A DNA stretch of 64,000 bases from an uncultured Gammaproteobacteria bacterium (GTDB lineage Bacteria; Patescibacteriota; Microgenomatia; UBA1406). Each line of letters opens with the position of its first letter. Position 1 is the first letter of the stretch. The stretch is from the NCBI GenBank assembly GCA_964414145.1, contig CAYPVH010000006.1, positions 16,357 to 80,356 of the forward strand, given 5' to 3'. The notes under the pieces were generated by a model. It was not told the origin of the DNA. It did not search any database and worked only from the letters and a program-made list of their open reading frames with translations. The translations under genes and the position numbers were made by a program. This document shows positions 1 through 64,000 of the stretch, one piece after another.

Positions 1-89
1 AAAAAGTTGGGCTGGAACACTCTGCTTTACAATACTGCCAACCCGGTTTTGTCTAGTAAAAAAGTTGAACAAGTTTTACAATTGTAACA

Positions 90-950
90 ATGACTTGGCC
101 AATATTAGCTGCAATTTCGATATTTTCCGTTTCAATTGCCAGCGTTATACAGAAAGTATTGATGACCAACAAGAAAAGCGATTCAATCACTTATTCAATT
201 GTTTTTCAATTTTTGTTAGGTGTAATTTTTACCGTTTATGTTTTATTTGTGGGTTTTAAAATGCCCCCGCTTGCCAAATACCCTTTTAACTACTTTGTTA
301 GCACACTTTTTTGGGGGCTGGCAACCTTTCTTTCATTTCAAGCGTTAAAATATATTTCTGCTTCACTTTTTTTAATTGTTGGTTCGTTTAGCACTCTTGT
401 AACTATGGTGGCTTCAGCAATATTTTTAAATGAACAAATATTTGGTAGGTACATAATTGGGGCAATATTAATATTACTGTCTGTTTATATAGTTTCTCGG
501 TTAAATAGTGACAAATCTGAAAATAAAAACCAAACCAAAGGCGTTTTGCTTACGCTTCTTATGGCGCTCTGCGGCGGATTAGCAGTTACCAATGATGTAT
601 TTTTGTTAAGAACCGCCGATACCGCTTCGTATTTAGCGGTTATGACATATTTGCCCGGAGTGGTTCTTTTATTATTAGCCCCAAAAAGCATTAAAAAGCT
701 GGCAACTTTTGCCCAGCCGGCAGTTTTGGGAAATATGCTAATTTTTTCGCTCTTTTACGCCGGGCAAGCTATTACATATTATATGGCGGTTAACGCCGGA
801 GCTAATCTTTCTCAAATGGCACCTATTTCGAAAGCCAGTATTGTAATTGCCGTTATACTTGAAGTAATATTTTTGAGAAACACCAAAAATATACCTGCTA
901 AATTACTGGCAACTGTTTTATTAATGTTGGGGATTTTGTTTTTAAGGTAA
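90..950 (+). CDS. EamA/DMT-family membrane transporter (10-TM-like hydrophobic protein)
   Basis: 286 aa, hydrophobic throughout, two similar halves typical of drug/metabolite transporter duplication; clean ATG at 90. Confidence 0.55.
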   Translation: MTWPILAAISIFSVSIASVIQKVLMTNKKSDSITYSIVFQFLLGVIFTVYVLFVGFKMPPLAKYPFNYFVSTLFWGLATFLSFQALKYISASLFLIVGSFSTLVTMVASAIFLNEQIFGRYIIGAILILLSVYIVSRLNSDKSENKNQTKGVLLTLLMALCGGLAVTNDVFLLRTADTASYLAVMTYLPGVVLLLLAPKSIKKLATFAQPAVLGNMLIFSLFYAGQAITYYMAVNAGANLSQMAPISKASIVIAVILEVIFLRNTKNIPAKLLATVLLMLGILFLR

Positions 951-967
951 AAAGGTATTTTTTGTTA

Positions 968-1462
968 TTAGCTCTGAACTTGGATACGTTTGTATAAATC
1001 ATAGGCGCTCCCCTCTTCCCCAGTTGGTGGCTGAAAAACCTGAAAATTCTTTTTTAACGTTTCTTTACTAACAAAGAACTCGTTAGTTTGACTATTTCTT
1101 TTGTTAACCCGTTGCCAAAGTACATTGAATGGCGTGTCTAAAAAATGCAGTTCTACTTTTGCGCCAAGCTTTTTTGCAATTTTAAGATAACCGCTTCTCT
1201 CAGACCGCGACCAAAAACCATTTTCAAGAATTACGGTTACCCCAAGTTTTAACAGCTTTTGTGCTTCTTTCCACAGAAGTTGTTCAACCGGGTCCCTTAG
1301 CCGGTGTAATTCAACCATATCTGTTGGGTCTTTAAGTACACCCATAACCCAGTCATCCGGGCAAAAACGATGAGCCTTCCGTTCAACAGCAAGCTTTTTT
1401 GAAAGGGTTGTTTTGCCGGCGCCAGGTAAGCCGCAAATTAGTATTAATGTTCCTTTTTGCAT
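968..1462 (-). CDS. P-loop NTPase / predicted kinase (AAA_33-like)
   Basis: Walker A LICGLPGAGKTTLSKKL at N-terminus; size 164 aa typical of small nucleotide/zeta-like kinases. Confidence 0.55.
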   Translation of the reverse strand: MQKGTLILICGLPGAGKTTLSKKLAVERKAHRFCPDDWVMGVLKDPTDMVELHRLRDPVEQLLWKEAQKLLKLGVTVILENGFWSRSERSGYLKIAKKLGAKVELHFLDTPFNVLWQRVNKRNSQTNEFFVSKETLKKNFQVFQPPTGEEGSAYDLYKRIQVQS

Positions 1463-1654
1463 AACAAAAATTATACCTAAAAAAACAGTAAAAATGCGTG
1501 TTCTGCAGTTTGCTAAATAGCGCCCTTGTAAACCTCGTAGGTTTGCTGGGGCTTTGTTTATTATTTAAACAACTGGCTACAAACGCCTAGCTGCATTTTT
1601 AATGATATCTAGTATCGTTTTCTCTAGATAGTATCCTGTAGTATAATATGTGAT

Positions 1655-2029
1655 ATGACAAAAGAAGTCCCTCAGCTATTTTTAGTAGACGATGATCCAG
1701 AGGTACTTGAGCTATTGGCAATGGTTCTTGAACCAGATAACCATATTGCACTAGTTGCGTCAGCTGTTGGCACGGCACTAAGACTTATTCCAGACCAAGT
1801 AATAGAATTGGGAATAGATGTGGCCATAATTGACGGGGGTCTTTTAGATGGCCGAGGAGAAGAAGTGGCTACTGCCCTAAGGGAATGTATAAAAGCAGGC
1901 ACACTGCCGGCAATAGGGATAATCGGTTATTCTTTGGATAAAGTTAGTTTTGGAGATAAAAACCTAAAAAAAGGAAGACCAACAACTGAATTAAAAAATG
2001 CTATTGCTAGTCTAATTTTACAAAAATAA
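1655..2029 (+). CDS. Stand-alone response-regulator receiver (CheY-like) domain protein
   Basis: LFLVDDDPEVLELL acidic pocket motif, ~120 aa receiver-size protein. Confidence 0.45.
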   Translation: MTKEVPQLFLVDDDPEVLELLAMVLEPDNHIALVASAVGTALRLIPDQVIELGIDVAIIDGGLLDGRGEEVATALRECIKAGTLPAIGIIGYSLDKVSFGDKNLKKGRPTTELKNAIASLILQK

Positions 2030-2040
2030 TAAGTAGATTA

Positions 2041-2643
2041 TTGAACTTAGTACAGGATTATGAGAGTTTCAAAAGGTTTGATATAATAATGCCTATGATA
2101 GAGGCTGTTGCAAACCATGAAAAAAGATTTGATGGAATTATTCGTGATATTCGGGCTACTGATATTCCCCAACTGATTCCAATTCTTGAAACATGGATAA
2201 GGAATAGAGTTACGGGCCAACTTGAAAAAGAAGAGATACAAGAAATACTAGAAGCTATAGACATATTCTTTACTAATGGAAATAAAAGACGGTTCTTTGT
2301 TGCCGAACTTAACCCAGATATAGTGATTGGTTTAATAGATTGTGGGCCAGCGAGAGAAAATATGGCAGTATATGCGATTACTCCTAACCCAGCTGAAATA
2401 TTTAATGCATACGTAGCTAAAGAACACAGAGGGGGGAAGGGAGTAGGAAAAGCACTAGTAAATAGAGTTGTTCAATGGGCTACTACTGAAGGCTATACAG
2501 AGCTACTCCTGAATAGCGGGCCAAGATATAGGTTTTCTGGTTGGCCAGCCTGGACCAGAATATTTGGCAAACCCATTACGGTAGCAGAAGATTATTACGG
2601 TGAAGGCGCGCACGCACCTGTATGGAGTAAAATTTTGAGTTAA
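2041..2643 (+). CDS. GNAT family N-acetyltransferase
   Basis: acetyl-CoA binding motif HRGGKGVGKALV (R/Q-x-x-G-x-G/A); true start may be the internal Met at ~2089. Confidence 0.6.
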   Translation: MNLVQDYESFKRFDIIMPMIEAVANHEKRFDGIIRDIRATDIPQLIPILETWIRNRVTGQLEKEEIQEILEAIDIFFTNGNKRRFFVAELNPDIVIGLIDCGPARENMAVYAITPNPAEIFNAYVAKEHRGGKGVGKALVNRVVQWATTEGYTELLLNSGPRYRFSGWPAWTRIFGKPITVAEDYYGEGAHAPVWSKILS

Positions 2644-3266
2644 TAGGAAACTTTTTTTGTTATTCCATAAACATCAACTAAAGAAAGTTTATTATTGCTG
2701 TGCTTAATTTTAATATAGCCGGTGTTTTTTATTGAACCATAGGGCAGTTGATTAAAGCTGGCAAACTTTAAATGCACAAGCAAAGAAAGCATAACGTTTG
2801 CATGAGTAACAACCAAAACATTTTTTTTAGTTACTGCGCCTGCAACGCTTGTTAAATATTTTAAAACCCGCGCTAAGGTTTCGTGAAGAGATTCCATATT
2901 GTCAACAATTTTAAATAAAAGCTGTTCTTTACCGGAAAGACTGGTAAACAAGTTGTAACGTTCTCCATGCATTTCCATCATTTCTTTACCTGTTAAGCCC
3001 TCAAGAGCACCAAAATGGCGTTCGCGCAAGTGAGGTGTTTTTATTGCCGGGATTCCCTTTTTTTTAGCAATTATTTTTGCCGTATGCGAAGCACGAGCTA
3101 AATTAGAGGTGTGGATTTCTGTTATATCTATTGAGTTAAGTAAATCAGCAAGTAATTCTGCCTGATCAATACCTTTTTTTGTGAGCGGTGGGTTTGTGCC
3201 AATTATATCGCCATTAACATTGCCTTCCGATTCGCCGTGACGAATAACATAAAAATACGTGCTCAT
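2640..3266 (-). CDS. Histidine phosphatase family protein (phosphoglycerate-mutase-like)
   Basis: N-terminal catalytic RHG motif YVIRHGESEGN, second His region VVTHANVM. Confidence 0.7.
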   Translation of the reverse strand: MSTYFYVIRHGESEGNVNGDIIGTNPPLTKKGIDQAELLADLLNSIDITEIHTSNLARASHTAKIIAKKKGIPAIKTPHLRERHFGALEGLTGKEMMEMHGERYNLFTSLSGKEQLLFKIVDNMESLHETLARVLKYLTSVAGAVTKKNVLVVTHANVMLSLLVHLKFASFNQLPYGSIKNTGYIKIKHSNNKLSLVDVYGITKKVSY

Positions 3267-3278
3267 TTACTATTAAAT

Positions 3279-3800
3279 TTAAACTTTACTTTTAGCAACA
3301 AGTTCTTGTATTTTTGAATATATGATTTTGGGATCTTTAATATCTGCAATTGTTATTCCACTTTGATTTATTTTGTCTGTCATATTTATTGCCGGCGTAG
3401 ATATGACAATAGTACCCAAGTTATGTTTTTTTTGGATTGGTCCTCTTCTTAGGCTTATTTCTTTAATATCACTATACTTTATTGTTTTTTCTTCTACAGT
3501 AATAAAGCCTTCGAAAAATTCTAAATGATCTGAATAAAAATTATAGTTAATTGCCTCGTAACTTTTCTTTTTGCTAATGAAGGCCAGAAAAGGTACACCA
3601 AAAAAGAATAAAGAACCGAAAAAAGCAAATGTAGACCAGCCCGGCAAGTTTGGAAATAATGCTTGCCTAATCATAAAAGTAAAACCACCAAAAAACATTG
3701 CACCCCATAATGTTAGAAATAACTGAATGGGCAATATAGTTAATATAGTTTGGGATGGCAGAAAAACTGGTTTTAAGGTAAAGAGCGGTTTGTTTTGCAT
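3279..3800 (-). CDS. Bacterial PH-domain (bPH_2/YdbS-like) membrane protein
   Basis: two N-terminal TM helices followed by a PH-like domain ending ...KKHNLGTIVISTP. Confidence 0.5.
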   Translation of the reverse strand: MQNKPLFTLKPVFLPSQTILTILPIQLFLTLWGAMFFGGFTFMIRQALFPNLPGWSTFAFFGSLFFFGVPFLAFISKKKSYEAINYNFYSDHLEFFEGFITVEEKTIKYSDIKEISLRRGPIQKKHNLGTIVISTPAINMTDKINQSGITIADIKDPKIIYSKIQELVAKSKV

Positions 3801-3939
3801 TTGTATATTATAGCAAACTTAAACTCTTATGAGTTTTGTTATTTTCGGATATATAACTATTACAAAATATATTGATAATTCTGCGTTTATCTTGGCAATA
3901 TTAGGAACGTAATAAATCCTTCGGATTTAAACGTTCTAT

Positions 3940-4154
3940 AGCATAATCTCTAAACTCTCCTTCGCTCTCTAGGACATGACTATGGTCTATCCCGCTTTCG
4001 CTTTCGTCCAGCGGACTTTGTCCGCCGTAGCCTGTAAATATGCCCGCCGTATTCGTGAACAAGCCTTATGGGTTTTATTCGAACACGGCTTGTTCTCTCA
4101 TTTACTGGCGGGCACTGTTGTTTCTAAGCTCGATTACTCGCTAAGAAACATCAG
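3940..4154. other. GC-rich structured non-coding segment (candidate ncRNA or chromosomal att arm); unclassified
   Basis: GC content far above surroundings. Nested complementary stems on the minus strand: GCCCGCC..AACAAGCC..GGCTTGTT..GGCGGGC, plus GCGGAC-AAA-GTCCGC, plus a 9-bp stem at 4118-4147. The only ORF here (3976-4200) has no recognisable protein features and runs into the att core. Confidence 0.3.
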
Positions 4155-4192
4155 TGCGGAGCAGTTAGGTCTAGCACCCTTGTGTCCTGATA
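4155..4192 (+). repeat. att-like core plus P' arm, copy 1 (distal island boundary)
   Basis: tgcggag + cagttaggtctagcacccttgtgtcctgata; ~90% identical to 24056-24093. Confidence 0.6.
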
Positions 4193-4329
4193 ACTGCTAA
4201 GTGCATTCCTCTATTATTTTAGCAATTTTATGTACTTATAACCGAGACAAATGGGACAGTATAAAAAAGAAGTTAAATTATAAAGTGTGTATTGACACAC
4301 ACGCACACTTATAATAAAATAGTGGCTAC

Positions 4330-5490
4330 ATGACAAACACAAAAGTACAAGTCTTAAAAACAGAAAGGGAGGATGGATATAGAATCTTTACTCTTTCACT
4401 TGAGGATGAATCCAACAACAAACGTGAATATCAGATTTACGTCTTTGATAATGACTTCCCCATACAGGAGTCTGACACAACAGAAACAATGCTTCAAGAT
4501 TTTGCCAAGAAACAAATGACTGACTGGTTAAGGGATTCGGATGGAAAATTTCCTAAAGACAAATATCGTGTTCTTGTTAACGGTGGAAGAATCACAACTG
4601 ACAATGTGAACAGCTTTCTGTCAGTACAGAAAAAAACTGCAGATCTTACTCGTACCAACGTAACCATTTCCGCACCTCTATTTGAATGGGCCAAGGCTAA
4701 GGCTAGGAAAGAAAATACTAGCTTTAGTGACTTAGTCTCCAGGGGTTTGCTAACACTTAAAGATTCGGATAAAGAAATTAATGCATGGTACAAAGCTCAA
4801 CGAGTTTTTTTCAATGAAAAACTAGGTGATTTAGGTTCCTTTGAGGTTTTTCATTACCTACCCAACAATTATGAGGTTTTTGACACCGATAAGCTAAAGG
4901 ATGTTCTCCAGAAGGTAGAAGTAAGGCGAACTGGTTGGCCAATTGGAGCGTATCTAACGGGGAGCAATCAGCGACCGTATCCACAACAGGATGGTATTAG
5001 GGCTGAGTATAACCCTACAGATTATCTAAAAGTAGATTACTGGTACGCCAAGAATAAGGGTGAGTTTTATTTTGCTCGGAATTTAGAATCTGACTCTGGA
5101 AATGGCAAAGACAAGCCCAGAACTAGTCTTTATTTTGACACCTTGATTTGGAGAATAGCTGAATCCCTTGAACATTGTCTTGCCTATTATAAAGGGCTAG
5201 AAATAGATGAAGGGGAAAGAGTTAAGATAAAACTATCTCTTGATGGACTCACTGGCAGATCGCTCAGCGCTTGGAATCAAATGAGAGCGTTAACACTAAG
5301 GCACTATGTTTGTGAGTCGGATAGGGCAACGTGGGAAATGGAGATCACGCTCGATGAGTTAGAAAAACAGTTAGATGAGTTGATTTATGACGCTACAAGA
5401 AAACTTTTGGTGATGTTTAACTTTTTTGTTCCCAACAAAGAAGTGGTACAAGATATTCTTAAAAGAGAGTACAGAAAGTCGAATCTTTAA
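4330..5490 (+). CDS. Hypothetical protein with ribbon-helix-helix-like segment (island gene)
   Basis: 386 aa; segment VTISAPLFEWAKAKARKENTSFSDLVSRGL resembles a CopG/RHH antitoxin-type motif; large uncharacterised C-terminal domain. Confidence 0.5.
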   Translation: MTNTKVQVLKTEREDGYRIFTLSLEDESNNKREYQIYVFDNDFPIQESDTTETMLQDFAKKQMTDWLRDSDGKFPKDKYRVLVNGGRITTDNVNSFLSVQKKTADLTRTNVTISAPLFEWAKAKARKENTSFSDLVSRGLLTLKDSDKEINAWYKAQRVFFNEKLGDLGSFEVFHYLPNNYEVFDTDKLKDVLQKVEVRRTGWPIGAYLTGSNQRPYPQQDGIRAEYNPTDYLKVDYWYAKNKGEFYFARNLESDSGNGKDKPRTSLYFDTLIWRIAESLEHCLAYYKGLEIDEGERVKIKLSLDGLTGRSLSAWNQMRALTLRHYVCESDRATWEMEITLDELEKQLDELIYDATRKLLVMFNFFVPNKEVVQDILKREYRKSNL

Positions 5491-5491
5491 T

Positions 5492-6322
5492 ATGAAGGCT
5501 AAAAATTATATAACTGCTAAAGCACGTCAAGATATTAGAAAACTAGCAGAATTAATTGGCGAAATCATTCCTGCCACAAGTCTTGGTAATTTTTGTTTCA
5601 AAAAAATCGCTAACCAACGGACATCTACAAAAAAATTCTGGGTTAATGGAAATAATAAGAAAGAACAAATCAGTGTTTTTTTGACCAACTTATACCGTTA
5701 CCACCCAAACCTTATATATAAAATTATTAGAGAGAGTCTTCCAAAAGGAATTGAAAGACGTTATAAAATGGGTAATCCTATTCTCCAAAGTGAAATTGGA
5801 GAACTAAATCAAGCACTTCTAGCACTAAACATAAATCTTTCTAAAGAAATCCATGATCTAAATTTACCAACAGAAAAACCTAAGATTGTTCCACCTCCTC
5901 CTGAATTCCAAAATATAATGAGGAAAATGTCACTTGATGTCAAATTAGAAGAAAATGTAAAACAACTCTACCTAGATGGACATATAAATGAGTCTGTAAG
6001 AAAGTCTCTAGAAATTTACGAAAAAGAAGTACAGGACTTAAGTAGACTAGAATTAATTGGTAAGGATTTAATGATTCGAGCCTTCAATGAAAATAGTCCA
6101 ATTATCTTAGTAGCAGATGTATCTACCAGAAGAGGAAAATCATTTCAAGAAGGTTTTAGATACATCTCGGCAGGGATAATGCTACATTGGCGAAACAAAT
6201 TCAGTCATGGAAATGAGGATCAAATTTCATACATTGATGGTTTTCAATTAATTATGGCAATAAATCAATTAATGTGTGAAATTGAAGTCAACAAAGCTTT
6301 CAAAAATAAAAACTCCTATTAG
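5492..6322 (+). CDS. Abi_C/TIGR02391-like C-terminal domain protein (possible abortive-infection component)
   Basis: ATG at 5492 lies 2 nt after the upstream stop. C-terminal HWRNKFSHG block resembles the conserved RN..HG signature of the Abi C-terminal family. The ORF track extends the frame to 5426, but 5492 is the likely start. Confidence 0.4.
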   Translation: MKAKNYITAKARQDIRKLAELIGEIIPATSLGNFCFKKIANQRTSTKKFWVNGNNKKEQISVFLTNLYRYHPNLIYKIIRESLPKGIERRYKMGNPILQSEIGELNQALLALNINLSKEIHDLNLPTEKPKIVPPPPEFQNIMRKMSLDVKLEENVKQLYLDGHINESVRKSLEIYEKEVQDLSRLELIGKDLMIRAFNENSPIILVADVSTRRGKSFQEGFRYISAGIMLHWRNKFSHGNEDQISYIDGFQLIMAINQLMCEIEVNKAFKNKNSY

Positions 6323-6438
6323 AATGGAATTTCATCATCTGATATCTCACTGCTTTCAGAATCTTCGTTTGTATTATTTCTTCCAGTAATTGATTCTGTG
6401 TTATTATTTGATCCTTCTTCTAACTTAAGCTCATTAAA

Positions 6439-7455
6439 TCAATTCTCAATATTTAATAAAGGCTGGAACCATTTAACCAACTTATCTAATTCCTTTATAT
6501 TACTAGGTATTGAGTTATCTGCTATAAATTTTGCCTTATAATACTGATTCCAATAAGCTTCGCCTGATCGTCGTGGATGCTTACCCAAAAAAGAATCATA
6601 AAAAGATTCGTGAATTTCATAATGATGAGTGTGAATAAAATCAGACCATGTTTTACGGAGTTTGTTTTGATCGGAGCCTGGGCGGCAAATTATTTCTGTT
6701 TGTTCCATATTTCTTTCTACAATATCTCCCCATCCTTCTTTTAATAGCTTTATTGCTTCAATATCTGTCTTTGGCGCACTATAGCCAAAAATGCTAACCA
6801 TAAAACATCTTTTCAAAAAACACCGTATTGCATCCCATTCTCGTTGAATAAAATCCCCATCATTATAGTTCTTATTTTCTATTGGATATAACAGTTGTGA
6901 AGGCAAAAAGTAATTTCCACATTTTTTACATTTCCTCCCTATTACACCTCTCTTTTTATCTTTGGAACAATAGCCAACTTGTACATTTCCATGTAAAAAA
7001 AATAATTTAGGGAATTTGGTCACTCCATGTGAAGCTAATCTTATTCTAGATTGCATCAAAAACGGATCCCAATTAAAAGTCGCAATAACATCTTTTTCTC
7101 TCAATGAAAGAGTAATAACATCATATAAATTTGCTTCTCTAGGTAATTTAAGATTATTAAAATATTCTGAAATTTTTTCGTTTATTATCTCTACTTCTTT
7201 AGTATTTCCATTTTTAAATAATTTAGAATAAGCATCTTCAAAATTAACCTCAGACAAGGCTTGTAATTCTGTTGGAAATAAACTTTGAAGTGATAATTGT
7301 TTTGCTAAATCTTTCATCAAAGGAACCGGTTGCCCGTTCTCGTCACCATTATGCAATGCGGCATTATTAACTCCAGCACCAAGAATTAATACATGCGGTT
7401 TACGCATAAATATTTTTCCAATTTCTTCTTTTGCTGATACATTTAGATTATCCAT
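6439..7455 (-). CDS. SIR2-like (SIR2_2/DHS-like NAD-binding) domain protein, defense-type
   Basis: three motifs in order: VLILGAGVN (GAG), IATFNWDPFL (TxNYD-like), FFLHGNV (LHG). Start overlaps the upstream gene end (operon). Confidence 0.6.
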   Translation of the reverse strand: MDNLNVSAKEEIGKIFMRKPHVLILGAGVNNAALHNGDENGQPVPLMKDLAKQLSLQSLFPTELQALSEVNFEDAYSKLFKNGNTKEVEIINEKISEYFNNLKLPREANLYDVITLSLREKDVIATFNWDPFLMQSRIRLASHGVTKFPKLFFLHGNVQVGYCSKDKKRGVIGRKCKKCGNYFLPSQLLYPIENKNYNDGDFIQREWDAIRCFLKRCFMVSIFGYSAPKTDIEAIKLLKEGWGDIVERNMEQTEIICRPGSDQNKLRKTWSDFIHTHHYEIHESFYDSFLGKHPRRSGEAYWNQYYKAKFIADNSIPSNIKELDKLVKWFQPLLNIEN

Positions 7456-8530
7456 TCTTTTTTATTAAATGCATTAAATCATCTTCTTGTTCATATGCTT
7501 TCAATCTACCTGTCAATATACCTAATCTGTAATTAACTCCATCACTCATTAGTCTCCAATTCGTATCTTTAAGAGCTGAAATAACCGTTTTCTTCAGTAT
7601 GTTTTGACTATCTCTTTCATGTCTGTCTTCCTTAGTATTGTTTACTGAAAAATCTACTATTACATACTTACCAATATTTGGTTTGCCAAATTGTAAGTCT
7701 TGATAATAATTCTTTGCAAGAGCATTAATTAATGCTCTTTTAACTTGGATAAGTGTAAGTTTCTTAAGTTTTTTTGCTTTAATGTACCTGGGGTCTTTTC
7801 TTTTTTTTTCTAGTCTTTTTTGTTCATTTCTAAAACTCTTTAATCTTTCTATTGTATATACAAATTCATCACCTTCTTTTTTACTTAAGCAAAATTTATC
7901 TCGGTACTTATTAAGTAATTCTTTGTCTTGTTTTTCTTTATCGGCTTGTTCTTTTTCCCATTTCTTGTGATCATCAATCTCTTCTATAATGTAACTACAT
8001 TGAGAACATTCATCCTTCCAAATAGTTTTAGTTTTTAATGTTCTAATAGATTGCTTTAGTACTGAATTACAGCTTGGGCACTTTGGTTTCTCATATATTA
8101 TCCTTTTTCCTAAGTGATTAATAATTATTCCTTCTTTACAATGAGGACATTTTAGAGCAAAGTGAACTTCAAGATTCTCACCAACACTTCCGTGAAGATT
8201 TCTAGCTACATATTCCATCTTTGTTTCACATTTTTCACAGAATCTAGGTGGTGGAGTCGAGCAGTCGTATAGTTCTTGTTTTACCCTATCTCTCTCCATC
8301 CATTCATTAATTATCTTTTCTTTATTACAATATCTCTCTCCTGTATATGCCCAAATTGCAAGATTAAGTACTCTCTCAAGATCCTTTTTATTTTTGTCTA
8401 AAAAATGTTTAAGTGACTTGTATTTTGGATACTTAGAATTCTTAACTTCGTCTATTAAATGAAGAACATACTGGATAGTTCCAAGATCATAGAGTTCCTC
8501 GTAATAACTTCTATCTTTTAAGTATTGCAT
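7448..8530 (-). CDS. Multi-CxxC zinc-ribbon protein with lysine-rich coiled-coil, partner of the SIR2-like gene
   Basis: CEKCETK..CPHCKEG..CPSCNS..CSQCS motifs; translationally coupled on both sides (8530 and 7448-7455 overlaps). Confidence 0.5.
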   Translation of the reverse strand: MQYLKDRSYYEELYDLGTIQYVLHLIDEVKNSKYPKYKSLKHFLDKNKKDLERVLNLAIWAYTGERYCNKEKIINEWMERDRVKQELYDCSTPPPRFCEKCETKMEYVARNLHGSVGENLEVHFALKCPHCKEGIIINHLGKRIIYEKPKCPSCNSVLKQSIRTLKTKTIWKDECSQCSYIIEEIDDHKKWEKEQADKEKQDKELLNKYRDKFCLSKKEGDEFVYTIERLKSFRNEQKRLEKKRKDPRYIKAKKLKKLTLIQVKRALINALAKNYYQDLQFGKPNIGKYVIVDFSVNNTKEDRHERDSQNILKKTVISALKDTNWRLMSDGVNYRLGILTGRLKAYEQEDDLMHLIKKNG

Positions 8531-9123
8531 TAATTTCTTAATTCATAACGATATACTGTACTGTTATCCTTGTCTTCGCTATAAACCTTGATTGAATATT
8601 TAGCTCTGTTTTTGGGATAGAAATGAAAATTCATTTCGTTAAAGAAAATTATTCGGTAGCGATAATTCCCCTTCTCTAGAACCTTATCTAGCTTGATTGA
8701 TAACTCGGAGTTGGAGAAACTACCCTGAGCTTTTGCAAAGTAACGTTTGTCGAGAGTTAGATAGTTATTTTTATATCGCGCCTCACTAATTTTGTAGAAG
8801 TGCAGAATGTAGACATATCTATCTTTGTATTTGCCGAATGTATAAGTACAATCTCTGAATTTGTTTTCTGCCCTATACTTCTCCCCATACCTAATATTTG
8901 AGAGCATTGTAACCCCAAATCCCACAATTTTGGTTTCTAACGAACGCTTTAGGTAATCCTCTCTAGTAACTAATTTTGCCTCAGGGTTCCAAGCTTTGGC
9001 AGAGCTACTAAGAATACTTGAACAGGAAGCTTTGAGTTCGTTGAATTTTCTCGTATCAAAGAACAGAGCTTTTCGAATACGATTCTCAGGCGATAACTTC
9101 TTCCACTGAGTAATGCTTTTCAT
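8530..9123 (-). CDS. Hypothetical protein, first gene of the SIR2-like operon
   Basis: 197 aa ORF whose stop overlaps the start of the next gene (8530). Confidence 0.45.
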   Translation of the reverse strand: MKSITQWKKLSPENRIRKALFFDTRKFNELKASCSSILSSSAKAWNPEAKLVTREDYLKRSLETKIVGFGVTMLSNIRYGEKYRAENKFRDCTYTFGKYKDRYVYILHFYKISEARYKNNYLTLDKRYFAKAQGSFSNSELSIKLDKVLEKGNYRYRIIFFNEMNFHFYPKNRAKYSIKVYSEDKDNSTVYRYELRN

Positions 9124-9970
9124 AATTTTATTATATACTCATACTATGAGATTAAAGGTAATATTGGTACTTGTTCTAGTAATAGCTTCAATTGTTGTCA
9201 TTACTCACAAGGAAAACTGTACAAATGCTTTTTCTGTTCAGGATTATACGGAAAGCAAGAAGGGCTCAATAAAGATTTGCGATAAAGCAGTTTATTACAA
9301 CGATTCTAAAATTGTTGATGATAAGGAAAACAGCGAGCTTTTTCACTACAAACTATCCAACAAGATAGAGGACACTAAACAATATGTAAGAATCTTTGAG
9401 GACAATAAGCAAACATATATAGGTATAATCTCAGTAATTGATTATGCATCTTGGTTCAAGTCTACTATTAGCGTATATAAAAAAGAACCAGTCGGATTTA
9501 AGGAAATTTTTAAACTGCCCTTTAAAGATGTACCCGGGAGATTCGCTAAGATTAGTTTTGTTAACTATAACTTGTTTGATTATCACAATATTGAAGTTTC
9601 TGGAGATGTTGGATACTTGGGTTGTTACGGATGTCTTATTAATTGGGTAGACTATTACCGTTGGGATAGCAAAAAACAAAACTTTGTTCTTGTTAACAAT
9701 CAACATAAGCGCGAATTTGAGGATTTACTAAAAAGATTTGAAGAACAAAATCAAAGTGCTTGTTTGGAAACTTCAGGAACTCCGGGAGTAATCTCCGAGT
9801 TATACCCTGCTCGTAAAGATAGTAAGGGTTTTTGTGATGATAGAGCCATTGTTCCTTATATAACTACTAAGCAGGCAAAAACGCTACTACAGGCAATAAG
9901 GGCTGCAAAGTTAATCATTAAGAATGATAATATTTCCAGCAAAGAAGTAAAAAATATTGTAATAGAATAG
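9113..9970 (+). CDS. Hypothetical membrane-anchored/secreted protein
   Basis: N-terminal hydrophobic helix VILVLVLVIASIVVI, Cys-rich body. Confidence 0.45.
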   Translation: MLFIILLYTHTMRLKVILVLVLVIASIVVITHKENCTNAFSVQDYTESKKGSIKICDKAVYYNDSKIVDDKENSELFHYKLSNKIEDTKQYVRIFEDNKQTYIGIISVIDYASWFKSTISVYKKEPVGFKEIFKLPFKDVPGRFAKISFVNYNLFDYHNIEVSGDVGYLGCYGCLINWVDYYRWDSKKQNFVLVNNQHKREFEDLLKRFEEQNQSACLETSGTPGVISELYPARKDSKGFCDDRAIVPYITTKQAKTLLQAIRAAKLIIKNDNISSKEVKNIVIE

Positions 9971-9981
9971 GCTATTTACTT

Positions 9982-10557
9982 TTATCTACTAGGAAAGTAC
10001 TCATTCCAAGGCAAAAGCAAGTCTTCCACATTATGTAACGATTCATCTCGATAGTATTTTCTACTCATTGTTTTAAGAACAAGTTCTGTACATTTTTCAG
10101 ACGCAATCTTAACTCGCTCTGTGAAAAGTTTATTTTCATCAACTGGATCGCTCTTTTTTTCGTTCTGAATATGGATTCTATTTCTTATTTTTCGAAGACT
10201 ATCTAATACCGAATAAAATTTAGTATCCTTTGCATCAAAGAAATCGTTACTTTTGGCGTGTTGGATATATTTATCAAGCTTGTCGATTTCTTTATTCTTT
10301 ATATACTCTATTACTATTTTAGGTACGTTTATTACTCCCTCAAAAGTATGATATTTGATTCTATGATAAAAATCATGTAGAACAGCCTCGTTTATAGACA
10401 TTAACCATATTACAATTGGTTTAATCAAGAGCATTTTAGTTTTTGCATTATCGGAATTATACAAATCATAAAAATGATTTAGAATTTCCAAATTATAAAC
10501 AACATTGTCACCCGTTTTAAAGCTCCCAAAAAAATTAGACTTAATTATGAAAGTCAT
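9982..10557 (-). CDS. Hypothetical protein, last gene of the helicase/MTase operon
   Basis: 191 aa ORF overlapping the MTase stop by 4 nt. Confidence 0.45.
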   Translation of the reverse strand: MTFIIKSNFFGSFKTGDNVVYNLEILNHFYDLYNSDNAKTKMLLIKPIVIWLMSINEAVLHDFYHRIKYHTFEGVINVPKIVIEYIKNKEIDKLDKYIQHAKSNDFFDAKDTKFYSVLDSLRKIRNRIHIQNEKKSDPVDENKLFTERVKIASEKCTELVLKTMSRKYYRDESLHNVEDLLLPWNEYFPSR

Positions 10558-13500
10558 ACTTTTTGGCTTTCGACAATTTTAATTTCTTCTTCAGTTAACT
10601 CATACAATTTATAAACCATTTGGTTGATCTTTTTTTCTAAGTTCACTTGCTCAATAGGTGGATTCTGAGGATCGTAAGAATGTTGTTTTGTTATTTCTAA
10701 AATCTGATCAACTAATTTGACAATTTTATTTTGCTTTGTTTCATCAACAAGTTTTATAGGAGTCTCCTCAAGAGGTTTTCCATAAAGTTCAAGTGAGTTA
10801 CCTTTTTTCTTTCCTCTGTAATAAAACCATAAAAAGTAAAGTTTGCTATTAAGTAGAGCCAATATATATTTAAGTTTGAAACTCTCTCTAAACTCTTCTC
10901 TTAAAGTTGTGATCATTATATCTGATTGTTCATAGTTCTTATCATTCTCGTAAGCAAATATGTTTTTCTTAGCCCTTCTAGAATTAGTTATTTTTTCTTC
11001 TTCGAAATACCACCTATCTCTTGGCCAATGAAGTGAATACCAAGGAATCCTACCGTTTTTACATTCTCGTTTCTCTTGTAATATTTTTTTATATTTTATT
11101 AGGTGCTCTTTCAAATTTGGAAAATCATCCAAGTTATGATCTTTAGTTAAATAGATTATAAAATAGTCTTCTTGTTTTAATATGTAGTATCTAAAGATAT
11201 GAGAATTTTTATAAAATGGATGAACAATTTTTCTCTCTCCATCATTCAAATTAAGATTTTTTAATTCATCTTTATTCAATACGAATATACCCTCACCTTT
11301 AACGCCATTAATTTTGTATTTCTGCATGTGTTTAGTAGTTAAAACATCGGCGCCCGACACAATACCTTGCTTTATATGACAAATATTCCCTAATAGGTAG
11401 CCTACATCTTCTATCTTATTAAGAATCTCATTTGATTTACTTTTTGAAACTCCAATTCCCTCAATTCTTAAATAGTTTTCCACTCCATCATATAAAAATT
11501 TTTGACCAACCTCATAGTAGTTTGTTTTTTTATCGTTTCCAAATAGAATGTTGTTTAATATATTTTCATCTGCTTGTCCCACTTGTTTTGTCAGAATATT
11601 TTTTGACTTCAATAAACGGTCATTATTTTTACTAAAAATAGTTATCATGTTATGTTGACCTAGCGCTGATTTAAATATTTTCAACTCATTAAAATTAATT
11701 AGATTTAGAATAACTGCTCTTTTTTTCAAATCCTCTCTCAATTTTTTAGCACCATATGCTGTGACATAATAATTGGTTGTAATAAAAGCTACATAACTAT
11801 TTTCTTTTGCAATGTTTAAGGCTAAGTGAAAAAAGAAGTAAAACAAATCCATTTTTCCCTGATAAAAGTCATTAAGGTTTCCTTTTGCAATTTCTCTAAA
11901 TATTTCTTTATTTCCCTTTTCTCCAACATAGGGTGGATTTCCAATAACTATATCGAAACCACCTTTTTCTTTAAACACATCACTAAATTCAAGTTTCCAA
12001 ATGAAAAATGGCTTAATATTTTTATGTCTAAGCTTAATTAAATTGTTAAGCTCTTTAATCTTCTTCTGCTCTTTAAATGATTCCTCAATGATTTCCCATT
12101 TTAAGTTATCAATATATTCTTTTAATGTTTGCTTCTTTGTCTTTTGTGATTCATCTACATATTGACTTATCTTATTTTGTAAATCTTCAAGTTTAATTTC
12201 TGAATTTGATTTACCAAAACCAAAAGGCAACTGCTCGGCTTTAAACTCTTTTGATTTCTTAAATATTCCCTCATCAAACAACTTAATTCCTTCATATTCT
12301 GAAATCAGACTATTACCTTGCATTATTTTGTGATCAAGGTTGGGAAGTGGACTTGGAGTAGACTCCTCTACAATAAGAGTTAGCCACAAACGTAGTTTGG
12401 CAATTTCAACTGCTCCTGGGTCTATATCAACTCCATGAATTGAATTAGAAATCGCATGTTTTTTAAGTTGATAGTCGGTTAGTCTTTTATCTAAATAAAT
12501 GTTTAGGATTTTTCTGGCTCTGACAATTTCATTAATCATCCCCAATGGAAAAGCTCCTGAGCCGACAGCTGGATCAGCAACCTTAATGTTCATTAGAAGC
12601 TCATCCAACTCATTTGCCTTTTTTATAATAGATTCAGCCAATAAGAGCTCATATTTGCCAGTATACTTATAACCTCGTTTTTGCTTTTCTCTAATCTTCT
12701 TTAAGGCAACACTATCATTTTCAATAATTCTATCGCCCGTATAAATAAAGCTCTCAATGTCTTTTCTTTCAATCCCTTCAGTTTCAGACTCTAAATAATT
12801 GATCAGACACTCTTGGCACATATAATGCACAATTTCTCTTGGGGTATAAAAGGCACCTTTGCTTTTTCTATCTCTTACTTGGAGTAAATTTTCAAAAACC
12901 TTACCAAGCATTTCTGGATCAACAGCAACTTCTTTTTCTAAAGGTTCATTTTCATTAACAGTGAAGTTATACCTATCAAAAACATCTAAGATTCCGTTAC
13001 CCTTATCTCCATTTTTTGTGGGAATATTATTGGAGAACACTTCATCTGGGATGTCGATGTTGGTAGTTTCCCATGCATAGTCATTCATTGGCTCAAACAA
13101 ACCACCATTTAAAAATGGCATCTTACAATTATTGAGTTTTGGGTAAAATGAATTCTTACCTCTATCCTGAGCTAGTGCTTCATAAAACAATGGCTCTAAT
13201 ACATCATTGAAAAAGTTTTTTCCATATTTTGATCTTCTCTCAAAAAGCTCTCTTAAAAAGTTTTTAGGTCCATCTCCCCAAGACTTATTTGGTGCAACTC
13301 CAAACCAACCTTTCTTTTGAAGAAAATACAAGAAGATAATCTGACCCATTGTCTTCTTTGCAAAATCAACAGTATCGATTTCCTTAGAACTAAACTCATC
13401 TTTAACACTTTCATCATTCAAAATGATTTTCTCTAAATTCTCTTTGAAAACTAAGAAGAGTTCTTTGTATTTTTCAAAGAACTCATTAGTTACGACTTCA

Positions 13501-14060
13501 ATGTCAAACGCAGATTCAAATTCTTCAAGGTTTGGTTTTTGATTGCTTACCAGTAAATTAACAAATCTGCTCTGTGCAGTATGTGTGCCTTCATTTTTCC
13601 CGACCAAAAAAGACCATCTTTTTGCTGGTGTAATTTCTTCTTTAGTAGTAATCTTATTATTTTTAACTTCTAGAGAATGCTCAAGTTTTATAAGTGAGAA
13701 ACGCCAATCATTTTTACTCTGAGGGATAAACGCAACTAGTGCGGCTAGTTTATTATTTGATTTTAAGTAGTCTGCAACGAAATTTCTTTGGGCTGTTCTT
13801 GCTTTATCCAGTGATTTATCATTTGTTAAATTTACTTCTAAAATATCTATCTTTTGTGACTTATTATCCTCAAAATAACCAAGCACTCTATAGTTATCAA
13901 TAAATGACTTGAAAGAATCTTTTACATACGTGTTGTCAACATTTTTATTGACTCTTGTAAAATCTTTTAGCAAATTGCTAATAAAGAGTTGAAATTTACC
14001 ATCAGTAAACTCTGTACTAAAAACTTCTTTTATTATTCTTTTTGCATCACTTTGTTTCAT
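10554..14060 (-). CDS. PglX/Type IIG/Type ISP-like N6-adenine DNA methyltransferase (Eco57I family, gamma-class) with C-terminal target-recognition region
   Basis: FYTPREIVHYM, VADPAVGSGAFP (motif I), GVDIDPGAVEIAKLRLWL, and catalytic NPPY (VIGNPPYVGEKG). N-terminal LDKARTAQRNFVADYL..ALVAF..DWRFSLIKLE resembles PglX/Type IIL N-termini. 1168 aa. Confidence 0.8.
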   Translation of the reverse strand: MKQSDAKRIIKEVFSTEFTDGKFQLFISNLLKDFTRVNKNVDNTYVKDSFKSFIDNYRVLGYFEDNKSQKIDILEVNLTNDKSLDKARTAQRNFVADYLKSNNKLAALVAFIPQSKNDWRFSLIKLEHSLEVKNNKITTKEEITPAKRWSFLVGKNEGTHTAQSRFVNLLVSNQKPNLEEFESAFDIEVVTNEFFEKYKELFLVFKENLEKIILNDESVKDEFSSKEIDTVDFAKKTMGQIIFLYFLQKKGWFGVAPNKSWGDGPKNFLRELFERRSKYGKNFFNDVLEPLFYEALAQDRGKNSFYPKLNNCKMPFLNGGLFEPMNDYAWETTNIDIPDEVFSNNIPTKNGDKGNGILDVFDRYNFTVNENEPLEKEVAVDPEMLGKVFENLLQVRDRKSKGAFYTPREIVHYMCQECLINYLESETEGIERKDIESFIYTGDRIIENDSVALKKIREKQKRGYKYTGKYELLLAESIIKKANELDELLMNIKVADPAVGSGAFPLGMINEIVRARKILNIYLDKRLTDYQLKKHAISNSIHGVDIDPGAVEIAKLRLWLTLIVEESTPSPLPNLDHKIMQGNSLISEYEGIKLFDEGIFKKSKEFKAEQLPFGFGKSNSEIKLEDLQNKISQYVDESQKTKKQTLKEYIDNLKWEIIEESFKEQKKIKELNNLIKLRHKNIKPFFIWKLEFSDVFKEKGGFDIVIGNPPYVGEKGNKEIFREIAKGNLNDFYQGKMDLFYFFFHLALNIAKENSYVAFITTNYYVTAYGAKKLREDLKKRAVILNLINFNELKIFKSALGQHNMITIFSKNNDRLLKSKNILTKQVGQADENILNNILFGNDKKTNYYEVGQKFLYDGVENYLRIEGIGVSKSKSNEILNKIEDVGYLLGNICHIKQGIVSGADVLTTKHMQKYKINGVKGEGIFVLNKDELKNLNLNDGERKIVHPFYKNSHIFRYYILKQEDYFIIYLTKDHNLDDFPNLKEHLIKYKKILQEKRECKNGRIPWYSLHWPRDRWYFEEEKITNSRRAKKNIFAYENDKNYEQSDIMITTLREEFRESFKLKYILALLNSKLYFLWFYYRGKKKGNSLELYGKPLEETPIKLVDETKQNKIVKLVDQILEITKQHSYDPQNPPIEQVNLEKKINQMVYKLYELTEEEIKIVESQKV

Positions 14061-14064
14061 AAAA

Positions 14065-17000
14065 TTAGTTACCTATAAAATATTCTGAGAGAATAATTTC
14101 CTTTTTTGCAGAAGCGTTCATATTTATTCCATTATCTGAATCTTCTAAAAATTCTGATGGAAGAGTAGTTTTTAAAATCCCCAAAATCTTGATTGGATTA
14201 TTAATAATCTCAATATTTTGAGATAGCTCTTGATAAATTTTCTGAGTTACTTTTTTAGGGATGCCTCCGTTATTAAGTTCAATGATAACTCTTCGCACAT
14301 ATTCTTCGTCATCTTCAGTAAACTTTTCATAATTTTTTACTTGCTTAGCATTTAAGATTTTAAAAAGCCTAGCGGCATTATCTCTACTTCCTCTTTTGGT
14401 TGAAAATTCATTCTCTTCATAATCTTCTACCTGATTTAACATCGAAAGATTCTTTTCAAGTAATTGGTAGAATAACTCATCAATTGTCATTTTCTTTTCG
14501 CTAACATTGGCATGCAATGTCTTTGCTGCTTCAATAAAGTCTATTTCAAGCGCATCAGTAGAAAAAGAGCTTTCGACAATAAAGAATTTCTGAATTTTTC
14601 CTTTTCTAAAGTATGTTAAAAGCTCTGTTTTATAATTCTGTGACTTTCTTGCAGTGCGAGCTTTCTTGGGGAGTCTTTTTATTTTTGCAAACAGTTTGGG
14701 ATCATTATCTCTGATATCTCTGATTTCTCGTAAGTATCCCAAGTAGCTTTTTTCATTTTGATCTTCTCCCTCAATCATTTCTTTTGAAAGTATTCGACTA
14801 AATAAACTATGTCCTTCTGGAACTTCATCGTCTGTAAGAAGCTTTGCATCAGCACCCAGTAAAGTAATAAATGCTTGAATTTTTGCTTCGGCTAGTTCTT
14901 TTAGTTTAATTTGCTCGTTGGACTGCTCAGTAGGGAATAAAGTATAGGTATAAATTTCTTTATGCTTGGTATCGACTCTATTTATACGGCCCACTCTTTG
15001 CATAATCTTGGTGGGATTCCAAGGAATATCGTAATTAATTACAACATTGGCTTGATGAAGGTTAGCACCTTCAGATAAAACGTCAGTAGTTATTAAAACT
15101 TTATAGTCATTTTTTATGACTCTGGAATTTGCATCAAAATTTTCCATCACAATTTCTCTCTCTGCTAGAGAACTACCACCTGAAAAATAAATGATTTGGT
15201 CTGGAAAAATATCTTGCAGGTTTTTTAGTAGGTATTCTGCCGTCTCTTTTGATTCAGTAAAAATAATAGACTTACCACTTTTTACTGGTTCTTCTAAAGA
15301 TAGTTTTTCTTTAAAAGCTAGAATCTTGGGATCCCTAGAGATATTAGCCCAAAGTTTCTTTATATTTCTCAAAATTTCTAAATCTTTTTGTAAATTCGTA
15401 ATATATTTTTCAGTGAAATCCTTAGACTTAAATTTTTCAGCTTTATTATTTTCTACTAATTTGTCGATAGATTCTAAATTTCCTTCATCTAAATAGTCAA
15501 ATATTTTTTGTATATGGCTTCTACTGACATATACACTTCCATTTTCATATGTTTTAATAAATTTTTCGTAGGAAGAAATAAATCGATCAATTGTTTTATT
15601 AAAAGCGTAAAAGCTACTTTCCAGTCTTTTTATCAACAGCATTTTCATGAATTTCATCATGTTTTTCTGTTTCTGTTTTTCTTGGTTAGTAATTCCTTTG
15701 TAGTATAAAAGAGGAGTGTAGCGTGAGTACTTAAAATCATTAGTAATTATTTTTAAAGTTTCAAAAAAAACAGCGTCTTCTTCTTTGCTAAATTCGTAAA
15801 ATATTGGTGCAGGATCAGCAATTTTAGGAAAACTCATTTTTCGATTTTGCAGATCATCACCATAATATTTAATAATTTCTGTTCGGGTTCTTCTTACCAT
15901 TAAATATTTAAGAACTTTTTCCCTAATCAACCTAGAATTTTCTTTTGTTACATCAATGTATCTTTGCTTATCTCTCTTTCGATCTAGATCCTTTAATTTA
16001 TTATCCAAAACCTTAAAAAATCCTTCTAAATTCGGCAAGTTAGGAATGGTACTTTGCTTTGATCTTTGAAAGAGTTTTATTTGAGACAGTAGGTCTTTTG
16101 GTGAGTTATTATATGGAGTAGCTGTAACAAGAATAACCTTTTTCCCTCGGCATATTTGAGCAAGCTTTGCATAGGTTTCAGTTTCTTCTGTGCGGAATCG
16201 ATGTGATTCATCAACTAAAACTATATTATATTCTTTATGTAAATTTTTATCGATAATTTTATCCAGCATTCCAATTGATTCACATCTATAGTCTTTAGAT
16301 CTAAAACCAAAGTTTTTAAAAGAATTTTTCCAGCTACCTTCGTTATTTTCATCAATCAAGTGCGGAGGTGCTAATACCAAAATTCTACCTGCTAGCTCTT
16401 GGCAAAGCATAGTACCCATATATGTTTTGCCAAGACCAACAACATCAGACAAAAATACACCACCATACTCGTCAACAATTTTCTTTGCGTTGATAACAGC
16501 ATGATCTTGATATTTCAGTTCTTTGAAATTATCTGGTCTGTAATTGTGACTTAGATTTTCTTCTTCATTAATTTCTTCTCTGAAGTATTCATAGAGAAAT
16601 TTCAGATAGAGTTCGTATGGTGTAATGTCTTCTCTAATCCAAGTATCCTTTTCAATTGTCTCAATATATTTTTCACAAACATCAATGCCATGTTCCCAAA
16701 GTTCATTAAATTTATTCAATGCAAATTTGTAGTCTGAAGGGTTTTTAAGCTCAACATTAAATTCTAAGTTATCTATCAAACCACTTTGTGTAAAATTACT
16801 GGAACCAGTAATGACTCTCCCAAGATCTCGATCATCTTCATTAAAGGTCATTATGTAGAGTTTTGAATGAATTTTTTCTTCAGGGTAAGCTCTTATTTCA
16901 AGCTTTCCAGACTTTGCCCATTCAAGAAACTTATGTACTCCTGTCTCAACTTCATGGTTGTTTTCACTCTTATCCATCTCATTTTTAATACTCTCACCAA

Positions 17001-17250
17001 TATCATCACCAATTTCCTTGTAGGATTTTGAGACTTGAATAAGATCGTAAGTTTGCTTATTGGTACTGATTCCGATTAAGATTCTAATCTTTTCAGTTTT
17101 TTCGAGCTGAGGGTATATAGCGTAAAAACCACTGGTATAGAAATAACCAACTAAAATATCAAATAGACGAGTATCTTTGACCAAAACATTAAATCTACTT
17201 TTTAGGTTTTCACCATTCTCATTAGTAATAAATGTTAAGTCTGTACTCAT
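14065..17250 (-). CDS. PLD-family nuclease domain fused to SF2 (DEAH/SNF2-like) helicase
   Basis: N-terminal HKD motif HSKLYIM..GSSNFTQSGL; helicase motifs GLGKTYMG (I), VLVDESHRFR (II), LVTATPYNN (III), QRVGRINR (VI); 1061 aa; 5 nt upstream of the MTase gene. Confidence 0.8.
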   Translation of the reverse strand: MSTDLTFITNENGENLKSRFNVLVKDTRLFDILVGYFYTSGFYAIYPQLEKTEKIRILIGISTNKQTYDLIQVSKSYKEIGDDIGESIKNEMDKSENNHEVETGVHKFLEWAKSGKLEIRAYPEEKIHSKLYIMTFNEDDRDLGRVITGSSNFTQSGLIDNLEFNVELKNPSDYKFALNKFNELWEHGIDVCEKYIETIEKDTWIREDITPYELYLKFLYEYFREEINEEENLSHNYRPDNFKELKYQDHAVINAKKIVDEYGGVFLSDVVGLGKTYMGTMLCQELAGRILVLAPPHLIDENNEGSWKNSFKNFGFRSKDYRCESIGMLDKIIDKNLHKEYNIVLVDESHRFRTEETETYAKLAQICRGKKVILVTATPYNNSPKDLLSQIKLFQRSKQSTIPNLPNLEGFFKVLDNKLKDLDRKRDKQRYIDVTKENSRLIREKVLKYLMVRRTRTEIIKYYGDDLQNRKMSFPKIADPAPIFYEFSKEEDAVFFETLKIITNDFKYSRYTPLLYYKGITNQEKQKQKNMMKFMKMLLIKRLESSFYAFNKTIDRFISSYEKFIKTYENGSVYVSRSHIQKIFDYLDEGNLESIDKLVENNKAEKFKSKDFTEKYITNLQKDLEILRNIKKLWANISRDPKILAFKEKLSLEEPVKSGKSIIFTESKETAEYLLKNLQDIFPDQIIYFSGGSSLAEREIVMENFDANSRVIKNDYKVLITTDVLSEGANLHQANVVINYDIPWNPTKIMQRVGRINRVDTKHKEIYTYTLFPTEQSNEQIKLKELAEAKIQAFITLLGADAKLLTDDEVPEGHSLFSRILSKEMIEGEDQNEKSYLGYLREIRDIRDNDPKLFAKIKRLPKKARTARKSQNYKTELLTYFRKGKIQKFFIVESSFSTDALEIDFIEAAKTLHANVSEKKMTIDELFYQLLEKNLSMLNQVEDYEENEFSTKRGSRDNAARLFKILNAKQVKNYEKFTEDDEEYVRRVIIELNNGGIPKKVTQKIYQELSQNIEIINNPIKILGILKTTLPSEFLEDSDNGINMNASAKKEIILSEYFIGN

Positions 17251-17520
17251 ATTTACATCCTTTTCTATATAGGTTATTCTTAACTAAATTCAATTGAACT
17301 CACATTCAATTATAAAACAAATGCTTTTACTTTTATATTATATGTGTGTGATTGCTCTGGGCCCAAAGCTTTTCACATAAATCTTTCTTTGAATTCAAAC
17401 TTAATAATCACATAAATTTTATTAACCTATAGGACTATTATAACTTAGTTTTAACAAAAAATACTCATTGGGAGAGAAAAAAAATAATTAAAAAAACACT
17501 ATAATATTAATAATGTGATG

Positions 17521-17540
17521 AATTTGGTGTTCACCAAATT
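17521..17540. promoter_or_regulatory. Perfect 9-bp-arm palindrome (candidate operator) in a divergent promoter region
   Basis: AATTTGGTGttCACCAAATT, between the divergently transcribed helicase operon and the ParB/MTase gene; tandem aatgaaaaatgaaaaatgaatgaggtgtgaggtgtag follows. Confidence 0.4.
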
Positions 17541-17693
17541 TAAGCGGTTATTGAAAACCACTGAATCACATCTCTTCAAATAATGAAAAATGAAAAATGA
17601 ATGAGGTGTGAGGTGTAGTTTTTAGTAGCCGCTTTTTTTGTTGCTGCTAAAACTTAGAAAGTAAGTGAGTTATTAACAGTTACTAGTTTAAAT

Positions 17694-19022
17694 ATGGAAA
17701 ACAAAACGAAACTTAATGTCGAATATGTCGACATAAACAAACTAAAAGCAGCGGAATATAATCCACGAAGATGGGAAAAAGCTGCAGTTACAAGTTTAAC
17801 TAAAAGCATTCAGAAACATGGCTTAGTAGACCCTGTTATAGCAAACAGCTTTCAGGAAAGATATGGAGTAGTTATTGGCGGACACTTTCGCTTAAAGGTT
17901 GCAAAGGACTTAGGTTACAAACAAATTCCAGTTGTCTGGCTAAATATTTCAGAGATTGAAAAGGAGAAAGATTTAAATCTGAGACTAAATAAGGCAGTTG
18001 GAGATTGGGACTGGGATTTATTGAAAAGCTTTGATGAGAATCTGCTTTCAGACATTGGTTTCTCCTCTGAGGAGCTCGATAAAATCTTTGATTTTGATAA
18101 CCCTGAGTTGTTTGATCTTAATAAAGAATTAGAAAAGCTGAATATAAAGGAAGTTAATACTAAAAAGGGAGATATTTATCAGCTGGGAGAGTCAAGATTA
18201 ATGTGTGGTGACAGTACAGTTGAAAGTGATGTTTTGAAGCTGATGAATGGAGAGAAGGCAGATCTGTGCCTAACAGACCCGCCATATATACTAGACTACC
18301 TTAATGGCAAGCAAAGACATGGGAAACCAACCGTTGGTTTTGGGGCAAAGAAAAACCGAAGGTATCTGGAGACGGATATTTTGCCTCCTGACTTTACTGA
18401 GAAATGGATGGCTAATATTAGCAAAGTACAAAATAAAGACTTTTCCATAATAGTATATGAGAACTGGAAAAACATAAGAACTATATGGGGTGAAATGGAG
18501 AAATACTGGAAGGTAAGAAATATGATTGTCTGGCATTTGCCAAATAGAGTTCAAGGCTTCTCAGCTAAAAGCAAGTTTTTCAATAAACACGATATTGCAA
18601 TGGTTGGAACAAGCATTAACTCAATTGATTTAAATAATGAGCAGGAAGAAGAGCTTCTTCAAAACGAATATGAGACAGCTCTCTTTGCAATATCAGGCAA
18701 GGCATACTGGGAACCATATAAAAAGGGGAAAAAACATTGCCCAACAGACTTTATTGAATACAAAGCAAGCGACGAAAAATCCTCAGGGCAAGGAGTGATC
18801 TTCGGTACAAAACCAATAGATATATTAGTTCCATATATTAAGGTATTAAGTAGAAGGGGCGATCTATTAATTGAACCTTTCTCCGGAAGCGGCAGTACTT
18901 TAATTGCAGCAACAAAGTTAAAAAGAAGGTGTTATGGTATGGAAAAGTCTCCTGTGTATTGTGAAGTAATTATTAAACGTTTTGAAAAGTTTACCGGACT
19001 GAGAGCTAAAAAAATAACATGA
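17694..19022 (+). CDS. ParB-like N-terminal nuclease domain fused to N6/N4 DNA methyltransferase (phage/plasmid-type orphan MTase)
   Basis: ParB-N block VIGGHFRLKVAKDLGYKQIPVVWL; MTase motif IV LCLTDPPYI; C-terminal SAM-binding IEPFSGSGSTLIAA typical of PF01555-type methylases. Confidence 0.75.
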   Translation: MENKTKLNVEYVDINKLKAAEYNPRRWEKAAVTSLTKSIQKHGLVDPVIANSFQERYGVVIGGHFRLKVAKDLGYKQIPVVWLNISEIEKEKDLNLRLNKAVGDWDWDLLKSFDENLLSDIGFSSEELDKIFDFDNPELFDLNKELEKLNIKEVNTKKGDIYQLGESRLMCGDSTVESDVLKLMNGEKADLCLTDPPYILDYLNGKQRHGKPTVGFGAKKNRRYLETDILPPDFTEKWMANISKVQNKDFSIIVYENWKNIRTIWGEMEKYWKVRNMIVWHLPNRVQGFSAKSKFFNKHDIAMVGTSINSIDLNNEQEEELLQNEYETALFAISGKAYWEPYKKGKKHCPTDFIEYKASDEKSSGQGVIFGTKPIDILVPYIKVLSRRGDLLIEPFSGSGSTLIAATKLKRRCYGMEKSPVYCEVIIKRFEKFTGLRAKKIT

Positions 19023-19534
19023 AAAGCATAGAGAAAAGAATCAGTAGAAACAAAAGAGAGCTTCTAAAACATTTAGAGACTATGCCAATTGTTCAGATTG
19101 CCTGCAAGAAGGAAGGTGTTGGCCGATCAACTTACTATCGTTGGCGAAAAGAAGATCCAGTGTTTTGTAGAGAAGCAGACAAAGCACTTTCGCAGGGTAA
19201 AGCACTGATGAATGATTTAGCAGAAAGTAAGTTATTAACTGGAGTAAAAGAGCAGAATATGACTGCAATAATATTTTGGTTGAAGAATAATCACCCTAAT
19301 TATATGAGTTCTTTTAACAAACTAAATAAGGATCAAATGGAAACTCTACTAGACATATTTGTCAATGCATCAACAATTAATAATTACAACAGTTTAAAAA
19401 AGATATTTAACCTAGAGATACCAGTTAAAATAATACGTCCAGTATTAAGCCTGTTAAAAATCATTGTCAGTAACAAAAGAGAGAATAATAACTACAGAAA
19501 ATTAAAATTATTGTCTGAACTCAAAGGAAAATGA
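19019..19534 (+). CDS. Phage-like HTH protein (terminase-small-subunit-like or regulator)
   Basis: GVGRSTYYRWRKEDPVF..AIIFWLKNNHP pattern common in phage small terminase/HTH proteins; start overlaps the upstream stop. Confidence 0.35.
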   Translation: MKSIEKRISRNKRELLKHLETMPIVQIACKKEGVGRSTYYRWRKEDPVFCREADKALSQGKALMNDLAESKLLTGVKEQNMTAIIFWLKNNHPNYMSSFNKLNKDQMETLLDIFVNASTINNYNSLKKIFNLEIPVKIIRPVLSLLKIIVSNKRENNNYRKLKLLSELKGK

Positions 19535-20157
19535 CAAACAAGTCTATATTCAGCAAATTCAAGTTAACAACTAAGGAAAAAGTAATTCTTACATATCTTA
19601 AAATTGAAGAAAAAAATAAGATTGTTAATCCGTATGAATTTAATATGTTAGCAGGAATTAAATCAAAAGAAGAAAAAATATCGTTTAAAAAGTGGGTTGT
19701 TGTACTAAGATATTTATTAGAGAATGATTCGACTGCAATAACATACTTCTACAAAATCTTATATCTTCACAATGTTTTACAAATAAAAAGTCAAAACAAA
19801 TCGATTACAGAGGGTATGAAAGATGCATATAAAGGATTTTTTCTTTCAGTTGCTATTTCATATTCACTCTCGCTTCTTTTTAAACGCTTAATTAATTTGA
19901 AAACATCAAAATTAATAATAGCAGTTAGGCCACTTGATGAAGGTAAGCTAGATATATCAAAAAACAAAACAAGGTTCTATAAAGAATATATTAATTATCA
20001 AAATAATATTTCAAATAGTGTTATAGATGTACTTGGAGATATTTCATATAAGTTAGAAAAGTATGAGTATATATCTGAGGCTTTAATATGCAGGTATGCA
20101 GATGAGACAATAGACTATTTAAACAGTTATGTTTTACCCTTTACAAAAAAACCTTAA
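19531..20157 (+). CDS. Hypothetical protein
   Basis: 208 aa ORF translationally coupled to the upstream gene. Confidence 0.4.
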   Translation: MTNKSIFSKFKLTTKEKVILTYLKIEEKNKIVNPYEFNMLAGIKSKEEKISFKKWVVVLRYLLENDSTAITYFYKILYLHNVLQIKSQNKSITEGMKDAYKGFFLSVAISYSLSLLFKRLINLKTSKLIIAVRPLDEGKLDISKNKTRFYKEYINYQNNISNSVIDVLGDISYKLEKYEYISEALICRYADETIDYLNSYVLPFTKKP

Positions 20158-20366
20158 ACCAAGTCTCGTACCTTTACCTTAAGTTTTTTTGCAATTCTAT
20201 TTAATAAAGGAAGTGAGGGGTTGTTTCTTCCTTGTTCAATATACCCCATATACACCCGGCTAATACCAACCATGTCTGCAAGCTCTTCTTGTGATAATTT
20301 ACGCTCAAGTCTGTATTTCTGAATTTTGTTACCGACTTTTTTAGCAACACGGCCAAGTTTACCCAT
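20154..20366 (-). CDS. XRE-family helix-turn-helix transcriptional regulator
   Basis: LSQEELADMVGISRVYMGYIEQGRNNPSLPLLNRIAKKL, a canonical HTH_3 domain; 70 aa. Confidence 0.8.
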   Translation of the reverse strand: MGKLGRVAKKVGNKIQKYRLERKLSQEELADMVGISRVYMGYIEQGRNNPSLPLLNRIAKKLKVKVRDLV

Positions 20367-20507
20367 ATTGGCATTATCGTTAGAGAAGGTGAATATATCT
20401 ACTAAGCAACACTTAGCAGTGTGTTTAGTATTGGCCTTGCAATTAACCTATTCATAATTTATTATTGTCATCAGAAATACTCTAATTTAGACTTAGCAAG
20501 AAAGGAG

Positions 20508-20980
20508 ATGAAAAGAAACTGAAAAAACTACTTAAATGGGGAGGTATAGCTTTAGTTGTGATTATTGTTATAGGTGCTGTTGCAGGTGGTGGTTCAAGTT
20601 CTACTCCCAACTCAAATACTCAGGAGGTGAAGAAAGAAAGTTCAAATACTGAGACAGAGAAAGAAGTAGCTAAAGAACCTGAAGAAATATCTGTACAAGA
20701 ACTTGCAGATGACTTTGACGGCAATCAAGTTGCAGCAGAGTCAAAATGGGGAGGAAAATTTGTAAAGTTTAGTGCTGAAATATCTAATATTACTGATACA
20801 GGTATATCCTTTACCGATGTAGCCACAAAAGATTTTTCAATGACTCAAATTAGTTGCAAGATAAAGGATAAGAATCAGCTTATGCCTCTAAAGAACGGCG
20901 AGACAGTTACAGTAAAAGGTGTTATTGGTGATCAAATGATCGGTGTAATAGAACTAAAGGAATGCGAGGTTGTTAATTAA
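20508..20980 (+). CDS. Small membrane-anchored/secreted protein; start region ambiguous
   Basis: ORF track begins at GTG 20558, but a strong RBS AAAGGAG plus ATG at 20508 sits one frame off, just upstream of an A6 run. If corrected, this gives MKRN..KKLLKWGGIALVVIIVIGAVAGGGSSS (TM anchor followed by a Ser/Thr-rich linker). Confidence 0.45.
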
Positions 20981-21000
20981 TGTAAAGACAGTCTTGTGAA

Positions 21001-21033
21001 AAACCGCTCTATAGAAGAGCGGTTTTTCTTCTG
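21001..21033. terminator. Bidirectional rho-independent terminator between convergent genes
   Basis: aaAACCGCTCTatagaaGAGCGGTTtttcttct. Confidence 0.6.
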
Positions 21034-21037
21034 TTTA

Positions 21038-21454
21038 CTACTCACTTATATTTTCATACCGTCCATCTTCATAAGGTGGGTAACAAATCTCATAAGCGGT
21101 TAAACTTGAATCATCATCTGCAAACCATTGCATTGTCTCGTCTATATTAACAATAACACTTATTGGTCTACCATCTGCTATATAAACTGTTTTTCCATTT
21201 ATCTCCAGTCTACCTTTTCCAGAAATATATCCTTCTATTGTTTTATTTCCCTTTAATACTCTCTGGAGTGGAGTATGTTTGCCAGGCGAGATACGAATAA
21301 TACCTAAGTCTCTGCTATTATCTCCTACAAATCTATAAACATCACATTCAACACCATCTATTACTTGAATTGTCTCTATAAATTCTACTGGCAATTCTTG
21401 GCCTTCAAATAGAAATACTTCTATTGGTTTAAATGGAGCTTTTTCTGCTGTCAT
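21038..21454 (-). CDS. Hypothetical small beta-rich protein
   Basis: 138 aa ORF with good start context; no recognisable motif. Confidence 0.4.
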   Translation of the reverse strand: MTAEKAPFKPIEVFLFEGQELPVEFIETIQVIDGVECDVYRFVGDNSRDLGIIRISPGKHTPLQRVLKGNKTIEGYISGKGRLEINGKTVYIADGRPISVIVNIDETMQWFADDDSSLTAYEICYPPYEDGRYENISE

Positions 21455-21556
21455 AAACTTAATTTATCAAATAGTAAGCAATAATACTAACCCAATATAA
21501 TTGAGCAACCAAAATGCATGATATAATATATTGTAGAAGCAAATTTTAAGCATTTA

Positions 21557-21587
21557 TAGCTCCGCTTTTAAGCGGGGCTTTTTTTAA
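21557..21587 (+). terminator. Orphan hairpin plus T-run (terminator-like), not after any called + strand gene
   Basis: aGCTCCGCTTttaAGCGGGGCttttttt; followed by RBS AAAGGAG plus a 52-aa ORF (21615-21773). Confidence 0.4.
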
Positions 21588-22056
21588 TAATTAAATATAA
21601 AGGAGATGAGAAAAATGAAGAAAAATAAAATAGACAGTGAAATTAAAACAAGTTCTTATTTTAAAGAGACAGAAGCATTATTTAATAAGATAGTTATAGC
21701 AGTAAATTCATTAGAGGAAAGAGTAAATATACTAGAATGTAGAGATGAACAAATCCAAGAGCAGGATAAATAAGAAAAAAGTAAATATTCGTAGCAATCT
21801 AAATTCTAACAGACTATATGAGATTGCTACGAATTATTTTGAATATATAAAGTTCTTCATCACTTGACTTCCCAAACCCTTCCGGTATTCTTGGGTTAAA
21901 TGAATGATTACAGTAATCTAAATAAGCATAAGAAGCAATTAATAAAGCTAATAAAAAGATGTGAAAACTACTTCTATAAGTACCTACTTACAGAAGACAA
22001 GGAATACATAGATAAGTTCTTTGCTATATCTGGAAAACTAAAGAGGATAATCCAAT

Positions 22057-23367
22057 ATGATAAACGGAAACAATAACATAAATTACTGTCTTTATGCCAG
22101 AAAGTCATCTGAATCAGATGAAAGACAAGCGATGAGTATAGATGGACAGCTAAAAGAAATGTACTATGTTGCCAAAAAAGAGAAACTAAATATATCAGAT
22201 GTTATTACAGAAAGTCACTCTGCGAAAGAGTCAGGTGAAAGACCAGGCTTTAATCAGTTAATAACAAAAATCACAAAAGGAGATTTTAATGCAGTCCTTA
22301 CTTGGGCACCTGACCGATTAAGCAGAAATGCGGGTGACTTAGGAAGAATAGTGGACCTAATGGATCAACAAAAGTTAGTTCAGATAAGAACTCACTCCCA
22401 ATCATTTAGTAATAATCCTAATGAAAAGTTCCTGCTTATGATTCTCTGTTCTCAAGCCAAACTAGAGAATGATAATAGGGGAATAAATGTTAAACGTGGA
22501 CTCAGAAGTAAATGCGAAGCAGGTATCCGTCCGGGTGTAGCTCCTGTTGGATATATAAATGTACATAAAGAAAATAGAATAGCAACTATTGATATTGATA
22601 AAGAAAGAGCAATGATTATTAAGGAAATGTTTAAGAAAGTTGCAAATCAAGGATATTCCGGACGAATGGTAAAGAAATGGTTAGATAATCTTGGTTTTAG
22701 AACAAAGGGTGGATACAGAATTGCTTTAAGCAAAGTATATACAATACTAAAGAATCCCTTTTACTATGGAGAATTCAAATATGGCGGTAAATGGTATCAA
22801 GGAATTCATGAGCCACTAATTACAAGAAGCCTGTTTGACAAAGTACAGATAGAACTTGAAATAACCCCAAGACAATGGAATAAACAGACATTTCCCTTCA
22901 AAAAACTATGTAAATGTGGCAGCTGTGGTGGTAGTGTAACAGCAGAGATTAAGTACAGAAGAACAAAGAATGGAAAGATTAATACTCATATATATTATCA
23001 CTGCAATAGAATTAAAAAGTATGATTGTAAAGAACCGTATATTAGAGAGGAAGACCTTATTAAACAACTAATATCTTATTTACCTAAACTTAAACTAGAT
23101 ATTAATTACTTATACAGAGAATTTGAAGTAGAAATAAAAAGACTGCAACATTTAAAAGCAACAGTTATTGATAAATATAATCCCTACAATATTCAACTCA
23201 CTCCACATAATACGAGTAGTAACAAAATGAATCTATCTAAAACTGATGTAGTGAAAGACTATGTTTTACACGTTTTAACATATGGTACACCTGAGGAGAG
23301 ATTGAAAATATTGAAAGGAGTGAAAACTAGGTTTTTGCTCTCAAAGAGAAGTCTTAAGACTATCTAA
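22057..23367 (+). CDS. Large serine recombinase (resolvase/invertase-type catalytic domain plus recombinase/Zn-ribbon extension)
   Basis: N-terminal CLYARKSSESDERQAMSIDGQ matches the YAR(V/K)S..Q catalytic-serine motif; 436 aa; Cys cluster CKCGSCGG..YHCNR in the C-terminal region. Confidence 0.75.
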   Translation: MINGNNNINYCLYARKSSESDERQAMSIDGQLKEMYYVAKKEKLNISDVITESHSAKESGERPGFNQLITKITKGDFNAVLTWAPDRLSRNAGDLGRIVDLMDQQKLVQIRTHSQSFSNNPNEKFLLMILCSQAKLENDNRGINVKRGLRSKCEAGIRPGVAPVGYINVHKENRIATIDIDKERAMIIKEMFKKVANQGYSGRMVKKWLDNLGFRTKGGYRIALSKVYTILKNPFYYGEFKYGGKWYQGIHEPLITRSLFDKVQIELEITPRQWNKQTFPFKKLCKCGSCGGSVTAEIKYRRTKNGKINTHIYYHCNRIKKYDCKEPYIREEDLIKQLISYLPKLKLDINYLYREFEVEIKRLQHLKATVIDKYNPYNIQLTPHNTSSNKMNLSKTDVVKDYVLHVLTYGTPEERLKILKGVKTRFLLSKRSLKTI

Positions 23368-23375
23368 GAAAGGTG

Positions 23376-23396
23376 GGGCGGCCTGTGGCCGCCCCT
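23376..23396. repeat. Perfect GC palindrome GGGGCGGCCtgtGGCCGCCCC immediately after the recombinase stop
   Basis: 9-bp arms, no T-run; at the junction with the GC-rich VOC gene. Confidence 0.4.
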
Positions 23397-23405
23397 GTTA
23401 TTGGA

Positions 23406-23831
23406 TCAACCGACACTGATAAACTCAAGCTTAAAAGTAAGCAGCGCCGGAATCTCCACGAACCACTTGGTTCGCTCCTTGTTGGCAGGCTCAATACGAG
23501 CCGTCATACCTGCGAGACCTGCCCACTTTTCCACTTCGTGCGCCGTCAGGTCGGCATCAAAAACCTTTATTCCGAGATGCGCTCCTGGAAGAATTGCCGG
23601 GTCATCAGGGTGACCCAGCTCTTCTGTAAGCTGTACTCGAACTTTTTGGTTCTTGGGCCTTACGAAACGCGCACATCCCCAATCGCCTTCGACCCTTGAT
23701 TCTGTGTCTTCAATCCAACCTAGATGGTTGGTAAAAAAGAACACAGCACCTCGCATCATTCCGGTTCTGACCAGGAAGGCAGCATGGTCAAGACCGGCGC
23801 CTCCAATGAGGCTCCTCAGACTCTGTGTCAT
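23406..23831 (-). CDS. VOC/glyoxalase-bleomycin-resistance-like protein, GC-rich (foreign composition)
   Basis: 141 aa. Local GC clearly above 50% against a ~33% background, which is why several spurious opposite-strand ORFs are predicted here. Gly/His-rich beta-alpha-beta style sequence (HLGIKV.., HAAFLV) consistent with the VOC fold; assignment tentative. Confidence 0.45.
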   Translation of the reverse strand: MTQSLRSLIGGAGLDHAAFLVRTGMMRGAVFFFTNHLGWIEDTESRVEGDWGCARFVRPKNQKVRVQLTEELGHPDDPAILPGAHLGIKVFDADLTAHEVEKWAGLAGMTARIEPANKERTKWFVEIPALLTFKLEFISVG

Positions 23832-23903
23832 CTGACACCTCCTCGTGATTTGGGTTCTTAACCCTATTTTGATTATACCACAAATATTATAGGCTTATAT
23901 TCT

Positions 23904-24055
23904 TAGAACCAAGCACTATTTCTAAAAGAGTTTTTTATGGAGTTTTTCATTCTCTAGGCCGTAAATAGGCTCTTGAAGGAATTATGCATTTTTCTAGCAA
24001 ACCATAAAAGGCCATAGTAAGCAGGTAGTTGGGTCTTGCGAAACTGTTGATAAAA
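23904..24055 (+). repeat. ~152-bp P arm direct repeat, copy 1
   Basis: tagaacca..tttttatggagtttttcattctcta..gttgataaaa is ~92% identical to 25149-25300; ends at core tgcggag. Confidence 0.7.
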
Positions 24056-24093
24056 TGCGGAGCAGTTGGGTCTAGCACCCTCATGTCCTGATA
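24056..24093 (+). repeat. att-like core plus P' arm, copy 2
   Basis: tgcggag + cagttgggtctagcaccctcatgtcctgata. Confidence 0.6.
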
Positions 24094-24145
24094 GTCTAAA
24101 ACAAATTGAACTCACAAAATTTAATAATCTATAATATTAGCAACA

Positions 24146-25099
24146 ATGCAGGAAGAAATAACAACAACACCCGATAACTTTGATGGAGAATTAGATTCAA
24201 AGAATAATGGTGGTGAGACTCAAAAAAGTGACAAGTTAGCTCCTTCAATTGAAAGGGCAAATAATATTCAAAGATATATTGTTACCAGAAATGGCCAGAT
24301 GGTAGAGGTAACATTTGATCAAATGACACAAGAAGAAAAATCGGTTTTTGATGATTCACCAGAACTTGTTCAATTTGATCAAGACCCTTTAATGAACCCT
24401 AGTGGATTTTTTGATTATTTAAAAGTTAAAAATCCTAATTATAAATACGATGATTTAACTTCGCCTGAGATGATTAGGAAAGCAGTGGAATGGGCTCAAG
24501 AAAAGGGATTTGATCCATCTGAACTATCACCTGCGCAAATTCTGCTTTCGCAAGATTATACGCCAGGAACAAAGACTAAAGCTGAAATCGCACAAGAAGT
24601 TATAGAAGAAAGAGTAGAAAGATTACTATCGAAAAAAAAAGAATTGGCTCATATTCTTGTTCCTACCGGAAATAGATATTTTCATGCAACGCCAGACCTA
24701 GATACTGTTAGAGCTATTTTTAAAGAAGGGCTTTACTGTGATAGTAGATTAGGCCTAGATGGATCTGCAGTTCCTCTTGCTTCTTTGCCAGCTGATTCTG
24801 GTGATGCTTCTAGAGATATGATATTAAATCTCAATGTTAGAAAACTTGCAGAACCACATCGAGGACATAGATATGAAGTTATTATAGATTTACCATCTCT
24901 TACTTCACAACAAATGGCTGATTATGAGTCTAGAGCTGCAAATGGCGAAAATGTATCAACTAGCAGTTATTTTGTTGAAACTAGAGATCATGAAGTTGGG
25001 GGAGAAGGTGCTGTAATAACTTATGATGCAACTCTACCTCCAAAATACTTAAAAGGCTATATTGACCTAAATACAGGAGAATATTATCTTAAAGAATAA
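24146..25099 (+). CDS. Hypothetical acidic protein (cargo of satellite element)
   Basis: 317 aa ORF with good ATG; no recognisable motif. Confidence 0.45.
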   Translation: MQEEITTTPDNFDGELDSKNNGGETQKSDKLAPSIERANNIQRYIVTRNGQMVEVTFDQMTQEEKSVFDDSPELVQFDQDPLMNPSGFFDYLKVKNPNYKYDDLTSPEMIRKAVEWAQEKGFDPSELSPAQILLSQDYTPGTKTKAEIAQEVIEERVERLLSKKKELAHILVPTGNRYFHATPDLDTVRAIFKEGLYCDSRLGLDGSAVPLASLPADSGDASRDMILNLNVRKLAEPHRGHRYEVIIDLPSLTSQQMADYESRAANGENVSTSSYFVETRDHEVGGEGAVITYDATLPPKYLKGYIDLNTGEYYLKE

Positions 25100-25148
25100 G
25101 TTATGACTATTAAGATCGTATAATTTAATTAAAATAACTTTCATACAT

Positions 25149-25300
25149 TAGAACCAGACGCTTTTTCTAAACAAGCTTTTTATGGAGTTTTTCATTCTCT
25201 AAGCTGTAGATAGGCTCTTGAAGGAATTATGCAATTTTCTAGCAAACCATATAAGGCCATAATAAGCAGGTAGTTGGGTCTTGTGAAACCGTTGATAAAA
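25149..25300 (+). repeat. ~152-bp P arm direct repeat, copy 2 (abuts tRNA-Ser 3' end)
   Basis: see 23904-24055. Confidence 0.7.
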
Positions 25301-25303
25301 TGC

Positions 25304-25389
25304 GGAGAGGGTGGGATTCGAACCCACGTTCGGCGTTAACCGAAACACGCTTTCGAGGCGTGCGCAATCGTCCGCTCTGCCACCTCTCC
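25304..25389 (-). tRNA. tRNA-Ser (anticodon CGA)
   Basis: minus-strand read GGAGAGG-TG-GCAGAGCGGAC..-CACGC-CTCGAAA-GCGTG-long variable arm TTTCGGTTAACGCCGAAC-GTGGG-TTCGAAT-CCCAC-CCTCTCC-G. 7-bp acceptor stem, canonical T-loop, anticodon loop CU-CGA-AA; CCA not encoded. Confidence 0.85.
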
Positions 25390-25502
25390 AATTTAGTTGT
25401 CAGTTCTCAGTTGTCAGTTATAAGATATCGGATATCAGATATCAGTTCTCAGATACCAGATATTACATAAATATTATACCTTAAGAATATCGCCTTAATG
25501 AT

Positions 25503-27437
25503 TTATAAAACGTATTTTTTTGTATTGCTTTTGATTATATAGTCAAGTAGTTCACTCAGGCTAATACTAGCGCCACAAACCACCTTGTCGGCGCCACCGT
25601 AATAAAGATAAACTAAGTCCCCTTTTTGCACAAAACCACAGGGGAAAACTACATTATTAACTACCCCTTCTTTTTCAAACCAAGCTTCTGGCTCTAAAAT
25701 TGGGTAAAGGGTACGACCAATAACTTTAGACGGGTCATTTAATTCTAGAAGTAGGGCGCCAACTCGGTAGTGCCGATCTATTTTACTTATGCCATGATAA
25801 AAAACCAACCAACCCTCTGCAGTTTTTATGGGAGGAGTGTTGATGCCTATTTTTACTGCGTCCCAGTAACCGGCGCGCGGGGTAATTATTCCTTCCGAAC
25901 CTAAAAAATGGCCTTCTTCAAATTTTAAATCGGTAACCATGTCAATAACTATGTTTGGCTCTATTCGATGAAAAAAACAGTAGTTGCCATTAATTTTTTC
26001 GGGGAACAGAACGCCATCTTTATCCATAATATTTGGGGGTGAGATGATTTTAGGTGGCGCCCAATTTTGCCAGTTACGATTTAAAAAATCGGGAACGGTA
26101 ATGTGGGTAAAGGCCAGTTGGGCTAATCGGCCATTATGGGCTGTGTAGCACATATAAATAATGTTATCAATTAACGTGAGTCTAGGGTCTTCAGCGCCAT
26201 GGGGTAAACCAGGCTCAGCAGGCAATTCGAAGGTTTCCCGAAGGGGATAAATTGGCTCTGGTAAGCGCTCATCAATATACAAGCCGTCGATACTTATTGC
26301 CAACCCCAGGTGTGAAACGTTATTTTCAGATTGCGTTCGGTAAACAATGTAAACTTTGCCATTTATTTCGACTGCCGCCGGGTTAAAAACAGCTTGGCTT
26401 TCCCAGCTGTTTTGGGGAATTCTTTCCAGAAGCGGATTATTGGGAAACTTATGGCACTTGAGTGTTGCGGCGGTATTTGTTTCCATTTTACTCAGTAAGT
26501 TGGGCAACTTAATACTGGCAACGGCACATACCGAGTCGGCGCCACCGTAGTAAACTTTTAGCTGATTGTTCTCAACCAGCGCCCCTTCTGGAAAAACTAT
26601 GTTTTCTACCTGACCCGTTTTTTCGTAGTCTGTTTGGGGAATAAGTAAGGGGTTTTCTACCCGACCAATAATTTTTTTGGGATCCTGTAAATCCAGCAAA
26701 ACGCCTTCGATACGAAATTCTGTGGGAATATTACTACTTGAATAGTGCTTCATGTATGAATATATGATAAGCCAACCCTGTTCAAGCTTTATAGGAGGCG
26801 CCCCAAATTCTACATGGTCGCTATTGACCCGTTTCAGATTAAAGGTATGCTGGTTTAAATTGGCATACCAGTCTTGCCAAAAAGACTGATCCCACAATGT
26901 TTCTATATTTTTAAATTGAGCAATGGCAGTTGAGGCAAATGGCGTATCGGTGTTTACCGAAAGCATAACTGTATACAAGTCATTTATTTTTTGTGGGAAT
27001 AAACTCATGGCCTTGGCGTTAAAAGGTGTTACCAAATGCTTTTCTTCTACATTTTCAAGGTCGCTGCTTATGGCTAAGGCAACCTTAATACCATGGCTTG
27101 AATGAGGGTAATTGGCTAGCGCGGTATAGAAAATGTAATACTTGTTGTTAATGTAAGTAACCCGCGGATCTTCACAGCCATACCTTTCCCACGAATATTT
27201 TGGTTTAATAAATTGTGTTCGATCTGTAAAGTTATAACCGTCAATACTCTCTGCTTTACCAATTGTTGATAATCTTAATTCTTTTGTATTAATGTTTACC
27301 ACGTTACTCATTGCTCGGTATAACATGGTGTATTTATTGGCTTGCTTAACCACACAACCGTTAAATGTGGCAAAGCCTTCCCAGTCGTTTTGCAAATTTG
27401 GCTTTAAAATTGGGTTTTGAGGGTAACGAATTAGCAT
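25503..27437 (-). CDS. Tandem two-domain GH130-family glycoside phosphorylase/hydrolase-like protein
   Basis: FNPAAVEINGKVYIVYRTQS..LGLAISIDG..GAEDPRLTLIDNIIYMCYTAHNG matches the GH130 (DUF377) signature nPaav..YRa..G.S.DG..EDPR..YmtYta. Present twice in 644 aa. Confidence 0.7.
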   Translation of the reverse strand: MLIRYPQNPILKPNLQNDWEGFATFNGCVVKQANKYTMLYRAMSNVVNINTKELRLSTIGKAESIDGYNFTDRTQFIKPKYSWERYGCEDPRVTYINNKYYIFYTALANYPHSSHGIKVALAISSDLENVEEKHLVTPFNAKAMSLFPQKINDLYTVMLSVNTDTPFASTAIAQFKNIETLWDQSFWQDWYANLNQHTFNLKRVNSDHVEFGAPPIKLEQGWLIIYSYMKHYSSSNIPTEFRIEGVLLDLQDPKKIIGRVENPLLIPQTDYEKTGQVENIVFPEGALVENNQLKVYYGGADSVCAVASIKLPNLLSKMETNTAATLKCHKFPNNPLLERIPQNSWESQAVFNPAAVEINGKVYIVYRTQSENNVSHLGLAISIDGLYIDERLPEPIYPLRETFELPAEPGLPHGAEDPRLTLIDNIIYMCYTAHNGRLAQLAFTHITVPDFLNRNWQNWAPPKIISPPNIMDKDGVLFPEKINGNYCFFHRIEPNIVIDMVTDLKFEEGHFLGSEGIITPRAGYWDAVKIGINTPPIKTAEGWLVFYHGISKIDRHYRVGALLLELNDPSKVIGRTLYPILEPEAWFEKEGVVNNVVFPCGFVQKGDLVYLYYGGADKVVCGASISLSELLDYIIKSNTKKYVL

Positions 27438-29141
27438 TTAGGGTTGGTAACTTACTTCTTTTATTTTAATTGAATGCATATGAATAATTTGATTGCTTTT
27501 TAATTCATTAAGAAAAGTATTGATGTTAGCAGTTGCCACACAAACTACCGAGTCGGCAGCGCCATAATAAACAAGTAGCTGATCTTTAACCTTAACCGCT
27601 CCACAAGGGTATGCAATGCCCGGTTTAAAACCGGTGTTTTCGTAGTCTTTTGTTGGCATTAAAATTGGCTGATTTGTACGATAGAGCACTTTTTCGGGCC
27701 TGTTATAATCTAGAAGCATAGCGCCAATATGGTATTTGCTAGCGTCGCGGTCATCTACGCCGTAATATATAAGCAGCCAACCGCTTTCTGTTTTTATAGG
27801 TGGTGCACCGGCGCCAATTTTACGACTGTCCCACATATCTTCCCTAACCTTTATTTGGTACTGCCCTTTCAAATATCTGTCTTTGCCTGCAAAACTTAAA
27901 TTATCTACATAATCGATTAAAATATTGGGGAAAATTCGGTGAAAAAAAACATACTTGCCGTTTACTTTTTCGGGAAGCAAACAACCGCTTTTATCAATAA
28001 CCCCGGGCCTTGAAATAAGTACCGGTTTTGACCAGTTCCAACGCTGTTTGAGAAAGTCGTCTAGATAAATATAGGTTAGGGCTAGCCGAACCGAATCCCA
28101 GCCATTAAAGGCCACATATGTCATGTAGATTTTGTTTTCAAGCAGTGTGGCTCGCGGATCTTCAACTCCGCCATAACCCCCTGCAGACATAAGATTAGGG
28201 TTAACTTTGCCCGTATCATTTGTTTCAAAACCGGCAGAGGGCTGGTAAATTGGTTTGTTAAATCGCTTTTCTATACTTACCCCGTCGCTGCTCACTGCAT
28301 AGCCAACCGATGAGATATAATCAAAACCTTGCGCTCGGTACAAAATATGAACTTTACGGTTAGCATAAACAGCAGCCGGATTAAGTGTATTAAACGCTTC
28401 CCAATCATTTTTGGGGTTTGGGGAAATAATGGGGTTATCTATATGTTTTTTTAAAGTTAATTCGCTTTTTTTAATTTGGGAAGGGTCATAAGTAAAACCA
28501 GATAAAATGATGCCAAAAATAAATTTGTTTTCAACTAACCAGTAAGTAATAATTTTACCACTAAGCATTACAACTCCTAGGGGTTTAGCGTTTTTATTTG
28601 GCCAAATATCTTTGTGATTCCAAAGTGGCTTTGTAGTTTTCCAGATTAATTTTTCGGGGTTCGTGTGGCTAAAAAGAGCAAGATAAGCCGAATAATATGT
28701 CATGCCGTTTTCAATAACTGTTTGGTAATAAAGGAGTAATATTTTATCTTTGCGTTCAAAAACCGCCCCACAACAAAGCGGGTTTGGAGCAACGATAAGC
28801 GGGTTTTGCCGCGGCTCCAATACACCATTTTTTTGGAATGCTATATTTATGCTACGGTTGCCAAAATAGGCAAATTTTTCTTTATTATTTGAATCAGCCA
28901 AAACTTCACTTAGATTTGGCAAATTTGATGGCTTTATTTCATGAGTAAATGGTTGGGTGCTTTCGGCAAAACTAAAGCCGTCGTTACTAATGGCAGTGTT
29001 TATAGAAGAGCTGCCTGTATTTTTATAATAAAGGATTACCTTGCCTTTTTTTTCGGTTATTTTGATAACAGTTATTAAAGCGCCGTTAAGAGGAGTTTCG
29101 ATGTATTTTTTTAACCTGGCTTTTATTTTTTCAATAGACAT
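27438..29141 (-). CDS. Tandem two-domain GH130-family protein (paralog)
   Basis: LNPAAVYANRKVHILYRAQG..VGYAVSSDG..GVEDPRATLLENKIYMTYVAFNG; 567 aa; directly adjacent to its paralog. Confidence 0.7.
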   Translation of the reverse strand: MSIEKIKARLKKYIETPLNGALITVIKITEKKGKVILYYKNTGSSSINTAISNDGFSFAESTQPFTHEIKPSNLPNLSEVLADSNNKEKFAYFGNRSINIAFQKNGVLEPRQNPLIVAPNPLCCGAVFERKDKILLLYYQTVIENGMTYYSAYLALFSHTNPEKLIWKTTKPLWNHKDIWPNKNAKPLGVVMLSGKIITYWLVENKFIFGIILSGFTYDPSQIKKSELTLKKHIDNPIISPNPKNDWEAFNTLNPAAVYANRKVHILYRAQGFDYISSVGYAVSSDGVSIEKRFNKPIYQPSAGFETNDTGKVNPNLMSAGGYGGVEDPRATLLENKIYMTYVAFNGWDSVRLALTYIYLDDFLKQRWNWSKPVLISRPGVIDKSGCLLPEKVNGKYVFFHRIFPNILIDYVDNLSFAGKDRYLKGQYQIKVREDMWDSRKIGAGAPPIKTESGWLLIYYGVDDRDASKYHIGAMLLDYNRPEKVLYRTNQPILMPTKDYENTGFKPGIAYPCGAVKVKDQLLVYYGAADSVVCVATANINTFLNELKSNQIIHMHSIKIKEVSYQP

Positions 29142-29347
29142 TTAAATTCACAAAATACTAAAAAGTTACACCATAAAATATCATTCACACACCACACCTA
29201 ACAACTTCAAGGTGATATAAAAAGTATGGCAAAAATTTAATTTTTTGTATACCTAATGTGTCACTTTATCTGTTATATAAGCGACCGTATTTTTTATTGG
29301 AAATAATTACCAATTGTATTTTATAAAAAATTATTTATATTAATAGT

Positions 29348-30829
29348 ATGCACAACCACGATAAAGAAACCAGTAACCAAGAAAAGAGTAAAAAAAACAC
29401 TAAGTTGTTTTTAATAGCGTTTTTATTTATGTTTTTTTTAGTTACAGGCTTTGTTACAGGTATATATTTTGAATCTACAAAAACCGTAACCAAACAGGCC
29501 GGTAACAAAATGCAGTACCAGGCAGTTAATGCCGCTCACGCTTATTCGGTTGCGCTTCTTAAAACACAGGAAGTATTTGAGCTAAAAACAAACCTAAACT
29601 ACAACCAGTGGAGTGCTAAATTAAATGAAGCAATTAATCTTTGGGCAGAAGCAGAAAATGCAACAAAAAAATTGAAAGTTGAAAGTAATAATGTAATTGC
29701 CCAAAGGCAATTAATTGATAAGTACTTAAATAATTACGTTTATGCCTCTTCTGCCCAAGAAATTATTGCAGTATTTGATTCTGCCCCGGCCGGAAAAAAA
29801 CTAAGAACTCTTGCCAAACATTTAGGAACTGATGCAAAAAGAGCCAGATCAATATTAAAAAAAGCCCAAGGAGACATTGATGCCCCCTTCTATAACAACG
29901 AAGAGAAAAGATTGGAAAAACTTGAAAATGTTTGGCGCGGTTTAAAAAGTGGCAGTAAGATTGGTCTGTATGTTGGTGGCACAATATTGTCTGGCGGGGC
30001 AACTTCCACAGCCGGTACTATTCTTGCAGAAGCCGGAGCAATCTTTGGCGGAGTAGATTTGGTCTTGGAAGTTGGTGAAGATGTATCAAATATTGCCTTT
30101 GGTTATAACAGCGAGGCTGTGGCACTGTTTAGCGGAATAAGAAAATTATCAGAACCAACAGCAACAATAATTGGTTTTGGTAATATAGGAGCCTCTTCTA
30201 CATTCGACAAACTAAGTAGCTTTATGTTTGGTGCCGAGCAAATCAATGCAGCAATTCAAGAAAATAAGTATATGGGTTTAGCTATTGACTTTAATAACAT
30301 GGCCGTTAAAGTTGAAGGTTTAAATGAAGGCCAAGCAAAAGCATGGTTAAAAGAGCAAAATATAAGCGAAAACCCAGGCAATCCAGAGTTAATTTTAGCA
30401 AACGTTGAAAATGCTTTGGTAAAAAGCATATCACCTACCCTTTCCCAAAACAAAGATAATACTTTAAGTAACAATGAAAAAGAAGAAGATAACCTAGCAG
30501 TTAAACCCAGTGGTAAGTGCAATATTTTGGGTAAGTGGAAATTAATAACTACAGTTGCTGCAAATAGTACCGTTAATGAAGGCGCCGATTGGGGCGAGGT
30601 ATTTATAGAATTTTTTGAAAACGGAGTATTAACGGCAACCGCACATGTTAATGGTGAAACCGCATCTAACAGCGGCAAATATCGATTTCAAGGTTGTGAA
30701 GGATCAATCGCATCCACAACAGATAACGCTGATAGTAATTTAGTAATTAAAGACGGAAAACTATACCAGTATATAAAAGTTATGGGGACAGGACTGTCTC
30801 ACAAGTGGATTTATGAAAAAGTTAATTAA
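29348..30829 (+). CDS. Hypothetical membrane-anchored extracellular protein
   Basis: N-terminal TM helix LFLIAFLFMFFLVTGFVTGIYF; Gly/Ala-rich middle section; 493 aa. Confidence 0.45.
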   Translation: MHNHDKETSNQEKSKKNTKLFLIAFLFMFFLVTGFVTGIYFESTKTVTKQAGNKMQYQAVNAAHAYSVALLKTQEVFELKTNLNYNQWSAKLNEAINLWAEAENATKKLKVESNNVIAQRQLIDKYLNNYVYASSAQEIIAVFDSAPAGKKLRTLAKHLGTDAKRARSILKKAQGDIDAPFYNNEEKRLEKLENVWRGLKSGSKIGLYVGGTILSGGATSTAGTILAEAGAIFGGVDLVLEVGEDVSNIAFGYNSEAVALFSGIRKLSEPTATIIGFGNIGASSTFDKLSSFMFGAEQINAAIQENKYMGLAIDFNNMAVKVEGLNEGQAKAWLKEQNISENPGNPELILANVENALVKSISPTLSQNKDNTLSNNEKEEDNLAVKPSGKCNILGKWKLITTVAANSTVNEGADWGEVFIEFFENGVLTATAHVNGETASNSGKYRFQGCEGSIASTTDNADSNLVIKDGKLYQYIKVMGTGLSHKWIYEKVN

Positions 30830-31847
30830 AAATTTTGCCTTAACGGTTTTTATTGTGCTTTTGTTTACCACTGCTTTCTTTGGGGGGAAAGCCTTGGGGC
30901 ACTTTGCCTACTACCCTCTTTTTAGTAAACAAGCAACCGTGAATACTGAACCTGTTAAAAATCAAGTTACAAGCAGCAACGCTAAACCAACAATAACCAA
31001 AGCGGTTTCGGAAACGACAACATATACAAATGAAAATTATGGCTTTTCGCTTGAGATGACACGAAATTGGCAAGATTATAAAGCAGAAGAAGAGTTACTT
31101 GGTGGGGTCTTTAATATTGCCGAGGTATATTTTATGTTAGAAAACCAAAAACTATTCTCACTTTCTGTTTTTTTAAAAGAGAGTTGGGAAGAACCGGAAC
31201 GTGACAGATCCAAAGACGACCTGTTTGGAGAAAAAATTGGTGAAAATGATACGTATGTATTTCTATATTCTCACATAAACGGTGACCCTCCCAAAAATGT
31301 TTCTGTTTTGGCAATACAAGATATGAGTAAAATAGCAAGCAGTATTAAAACATTCGCCCCAACAAATTTTGAACCAGATAAGAATGAAGCAACCGAAAAC
31401 GAACTTGAATTGTTAGCTACAGATTACAGAAATAACTCAATCAATTACTGGAATTGTAGTTACCGATATTCACTTTATTACCCGTCTAGTTTTACCAATA
31501 ATGATGCCACTTTTGAATCTAGTAAAGCTGTATTTTCGGGAACTAATATATTTGCGTCGGTTGAAGCCCACACCAGTAGTGAAACACTAACGGATTTTGC
31601 AGATAATACGGTTACTAGAATCGGCGGTGAAATAGTAGACACTAGAAATAAAGAAAGATACGGAACAAAAATAATTGCTTACGAAATGACAAATCCCGAT
31701 ATGGCTTTAATATTTTGGCAAGAGGAACAAAATATAATGGAATTTAGAATTTGGGGTAGTGAATATATAAATAACCAAGACATTGTACAAAACATGATAA
31801 CTACCCTGGAATTTAATGTAGATAATTCAAACTGTAGAGACTTTTAA
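30813..31847 (+). CDS. Hypothetical secreted protein
   Basis: N-terminal signal/TM LTVFIVLLFTTAFFGG; overlaps the upstream gene end. Confidence 0.45.
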   Translation: MKKLIKNFALTVFIVLLFTTAFFGGKALGHFAYYPLFSKQATVNTEPVKNQVTSSNAKPTITKAVSETTTYTNENYGFSLEMTRNWQDYKAEEELLGGVFNIAEVYFMLENQKLFSLSVFLKESWEEPERDRSKDDLFGEKIGENDTYVFLYSHINGDPPKNVSVLAIQDMSKIASSIKTFAPTNFEPDKNEATENELELLATDYRNNSINYWNCSYRYSLYYPSSFTNNDATFESSKAVFSGTNIFASVEAHTSSETLTDFADNTVTRIGGEIVDTRNKERYGTKIIAYEMTNPDMALIFWQEEQNIMEFRIWGSEYINNQDIVQNMITTLEFNVDNSNCRDF

Positions 31848-31913
31848 TTTATATAAAGCCTAATATTAATTAATTAATGCATAGGAAAAGAGCAAATACT
31901 GAAGGTTGTGAAG

Positions 31914-32594
31914 TTACGGACAGCGAGCAGACTTTGTGTAACCAGCAGCTTTAGCCTGTTTTTCTGAACAAAACCACTGCTCTCCCTTATCTTGTTCAAC
32001 AACTGTGGTTTTGTAGTGGACACAACCAGGAATGTAGTAAATTTTGTTATTAACCTTGCCATCAGCAAAATTGCCTTTAATATTGCAATTTAAATTAGGT
32101 GGCTTAGTATGAATGCATTCACTCCAAACGCCAAGCTTTTTTACTTTAGCCACGTCGGCCAGTCTTTTAAGCTCGCTAGCTTGAGGATTAGTATCGTGAT
32201 GATACCTAACCCAACCACTTTTTAACATCTCCGCGTTTAAGAGAGTATTGCCTACATAAACAAGGGCCATTGGCCTGCCTTTCTGATCTATAATACGTTC
32301 CCTTATATCTACATTATTTTTGCCAATTTGTTTTTCAAGTAAAGCTTTAGCTTGACTACCGCCACAGTTTTCCAATTCTGGTGCGTCCAGATTACGCAAT
32401 CTTAAACGGACTTTGTTTTCAAGAACAATTGTGTCACCATCTAAGACTGCCAAAATAGCATATTCGCCGGTCTTTTTTTTATTAACACTTGCCCCAATTT
32501 TCAAAAACATAAAAATGTTAAGAATGATTGAGGGAATAAGGAACATAATAAGAATAAGGGAAGTACTTGGTAATTTGGTTTCTTTTTTTGGCAC
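31914..32594 (-). CDS. Membrane-anchored thermonuclease (SNase-like) with C-terminal Cys-containing tail
   Basis: N-terminal TM helix; SNase core GDTIVLENKVRLRLRNLDAPE..ALVYVG..NAEMLKSGWVRYH; C-terminal YYIPGCVHY..FCSEKQAKAAGYTKSARC tail as in Bacillus YncB/YokF-type nucleases. Confidence 0.65.
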   Translation of the reverse strand: MPKKETKLPSTSLILIMFLIPSIILNIFMFLKIGASVNKKKTGEYAILAVLDGDTIVLENKVRLRLRNLDAPELENCGGSQAKALLEKQIGKNNVDIRERIIDQKGRPMALVYVGNTLLNAEMLKSGWVRYHHDTNPQASELKRLADVAKVKKLGVWSECIHTKPPNLNCNIKGNFADGKVNNKIYYIPGCVHYKTTVVEQDKGEQWFCSEKQAKAAGYTKSARCP

Positions 32595-32766
32595 TGATTA
32601 ATCATAACAATTTTATAGATTCTTTTGTATGCTACTAATCTATATTGTATTATTAAATCTGTATATATAAGCACAGGCAATATTGAGAAAAGGTTGCTGA
32701 GCAATAATTTAAATAACTACCAACCACCTTTAAACAGAACTTAGTATTTTGATATATTATTATTAT

Positions 32767-32937
32767 TATGAAAAATAATTGCGGGGCCGGAGCCGTATAT
32801 GGCTTGGGCTTTATTGGCGCAGCAATTTACTACATTCAACAAGCCGCCAGTTTTGGTGAAGGTGTGCTAGGTGTGCTGAAGGCACTTGTGTGGCCAGCTA
32901 TGCTGGTACACAAATTGCTTGGATTTTTAGGAATGTA
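32767..32937 (+). CDS. Small hydrophobic Gly/Ala-rich peptide (56 aa), GC-richer than surroundings
   Basis: MKNNCGAGAVYGLGFIGAAIYYIQQAASFGEGVLGVLKALVWPAMLVHKLLGFLGM; below the ORF-track size cutoff; sits at the edge of the repeat region. Confidence 0.3.
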
Positions 32938-32943
32938 GTAAAT

Positions 32944-33156
32944 TAAATTGCTGCATTGCTTCATTGTTACATTGCTAAAGACAATATATAATAGACAATA
33001 TTCAAAATTCATTATAAATGCACAGATGCATTTCTGATTTCTATTACTATTTTCTCATATCCAAAAACTAACTTCTTATTTATTAACTCTAAATTTTCTG
33101 TGATGGGATCCTTCGACTCGTCCGCCGGCTGGCGGACTCGCTCAGGATGACGTGGG
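32944..33156 (+). repeat. Modular MITE-like repeat, copy 1 (iteron block, B-module, GC hairpin module)
   Basis: aaattgct/gcattgct/tcattgtt/acattgct 8-bp tandem repeats; ..ttctattactattttct..ttatttattaact..; GGGATCCTTCGactcGTCCGCCggctGGCGGACtcgctcAGGATGACgtgg. Confidence 0.7.
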
Positions 33157-33221
33157 AATACTTAAACAGGCACATTTCAATACAATTGTGTGTATTTTAT
33201 GTGTATGATATAATTTTTACT

Positions 33222-33956
33222 ATGAGTTTTATTAAGGAGTCACGTCCCTTGCCAATCAATCCGATGGATACAAAAAATCGTGTTTTATATCCATTAATAG
33301 ATACTAGTTGCAAAGCTACTCATCTTACTTCATACAATCCACTTACCACAGAGGTAAGAGTTGTCGATAACGTCGTTATTTGGGCTAAACAACAAATTGA
33401 ATTGGCAAATGGTATTGAAATATTACATATATACGCAGAAAACTGTGAGTTACCAATTGTAGCAACGACAATACATCTACCTGACATGGATGACCTTGGT
33501 ATTTCGGAAATTAGTATTCGGCGTGCTTGTCTGGAAAATGAAGTTCAATTTACAATTTATTTCACAATAAAAATAGATGCTGTGGTAAATGCAACTCAAG
33601 GCACTGCTATACCTTCAACATTGCAAAACCACTGCTGGGGAGTTGCCGTAGATTTAACCGGTAATAAAAGATTTATTTGGAATCAAGACCAGAAAGGTAC
33701 CCCCCTTGCCAACTGTTTTGAAGTATGTGGAAATACACCCCAAGGCAGGCAAGTAAATACACTAATTAGCCACTTTTTACCTGAAATAGAAGAAGAAAAT
33801 GATTATATAACTTTGAACTTTACAACAAACGGACAAGTAATAAAAGTTGTGCTTCCAGTAAAACCTACAGAAACTAAAACTGTTGCCGAAGCAATTTTTA
33901 GTGGAAGGCCAATGGTAGAAAACACTGGAATAAACACACATAAATCTCACCAATAA
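33222..33956 (+). CDS. Hypothetical protein (cassette gene)
   Basis: ORF track starts at 33147 inside the repeat hairpin; the ATG at 33222 is preceded by TATAAT and is the more plausible start (MSFIKESRPL..). Confidence 0.45.
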   Translation: MSFIKESRPLPINPMDTKNRVLYPLIDTSCKATHLTSYNPLTTEVRVVDNVVIWAKQQIELANGIEILHIYAENCELPIVATTIHLPDMDDLGISEISIRRACLENEVQFTIYFTIKIDAVVNATQGTAIPSTLQNHCWGVAVDLTGNKRFIWNQDQKGTPLANCFEVCGNTPQGRQVNTLISHFLPEIEEENDYITLNFTTNGQVIKVVLPVKPTETKTVAEAIFSGRPMVENTGINTHKSHQ

Positions 33957-34031
33957 TATGTCTATAAAAAGTCACATAATAGTAAGTATTAGTCTTACAT
34001 AAAAATTACATATTCCAAATAAAATATAAAC

Positions 34032-34808
34032 ATGGTAGTAGAACAAGAAATTAGTTTAGATCGATATCTAGACACCGTAAGAAACTACGCAAATGGTATT
34101 GTAGTAGAAAGAGATACTTTTTCGGAGTTAAAAAAACTCAGATCTCCAGATAGTCGTTATTACACCTACGTACAGCCGAGTGCAAACGGATTAGGCAACA
34201 CATATATTACTTTGCTAGAAGAAGATGATAGCTTAAGGATCGTCGGAGCAAAACAAACAACCCCATACTGGCCAGGCGCACCTTATTCAGCTGTATATAT
34301 ATATGGTACACATGGTAATGTTTTAGAAGCTTCATTAGTTATTCCAAGAACAAAAGGTGGGTTAACAAACGAGGTTGTTGTTGCCAATCATATAGTTACA
34401 CAAAATAGTGTTAAAAATAGTGTTTTTCTTTCGTTGGCTGACCACTTACAAATATGGGAATTACTTGATTTGGAACAAAAAAAGAGATATCGTGATTCCT
34501 CTTTAATAGGAAGTGGTTGGTACTTAGAAGGTGTAATGGTAGATAATGAAGTAATATGGAAACTATTAAAAATAACAGGAAGGCATAATGTTAAGTTTAA
34601 TATAGGACTCGAAAACCTAGACCGAGCAGGGCTACTTAGCCATTTACCAGAAGTAACTCAAAACGGTGTTGTTTTAAACGTTTTACACACAAGCCCAATT
34701 CAAACAGCAAACATTACCCTTCCAACTGGTACTCCAAATATAAGAGAAGCCATATTAGGTCAAACTCCACTTGTGCCAAACAAGGTTCTAATTACAGGAA
34801 ATGGCTAA
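34032..34808 (+). CDS. Hypothetical protein (cassette gene)
   Basis: 258 aa ORF; no recognisable motif. Confidence 0.45.
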   Translation: MVVEQEISLDRYLDTVRNYANGIVVERDTFSELKKLRSPDSRYYTYVQPSANGLGNTYITLLEEDDSLRIVGAKQTTPYWPGAPYSAVYIYGTHGNVLEASLVIPRTKGGLTNEVVVANHIVTQNSVKNSVFLSLADHLQIWELLDLEQKKRYRDSSLIGSGWYLEGVMVDNEVIWKLLKITGRHNVKFNIGLENLDRAGLLSHLPEVTQNGVVLNVLHTSPIQTANITLPTGTPNIREAILGQTPLVPNKVLITGNG

Positions 34809-34869
34809 TTTATTTCCTTACTACATAAGAATTTTATATTATAAAGGATAATTGCTATACTAGCCCTAT

Positions 34870-36057
34870 ATGAATACACAAATTAAGTGCCCGTATTGCC
34901 ATAAACAATTTGAACCAACAGACGCTTACAAACACGAACTAGAAGAAAAATTATTAAGAGAAGAGCAAGAAAAACACAAAAAAGAACTTGAAAAACTAGC
35001 GGCAGAAAAAGAAGAACTGGCAAAGTCGAGAACTGAAGAAATTGAAAAAATAAAAAAACAAGTAGCCGAAACCGCCAAACAAGAAGCAAAAGAAAACTTA
35101 GACAAAGAATTAAAAGACAAAGAAAACCAAATTCTTTCTTTAAAAAAGCGGGCTGAGGCGGCAGAAGAAATAGAGCTTAAAGTAAGAAAAGAAAAACGTG
35201 AATTTGAAGAGTCGAAACGAAAGTTTGAACTTGAAAAACAAAGACAATTAGATGAGGAGAGGGAAAAAATTAGAGCTAAAGCCACCAAAGAAGCCGAAGA
35301 AGGCCAAGCTTTAAAAATTGCCGAGAAAGATAAAAAACTGTCGGACGCTGAAAAACAGATTCTTGAGTTACAACGAAAGATAAGGCAAGGTTCGCAACAA
35401 ACTCAGGGTGAGGTAATGGAGTTGGAAATTGAAAACATATTACGAGCTGAATTCCCCCTAGATAATATAGTCGAAGTTAAGAAAGGTCAGCGTGGTGCCG
35501 ACATATTGCAAAACGTTGTAGACAAGAAAGGCAGGAAATGCGGTGGTATATTATGGGAAAGCAAGAATGCAAAGTGGAGCCAGGGGTGGATAAGTAAATT
35601 AAAAGAAGACCAACGCCAGGCTAAAGCTCAATTGGCGGTTTTAATTGTAACCAACCCACCAGAAGACATAAAGGGTTTTGTTTTTAGAGAAGGCATTTGG
35701 GTAACTACTTGGAAGTTAGTAGTCCCGCTTGCTATGGCACTAAGATTTAATTTGGTTAATATGTTTCATGAAAAAGCAATTTCGGTAGGTAAAAACGAAA
35801 AAATGGAAGTACTTTACCAATACCTAACCAGCGTTGAATTTAAACACAGAGTTGAGGGTATTGTTGAAGCTTTTGGTTACTTGCAAACAGACATTGAACG
35901 GGAAAAAAGATGGTTTCAGACCAAATGGGCACGCCAAGAAAAAGAACTAAGAAAAGTAATAGATCACACACAGGGAATGTATGGCGACCTTCAGGGCGTG
36001 ATGGGAAGGGCTTTGCCTGAAATAAAATCTTTGGAATTACCAGGAAAAGAAGAATAA
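34870..36057 (+). CDS. DUF2130-like protein (N-terminal zinc ribbon, long K/E-rich coiled coil, C-terminal restriction-endonuclease-like fold domain)
   Basis: N-terminal MNTQIKCPYCHKQF; ~200 aa of EEKLLREEQEKHKKELEK.. coiled coil; C-terminal GQRGADILQNVVDKKGRKCGGILWESKNA. Confidence 0.5.
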   Translation: MNTQIKCPYCHKQFEPTDAYKHELEEKLLREEQEKHKKELEKLAAEKEELAKSRTEEIEKIKKQVAETAKQEAKENLDKELKDKENQILSLKKRAEAAEEIELKVRKEKREFEESKRKFELEKQRQLDEEREKIRAKATKEAEEGQALKIAEKDKKLSDAEKQILELQRKIRQGSQQTQGEVMELEIENILRAEFPLDNIVEVKKGQRGADILQNVVDKKGRKCGGILWESKNAKWSQGWISKLKEDQRQAKAQLAVLIVTNPPEDIKGFVFREGIWVTTWKLVVPLAMALRFNLVNMFHEKAISVGKNEKMEVLYQYLTSVEFKHRVEGIVEAFGYLQTDIEREKRWFQTKWARQEKELRKVIDHTQGMYGDLQGVMGRALPEIKSLELPGKEE

Positions 36058-36063
36058 AAACAA

Positions 36064-36515
36064 AATAAGCACCAAACTTCAAAAAACAATTTCCAAACAA
36101 ATAACAAATCCCAATTTATAAACATCAAGCTAATTAAGAATCTTGGAATTTGTAAATATAAATAGACACATTCTAAATCCGAAGATCGAAATCCACCGAT
36201 TCGGTGGACAGGTCCGAAATAATATTAAAGTACCAAGCACCAAAAAACAAAAACCAAAAAATGTTTCACTGTTACATTGCTTCATTGTTGAAAACTAAAA
36301 CAGAAATCCATTCTCTACTATCTAATTTCTATTACTATTTTCCTGCTTTCTAGAAACTAATTTCTTATTTATAAACTATAAACTTCAAACACAAACCAGT
36401 ATTTTTTCTATTTTAAAACTTTGTTATTTGAATTTGATTTGATGTTTGTGTAATTTGTTATTTGTGAATTTCTTAATTGTTTCGGATTTCGAGTTTGGTG
36501 CTTCGAGTTTTGCAT
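36064..36515 (+). repeat. Modular MITE-like repeat, copy 2, with imperfect terminal inverted A-modules
   Basis: A-module aataagcaccaaacttcaaaaaacaatttccaaacaaataacaaa; hairpin gaaatCCACCGattCGGTGGacagg; iterons tcactgtt/acattgct/tcattgtt; B-module; inverted A-module at 36420-36515 running into the tdk 3' end. Confidence 0.7.
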
Positions 36516-37042
36516 TGCTGAGGATGGCATTTACTACAACACGGGCCATATTTATCGGCTGCACCTAATTCTATTTGTTTTTCCTTAATTACTTTTGAAT
36601 ACGAGTGCTCTGCCCTTTTCCCACAAAAGTCACAAACAGCATATAGTTGAATAAACTCATCAGCTTGTTTTGATAAAGGCAGAGTTGCCCCAAAAGGTTT
36701 TTTGTTACTGTCGTATAAAAGCCCTGCTGCAATAACATTAATCCCTTTTTTTAACAGTTTTTTAATTTGTGGTTTAATAGCACTATATTTAAAAAAATTT
36801 AGCTCGTCAATAAAAACCGATTTTATTTGATTACTTACCGCCGGAAAAACCGGATCTGTACTGTTTAAGTTTACTGCCTTAATTGACTGCCCGTTGTGAG
36901 TAACGCATTTATTGGTGCTATAGCGAGTATCAATATTAGGTTTAAAAAATAAATAGCTTTTGTGGGGTAGTTTGTTGGCAAAATCTATTAAATATGTAGT
37001 TTTACCGGCAAACATTGGTCCACCAATTATTGTTAGCATCAA
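36473..37042 (-). CDS. tdk: Thymidine kinase
   Basis: P-loop GGPMFAGKTT, C-terminal zinc-ribbon Cys pairs (CDFCGKRAEHS..CCSKCH). The last ~13 codons (KTRSTKLEIRNN) are encoded by the inverted A-module of the repeat. Confidence 0.8.
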   Translation of the reverse strand: MMLTIIGGPMFAGKTTYLIDFANKLPHKSYLFFKPNIDTRYSTNKCVTHNGQSIKAVNLNSTDPVFPAVSNQIKSVFIDELNFFKYSAIKPQIKKLLKKGINVIAAGLLYDSNKKPFGATLPLSKQADEFIQLYAVCDFCGKRAEHSYSKVIKEKQIELGAADKYGPCCSKCHPQQCKTRSTKLEIRNN

Positions 37043-37651
37043 ATAATTCTATAACAGCAGAATATATTTTGATAAACTAATTTTTATTAATGAATAATAT
37101 CAGTCACTATTTTTACCCTCTATACCAAAGATTCGAACAAGAATTTTTTGTAACCTTATAAAGGGCGGTAAAAGAAGATTATCATTTTGTTGGTACGAAT
37201 GAGGATAAAGAGTATTTTTTAAAAGCACTGCTCTGTTTTCAGGTTGCTAAAGATTACCGAACTCCACTGGAAGCTGTAAAAAATCATTTATCACCTGAAA
37301 CTGATATCGCCCAAATTAATAAACAGGTAAAAGAGCAAGGTTTTAATATTGATTCTTCTTGGGTCATATGGAGCAGTGATTTAGAACTTATAAAATTAGC
37401 TAAACAAATATATAAATCTAAACTTGATATTAACGGAAGCAGTGCTGAATTTGATGAATTTGTACTTCGCTATTTGATTTCTGCTTGGTTAGTTGCCTGG
37501 CAAGGACCACTTTTTATGATTTTGAAAAATATCATTGGAAACAAGGGTAACGTTAACTTAAAAACACTTAACGGACTGATGAAAAAGTGGGACTTTACTA
37601 ATATATTTAGTTAGTATATACTGATACTATTAGTAGTTTGTATTTTTAAAT

Positions 37652-38770
37652 ATGAAAAGTATAATTTTAGATTCAAAAACAAATTTAGAATTAAGTGGTA
37701 TTAACCGCCAAAAACATATATTCATTAGTGGTTTGCCGGGAAACGGTGTGGCAACTTACGTTTGCAATTTAATTAGCCAAGACGTTGAAAGCAAGCAAAC
37801 AACAATAGTTTTAGATTACTATGGTGACCTTTATAAAAAAGTAAAAAATACCACCAGCTACACTGATAATTTGGGTTATATTAAGCTAGGCGAAAATAAT
37901 TTTTCTTTGAACATCTTTGAAAACGTTGAAACCGAAACAGAAAAAATACTTTTAGTAAAAACTATTCTTGGGCAGTTAAGAAAATTGTTTGATCCACAAA
38001 GTTTAGGAATTATTGGACCACGATTTGAACAAGCAACAAGAAGCGCCATACTGGCAGTACTCTACGACAAAGAACCATCTTTTTTAAAGGTAGTAAAGTG
38101 CTTTACCGATAGCTCATACCTAAATCAATTACTCCTTAAAATTAAAGATCCAATGTTAAAAAATTACTTTGGAAAAGTAAAGGAAGGGCCAATTAGAAAT
38201 AATGACATTGGTGTTTTTATTACTTCTAAATTACTTCCTTTGGTTAGTGACTCAAGGATACAGTTGTTACTGAAAAGCAGCGACTACAGCAGAATTTTAG
38301 AAGAAGTAATTAAAAACAAACAAGCAATTATTTTAGATATGAGTATCTTTAAACACGAGGAAGATATGGAAGAATTTATTTATAGCTTGTTACTTTTTAA
38401 GCTAGAGCAAATTTTACAGAAAGACAAATCGGATAATAAAATTTCTGTTTATGTAGATGAAGTGCAATCTGCAGGGGAGGAATTAGCTAGTCTTTATAGG
38501 TTTAGCGGTAAGTACGGTTTAGCAATAACAGCTATAAGCACAAGGGCTTTACTAATTCCGGAATACTTACAATACGAAATTACCCGATCAGGCACAGTAG
38601 TTAGTTTTAGGCAATCTGTTTATGATAATCATTTTGTTGAAGAGTTGTTTGAAAATGAGGGCATTAAAAATGAAATAAAATTGTTAAACCTGCCGCAATT
38701 TAGTGTTTATATAAAAACACTAAACAATAAAGGCGGAACAAAGATTGAAAGACTAGATTTAAGTAAGTAG
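37652..38770 (+). CDS. P-loop ATPase of unknown function (cassette gene)
   Basis: Walker A-like HIFISGLPGNGVATYVCNL near the N-terminus; 372 aa. Confidence 0.4.
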   Translation: MKSIILDSKTNLELSGINRQKHIFISGLPGNGVATYVCNLISQDVESKQTTIVLDYYGDLYKKVKNTTSYTDNLGYIKLGENNFSLNIFENVETETEKILLVKTILGQLRKLFDPQSLGIIGPRFEQATRSAILAVLYDKEPSFLKVVKCFTDSSYLNQLLLKIKDPMLKNYFGKVKEGPIRNNDIGVFITSKLLPLVSDSRIQLLLKSSDYSRILEEVIKNKQAIILDMSIFKHEEDMEEFIYSLLLFKLEQILQKDKSDNKISVYVDEVQSAGEELASLYRFSGKYGLAITAISTRALLIPEYLQYEITRSGTVVSFRQSVYDNHFVEELFENEGIKNEIKLLNLPQFSVYIKTLNNKGGTKIERLDLSK

Positions 38771-38849
38771 ACATATTTTTATAATCAGTAACAGAACATC
38801 CTTAACGAGCAAAGGATTCCTTTGATAAATTTAAAGTTTAAAGTTAATT

Positions 38850-39012
38850 AATAGAAATTGGTTTCTGGAAATTAGAAAATAGTAATAGAAATTAGATAGT
38901 AGAGAATGGATTACTGCTTTTGTATCTTAATTTATACTTCAAAATTAATCTTTGTTTGTTTATTGTAGTTTGAGATTTGTTTGGAAATTGCTTTTTGGAT
39001 TTTGGTGCTTAT
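38850..39012 (-). repeat. Modular MITE-like repeat, copy 3 (inverted orientation; B- and A-modules)
   Basis: reverse complement of ..ccattctctactatctaatttctattactattttctaatttccagaaaccaatttct.. and of aataagcaccaaaatccaaaaagcaatttccaaacaaatctcaaac. Confidence 0.65.
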
Positions 39013-39268
39013 TTACTTATTCTTATATTCTTAAATTCGCAAATTCATAAATTTTTATTTTTTCGTTTGCTTTTATTTGTATTTTGTTATACCTTATTAA
39101 AATTAATATTTATTTTTAACAATCAAAAATAATAAAAATATTTGCTGCCCAGAGTTTGACCCCAGTTTGTGGAACGAAAAAAAACATATGTGGAAGAATA
39201 AGCTATTTATAAAATCGTCAATTCCGGTATTTTTTCACATTCCCCTACCTTTCCTGGTTGGCAATATA

Positions 39269-39610
39269 ATGACAAAATTATGGAAAACAGCTGAAAAAGC
39301 TGGCGCTACCCCCAGTAAAAATGGCTTTCTCTGCTTAACATACGATCCCAACCCATTTGTAAGTGAATATTACATGCATGTAACCAAAGAAGTATCAGAC
39401 ATAAAAAATGTTAAACTTTCGGGTGAATTTATTAGCAAAGTTTATGATGGACCATTCAGTGAAGTTAATAATTGGTTAAAAGATATGACCGGTTATATTG
39501 AATCGCTTGGCAAAAATGTTTACCGAAATTTTTTATACTTTACCACTTGCCCCGAATGTGCCAAAAAATACAAGCATAATTATGTTGTGGTAGTAACTGA
39601 GACGGAATAA
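39269..39610 (+). CDS. Hypothetical protein (cassette gene)
   Basis: ORF track starts at 39167; the ATG at 39269 directly follows a TATAAT and gives MTKLWKTAEKAG.. (a leaderless start is plausible). Confidence 0.4.
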   Translation: MTKLWKTAEKAGATPSKNGFLCLTYDPNPFVSEYYMHVTKEVSDIKNVKLSGEFISKVYDGPFSEVNNWLKDMTGYIESLGKNVYRNFLYFTTCPECAKKYKHNYVVVVTETE

Positions 39611-39666
39611 ATTGCTACATTGTTAAATTGTTAAAAGTAAGAGTTATGATTTATGAGTTAAGAGAA

Positions 39667-40073
39667 ATAAGCACCAAGATCCAAAAAACCCCACTTCGCC
39701 AATGCTTCGAGGGGCAGGTAATTTCCAAACAAATATCAAACTACAAATAACAAACAAAGGTAGGAATTTAAGAATTTGTATTATGTCATATTGAACGCTA
39801 GTGAAATATCCCATGGGATCCTTCGGTTACTTCGCTCCCTCGAGGATGACATATAAAGATCCTATGGGATTCCCGCCAAAGGCGGGCAAGTCCTCCGAAT
39901 CGGAGGGCAGGCTTCTGTTAAATCAGAATGACTAGTTAAATTGCTAAATTGCTGCATTGTTCCATTGTTTCATTGTTGAAAACAAAAACAGAAATCCATT
40001 CTCTACTTTCTTATTTCTATTACTATTTTCTAATTTCCAGAAACCAATTTCTAATTTATTAACTGTGAATTTT
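39667..40073 (+). repeat. Modular MITE-like repeat, copy 4 (A-module, ~110-nt GC-rich multi-hairpin module, iteron block, B-module)
   Basis: hairpins CCCATGGGATCCTT..AAGATCCTATGGG enclosing CCTCGAGG, then CCCGCCaaaGGCGGG, then CCTCCGaaTCGGAGG; iterons aaattgct/aaattgctg/cattgttc/cattgttt/cattgttg. Confidence 0.7.
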
Positions 40074-40185
40074 AAATTATTAATTTTAATTTAACTACTT
40101 ATCAGATATTTATAATAGCTCTACCCTTTCAGGTAAAAGTTGTTTATGTACCACTGGTCACATTTTATGGTAAAATTCTGCTTCT

Positions 40186-40470
40186 ATGAAAGAAATTCTT
40201 ACTGATAATGGGCAAAGCAAAGAAATAACCCCGGGGCAGACCGCTTGGATTTATGAAGGAGCAATTATTTATTTGTTTGGTAATACCAAAAGGCACTTAA
40301 TAGTTTCTGTTGGATTCGAAGCAGAATTTATCCGTCAAGAAGGTAATTTGTATTTTTTTATAATTACAAATGTTGCTACTGTTTTTAATTCTGACCAATC
40401 AAGCACTCAGTCGCTTAACCCGGGAATATCTTTTGCGGTTGCTAAAACAGCCTTCAAAAAACTCGCCTAA
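40186..40470 (+). CDS. Hypothetical small protein
   Basis: 94 aa ORF downstream of repeat copy 4. Confidence 0.35.
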   Translation: MKEILTDNGQSKEITPGQTAWIYEGAIIYLFGNTKRHLIVSVGFEAEFIRQEGNLYFFIITNVATVFNSDQSSTQSLNPGISFAVAKTAFKKLA

Positions 40471-40521
40471 AAATATATGGGCTTACAAATGAGGCGAAAA
40501 TTTAGTATATTAGTTTAAAAA

Positions 40522-42273
40522 ATGGACCAGATAGAAGAGATAAAAAGAAAACTAGATATTGTTGAGTTTATCAATAAATACACCCCTTTAACTAAACTTG
40601 GGCGAAACTTTAAGGCCAACTGCCCATTCCACAGTGAAAAAACCCCCTCGTTTGTTGTTTCACCCGAGCGGCAAATTTGGCACTGTTTTGGTGCTTGCAA
40701 CGAAGGTGGTGATATTTTTAAATTTTTAATGAAGTGGGACAATATTAGCTTTTTTGAAGCAGCACAAATTTTGGCAGAAGAGGCTGGAATTAAACTGGAG
40801 ATGAGCAAAAGCAAAGATAATACTTATAGTCAAAAGTCTCGAATTTATACGATTAATCAAATCGCGGCCGACTTCTATGCCTACATATTAAATGAACATA
40901 AAATTGGTAGTAAAGCCAGAGAGTATTTAAAGTTAAGGGGCGTTTCAGAAAAAACCAGAAAACACTTTCAGCTTGGCTATTCACCCAATTCCTGGGATTC
41001 TTTACTAAAATATCTACAAAAAAAGGGTTATACCAATGAAGAAATTGTAAACGCTGGTCTTTCAATAAAGTCCGGTAAAGGCCGAGTTTACGATCGGTTT
41101 CGAAGTCGTATTATGTTTCCGCTTACAACAAGTCGAGGAGAAGTTATTGGTTTTGGTGGCAGAACCCTGAATCAAAGTCAGAAAGAAGCCAAGTATATTA
41201 ATACTCCCGAAACACTTGTTTACAAAAAAAGAGAGCATCTTTACGGATTACAATTTGCTCAAAACAGTATAAGAGAGAAAAAAGAAGTAATTGTGGTGGA
41301 AGGTGAATTCGATGCAATATTAGCCCATCAAAACGGCTATAGCAATACCGTTGCCATAAAAGGTTCGGCCTTAACTAATGATCATTTAAAATTTTTAAGA
41401 CGTATCAGTGAAGTTATTGTCTTCGCCCTTGATATGGACTTGGCCGGTAGTGAAGCAGTTAAACGCGGCATAGTTGAGGCAGAAAAATTCGATTTCCAAA
41501 TGGAAGTAATACAACTTACGGGCAATAAAGACCCAGCCTACGTTTTCTTAAAAGACCCGCTAATATTTAAAGAGGCATATAAAAAAAGAAGTACTATTTA
41601 CGATTTTTTAATTAACTCCAGTCAAAAAAATCATAACATTAAAACTGCCTATGGCAAAAAAAGGGTAGCTGAAGAAGTAATGCCCTATTTATTAAGAATA
41701 AAGAATCCGATTGTTCAGGATTACTATTTAAAACAATTAGCTAACCAATGTGACATTCCCTTCGATTCATTAAAACGTTCCTTATTTTTATTGGAAAGAA
41801 AAATCAGCAGTAAAGATTTAAATAAAACTCTGGTAACTGTTAAAGATAAAAGACCAATTGACGAAATGCTAGAGGAACATTTGATTGCACTTTTAGTACA
41901 AGCCGATTCACCCAGGGTTTTTTTTAGTCAGGTAGACAAACACTTATCTCTTGCCGACTTCAACAGCCCCTCAACTTTTAAATTAATCCAGATTGCCAAA
42001 AATAAATTCGAGAAAGAAGGAATTAAATATTTGGAAGAACTTGAAAAAGATATTCCCAAGGAGTTAATCGAACTATACAATAAAGCCCATCTGCTTGAAT
42101 TTAAAAAACAAAACAATAATTGGGAAAAAGAAATTAAAAAAACAGTACTCTCTGTTAAGAAATATTCATTAAAAAAACAAATTCAAAAAATAATGAATTC
42201 AGTGGATGAAAAGGGCTTAACTGATAAAATGATTTTGCTAAAAGAAGTGGACAAATCGCTCTCAATATTATAA
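40522..42273 (+). CDS. dnaG: DNA primase
   Basis: CHC2 zinc finger [34 protein letters not shown]; TOPRIM region [17 protein letters not shown]; immediately upstream of rpoD (conserved dnaG-rpoD arrangement). Confidence 0.9.
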
Positions 42274-42274
42274 A

Positions 42275-43381
42275 ATGATACATAATATGGCAGTTTCTGC
42301 AAAAATATTCCCCAAGTCTGTTCGAGCATTTATTAAAGACGGCGCAATCGCCGGATTTGTAGTACTTGACGACATACTTTCTTTATACCCGGAGCCAGAA
42401 AAAAATGTTGAAGAGTTAGACAATTTATTTGATTACCTCCTTGAACACAAGACAGATGTATTTGAAAACGTTTCCACCAGAGAAGAACAAGAAGCTAAAA
42501 AAAGTACCGAAGAGTTGGAAAAGGAACTTGAAGGTATGATAAAGCTTGAGAAAGGTGAATCGCTGGACCCAATAAAAATTTACTTAAAAGAAATTGGTTC
42601 GCACCCTCTGTTAACTTTTCAGGAAGAAATTGAACTGGCCAAAGGCTATGAGCAGGAAAACGAAGCCGCTAGACGAAAATTAATTGTTTCAAATTTACGT
42701 TTAGTTGTTTCTGTTGCCAAGAAACACATCGGTCGAGGTCTATCGTTTTTAGATTTAATTCAGGAAGGTAATCAGGGATTAATGAAGGCAGTTGAAAAAT
42801 ATGACTGGCGCCGAGGTTATAAATTTTCTACATATGCAACTTGGTGGATTAGGCAAGCTATTACTCGTGCCATTGCTGACCAATCCAGAACAATTAGAAT
42901 TCCGGTTCACATGGTAGAAAACATTAATAAGCTGTATAAAACTCAGAGAAAATTAATGCAAAAATATAACCGAACCCCGAGTGTAAAGGAATTGTCTAAA
43001 GAACTAGAGATGAAAGAAGATGAGGTTAAAAATCTTTTTAGAATTAGCCAAAGAACCACTTCATTGTCAACAGCAATCAATGACGAAGAAGACGCAACCT
43101 TAGAGGACTTTATAAAAGACCCAAACCAAAGTAGTATTTATGATAATGTAACTAACAAATTTATTAAGGAATACCTGTTTGAAGTACTAGACACTTTAAC
43201 ACCTCGGGAAAGAAAAGTTTTAGTTTTAAGATACGGCTTGGAAGATGGAAAACCACGAACCCTTGAGGAAGTTGGTCGCCAATTTAGCGTAACTCGCGAA
43301 AGAATTAGGCAAATTGAAGCCAAGGCAATTCGTAAATTAAAACATCCGTCCCGGGCTAAAAAACTTAGGGGTTTAATGTAA
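42275..43381 (+). CDS. rpoD: RNA polymerase primary sigma factor (sigma-70 family)
   Basis: region 2 [37 protein letters not shown]; region 4 [27 protein letters not shown]. Confidence 0.9.
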
Positions 43382-43392
43382 ATTTTTTGATT

Positions 43393-44478
43393 CTACAGTT
43401 CAATTTTACTGATACTACCTTTGACTAACTTAACTATTTCCCAATCTGCAGTTGTTATTAGACTCTGATAGTTATTGGCTATTGTAAGCGCCAGTTCTGC
43501 GTTTTCCCTATCCAGTTCCGAAAAACAGTCATCGAGCAAAAAAATTGGTTTTTTACCCAAACGTTTTTCCAAATAACTTAATTCAGATACTTTTAGCCAT
43601 AAAACTACCAAACGCTGTTCACTTCTTGACCCGTATAAACTAAGATCTTTTTTCACATCTGACTTTAATTTGAAGAAAGCAAAGTCATCAAGTTGCGGCC
43701 CAATCAAAGTTTTTCCCATTTCTAATTCTTTTTTCTGAAACAGAGCAGCTCGTTCCATATTAAATATACTGGCTCTATATTCTATGTTAAAACTTACCGT
43801 AGTTAATTTATTTTGTGAATTTAAATATTCAACAAAGGCTTTTCGTTGTTCATAAATAACAAGAGCATTCTTAATTAAGAAAGTATCCCAAAACCGAAGT
43901 ACTTCTAAAAAGTTATCAGCTTTATATTTTTTCTGATTCTCGAGTAATTTATTCCTTTTGTACAAACCCTTACTATAATTATTCTTTGCTTGATAATAAG
44001 TATAGTTAACTCTTTCTAAGATTTGATTAACATAATCCCGTCTTAAACTTGGTGATCCGGTAATAATAGCAATGTCGGATGGTTGAAATAAAACAGTGGG
44101 AATAGTACGAGAAACATAGTCTTTATAGCTTTTTTTTAAATCATTAACAAAAAAATACTTCTCTGTTTTATTTTTCTGTTTTTGTAGTCGAATAGAAAAA
44201 TAAAACTCTTCATTATCTTCTTTATCAAAATACTTTGCTTTTACTAATGCACTTTCCCGACTGTTTTCAAGAAGATTGTCTAATTGTTTTTCACGAAATC
44301 CATGGCAGTTATTTAAAAAGTAAACAGCTTCTAGTAGATTTGTTTTGCCAATAGCATTTTTGCCAATGATTAGTGTTTGCTTATCGTTAAAACTAAAAAC
44401 AGTTTTTTTTAAGAAATTTCTAAAACCTTCAATAGTAATTGACTTTAATATCATAGCTGATGTCACCACAAAACCCAC
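43393..44478 (-). CDS. recF: DNA replication/repair protein RecF
   Basis: N-terminal ILKSITIEGFRNF..IIGKNAIGKTNLLEAV (Walker A); C-terminal ..PIFLLDDCFSELD (Walker B/D-loop). Confidence 0.85.
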   Translation of the reverse strand: MGFVVTSAMILKSITIEGFRNFLKKTVFSFNDKQTLIIGKNAIGKTNLLEAVYFLNNCHGFREKQLDNLLENSRESALVKAKYFDKEDNEEFYFSIRLQKQKNKTEKYFFVNDLKKSYKDYVSRTIPTVLFQPSDIAIITGSPSLRRDYVNQILERVNYTYYQAKNNYSKGLYKRNKLLENQKKYKADNFLEVLRFWDTFLIKNALVIYEQRKAFVEYLNSQNKLTTVSFNIEYRASIFNMERAALFQKKELEMGKTLIGPQLDDFAFFKLKSDVKKDLSLYGSRSEQRLVVLWLKVSELSYLEKRLGKKPIFLLDDCFSELDRENAELALTIANNYQSLITTADWEIVKLVKGSISKIEL

Positions 44479-44480
44479 CT

Positions 44481-45794
44481 TTATTGATTTTTCTTTAATA
44501 AGTATATGGTTTCGATAGCTGAGGGAAGCTTAAAATATTTACGTGCTACAGATATAGATTGAATAGAGTTAAACAACCTATCCCAAAAACCTTGGGAAAA
44601 AACAGAAAGATGAGAAGGGTCGTCGCCATGAGTAAAGTGCAATAGTGAGTTTTCTTTCGTATAGATTTTGTGTAAAACACTTTTTTTAGCTACCCGTACT
44701 GTTTCTTTTGCGGCTTTTTTTAAATTTGACCTTTCCAGGTGTTCAAGCACATCAAAAGTAACCACCATATCGAAAGAATTATTTTTAAACGGTAGTTTTA
44801 AAACATCTCCCTTTATTAGAAACGGTTGCACTTCCTCGTTGGCAAGTTCTAAGGCCTCTTTAGATATTTCTACTCCCTTGGCGTCTACACCCAATCTTCG
44901 TAACGCCGAGACTAATTCGCCGGTACCGCAACCTACATCTAGTAAAGTTTTTGGATTAAATTGGGTTTTAATGTAGAGTGCCCTGTACCAAGCAGCTAAC
45001 TTGCGCATTGAGTTATTAATGAAATTAGAGTTAATATAATACTTGTATTCACCTTTCCCCCCGAAATAATAATCGCGATTATAATAAGCAGCTGACACTT
45101 CATAAGGTCTGATTACAGAACCCTTAAAACTTTCGCCGTCAAGTATACGCTGTAAGTTTCTAAAGTCGTCACCTTTTGTAATAATAGTTGTTAAGTCTAG
45201 TGCTTTTGCAAGTTGCGCTGCGACCGGATCAAATGGCGCCGACAGGCCCGGAACCCATTTGTCACCAACTAAAGTTTCGTAATACTTCCAGGTAGTTTTT
45301 TCTATTTTTTGCGCGTTCTTGAACTTTCTTGGATCTTTGTCATAAACCCAGTAAATATTGGAAAGATTAATAATAAGACTGGCCCCATAATCTCTGGCCA
45401 TGATTACTGCGTCGTAATCGGTTGACCAACCCGGTTTCCAACCACCACCAATAACAATTGGTTCTTTTAAATTATAAATTTTTCGGTCATAGTTTTCTAC
45501 AATTCGATTATGAGCTACATCTCTAAAAATTGTACGTAAAAGATGTGCATTAAGCCGAGTGGCGTGAATTCCCAACCAATCCAAGTCTTCGTCTGTAAGT
45601 TTGTCTACAACATCACGGCCCGAATCAATATAATGCCTTGCTGTTTTGCCACCGCCAGCTATTAAGAAAAACCGCCTATTCTTGGAAATGTTACTTCTGA
45701 TAAAACGATTTAATTTGCTTAGAAAGTCGGTATTTGGTCCGCCATTTGGAACAATAAGCGAACCACCAACCGAAATAACAATTGATTCCTTCAT
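44481..45794 (-). CDS. Fusion protein: PyrH-like (amino-acid-kinase family, UMP-kinase-like) domain plus class I SAM-dependent methyltransferase domain
   Basis: N-terminal IVISVGGSLIVP..LIAGGGKTAR.. (aa-kinase fold, ~230 aa); C-terminal LLDVGCGTGELV (motif I)..FDMVVTFDVLEHL (motif II/III). Confidence 0.55.
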   Translation of the reverse strand: MKESIVISVGGSLIVPNGGPNTDFLSKLNRFIRSNISKNRRFFLIAGGGKTARHYIDSGRDVVDKLTDEDLDWLGIHATRLNAHLLRTIFRDVAHNRIVENYDRKIYNLKEPIVIGGGWKPGWSTDYDAVIMARDYGASLIINLSNIYWVYDKDPRKFKNAQKIEKTTWKYYETLVGDKWVPGLSAPFDPVAAQLAKALDLTTIITKGDDFRNLQRILDGESFKGSVIRPYEVSAAYYNRDYYFGGKGEYKYYINSNFINNSMRKLAAWYRALYIKTQFNPKTLLDVGCGTGELVSALRRLGVDAKGVEISKEALELANEEVQPFLIKGDVLKLPFKNNSFDMVVTFDVLEHLERSNLKKAAKETVRVAKKSVLHKIYTKENSLLHFTHGDDPSHLSVFSQGFWDRLFNSIQSISVARKYFKLPSAIETIYLLKKNQ

Positions 45795-45814
45795 TTTATT
45801 ATTTTATTTTCACC

Positions 45815-45852
45815 GAAAAAAAAACCGCCCTTACGGCGGTTGTCATTTTTTG
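45815..45852. terminator. Bidirectional rho-independent terminator downstream of recJ
   Basis: aaaaaaaAACCGCCcttacGGCGGTTgtcatttttt. Confidence 0.6.
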
Positions 45853-46012
45853 TTTTTTCAAAACAAAAAAACATAATTTTTAATTTGGCTTTTCCTAATC
45901 TGCATAAGTTGGTGACTCATTTGTAATTTTCAATTATAAAGTATCTTCTGTGTTTGTGCAAACCGGATTTGTCTTTTTTTAACTACATTTTTTGTATTTT
46001 TTTATATAAAAA

Positions 46013-47692
46013 CTAATCTTTACTGCTTTGCACAATATGCTTTACATTTAATTGTGGTTCAACTCTGCCATTCCACCTATTTATTTCCACAGTATAGGCA
46101 ATGCTGAGCGCTTCTTCACTTGATAAATTATTAAGAACAGTTTTGAAGTTAAAAGCTATTGCCTTACTTAATTTATTCGAGACCGGTTCTAAAATAGATA
46201 TTTGATAGTGATTGCCATTTTTACCTACCGGTCGTTTATACACTAGCTGAGTATTTTTACTTAAAAATATCGGTTTTTTGTTACCTTCTCCATATGGTTC
46301 AAGAGTTTCAAGTAATTCAGCAAGTTCCAAGCTAATATTCTCGAGTGATAGAGCCAGATCAATAACTATTTCCTTTTTTTGTATTATTTCTTTTTGTTTT
46401 TTTAATATTGTTTTTAGTAATTGGTTTTTAAAATCCTTAATATTTTCCTTTAGCAAACTAAATCCTGCAGCTTTAGCATGACCCCCACAACTTTCAAGAA
46501 GTGATTTATTTTTGGCAAGAATATCAACCAAATTTAAACCGTCTATTGATCTGGCACTTCCTTTAACAATTTTTTCTTTTATTGCGGCTACAAAAACCGG
46601 TTTACCGTATTTATCCACTAATTTTGATGCCAATAACCCAACTATGCCTTCGTCAAACTTTTCCGAATAAACAAATATACAACTATTGTCTTTCTGTAGC
46701 TTTGCCATTTCAAGAGCAATAACCACTTGTTCTTGCATTTTCTTTTGTCTGTTTTGATTAACCTGTATCAGTTCTTCTGCCAATACCTGTGCTTGAGTTT
46801 TGCTTCTGGTACACAACAAGCGTAGTGCATTCATTGCCGACCCCATTCTGCCTGCCGCATTAATTCTTGGCGCAATAGTATAACCGATGTCATTTGCAGA
46901 ATATTTTGCTTTTTTACCTAAGCCACAAGAATTAATTAATGCTGGAAGACCAGGTAAGCTTGAGTGCTTAATCCGCTTTAATGCAAAATAAGCCAAACTT
47001 CTTGAAACACCGACTAAAGGTACAAGATCGGCAATTATGCCAATTCCGGCAAAAACAAGAAAATCATTTTCCAACATTTTTTTTAAACGACTACTTTTAT
47101 AATGATTATCTAGAGCAGCACAAAAATAATAGGCAATTCCGGATGCGCTTGTTTTTTGAGAATGAATTATAGAAAGTGCACTACGGGGCAAAGAACTTCC
47201 CACTTGGTGGTGATCAACTACAATAGTGTCGATATTCTTATTTTTTAGTGTCTTAATATATGATTCTCCGGTAATTCCGTGGTCCAGTGAGATAATTAAT
47301 TTTGGCGAAAATTCATTTATAACATTTTTTATTCCGGCATGAGTAAAACCATAGCCTTCTTCTTCCCGACTACCAATATATGGCATTACTTTAAAACCTA
47401 AAATATCTAATGCTTGCCATAATATTGCCGCACTGGTAATGCCGTCTGCGTCGTAATCGCTATAAATAACAACCCGTTCCGAATTTTTTTTTGCCTTAAT
47501 TAATCTTTGAATACTTTTAGTAATTTGGGTTTTACTTATACCTAAGGTTTCGAGAGAAAAATTACTGGGGTTGGGCGGGTTAATAAACGAGTCATGATTT
47601 TCGTCGGGTATACCTCTATTCCTCAGTAGAGTTGATATAATATTCTTTGGTTGGTAAAACGACGTAATCTGATCTAATATATTGAATTGCAT
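46013..47692 (-). CDS. recJ: Single-stranded-DNA-specific exonuclease RecJ (DHH/DHHA1)
   Basis: DHH motifs VVIYSDYDADGITSAAIL, IISLDHGIT, VVDHHQ; GGH motif CGGHAKAAGF in the DHHA1 region. Confidence 0.85.
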   Translation of the reverse strand: MQFNILDQITSFYQPKNIISTLLRNRGIPDENHDSFINPPNPSNFSLETLGISKTQITKSIQRLIKAKKNSERVVIYSDYDADGITSAAILWQALDILGFKVMPYIGSREEEGYGFTHAGIKNVINEFSPKLIISLDHGITGESYIKTLKNKNIDTIVVDHHQVGSSLPRSALSIIHSQKTSASGIAYYFCAALDNHYKSSRLKKMLENDFLVFAGIGIIADLVPLVGVSRSLAYFALKRIKHSSLPGLPALINSCGLGKKAKYSANDIGYTIAPRINAAGRMGSAMNALRLLCTRSKTQAQVLAEELIQVNQNRQKKMQEQVVIALEMAKLQKDNSCIFVYSEKFDEGIVGLLASKLVDKYGKPVFVAAIKEKIVKGSARSIDGLNLVDILAKNKSLLESCGGHAKAAGFSLLKENIKDFKNQLLKTILKKQKEIIQKKEIVIDLALSLENISLELAELLETLEPYGEGNKKPIFLSKNTQLVYKRPVGKNGNHYQISILEPVSNKLSKAIAFNFKTVLNNLSSEEALSIAYTVEINRWNGRVEPQLNVKHIVQSSKD

Positions 47693-49111
47693 AATAACAG
47701 CACTAATAATAACAAAAAAATGGAAATAAATTTACCCATAAAAGCAAAAAAAATAATAACATTTTTTGAGAAAAATGGTTTTAGTTGCTATGTTGTTGGC
47801 GGCTTTATTAGAGACAGTTTAATTACAAACAAAGTAGCTGATAATTCAAGTATTGATTTTGCCACAAACGCCACACCGGAAGAAATGTTAAAAATTTTAC
47901 CTGAAGGAAAGTATGAAAACCGCTTTGGTACCGTTATTTTTTCTCTAAAAAAAATAGGCGAGAAAATCGGACTGACTAAAAAGGATTTTAACGAAGAGGA
48001 TATTTTTGAGATTACAACATTTCGTTCTGAAGATAACTACATAGATCATCGCCATCCGGATAAAGTTAATTGGGGCAACTCCATAGAAGAGGATTTAGAA
48101 AGAAGAGATTTTACCATTAATGCTATTGCTTATAACAAAAGTGCATTAATTGACCCGTTTAAAGGAATAAACGACATAAAAGAAAAAACTATTAAGGCTG
48201 TTGGTAACCCTTTGGTGCGCTTTAAAGAAGACGCTCTGCGAATGTTAAGAGCGGTTCGTTTTGCCTGTACACTAGACTTTACTATTGAAGAAAAAACATT
48301 ATTTGCTATTGACCAAAGCAGTCAACTGTTAAAAAATATAAGTTTTGAAAGAATTAGAGACGAGTTTTTTAAAATACTGAGTTCGGAAAGACCAGATAAA
48401 GGTGTATTGCTTTTGAGAAAAGTAGGATTATTAAAAGAGTTTTTACCGGAACTAAATGCCACTTTTGGTGTTTCTCAGAAAAGCCCAAAAAGGCACCATA
48501 TATATGACGTTGGTACTCATTTGGTAAAAACCTTGGCAGCATGTGAACCAACCGACCCAATTGTTAGATTGGCATGCCTTTTGCACGACATTGGTAAAAG
48601 CCAGGTTAGAGAAGTTAATCAGGAAGGCATTGTTACTTTTTATAACCATGAAATTATTGGCACCGAAGTTGCTTACGAGATCGGTAAAAGACTTAGGCTT
48701 TCTAAAGCAGATCTACATCGATTAACCAAGTTGGTAAGATTTCATCAGTTTTCTGTTACTGAAAAACAGACCGATAAAGCAATTCGTCGCTTTATTCGGC
48801 AAGTTGGCAAAGAAAATTTAAATGATATGTTAAGCTTGCGTACAGCAGATCGCATTGGCTCTGGTGCTACACCCACTTCCTGGAGAACCAATCTTTTTAA
48901 AGAAAAGTTAATTGAAGTACAAAAAAAACCATTTATAGTTTCTGATTTAAAAATCAATGGCTTAGATGTTATGAGGGTATTTAAGATTAAACCTGGCCCA
49001 GAAGTTGGTAGAATACTTAATAATACTTTCGAAGAGGTTGCTAACAACAACCTTGAAAACAAGAAAACAACACTGCTTAAATACTTAGAAAAGCTAAAAA
49101 AGGATTCTTAA
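47687..49111 (+). CDS. cca: CCA-adding tRNA nucleotidyltransferase with HD domain
   Basis: Pol-beta NT head YVVGGFIRDSL..DIDFAT; ..RDFTINAIAY; HD domain LLHDIGK; true start possibly the Met at ~47720. Confidence 0.8.
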   Translation: MHNNSTNNNKKMEINLPIKAKKIITFFEKNGFSCYVVGGFIRDSLITNKVADNSSIDFATNATPEEMLKILPEGKYENRFGTVIFSLKKIGEKIGLTKKDFNEEDIFEITTFRSEDNYIDHRHPDKVNWGNSIEEDLERRDFTINAIAYNKSALIDPFKGINDIKEKTIKAVGNPLVRFKEDALRMLRAVRFACTLDFTIEEKTLFAIDQSSQLLKNISFERIRDEFFKILSSERPDKGVLLLRKVGLLKEFLPELNATFGVSQKSPKRHHIYDVGTHLVKTLAACEPTDPIVRLACLLHDIGKSQVREVNQEGIVTFYNHEIIGTEVAYEIGKRLRLSKADLHRLTKLVRFHQFSVTEKQTDKAIRRFIRQVGKENLNDMLSLRTADRIGSGATPTSWRTNLFKEKLIEVQKKPFIVSDLKINGLDVMRVFKIKPGPEVGRILNNTFEEVANNNLENKKTTLLKYLEKLKKDS

Positions 49112-49335
49112 ATTTTAGCGACCGCTTTTTTTAGCTCATCTACCAAATCGATAGGAACATTTACACCTTTTTTCGTTGGGATTTCTGTTCCGTCTTCTGT
49201 AATTACATAGGTACGAATATCTACATAATCCTTGCCTTTGAAAGTGGATTTTCGCACCTTTATAACCTCGCGCTCATTTTTAGGAAATGTGGCGATTATA
49301 CCTTCGTCTTTTTCTTGCACATCTTTGTCTGTCAT
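49108..49335 (-). CDS. PC4/p15-like single-stranded-DNA-binding small protein
   Basis: 75 aa; ..IKVRKSTFKGKDYVDIRTYV..TKKGVNVPI pattern of bacterial PC4-like proteins. Confidence 0.45.
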   Translation of the reverse strand: MTDKDVQEKDEGIIATFPKNEREVIKVRKSTFKGKDYVDIRTYVITEDGTEIPTKKGVNVPIDLVDELKKAVAKI

Positions 49336-49414
49336 AAATTGTTTATTAACTGTTAATTGTGAATAGTTTATATATATTAATTATTTTTCTCAACTTATTA
49401 TTATGCTCAATAAT

Positions 49415-50497
49415 TTAAGAAACAACCTGTCGACAAGTTTCTAGTATTTGCTCTGCTGTTTTTTCCCACGAAAATATTTTAAGTCTTGCTGTTCCCTTCG
49501 AAATTAATTCATTTTTTTTGCTTTCTACTATTTTCATTTTATTAACAAGGTCGGAAACATTTTCGGGTTCAAAATATAAAGCAGCGTTGCCGGCAATTTC
49601 AGGTAGTGCTCCACTATTAGATGCAATGACGGGTACTTTGTGTAAATATGCTTCAAGAAGAGGTAAACCAAAACCTTCGTAAAACCCGGGCATAATTAAT
49701 GCTGACGCCCGGTTAAGCAAATTAGCCTTTTTTTCTTCACTTAGGTAATCTGTAAAAATTACTTTGTCGGTTAACTTTCTTTGTTTAACCAAGTTAAATA
49801 TTTCAGTGTATAACCAGCCCTTTTTACCGACAATGTAAAAATTGTAGTTTGGTTTATTTTGTATAAACCGATGAAAGGCTAAAATGGTGTTTTCCAGATT
49901 TTTTCGGGGTTGGATTGTGCCAATGTATATAAAATATGGTTTCTTTTGGGCTTGCTCGTTAGTGCTGTTAATAGAAGTTTTTTGATCGAATCCATTATGA
50001 ATTACCCTTATCTTTTCTTCTTTAATATTATAATTTTTTATTATGTCTTCTTTGGTATTATTTGAAACCGCAATTATTCTGCTGGCTTTTTTTACTGAGT
50101 ATGCTGTCCAATTTTTTAGCTGATATAAGTCTTTTGATAAAAAACTTTCTGGATAATAAAAATAAGACAGGTCATGAATAACAACGACAGACTTACAAAA
50201 ACAGACGCGGGGTAAATAATGTGCCAATGCTAAAAATACATCAATATTTTTATGAAATAGAAATAGGTGTAAAGGTAAATCCAACTGGCTCCATATAGTT
50301 TTTTTAGGAATAATAATATACTTAAAATATTTTGACTCAGTTGGTAGATCAGAATGTGGACTTTCTTTAAGAAAAATGTGTAAAGTACAACTGCTATTTG
50401 CCTGTTTTTTAAACTGATGTAGTAGATGATAGGCATACCAAGAAACCCCAACTCTATTTGCAACATTGGCTTCGTTACCATCAATTCCAATTATCAT
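49415..50497 (-). CDS. Glycosyltransferase family 4 (GT-B, retaining)
   Basis: C-terminal EGFGLPLLEAYLHKVPVIASNSGALPE (E-x7-E region). Confidence 0.75.
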   Translation of the reverse strand: MIIGIDGNEANVANRVGVSWYAYHLLHQFKKQANSSCTLHIFLKESPHSDLPTESKYFKYIIIPKKTIWSQLDLPLHLFLFHKNIDVFLALAHYLPRVCFCKSVVVIHDLSYFYYPESFLSKDLYQLKNWTAYSVKKASRIIAVSNNTKEDIIKNYNIKEEKIRVIHNGFDQKTSINSTNEQAQKKPYFIYIGTIQPRKNLENTILAFHRFIQNKPNYNFYIVGKKGWLYTEIFNLVKQRKLTDKVIFTDYLSEEKKANLLNRASALIMPGFYEGFGLPLLEAYLHKVPVIASNSGALPEIAGNAALYFEPENVSDLVNKMKIVESKKNELISKGTARLKIFSWEKTAEQILETCRQVVS

Positions 50498-50503
50498 TTT
50501 TAT

Positions 50504-51598
50504 TTAATAAGCAGATAGCGCTTCTTCTATTTGCTTAAAACTATTATTCCAACTAAATTTGATTGCTGCCTTCTTTCCTTTGATTGATAAGTTTTTCCTT
50601 AATTGTTGATCTGTACTTAATTTAATTATTGCTTGGCTTATATCTGCTGTGCTTTCAGGATTAAAAAGATATGCGGCGCCATTACTACCAATTTCTTTGA
50701 GTGAAGAGTTATTGGAAGCGGCGGTTGCTGCCCCAAGCTGCATTGCCTCGATTAATGGATAACCAAAACCTTCCCAAATGGAAGGCATAATAAAAAAAAG
50801 GGCAGATTTATAAAGCGAAAAAAGAGCTTTATCGGGAACATGTCCAAGAAAATGAATATTATTCTGCTTAGTATTCAACTGTTGCCAACCCGCTTGACCA
50901 ACAACAACCAAATCTATGCCCGATAGTTGCGCGTTAGTAAACGCCTCAATAAGACGCTTTATATTTTTTCTGGGTTCAATTTTTCCTACCGTTAGTATGA
51001 AAGGCTTTTTTAGTTTGTAACTAAAACGCGTTTTTTCTTGTTCTTTCTGACTTGGTTCATAAGTTGATACACCCGGGTAGACCACTTTAATTTTTTTTTC
51101 ACTGATGTTTAAAAAATTTATTATATCTGCTTTTGTACTTTCTGAGTCGGCAAAAATAAGGTTGGATTCTTTACAAACATGAATAAACCGGCTTTGCTGA
51201 GTTTTAAGAATTTTCCACTCTACCGTTTCTGGGTAGCGCAGAAAAGCCAGGTCGTGTACAACCGTTGCTTTTTTGACACATTTAGTTGGTGGTTCGGTCC
51301 AGTCTGACGTGATAAACCAGTCAAGCGGGCCGGTAAAAGTTTCAAGATCAATAATATGTAGCCGGTTCCAAATAAAAGACAGAGCAGTTGGTGGCAGTGG
51401 TAATTTATAAATGCTTAAACCCTTCTCTTTAATTTCAGATTTCAGCTGACTGCTAATTTTTTTTCGAAAGGAAGAATAAAAAAAAGACCAGTCGTTATTT
51501 GTATTACTATTAAGTATCGCCTTCACCAATCCTTCGGTGTACCTGGCCACTCCTGTTCCCTTATATACGATTTGTGAAATATCTATGGCAATTTTCAT
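50504..51598 (-). CDS. Glycosyltransferase family 4
   Basis: EGFGYPLIEAMQLGAATAASNNSSLKE. Confidence 0.75.
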   Translation of the reverse strand: MKIAIDISQIVYKGTGVARYTEGLVKAILNSNTNNDWSFFYSSFRKKISSQLKSEIKEKGLSIYKLPLPPTALSFIWNRLHIIDLETFTGPLDWFITSDWTEPPTKCVKKATVVHDLAFLRYPETVEWKILKTQQSRFIHVCKESNLIFADSESTKADIINFLNISEKKIKVVYPGVSTYEPSQKEQEKTRFSYKLKKPFILTVGKIEPRKNIKRLIEAFTNAQLSGIDLVVVGQAGWQQLNTKQNNIHFLGHVPDKALFSLYKSALFFIMPSIWEGFGYPLIEAMQLGAATAASNNSSLKEIGSNGAAYLFNPESTADISQAIIKLSTDQQLRKNLSIKGKKAAIKFSWNNSFKQIEEALSAY

Positions 51599-51600
51599 GT

Positions 51601-52800
51601 TTAGGTTCTGATTTTTTTATACTCCGCTTCCAGTTTTTTAGCAATGCTCTTCCAACTATAAGTTTCCCTAACTAAATTATAGGCGTTCTTTTGAATTTGA
51701 TTAAAAAGCTTTTGATTATTTAATATTTCTTTGATTTCATTGGCAAATTGTTCCGGATTATTTGCCAACAATACATTTTTTTTGTTTTCAAGACCCAAAC
51801 CTTCAACACCTGTTGTGGTTGAGATAATTGGAAGCCCGGCTGCCATTGCCGCCAAAATTTTTAGTCTGGTACCACCCGGCCCGTATATGGGTGAAGCAAA
51901 AACAGTAGCTTCTTGATATAGTTTTTTTACAGTTTTTATATCGTTTGGCTCAATATTAACTATTTCCATATTTGCTGTACTTTGATATTTAAGTTTATTT
52001 TTTGCGTTTTGCCCAGCCACTACCAGTTTAATTTTCTTATTCTTTATTTGTTTAATTAATGGATAGATTTCTTTTATTAAAATTGTTGCCGCTTCTACGT
52101 TTTGTAACCAATAAAAATTGCCAATGAATAAGATAACTGCTTTATTTAAGTTTTTCTTTCTTAGGGGAATTTGAAGCATGTCGTCGCCGGCCCCATTTGG
52201 AATAGTTACCGGATTAATATTTTTTTCTAAAGAAATTATCTTCTTACGATCTTCCTCCGACACCGCCGCAACTAGGCTAGCCTTTTGCCAATAAAAACGT
52301 TCCCAATATATAAGTTTTAAAATATCCATGTAAAAAAGAGGTTGTATAAATATAGGCAAGGTTTTTACAAAGTGTTGATAAACTTTGTACTCGATAGTCT
52401 GTTCTACTAAAACTATTGGCACCGTTGTTTTTGGCAAATGAGGCATTATATAAAATGTTTCGGCATGTATTACGTCATAAACTTCTTTTTTTAATAGTTT
52501 TTCTGCCGTTTCTTTGGCTTGCTCTGAAAAATTCCGAACAATTAAAAAGGGTTTGGCAGAAAATATTGCACCACTAATATTTTTTAGTTGCCAAGGATTT
52601 TCGGCACGCTTACATAGATAAATTTCGTGACAATATTTTTTAAGATACTGTACATATTCTCGCTCATACTCAAACTTATAAAGAGAAATCAGGGTAATCT
52701 TATGTTTCTGACTTAAGTATTTTAGCAAGTTATATGTTCTGATTTGACCGCCACTCGAGGGCGGGTAGGGTAAATAAGGAGTTAGCATTAAAATCTTCAT
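51601..52800 (-). CDS. Glycosyltransferase family 4
   Basis: N-terminal LTPYLPYPPSSGGQIRTYNL; C-terminal GGTRLKILAAMAAGLPIISTTTGVEG. Confidence 0.75.
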   Translation of the reverse strand: MKILMLTPYLPYPPSSGGQIRTYNLLKYLSQKHKITLISLYKFEYEREYVQYLKKYCHEIYLCKRAENPWQLKNISGAIFSAKPFLIVRNFSEQAKETAEKLLKKEVYDVIHAETFYIMPHLPKTTVPIVLVEQTIEYKVYQHFVKTLPIFIQPLFYMDILKLIYWERFYWQKASLVAAVSEEDRKKIISLEKNINPVTIPNGAGDDMLQIPLRKKNLNKAVILFIGNFYWLQNVEAATILIKEIYPLIKQIKNKKIKLVVAGQNAKNKLKYQSTANMEIVNIEPNDIKTVKKLYQEATVFASPIYGPGGTRLKILAAMAAGLPIISTTTGVEGLGLENKKNVLLANNPEQFANEIKEILNNQKLFNQIQKNAYNLVRETYSWKSIAKKLEAEYKKIRT

Positions 52801-54233
52801 AATTTGAAGATTAAAACCTTATCATTTTCAAAAACCAAACCATAAGTGTCTTCAAGTTTTTCTTTGTAAGATAAATCAGCTGTTACGAAATAATCCGCGC
52901 CCTGTTTTTTTAAATCCGGAAACGGTTTATAAGGAGCGGGGTAACCGCGTCTGTCCGATAGGTAAAGTAAGGTTGTGTCTCCAGTTGTATCTGTTACTAA
53001 AACATCTGTTGGTTTAGTAAGTGACCGAATAACGTCTGCTACCAGTATTTGGTCATTATTCTGAAGGTAGTAATCTTTAACTTGGTAGTAAGAAAAAAAT
53101 ATAGATAAAACAAAAATAATTAAAACTCCAAAAATCCGCAGAAAAAGTGAACCAAAATTTTTTCGGCGAATAAAATCACCAATACCAACCCCAACTAGAA
53201 GTGCAATTGTTGGGGTAATAATAATCTGATAATAATCATGTTGTACATTGCCACCTTGAAAAGTAAAAAGATAAAATAAACTAGCAATTAAAAATGGTAT
53301 ATGCAATGGAATTTTATTTTTTACATTACCTACAAAGATTGCCATAAAAACAAATACAGTTAAATACCCACCCAGTATTAAGTTATTTATTCTTTCAAAA
53401 AATATCCATCGAAAAAAAGCCGGTCTAAAAAAAACAGTTTGTAAACCTCCCCCAGTGTTTACTGCAGTTAAAAGCCATTGGCTGGCAGGAATACCTTCCG
53501 GAAACTGTAAAATATAAAGCCGCCATAAAATAAGAGGTAGAAAAGCAATAATTGAAAAAACAAATAACAGGATTAATTTTTTATAGTTTTTGATATTTTT
53601 CCTTAATAGCAAATAAAGAAAAATAATCGAGTAGAATATGACTACCGGCTTAACAAGTAGCGCAAGAGCAAAAAGACCGGCCGACAACAAAAAATTATAA
53701 GCCCTGCCTTTTACAAACCGATAGAAAAAAAAGATAGCCAGCATTGTAAGCGAAATTGCCGGCATATCGGGTAATATAGAGCGGGAATAGTAAACAATAT
53801 ACGGTGCTACAGCGAAAAATAAGCCACCAAAAAATGCTTCCAGTTGCCCGTATTCTTTTTTAAGTAAATAATATATAACTGCCAATGAAGTAACCGATAA
53901 AATTGCAGTTGTTAGTCTTGCCCAAACTTCAAGAGAAAACAAACCAAGATATTGATAAAGAAAAGCAAATATACCGCTATAAAGTGGAAATTCTACAAAG
54001 CGTAAACCTTCGGGATTATCAAGGCCCGATTGTATATTTGATAAGTCGTAATACCTAGGTTTTAAAAATTTAAAACCGTTTTTAATTAAGAACCTGCCAA
54101 CAGCTGCCGTGTCGGTTTGCCGCCAAGAAAACCATTCCGTTAATGTGTTGTCTATTTTATAAAGTCGAAGTAAAAAGGCAATAATAACGAGTACTGCTAA
54201 AACCAATAATGTTAATCGATTTTTTTTACTCAT
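52797..54233 (-). CDS. Polytopic membrane glycosyltransferase-like protein (ArnT/PMT/GT39-83 fold-like)
   Basis: ~11 predicted TM segments in the N-terminal 400 aa plus a C-terminal soluble domain; family assignment tentative. Confidence 0.45.
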   Translation of the reverse strand: MSKKNRLTLLVLAVLVIIAFLLRLYKIDNTLTEWFSWRQTDTAAVGRFLIKNGFKFLKPRYYDLSNIQSGLDNPEGLRFVEFPLYSGIFAFLYQYLGLFSLEVWARLTTAILSVTSLAVIYYLLKKEYGQLEAFFGGLFFAVAPYIVYYSRSILPDMPAISLTMLAIFFFYRFVKGRAYNFLLSAGLFALALLVKPVVIFYSIIFLYLLLRKNIKNYKKLILLFVFSIIAFLPLILWRLYILQFPEGIPASQWLLTAVNTGGGLQTVFFRPAFFRWIFFERINNLILGGYLTVFVFMAIFVGNVKNKIPLHIPFLIASLFYLFTFQGGNVQHDYYQIIITPTIALLVGVGIGDFIRRKNFGSLFLRIFGVLIIFVLSIFFSYYQVKDYYLQNNDQILVADVIRSLTKPTDVLVTDTTGDTTLLYLSDRRGYPAPYKPFPDLKKQGADYFVTADLSYKEKLEDTYGLVFENDKVLIFKL

Positions 54234-55779
54234 TTGAAAAGACTTCTTTCAGCTGCGGTTTTTTGTAATTAGTTAATTTTAATGTTAACCCCCATAAAAA
54301 CCAAACCACAAATGCAACCTTAGACGCCTCAAATACATCAATGTACAGTGCATTAATAAGTAACGCCAAAATACCTGCAATAACACTTAAATAGAAAGCT
54401 CTGTATTCTTTTGATATTGATTTAAATTTTTTAAAGATTTTAATGGTTAAACTAAAAATAACAAAAAAGAATAAACCAAAACCCAACAACCCAACTTCAC
54501 CCAATGATCTCAAGAAATCATTATCTGTAGCTTCAGTAATTGATGATGGGCCAGTACCAATAAACGGATTTTTTAAGAAGGCTTTAATAGCCCTTGGCCA
54601 TTCAACCTGAAGCCGGGTGGCAAATGAAATATCGGGTAAAACCGAACTGACGGGGGAAAACTCGGCGAAAGCCTGATCGACTAAAGACTCCAGCTCACTT
54701 TCTGTAAGTACCTTCCCCGACCTTCTAGCTTGTTCGGCAATGCTGTTGCGAAGTTCTTTTTTTACCTGCTTTACTTCTTTGTCACTGCCTTGTTCACTAC
54801 TATCTGTACTTTTTTTATTTTTAATAACAAAGTCGCCGGGGGGTAAGTCGTTTGCCGTTATTTCTCTGGGAACAATGGTTTGACCACTTTCATTAACCCA
54901 GACCAATTCTTGCCTGAATGTTCGGTTAATTCTTTTGGTAAGGTCTTGTGAAATTGGAGTCAGCAAAAGTGTTGCCAAAATAACAAATACCAGTAATTTA
55001 AATTTTCTTAAATAAAGTAAAAGTAGTGGTACTGCCACAAGATAGGCAACAAAACTTGCACGCGAGGCGGTAAGTATTAAAGCAGTAAGAGCAGCGGTAA
55101 AGGCAATTAAGTACCATCTTTTTTTAGTACTTATATACATTCCCAGGGAAAGTGGCATTAATACAATTAGGTATGCTGCCAAGTCGTAATGACCACCGAA
55201 GGTTGAAGAAATACGGGCATTAGCGTCTAGTGTAAGCAAATAACCCTTAGCGTAATGAGGATTCATCGTTTGAATCGCCGGCCACCCCAAGTACTTTTGA
55301 CCAATACCATAAAGACTGACAATTAAAAGTACGAGAACCAAACTTTTTAAAAGCAATTTTGCTTGTTTAGGTAGGTTTACCGCTTGGTAAACAATAAAAA
55401 AGATAATCATATATTCGACACGCCTTAGGCTGTGCAGTAGCCCTAGCTCAAGAGTTTTAACTGTATTTAAAAAGTAAAAACCGACCATTGTAGAGACAAC
55501 TACCACAAGCCAAAAAAGAACTATTGGAAGAAATAAGGGGGTTTGCCAAAACTTGGTTTTATTTTTAAGAGTATCAAATAAAAAAACCAAAACAATCAAA
55601 GCGATAAACAAATCTTCAAAGCGAATTGCAATGTAAGTATAATTAATAGGTACAAGCGGTAGTTTAGGCCAAAGAGGGATAAAGAAAACATACAATAACA
55701 ACAGTAAGTGTATCAACCTAAAATTATAGCTTTTATATTTACTAATAAAACCACTAAACAAGTTTGTTAGCTTCTGCAT
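54226..55779 (-). CDS. O-antigen ligase/polymerase (Wzy_C)-like polytopic membrane protein
   Basis: multi-TM protein with a large loop; family assignment tentative. Confidence 0.4.
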   Translation of the reverse strand: MQKLTNLFSGFISKYKSYNFRLIHLLLLLYVFFIPLWPKLPLVPINYTYIAIRFEDLFIALIVLVFLFDTLKNKTKFWQTPLFLPIVLFWLVVVVSTMVGFYFLNTVKTLELGLLHSLRRVEYMIIFFIVYQAVNLPKQAKLLLKSLVLVLLIVSLYGIGQKYLGWPAIQTMNPHYAKGYLLTLDANARISSTFGGHYDLAAYLIVLMPLSLGMYISTKKRWYLIAFTAALTALILTASRASFVAYLVAVPLLLLYLRKFKLLVFVILATLLLTPISQDLTKRINRTFRQELVWVNESGQTIVPREITANDLPPGDFVIKNKKSTDSSEQGSDKEVKQVKKELRNSIAEQARRSGKVLTESELESLVDQAFAEFSPVSSVLPDISFATRLQVEWPRAIKAFLKNPFIGTGPSSITEATDNDFLRSLGEVGLLGFGLFFFVIFSLTIKIFKKFKSISKEYRAFYLSVIAGILALLINALYIDVFEASKVAFVVWFLWGLTLKLTNYKKPQLKEVFSNE

Positions 55780-56626
55780 AAGTTTCTTTTAAATATTTAT
55801 TGTTTATAAACGCTCCTAAAGTATAACCGACCATAGCCTTAGTTTTCAACAATAGCTTTAGTATATAGTTTTCATTTTTATTATGGTGCTTTTGATAAAA
55901 ATAAATAAAGCCCTTGTATACATTTATGATTGGCTCTTTGCGACCCTGGCTAGAGGCACTACCATAATGAAGTACCTTAGCGCCGGGATAGAAACCAACC
56001 TGATAACCTATTTTTCTTGCCCGATAAAAAAGATCTATTTCTTCCATATACATGAATATGTTTTCATCAAAGCCACCGACCGCATTATAATACTTTTTTT
56101 TGGTAATAAAACAGGCCCCCGAAACCCAGTCTACAGCTCGACTTTTATTTGGTGAATAACGGGTAATGCCAAAATAGTCACCCTTTAAAAACAGGGCAAC
56201 AAAAATTATCAATAATGAGTAAAAAGGCCCGGCTGAATACTGAACAGTTAAATCCTTGTTAAATAACTTGGGCCCGATAAACTGGTACCGAGCCTCTGTT
56301 TTTAAAAAATAATCATAGAGCTTGAATATGCCATTATTAATGATTTTCGTGTCTGAATTTAGAAAAACCAACACTTCCCCACTAGCCTTTTTAACCAGAT
56401 AATTATTGCCTTTTCCAAACCCCAAATTTTCTTTAAGAGCAAAGAGTTTTACTTTGTTTTTAAACTCTTTTTTTATAGAAGAAACGCTATTGTCTGTTGA
56501 ATTATTGTCTAGAAGCAATACTTCGTACTTTATTTTTGTGTCTTTTAAGCTTTTAAATAAGGACCGCAGTGCATCGAGTGTTAGTTTTTTGGTATTATAA
56601 GAAATTATGAGAATCGATAAGTCCAT
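55754..56626 (-). CDS. Glycosyltransferase family 2
   Basis: ILIISYNTKKLT..LLLDNNSTDNS..VFLNSDT (DxD region). Confidence 0.75.
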   Translation of the reverse strand: MDLSILIISYNTKKLTLDALRSLFKSLKDTKIKYEVLLLDNNSTDNSVSSIKKEFKNKVKLFALKENLGFGKGNNYLVKKASGEVLVFLNSDTKIINNGIFKLYDYFLKTEARYQFIGPKLFNKDLTVQYSAGPFYSLLIIFVALFLKGDYFGITRYSPNKSRAVDWVSGACFITKKKYYNAVGGFDENIFMYMEEIDLFYRARKIGYQVGFYPGAKVLHYGSASSQGRKEPIINVYKGFIYFYQKHHNKNENYILKLLLKTKAMVGYTLGAFINNKYLKETYAEANKLV

Positions 56627-57827
56627 AATAGCTTATTTTAACAGATATTTGCCAATTCTATTAGTCTTTATTACCAGTAGTTTAGTTATTTTTACCCTAT
56701 TCCCCAACATTCCCAAGAATGTTTCTTTTGATGAAATCGAATTTACAAAATTAGCATTATCTTTAGAAAATAAATTTAGCCTGTTTTCTAAAGAAGCTAC
56801 CGGTCACGCTACCCCATATTTTTACTTAATATTAGTCTCGCTTAAAATTTTTGGAGTTAATTTGTTTGCGCTTCGCCTGCCCGCTGCCATATTTGCAATT
56901 CTAAATTCACTTTTAGTGTTCTTGTTACTTAAGCTGCATTTTAAAAAGCAGACCGCCTTTTTTGGTGCCTTTATTTTTTCAACATTAAGATGGGCTTTTA
57001 GTTTTGGTAGATTTTCATTTGAAGCCACTTACTTATTTTTTTGGGAACTATTGAGTGTTTATACAATCTATATTTTTGTGAAAAAGAAAAACAAATTATT
57101 TTTGGTACTTTCCATTGTTGCCACCATTTTGGCTTTCTATTCTTATTTACCAGGAAGAATATTCTTTTTAGTTCCTTTGGCATATTTGCTTTTCAATAAA
57201 AAATATCAGTCGGCAATAATATTCATAGTTTTTGTGGTATTGGCTGCTTCACCACTTATCCATAGCAGTAGAATTGAAAGCCGAGTAGACAGCTTAACTT
57301 TTATTACAGATAATGCTTTGGCTTTAAGCAGTAAAGCTTTGTATTTTATTGAAAACGTATGGAAAACCTTACTAATGTTTAGTTTTAAGGGTGACTTAAA
57401 CGGTAGACATAATTATCCGGGCAAAAGCGCATTAAACCCACTACTGGGTATATCAATGTTGTTTGGGTTATTTTTGGTATTAAGAAAAAGAGATAAAAAC
57501 AATTCTTTGATATTATTTTGGCTGGTTGTTTCTATTTTCCCGGCACTCTTGACTTACCCAGTAGAGAACCCACATTTTTTACGAACCTATACTTCAATTT
57601 TTGCAGTTATTTTTTTGATTAGCACTTCCATTAATACTTTTATTTTAAAAAACAAGAAACGATTATGTTTGTGGGTTTTTATATTATTGATCTTAGCTTC
57701 CTCGATATACGAGCTTAGAACCTACTTTTATTATCAGCCAAAGGTATTTAAAAACGCATTTGAATTCAAGGCAAGTGATCTTGAAAAGTTTAGTAATCAA
57801 GAATTTTCGACTATACCTAAAAAGTGA
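56607..57827 (+). CDS. ArnT/PMT-like (GT39/GT83-type) membrane glycosyltransferase
   Basis: N-terminal GHATPYFYLILVSLKIFGVNLFALRLPAAIFAIL pattern of the dolichyl/undecaprenyl-phosphate-sugar transferase family; multi-TM. Confidence 0.5.
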   Translation: MRIDKSIIAYFNRYLPILLVFITSSLVIFTLFPNIPKNVSFDEIEFTKLALSLENKFSLFSKEATGHATPYFYLILVSLKIFGVNLFALRLPAAIFAILNSLLVFLLLKLHFKKQTAFFGAFIFSTLRWAFSFGRFSFEATYLFFWELLSVYTIYIFVKKKNKLFLVLSIVATILAFYSYLPGRIFFLVPLAYLLFNKKYQSAIIFIVFVVLAASPLIHSSRIESRVDSLTFITDNALALSSKALYFIENVWKTLLMFSFKGDLNGRHNYPGKSALNPLLGISMLFGLFLVLRKRDKNNSLILFWLVVSIFPALLTYPVENPHFLRTYTSIFAVIFLISTSINTFILKNKKRLCLWVFILLILASSIYELRTYFYYQPKVFKNAFEFKASDLEKFSNQEFSTIPKK

Positions 57828-58453
57828 CCAACATCAAGTGACGCTTTTCCAACCAAAACTCCATCAAAACCGGCAGCACTAAAATTAAGCACATTACCTT
57901 CGTTAACACTGCCCCCATAAAACACTTTCTGAGCTGGTAAATCCTTTTGAATATTGCTAACCTTTTCAAAACTATTATACGGGTCTTCTGCAATACCGGT
58001 TCCTATTGCTGCAGTGGGTTCGTAAGCTAAGGCGTAAATTTGACCGATATATTTTTCCATTTTTTCAATACAAAGAATTACCGGAATTTGATAAAGGTTA
58101 GCCAACTTTATTTTTTGCTGAATTTGTTCAAAACTTTCTGCTCTGTTAATACGACGTTCAGAATGACCAATCAGCACAAAGCTAACAATGTCTGCCAACA
58201 TTGGAGCCGTAACTTCACCGGTATACTGGCCCTTTTCAAATGCCGAAACATCTTGAGCGCCAATAAAAACATTGCTTAAGTTTTTCAGCTCTTTGGCAAA
58301 TAACATTAGATATGGAAAAGGTGGGCAAATTATTATTTGTTTTTCTTTTGTGTTGTATGAAGAAAATTTGTTTTTAAATTCTGTTATCCAGTTATGGATT
58401 TCTTTTGTGTCTTGTACTGCTTTTAAATTGGCGATAATTGTTTTGATCTGCAT
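57797..58453 (-). CDS. tpiA: Triosephosphate isomerase (short form)
   Basis: IGHSERR, AYEPTAAIGTG, YGGSV, GAQDVSAFEKGQYTGEV. Confidence 0.85.
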   Translation of the reverse strand: MQIKTIIANLKAVQDTKEIHNWITEFKNKFSSYNTKEKQIIICPPFPYLMLFAKELKNLSNVFIGAQDVSAFEKGQYTGEVTAPMLADIVSFVLIGHSERRINRAESFEQIQQKIKLANLYQIPVILCIEKMEKYIGQIYALAYEPTAAIGTGIAEDPYNSFEKVSNIQKDLPAQKVFYGGSVNEGNVLNFSAAGFDGVLVGKASLDVGHFLGIVENS

Positions 58454-58509
58454 TTGTTAAGATATTAAATACATTTAAACTCTTATAAAGAATAATATCA
58501 AATTTAACT

Positions 58510-60282
58510 ATGACATTAAACTTTCTTAATAAATTAAATAGTGAACAAAAAAAAGCTGTTAGTTATACCGGCGGACCATCAATAGTCTTGGCCGGAGCCG
58601 GTTCTGGAAAAACCAGGGTGCTAACCTACAAAGCAATGTATTACCTAATGCAGGAAAAGGTGAATCCCGAAAATATACTCATGTTAACCTTCACTAACAA
58701 AGCGGCAGATGAGATGAAAAACAGAATTATTAGATATATCGACCACGAGTATAATCCAGAAGTAATTACCGCAACAACATTCCATTCCTTCAGTTGCAGA
58801 ATGCTTCGTAGATTCGGAAATACTAAAGGGAATCGGGATTTTGCAATCTTTGACAGTCAGGACCAACAAAGTTTGGTTAAAGAAATTGTTAAGGACAGCC
58901 AATTTAAAATTAAAATCAGCCCCAATTCGTTGCTTTACAAAATATCGGAATTTAAGAATAGATTAATACTGCCCGATGAACTAATTAAAAACAGTGAAGA
59001 TATAATGCAGGAAGTTATTGCACAACTATACCTAGAGTACAATAAAAGACTGATTAACATGAATGCCCTAGACTTTGACGACTTACTTCTTGAAATGGTT
59101 ACCCTGCTTAGCGATAAACCAAAAATTTTAAAAGATGTTCAGGAAAAATACAGATACCTACTAATCGATGAGTATCAAGACACCAATCACGCCCAGTACT
59201 TAATTGCCAAAAAAATTGCTGAGGAGAAACAAAATATAACTATTGTTGGCGATTTTTCGCAAAGTATTTATTCTTGGCGAGGAGCCGACTTTGAAAACCT
59301 GGAAAAATTTAGACGAGATTTTAATAATACACAAGTTTTCAATTTAGAACAAAATTACCGTAGTTCCCAACCTATTCTGGATTTTGCCTATTCTTTGATT
59401 TCCAAAAATGTAACCCACCCAATACTAAAACTTTGGACCGAAAAAAAAGAAGGTAACGAAGTAATAATTTCGGTACTACGAAGTGCCGAGGAAGAAGCAC
59501 AATTTGTAGTTGGTAAAGCACAAGAACTAAATTTATCGGGTGAATATTCACTAAGTGATATGGCAATACTCTACCGAACCAATGCTCAGTCGAGGGTTAT
59601 TGAAGAAGCTTGTTTAAACCTAGGACTACCATATAAAATTTATGGCGGCTTTCGATTTTATGAACGAAAGGAAATTAAAGATATTCTGGCTTTTTTAAGG
59701 TACATGGTAAATAAAAAAGACAAGGTGTCTTTGTCTAGAATTTACAAGCTGGGAAAAAGAAGAGCAGAAAAAATTATTGAAGTAATAAACAAGCAAGACT
59801 TAAATAATTCACCACAAGTAATTATTCAAAATATATTAAAAGACTCGCCATATATGAGTATGTTTGATGAATACGATGAAGAAGACACCGCCCGAATTGA
59901 AAACATTCAAGAATTGGTTAACGTTTCGTATAATTTTAAAACTCTGACCGAATTTTTAGATACGGTAGTATTAATTGAAACCGGTTATGAATTTGATGAG
60001 GGCGACGACAACAGGTTAAGTATAATGACCTTGCATTCGGCCAAGGGTTTGGAATTTTCGACCGTTTTTATAGTTGGGGTTGAAGAAGGCATACTACCCC
60101 ATTCACGTTCTGTTAGTTCTTTGCAAGAACTTGAAGAAGAACGACGACTGTTTTATGTAGGAATTACCCGAGCTAAAAAGGAATTGTTTATTACTCACTG
60201 TGAACGCCGGTTTTTATATGGTCGGGTTCAGTATAATTCCCCTTCCCAGTTTTTAATTGAAACAGGGTATGTGGAGTATTAG
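58510..60282 (+). CDS. uvrD: UvrD/PcrA-like SF1 DNA helicase (compact form)
   Basis: motif I VLAGAGSGKTRVLT, Ia MLTFTNKAADEM, II LLIDEYQDTN, III IVGDFSQSIYSWRGA, V/VI MTLHSAKGLEFSTVFIVG..FYVGITRAKKEL. Confidence 0.85.
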   Translation: MTLNFLNKLNSEQKKAVSYTGGPSIVLAGAGSGKTRVLTYKAMYYLMQEKVNPENILMLTFTNKAADEMKNRIIRYIDHEYNPEVITATTFHSFSCRMLRRFGNTKGNRDFAIFDSQDQQSLVKEIVKDSQFKIKISPNSLLYKISEFKNRLILPDELIKNSEDIMQEVIAQLYLEYNKRLINMNALDFDDLLLEMVTLLSDKPKILKDVQEKYRYLLIDEYQDTNHAQYLIAKKIAEEKQNITIVGDFSQSIYSWRGADFENLEKFRRDFNNTQVFNLEQNYRSSQPILDFAYSLISKNVTHPILKLWTEKKEGNEVIISVLRSAEEEAQFVVGKAQELNLSGEYSLSDMAILYRTNAQSRVIEEACLNLGLPYKIYGGFRFYERKEIKDILAFLRYMVNKKDKVSLSRIYKLGKRRAEKIIEVINKQDLNNSPQVIIQNILKDSPYMSMFDEYDEEDTARIENIQELVNVSYNFKTLTEFLDTVVLIETGYEFDEGDDNRLSIMTLHSAKGLEFSTVFIVGVEEGILPHSRSVSSLQELEEERRLFYVGITRAKKELFITHCERRFLYGRVQYNSPSQFLIETGYVEY

Positions 60283-60418
60283 TAACTAAAAATCAAAAGT
60301 TAGAATAGAAAAAGAGAGTTTAAAGTATAAAATCAAGAGTTAAAAATTAGAGGAAAAAAAGTGAAAAATCAAATTCAAAATTCAAAGCACAACACAAATA
60401 CTATCTTTATTCACCTGA

Positions 60419-61819
60419 TTGATCAACAACTTAGCAGTATTCTGTTATAATTTAGTTATGATCGTACCTGTTAAACTGCTTTTAGCTCTGGTTTTGGGTG
60501 CTGTAATTGGTTTAGAGCGAGAAGCATATGAGCGCTTTCTAGTAGGCCAAGGCACAGTGGTTAAAAAAGATACCAGAGGCAGCTTAGGGGTGAGAACTTT
60601 TTCTTTAATCACCAGCCTCGGCGCACTTTCTGGGCTTTTGTACACAGAATTCTTTTCTTTGTTTTTGCTGATAAATATTACCTTTATGACACTTCTGATT
60701 TGTTACTATGTTGTTGGTAGTATATTTACCAAAGACAACGGCTTAACCACCGAAATAGCTATTATTTTTGCCTACCTTATTGGTTTATTGCTTGCCCTTG
60801 AAGTATTTCCAATACAAATCTTGCTTTCAATGACAATTGTATTAATACTTATTCTGTCTCAGAAAGAAGCAGTTCAAACTGCTATTTCCAACATTAAAAA
60901 ATTTGAAGTCCGGTCTTTTATTAGTTACGCTTTGATAGCTTTAGTTATTTTACCCTTTTTACCAAACACAATTTACAAAGTTGTTGATATTCCCGGAATT
61001 ACCACCATACTTAACGCTTATGGCATAAACATTGAAAACTTTATACAAACCGAATTATTTAATCCGTATAAACTGTGGTTTATTGTGGCTTTGATTACTG
61101 GAGTAGAAATACTTGGCTATGTACTTGAAAAAACCGTTGGTCAGAAAAAGGGTTGGTTATTTACCAGTATTGCTGGTGGTTTTGTTTCGTCAACTGCCGT
61201 AACACAGTCACTCGCCCAAAAAAGCAAAACAACAAATACCATCAATCAGCTGGTAGCAGCTGCAATTTTTTCTAAAATGGCTAGTTTTTTCCAGTTGTTT
61301 ATATTAATCGCTTCGGTTAATAGTTTATTTTTAGTTAGAAGTACCGGTTTTATTATCGCAATTATTTTAAGTAGTTTAATCATGGGATTATTTTTTTATT
61401 TTAAAAAAGAAACTAAAACATTAACTGACACAGACCTTGAGGAAACAAAGAAAAAACTAAACGAAAACCACAAAATTTTTTCTTTGAAACCAGCCTTAAA
61501 ATTTGCCTTCTTATTTTTAATTATTGGAATTGCGTCTAAAATTGCCTTATCTGTGTTTGGTGAGACCGGATTTATTGCTACTTCGGCGATAGCTTCCGTT
61601 ACCGGCTTAGACGCAGTAACATTAAACCTTTCCGACTTAGTTGGTAGTACAATTGGTTTTAACTTGGGGGTGCTAACACTAATTATCATTAATGCAGTTA
61701 ACTTGTTTGCCAAGGTATTTTATAGTTACTTTCAAGGAAAACGGGAATTTACTATCAAGCTGGGTTTATCGGTATTAGTTATTGTTGCCTCTAGCTTTTT
61801 GGGGCTATTGTTTGTTTAG
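60419..61819 (+). CDS. MgtC/SapB-family membrane protein with DUF4010-like C-terminal domain
   Basis: N-terminal LLALVLGAVIGLEREAYER MgtC signature; ~10 TM helices. Confidence 0.55.
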   Translation: MINNLAVFCYNLVMIVPVKLLLALVLGAVIGLEREAYERFLVGQGTVVKKDTRGSLGVRTFSLITSLGALSGLLYTEFFSLFLLINITFMTLLICYYVVGSIFTKDNGLTTEIAIIFAYLIGLLLALEVFPIQILLSMTIVLILILSQKEAVQTAISNIKKFEVRSFISYALIALVILPFLPNTIYKVVDIPGITTILNAYGINIENFIQTELFNPYKLWFIVALITGVEILGYVLEKTVGQKKGWLFTSIAGGFVSSTAVTQSLAQKSKTTNTINQLVAAAIFSKMASFFQLFILIASVNSLFLVRSTGFIIAIILSSLIMGLFFYFKKETKTLTDTDLEETKKKLNENHKIFSLKPALKFAFLFLIIGIASKIALSVFGETGFIATSAIASVTGLDAVTLNLSDLVGSTIGFNLGVLTLIIINAVNLFAKVFYSYFQGKREFTIKLGLSVLVIVASSFLGLLFV

Positions 61820-61821
61820 TT

Positions 61822-62454
61822 ATGATTGAAAAAGTAGATATATTAATTCCGCCCCTTTTTGAAAAAAGTGGTATTGTAAAAACAAAGAAGCAAGCATTAA
61901 TTGATCAAGACTGGTTGGGCAGCTTCCATTTATGGATTGTACAAACCAAGCCGTTCCACAGTATTCTTTTTCAGGAACGGAGCCAAGCTTCTACATTTGG
62001 TGGCAAACTAGATATTACCGCAGCGGGCCATTTAAGAGCAGGTGAAACCACCAAGGACGGCTTAAGAGAAGTAAAGGAAGAAATTGGAAAAGATTACAAA
62101 CTTAGTGACTTAACATATTTGGGAAGAAAAATCTTTGTTGGTATTGATAAAAGAGTTGGTAATATTCACACAATCAGTTCGGTATATATGTTAAAAGACA
62201 ACAGCCCCCTAAATACATTTAAACTTCAGAAATTGGAATTAAACGGCTTGTATAGAATAAAAATAAGCGATTTAATAAACGTGTTTACAAAAAAAGATTA
62301 CCGTTTTAGCACTCGTTTTATTGATAATAAAGGCATCTATGGAATGAAGGAATTAACAAGAGAAAATTTTATTGAAAATTGGGATAACTACCAGCTTAAA
62401 ATCGCCCATTTGGCAAAGAATTTTATGAAAGGAAAAAAAGATTTACATTATTAA
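61822..62454 (+). CDS. Nudix hydrolase
   Basis: Nudix box GHLRAGETTKDGLREVKEEIG (G-x5-E-x7-REvxEExG). Confidence 0.6.
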   Translation: MIEKVDILIPPLFEKSGIVKTKKQALIDQDWLGSFHLWIVQTKPFHSILFQERSQASTFGGKLDITAAGHLRAGETTKDGLREVKEEIGKDYKLSDLTYLGRKIFVGIDKRVGNIHTISSVYMLKDNSPLNTFKLQKLELNGLYRIKISDLINVFTKKDYRFSTRFIDNKGIYGMKELTRENFIENWDNYQLKIAHLAKNFMKGKKDLHY

Positions 62455-62471
62455 CTTAAATTAACACAAAT

Positions 62472-62801
62472 ATGGGAAGAATAAATTTTGACGACTTTAA
62501 GAAATTAGATATTCGAATTGGCACAATAACCGAAATTAAAAAGGTAGATGGAGCTGATAAATTACTTTGCTTGAAAGTAAATTTAGGAAACGAAGAACGG
62601 CAAATAGTTACCGGTATTTATGAGTTTTACCCAAACTATCAAGAGTTAGTTGGAAAACAAGTGCCAATATTAGCTAATCTCGAACCTCGAATTATACGTG
62701 GCTTGGAAAGTCAGGGAATGATATTGGCTGCAGATTCTGAAGACAAAGCAGTACTACTCTACCCCAGCGAAAAAGTAATCAGTGGCAGTAAAGTAAGATA
62801 G
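62472..62801 (+). CDS. tRNA-binding domain protein (CsaA/Trbp111/EMAP-like OB fold)
   Basis: KLDIRIGTITEIKKVDGADKLLCLKVNLGNE..QIVTGI. Confidence 0.7.
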   Translation: MGRINFDDFKKLDIRIGTITEIKKVDGADKLLCLKVNLGNEERQIVTGIYEFYPNYQELVGKQVPILANLEPRIIRGLESQGMILAADSEDKAVLLYPSEKVISGSKVR

Positions 62802-62813
62802 CCTTAAAGATAT

Positions 62814-63476
62814 TTATAAAACCTCTAGGCTATTTAGAACATTAGTGCTAATTTGTTTATAGTTAGCACTGTCTTGTGGTTGAATAACTTCTGTTATTTC
62901 AATTACTTGAGAGCTGGGTGAAATATAATAGTACCGACTTATACCCATTTCACCGTCTACTGTAAAAGTAAAGCCGGAATGACTACCAATATTAGTTGAG
63001 TTAACACTACTTACGCTTTCGGTTGTTTCCTGGCTTTGAATTTGAGTCCGTCTTTCATTAACAAACTCTTGTAGTGATTGATTGTTTTGGGGTTGATATG
63101 CATTAAAAATCAGAACCAGGCCATCTGTCAATTCGGTTTGTTGTTTTTGTTCTTCTCCTATAATACTAATTCGAAGATCACTCTCCGGTTGATTTTGATT
63201 AACTTCCGCGCCTGGTGGGTACATTACAGTAAGGTTAAGAGTATCTGAGGTAAGAGTTTGCCACCCCCGAGTTTGACCAGCGCCATTTGTTACTGCAGGA
63301 GTAAGTGGCGGTGTTCCTCGATTACGACCGGGTGGTATTATGGTGATTGCTTCGGTTGGACTAGGAACTGTATCATTATTATCCATTTGCTCTTGATTTT
63401 GATTAATCAATAGGGCAACTACAATAAGGAGTAACACCAAAATAGTAGCTCCCAATACTTGTTGTCTTCTATCCAT
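62814..63476 (-). CDS. Hypothetical membrane-anchored protein
   Basis: N-terminal TM helix ATILVLLLIVVALLI; Gln/Thr-rich. Confidence 0.45.
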   Translation of the reverse strand: MDRRQQVLGATILVLLLIVVALLINQNQEQMDNNDTVPSPTEAITIIPPGRNRGTPPLTPAVTNGAGQTRGWQTLTSDTLNLTVMYPPGAEVNQNQPESDLRISIIGEEQKQQTELTDGLVLIFNAYQPQNNQSLQEFVNERRTQIQSQETTESVSSVNSTNIGSHSGFTFTVDGEMGISRYYYISPSSQVIEITEVIQPQDSANYKQISTNVLNSLEVL

Positions 63477-63553
63477 ACAAAAATATTATGGTATAAAACT
63501 GAAAGAGCTAAGTTAGAGAGAAGTAAATAAACAGTAAGGTGGTGCTGATTTTG

Positions 63554-64000
63554 TTATGTAAGAATGTATTTGGCACCCTTTGTTTTACCTATTTTTTTAA
63601 TCAACTTGTTTTCGATTAATTCACTCAAATCACGCAAAACCGTATCATCGGAAAAATCGGGAAAAAGCGAAGCAAAAGCTTTATTTTGCAAATAACCAAT
63701 TTCTTGAATGTATTCAATTATTTTGGTTTGTCGTTCGTTTAAAAAAACCTGGCGACCACCAAGCTTTTGTTTAAGATGAGTGTCTGAAGACAATTTCTGG
63801 ATTTTTGTTTTTATCTTTTCAAGCTCTGCCGCCAACCCTTGCACAAAATAATCAAGCCAAGGTGTTAAATCACCACTACCGGCTTTTTGTAAATATTGGT
63901 AATAGCGAAGCGGGTCTTTATCGAAATATTCCTCTAGCGAAAAAAAACGCCGAATATCGTAACCTTCACTGTAGAGTATTAATGTTGCTATTGCTCTTGC
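63554..64000 (-). CDS. Fic/DOC-family protein, C-terminal portion (gene continues beyond window end)
   Basis: in-frame continuation upstream of the track ORF gives ..AIATLILYSEGYDIRRFFSLEEYFDKDPLRYYQYLQKAGSGDLTPWLDYFVQGLAAELEKIK.. (post-Fic-motif helices with the DLTPW block), followed by a wHTH tail; the catalytic HPFx(D/E)GNGR motif would lie outside the window. Confidence 0.45.
   Translation of the reverse strand, partial: ARAIATLILYSEGYDIRRFFSLEEYFDKDPLRYYQYLQKAGSGDLTPWLDYFVQGLAAELEKIKTKIQKLSSDTHLKQKLGGRQVFLNERQTKIIEYIQEIGYLQNKAFASLFPDFSDDTVLRDLSELIENKLIKKIGKTKGAKYILT

Follow-up and report, generated by a model that had tools for sequence, protein, structure and literature searches.

Between 32.9 and 40.1 kb of a 64,000-nt window from a Roizmanbacteria-like genome (the window being the whole stretch of DNA analysed), small gene sets are bracketed by repeats, and we wondered what these repeats are. 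A sequence-only reading had described four copies of a modular, MITE-like composite in both orientations, and had offered mobile elements, cassette recombination sites, iterons and small RNAs as possible roles. Our analysis makes it probable that the region holds three decayed, mutually nested selfish palindromic insertion elements of a type typical of Patescibacteria (CPR). It also links the family of module B to an IVS-like, PF05635-encoding element living outside rRNA, a connection to ORF-carrying parent elements that the earlier reading overlooked.

The modules are real and far above chance. Scanning the window for the B core ATTTCTATTACTATTTTC with up to three mismatches returned 5 sites against 0.34 expected, four of them exact: 33037(+), 36325(+), 38875(-) and 40013(+). 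Module A was found at 36064(+), 38992(-) and 39666(+) against 0.04 expected, with a degenerate inverted form, A', at 36400-36515; the 8-bp array pattern matched 12 times against 3.1 expected. The GC-rich hairpins likewise match their description, and the account of a modular, MITE-like family in both orientations holds. TRF delimited period-8 arrays at 32947-32977, 36262-36289, 39608-39635 and 39937-39977; a fifth 8-mer array, that at 39608-39635, was absent from the earlier description. The arrays comprise 2-4.5 units, a number that differs between strains, and a periodicity of 7-8 nt extends beyond them through A, A' and B. All repeat modules are confined to 32.9-40.1 kb, and profile searches of the remaining 57 kb of the window revealed no additional B arms. 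Artefacts of assembly can be dismissed for copies 1 and 2, since an independently assembled JGI contig, L081, matches 32793-36800 with 99.95% identity. From left to right, the features are:

32946..32977, + strand: 8-bp tandem array 1, ~3.9 units, immediately after the stop of a 56-aa ORF
33031..33097, + strand: B arm of copy 1, solo, pyrimidine-rich and heptad-periodic (nhmmer, 28 bits)
33103..33149, no strand: GC-rich hairpin GGGATCCTTCG..GTCCGCCggctGGCGGAC..CTCAGGATGAC (sequence and folding)
36064..36125, + strand: A arm of copy 2, C/A-rich and periodic, the left terminal inverted repeat (module scan, duplex folding)
36193..36207, no strand: GC mini-hairpin CCACCGattCGGTGG; a partial A copy comes after it, at 36235-36257
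36262..36289, + strand: 8-bp tandem array 2, ~3.5 units (pattern scan, TRF)
36294..36386, + strand: B arm of copy 2, nested inside the loop of the A/A' hairpin (core scan, profile search)
36400..36515, + strand: A' arm, G/T-rich and 7-nt periodic, the right terminal inverted repeat of copy 2 (duplex, TRF)
38822..38930, - strand: B arm of copy 3, the outer left arm of a 1.26-kb palindrome (inverted repeat of 102 nt, 82% complementary)
38945..39030, - strand: A arm (A' on the + strand), the inner left arm of the palindrome (inverted repeats, stem folding)
39167..39610, + strand: Bact_hydrolase (PF20603) ORF in the loop of the nested stems (Pfam)
39608..39635, + strand: 8-bp tandem array, ~3.5 units, immediately 3' of the hydrolase stop
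39665..39760, + strand: A arm of copy 4, the inner right arm of the palindrome (module scan, stem folding)
39805..39912, no strand: three GC-rich hairpins, the earlier small-RNA candidate (-52.8 kcal/mol, z -4.5)
39937..39977, + strand: 8-bp tandem array, ~4.5 units (pattern scan, TRF)
39982..40083, + strand: B arm of copy 4, the outer right arm of the palindrome (core scan, profile search, folding)

Folding showed how these modules are assembled. Copy 2 is an A/A' hairpin enclosing B; its A2 x A2' duplex (-45.7 kcal/mol, z -7.4) confirms the proposal that A forms terminal inverted repeats around this copy, and its A' arm overlaps the final ~14 codons of tdk. The coordinates of the four copies were correct, but copies 3 and 4 belong together: each supplies one half of a single palindrome, 38822-40085, in which a B':B stem (-112 kcal/mol, z -19.6) and, nested within it, an A':A stem (-85 kcal/mol, z -13.3) surround the hydrolase ORF. 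Previously listed as a 114-aa protein among genes of unknown function, this ORF belongs to Bact_hydrolase in Pfam; its ancestral ATG is now ATC at 39122. The A arm of copy 4 is broken at ~39689-39718 by a GC-rich insert, CCCCACTTCGCCAATGCTTCGAGGGG, which has a near-identical counterpart in L015. The GAGCGAGTCC..GGACGAGTCGA motif of the 33103..33149 hairpin likewise recurs in L009 with a different apical stem, and pieces of the three-hairpin module at 39805..39912 are found separately as inserts within other elements in L015, L009, L007 and L036. A/A' is a second arm family in the same style as B; arms and loops carry insertions of accessory modules, namely 8-mer arrays and GC-rich mini-hairpins, in varying number.

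Other genomes show B to be an arm of a hairpin, ~130 nt long and composed of 7-nt (heptad) repeats, of which Patescibacteria contigs have ~100 copies. Its 22-nt core (21 specified bases) turned up in MAGs of Nealsonbacteria, Liptonbacteria and other Patescibacteria, as well as in 67 metagenome contigs; no viral contig matched. Conservation of this core is biased by our having fetched loci with the exact 22-mer. An 18-nt core is invariant among copies otherwise 11-39% diverged. Profile searches yielded 156 arm matches in 76 sequences, with up to three hairpins per 5-10 kb. The canonical hairpins fold at -40 to -58 kcal/mol, with a stem of ~50 pairs and one mismatch per heptad. They sit between protein genes in either orientation (17 versus 19 relative to flanking genes) and fill stop-to-start spacers in rplX-rplE, rpsQ-rplN-type, pilB-pilC and rpsG-fusA operons. 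Near-identical A-B-A' elements occupy three unrelated contexts in one metagenome (L017, L024 and L075), while the pyrimidine arm occurs without its partner in L032, in L025, in L054-type copies and in the window. On one strand the stem prefers G:U over A.C (~107 versus 8 cells), and double compensatory changes are nearly absent (1/40 pairs). Rfam covariance models gave no RNA family match at or near gathering score, the hairpin module of copy 4 included, and probes for conserved 16S, 23S and 5S motifs were negative for every locus and for the window. This heptad-periodic family is apparently undescribed so far.

The origin of the family is suggested by longer elements with the same arms. In L025 (to which L055 is identical) and L054, the only two independent full-length elements recovered, inverted arms of 60-65 nt, separated by 388 nt, flank a 134-aa PF05635/TIGR02436 ORF (E 4e-16), whose start codon is within one arm and whose stop codon is within the other. 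The G:U-preferring strand is antisense to this ORF and has no relation to the direction of flanking genes. Eighteen short hairpins retain ...aatagaaattagaaaATGGAAAAT(A/G)GT, and most go on (T/G/C)AC TAA TTTCTAATTTCC; these remnants correspond to the first four codons, and the last codon and stop, of the PF05635 ORF. Because the end codons of the ORF are kept, the short hairpins appear to derive, by loss of the ORF, from an IVS-like element that lives outside rRNA; the direction of change could also be the reverse, with an ORF captured into a hairpin loop. Rfam found no rRNA on L025, L054 or L055, and the window contains no PF05635 gene.

Comparison of orthologous sites showed that insertions are polymorphic. 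The rpsG-fusA spacer is empty in L013, occupied by a hairpin in L066 (flanks 87-92% identical) and by a different palindrome in L034; the rplI site is filled in L012, L050 and L032 and empty in L074, and the dnaJ site is filled in L074 and empty in L050. Neither at these three filled/empty pairs nor at window copy 2 was a target-site duplication seen at the repeat ends, with flanks of 75-92% identity in which very short duplications could be hidden, and the elements have no associated transposase or known mobility enzyme. Lineages whose flanking genes are only 65-78% identical share 90-95% identity in the element at the rplI site; an old insertion evolving neutrally would not be expected to be so conserved, which suggests selection, gene conversion or insertion more than once.

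Within the window, the 32.9-40.1 kb region is itself strain-variable. In a relative with 85-87% identical marker proteins, copies 1 and 2 are lacking, copy 4 has decayed and the genes beside them are different, while conserved neighbours are unchanged where its copies are missing or eroded. Copy 1 and two ORFan genes are replaced there by unrelated genes, and homology with its contig L082 stops at 32950, within the first unit of array 1. L082 also lacks the block 36058-36413 (copy 2, ~355 nt) and shares the A' arm at 36400..36515 with ~80% identity. In L078, synteny starts at 39006, inside the A arm at 38945..39030, and the B core of copy 4 is missing in what reads like a 41-nt deletion. The two ~260-aa proteins of the region are at best very distant paralogues (E 0.001), and one is an ORFan. 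The relative's contig ends beside one such hairpin.

The designation of this stretch as a cassette region was right in part: gene content switches at repeat edges (32950, 36045/36414 and 39006), and the relative's different genes adjoin copies 1 and 3. It did not hold for the mechanism, since two further gene-content differences nearby have repeat-free junctions, the genes that the relative has instead are likewise free of repeats, and the ORFs of 29-45 kb include no integrase or recombinase by Pfam and no transposase. The window has only one recombinase, of the large serine type; it is encoded at 22-23.4 kb, 10 kb from the repeats, next to a tRNA and an RM island. In this variable region the repeats appear to be passengers or substrates of recombination rather than a dedicated cassette system.

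The reading that we favour combines these observations as follows. The B family has the architecture of ORF-containing rRNA IVSs, yet is placed between protein-coding genes; the copies in this genome occupy a strain-variable accessory segment in which they are gained, lost and eroded, marking rearrangement breakpoints that they may also promote. When co-transcribed, the long stems would presumably be RNase III substrates, as in classical IVS stems; if cut, the hydrolase mRNA would therefore be released from a longer transcript. Spread would have followed a route leaving no target duplication, possibly involving the four-helix-bundle protein.

Could the hairpins instead be cis-acting RNA elements selected by the host, serving in polycistronic mRNAs as processing sites, 3' or 5' stabilisers or translation couplers, with the window copies acting as regulatory UTR elements? 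The conserved rplI element, the pairing maintained through G:U on one strand and the occupied operon spacers are what such a role would predict, as is the L074 hairpin between the Shine-Dalgarno sequence and AUG of dnaJ, whose folding would bring the two together. We nevertheless consider this unlikely, in view of the random orientation to flanking genes, the single compensated pair in 40, the survival of solo pyrimidine arms, the spacer that is empty, filled or occupied by an unrelated palindrome among close relatives, and the loss or erosion of the window copies in a relative whose neighbouring conserved genes are unchanged. The 7-8-nt units might alternatively be iteron-like or other arrayed binding sites for a protein of replication, partition, nucleoid organisation or DNA uptake, the hairpin potential being secondary. 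Strict periodicity across A, A', B and the 8-mer arrays, the invariant core and a conservation of sequence beyond pairing fit this idea, which is improbable all the same: no rep, par or dnaA gene is adjacent, the GC-skew turn (minimum) lies at ~17 kb, away from the repeats and inside an RM island that accounts for it, unit number varies freely among close strains, units spaced by 7 nt do not keep phase with the DNA helix, and other genomes carry up to one element per 2-5 kb within operons, including ribosomal-protein operons.

Dedicated site-specific recombination sites of an integron-attC-like system that swaps small gene sets would explain strain differences exactly at repeat edges, imperfect palindromes like those of attC, and bracketed genes that are ORFan or accessory. 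The repeat-free alternative genes and indels, the want of an integrase among the 29-45 kb ORFs and the presence of the same elements in core ribosomal operons of other genomes make this very improbable; integrons further differ in having an integrase and an array organisation, neither of which is seen here. Scarcely credible, finally, is the suggestion that the ~110-nt GC-rich module of copy 4, or modules like it, is an independent small-RNA gene. Its three hairpins are stable, and 0/200 shuffles equal them, but the orthologous spacer of L078 is without the module, relaxed thresholds in Rfam produced no match, promoter and terminator signal is not above shuffles, its pieces recur separately in other elements, and both strands fold nearly equally well.

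Among known systems, IVSs are close in design. The Coxiella IVS is a 428-nt selfish element, excised by RNase III, whose terminal inverted repeats form a stem; its loop contains an S23p four-helix-bundle ORF, preceded upstream by tandem heptamers that vary between strains (PMC4990558); rRNA genes of CPR bacteria contain insertions with 23S_rRNA_IVP ORFs as well as many short ORF-less insertions at IVS sites (PMC11270868). As in the IVSs of Coxiella burnetii and Leptospira (PMC4990558) and the insertions of CPR rRNA genes (PMC11270868), terminal inverted repeats here form a long stem, with a PF05635 ORF in the loop in L025/L055 and L054; tandem 7-nt repeats of strain-variable number adjoin the ORF, short versions are ORF-less, and both kinds of element are regarded as selfish and horizontally spread. 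In contrast to IVSs, which reside in helix 25 or 45 of 23S rRNA, all ~100 copies here lie between protein-coding genes and none in rRNA; the arms are 60-65 nt and wholly heptad-periodic, versus a 28-bp stem in Coxiella; and each genome has several copies of the family, which are nested and modular. In the window, the stems are without an IVP gene, one unit carrying the hydrolase instead and the others no ORF, and RNase III cleavage would here be expected by analogy.

Pneumococcal BOX elements (PMC3049150) are also modular composites whose end modules pair and whose internal tandem module varies between strains; they cluster with RUP and SPRITE, elements inserting into each other, are co-transcribed with their neighbours and leave no clear target-site duplication in the flanks. 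The likeness is in design only; no sequence relationship is apparent and the phylum is another. No parent of BOX that carries an ORF in this manner is known, and here the arms themselves are 7-nt repeats. Correia elements of Neisseria and ERIC are, like ours, small, AT-rich, intergenic, palindromic, multi-copy MITEs with strain-specific insertions, and their transcribed hairpins are cut by RNase III (Correia) or RNase E (ERIC), altering neighbour expression (PMC10969869, PMC2649163). They differ in having defined IS-related terminal repeats and target-site duplications; we found neither a duplication nor a transposase partner, and the putative parent encodes a four-helix-bundle protein. The term MITE fits the base-paired terminal inverted repeats, the small AT-rich non-coding body and the dispersed copies with presence/absence polymorphism, but not the want of target-site duplications or of a transposase-encoding IS parent, the longer form with matching arms encoding PF05635. 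RAYT-mobilised REP/BIME/REPIN sequences (PMC3116915) are short, GC-rich, dispersed extragenic hairpins without target duplication, and the GC mini-hairpins of the window are REP-like in form; here, however, GC hairpins are inserts within larger AT-rich palindromes and are heterogeneous in sequence. TIGR arrays, in which tandem ~36-nt units (edge, spacer A, loop, spacer B) stand beside a Nop-domain Tas protein (PMC12045711), were rejected: the units here are 7-8 nt, and the region has no Tas-like protein.

For the window itself the result is modest: a strain-variable accessory segment with eroded selfish palindromes, and no new recombination or replication system. More broadly, CPR genomes, usually called streamlined, carry an abundant heptad-periodic hairpin family between and inside operons. 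It connects three subjects that are little understood, namely bacterial IVS elements, the very common yet functionless four-helix-bundle/23S rRNA IVS proteins and the short ORF-less insertions of CPR rRNA genes, which become jointly testable. In organisms not yet cultured, these hairpins probably interrupt assemblies, give rise to spurious small ORFs and affect mRNA processing.

A bolder idea, which we put forward tentatively and think doubtful, is that PF05635 IVS proteins, relatives of the DGR protein Avd, serve as the factor encoded by a separate class of palindromic mobile elements that do without a transposase. Elements of this class would settle in rRNA genes, as classical IVSs, and equally in intergenic spacers in CPR, shedding ORF-less hairpins as IS shed MITEs; the protein would bind to the heptad arms as an array of sites, and the bias of G:U pairing to one strand would mark the strand used. 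If true, this would give a concrete origin and function to rRNA IVSs and S23p proteins; IVS function and origin were still termed unclear in 2016, >25 years after their discovery (PMC4990558). L025 additionally carries a second, distant four-helix-bundle gene with its own periodic inverted arms and a GC-hairpin insert.

Motif scans and TRF place four composite repeats between 32944 and 40073, where the sequence-only reading had put them. The 18-nt core of the B arm (ATTTCTATTACTATTTTC) occurs exactly at 33037, 36325 and 40013 on the forward strand and at 38875 on the reverse strand, and a scan allowing up to three mismatches gave five sites against 0.34 expected; the A module occurs three times (0.04 expected), with a degenerate inverted A copy at 36400-36515, and the pattern CATTGYTN matches 12 times (3.1 expected). 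TRF resolved A, A' and B themselves into 7-8-nt units, and the following arrays lie among them:

32947-77, period-8 array (TRF)
36262-89, period-8 array (TRF)
39608-35, period-8 array (TRF)
39937-77, period-8 array (TRF)
39019-39057, further 8-nt tandem array, ATTCTTAA, 4.9 units, between the A arm of copy 3 (A3) and the hydrolase gene

Profile searches found no other B arms in the 64 kb, and no comparable local hairpins occur elsewhere in the window. An assembly artefact is excluded, because 32793-36800 is reproduced at 99.95% identity in an independent JGI assembly (L081).

Re-reading these repeats as folds changed their count. Copies 3 and 4 are one palindrome, 38822-40085, in which an outer B':B stem (-112 kcal/mol, z -19.6) and an inner A':A stem (-85 kcal/mol, z -13.3) are nested around a hydrolase ORF; this is the design of an rRNA intervening sequence (IVS) with a different cargo. 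In copy 2 (36064-36515), A and A' pair as a hairpin (-45.7 kcal/mol, z -7.4), and its loop is occupied by a B arm together with an 8-mer array and a GC hairpin. Copy 1 consists of a solo B arm, an 8-mer array and a GC hairpin. The idea that the 8-mer arrays serve as A' by pairing with A was rejected, the duplexes being weak (z -0.5 to -3.5).

The B arm belongs to a family found in other Patescibacteria. An exact-match scan with a 22-nt B pattern (21 specified bases) found it in MAGs of Nealsonbacteria, Liptonbacteria and other Patescibacteria and in 67 metagenome contigs, for the most part from groundwater, and not in the viral contigs scanned; retrieval by an exact 22-mer biases the apparent conservation of the core. 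In the matched loci B is the pyrimidine-rich arm of a hairpin of ~130 nt whose opposite arm is built of purine-rich GAAATTG/GAAAATG/GTAATGG heptads, and a profile search counted 156 arms in 76 sequences, with at most three hairpins per 5-10 kb. Variants include a complete nested A-B'-B-A' palindrome, an A-B-A' form without the purine arm (the design of copy 2), solo and tandem B arms, and arms interrupted by GC-rich mini-hairpins; on one contig (L046, 444-553 and 1676-1784) the B arms stand in head-to-tail tandem pairs rather than hairpins. The arm insert CACTTCGCCAATGCTTCG is common to contig L015 and copy 4, and the window's GAGCGAGTCC...GGACGAGTCGA hairpin recurs in L009, where its apical stem differs and an 8-mer array comes next, immediately ahead of rplE. 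Since inserts, hairpins and arrays recur in these and other loci, all the modules named in the sequence-only reading are reusable building blocks of CPR intergenic DNA. L009 (CAYJQQ010000054.1) is labelled a Gammaproteobacteria MAG, and with a CPR-type B arm, GC hairpin and 8-mer array in its ribosomal-protein operon, this contig may be mis-binned.

Both arms follow one heptad architecture with a conserved ATTAC centre, each in its own flavour, and for this reason every heptad brings one mismatch into their pairing and G:U pairs are frequent; one strand consequently folds better than the other (for example -41.9 versus -25.6 kcal/mol), with ~107 G:U cells versus 8 A.C cells in the stem. Compensatory changes are almost absent because the hairpin sequence hardly varies: with double changes in 1 of 40 pairs among near-invariant sequences, covariation is uninformative as proof of RNA structure. 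Relative to co-directional flanking genes the hairpins are randomly oriented (17 versus 19); a strand-specific role in mRNA, as leader or terminator, therefore cannot account for the strand bias and is rejected.

In the comparison contigs L025 (identical in L055) and L054, a 134-aa ORF lies between inverted arms that are 60-65 nt long and stand 388 nt apart; the ORF matches PF05635 23S_rRNA_IVP at 59 bits (cut-off 33.8) and also the four-helix-bundle family TIGR02436, with a weak match to Avd. These are the only two independent full-length elements recovered, and their proteins are 80% identical. Arm and ORF overlap at both ends: the inner end of the B arm, read as its reverse complement, supplies the ATG and first codons (ATGGAAAATAGT), and the other arm opens with the stop (GAC TAA TTTC...). 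The start-codon context is kept in 18 short hairpins, most of which run on with (T/G/C)AC TAA TTTCTAATTTCC, so that, from their sequence, the short hairpins look like the long element minus the interior of its ORF. In canonical hairpins at all loci, the G:U-stabilised strand runs antisense to the four-helix-bundle ORF that the full-length element carries, and it shows no relation to the direction in which neighbouring genes lie. L025 also holds a second four-helix-bundle gene (34% identical), flanked by another family of periodic inverted repeats with a GC-hairpin insert, and a weak relative adjoins the B element in the Nealsonbacteria loci. Rfam found no rRNA in L025, L054 or L055, and a probe scan found no conserved 16S, 23S or 5S motifs in any locus.

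The IVS of Coxiella is a 428-nt 'selfish' element whose terminal inverted repeats form an RNase III-cut stem and whose loop carries an S23p four-helix-bundle ORF preceded by tandem heptamers whose number varies between strains; the element has been hypothesised to have arisen by transposition (PMC4990558). Insertions in CPR 16S and 23S genes carry 23S_rRNA_IVP ORFs, and many short, ORF-less insertions occupy IVS sites (PMC11270868). Our literature search found no description of such elements dispersed between protein genes, nor of these hairpins, whose nearest functional analogues are the modular pneumococcal BOX elements and the Correia/ERIC MITEs. By analogy with IVS and Correia elements, the stems, when transcribed, would be RNase III substrates, and their cleavage would alter the processing and stability of neighbouring mRNAs.

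The elements are polymorphic at orthologous sites. The rpsG-fusA spacer, with gene identities confirmed, is empty in L013, where it measures 15 nt, holds the heptad hairpin in L066, between flanks 87-92% identical, and contains an unrelated palindrome in L034 (~4830-4940, with GCGAATTC-type arms). Three lineages carry the element at the site upstream of rplI, which is empty in L074; L074 carries one upstream of dnaJ, where the site of L050 is empty. No target-site duplication is visible in the filled/empty pairs at rpsG-fusA, rplI and dnaJ, and near-identical A-B-A' elements occur in three unrelated contexts within one metagenome. Between lineages with 65-78% identity in the flanks of the rplI site, the element itself reaches 90-95%, and in L032 the B arm persists there without its partner, both of which count against simple neutrality. 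In L066, the 3' end of rpsG is repeated in a 76-nt insert (~2790-2865) that carries a GC hairpin (CCCGCACC...GGTGCGGG), so the insertion has rebuilt the end of the gene; in L025, one arm of the second four-helix-bundle element holds a similar GC hairpin. The L074 hairpin (3872-4004) separates the dnaJ Shine-Dalgarno sequence (AAGGAGAAA) from its ATG, and its predicted folding would rejoin the two, an arrangement resembling the split ribosome-binding site of phage T4 gene 38.

A relative, represented by two contigs from one JGI sample (L078 and L082), has DnaG 85% and SNase 87% identical to the window's and shares DNA at ~80-88%. Homology stops at 32950, within the first 8-mer of copy 1, and in place of 32950-34852 (copy 1 and two genes) the relative has two unrelated genes. 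The relative lacks the 355-nt core of copy 2, sharing its right terminal inverted repeat (A2') and the thymidine kinase gene (tdk); it lacks the GC-hairpin module of copy 4, and that copy's B core is gone, as if 41 nt had been deleted between TCTTATTT and TCTAATTT. Synteny begins at 39006, inside A3, and the gene to the left of this point differs. The earlier description of a cassette region holds in part, in that the region is strain-variable at repeat edges, but two further nearby indels lack repeats at their borders, and L082, the left-hand contig of the relative, contains none of the modules; the repeats therefore participate in what is a hot spot of change, but that change does not require them. 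L082 lacks a 2.65-kb segment (29266-31913) with two genes for apparently secreted proteins (493 and 344 aa): GH130 and SNase are adjacent there, with no repeats at the junctions. A seemingly compensatory change in the GGGATYCTTCG..CAGRATGAC hairpin between window and L078 was discounted, the L078 version not being predicted to fold.

Other roles proposed for the repeats fared less well. An iteron-type replication or partition site would call for a Rep or Par gene, and no such gene, transposase or integrase lies around the repeats; the cumulative GC-skew minimum falls at ~17 kb, where gene orientation switches within a restriction-modification (RM) island, which removes it as a sign of an origin near the repeats. 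A known RNA family for the hairpin module found no support in Rfam, which at gathering and relaxed thresholds returned only tRNAs and chance matches to microRNA-precursor families in the window and complete-hairpin loci. Promoter and terminator consensus scans over 32.6-40.6 kb gave nothing above shuffles, and TIGR-Tas arrays, the only CPR repeat system in our literature search, do not fit in architecture. A phage or defence origin of the bracketed genes was rejected, PHROGs and PADLOC giving no relevant match. The RM/defence island itself (10557-25389; Eco57I/MmeI-type enzyme, PLD-helicase, ParB-N6/N4 methylase) is probably an integrated element, since it has a large serine recombinase (22051-23361) near tRNA-Ser (25302-25389).

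DnaG, RpoD and RecF are encoded directly downstream of the repeats, and the closest named homologues of DnaG are from Candidatus Roizmanbacteria (Microgenomates), at ~53% identity. Between the repeats lie genes for a 56-aa membrane peptide, two Pfam-less proteins, DUF2130, thymidine kinase, a degenerate P-loop ATPase, Bact_hydrolase and a 94-aa protein, together with a start-less frame of ~150 codons. One Pfam-less protein (258 aa, 34032-34808) is an ORFan without homologue among 5.8 billion proteins, its sole match being its own sequence in a further assembly of the strain. The start-less frame (37162-37614, no ATG, GTG or TTG start), just upstream of the P-loop ATPase, is probably a gene remnant. 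The Bact_hydrolase start, ATG in L078, is ATC in the window (39122-39169), where the first canonical start, TTG at 39167, costs ~18 Pfam-domain residues, the CCPxFDP stretch among them; the gene may use a rare start codon or be in decay. At 36473-36515 the A' repeat arm encodes the last ~14 codons of thymidine kinase, and the relative has this arm at ~80% identity.
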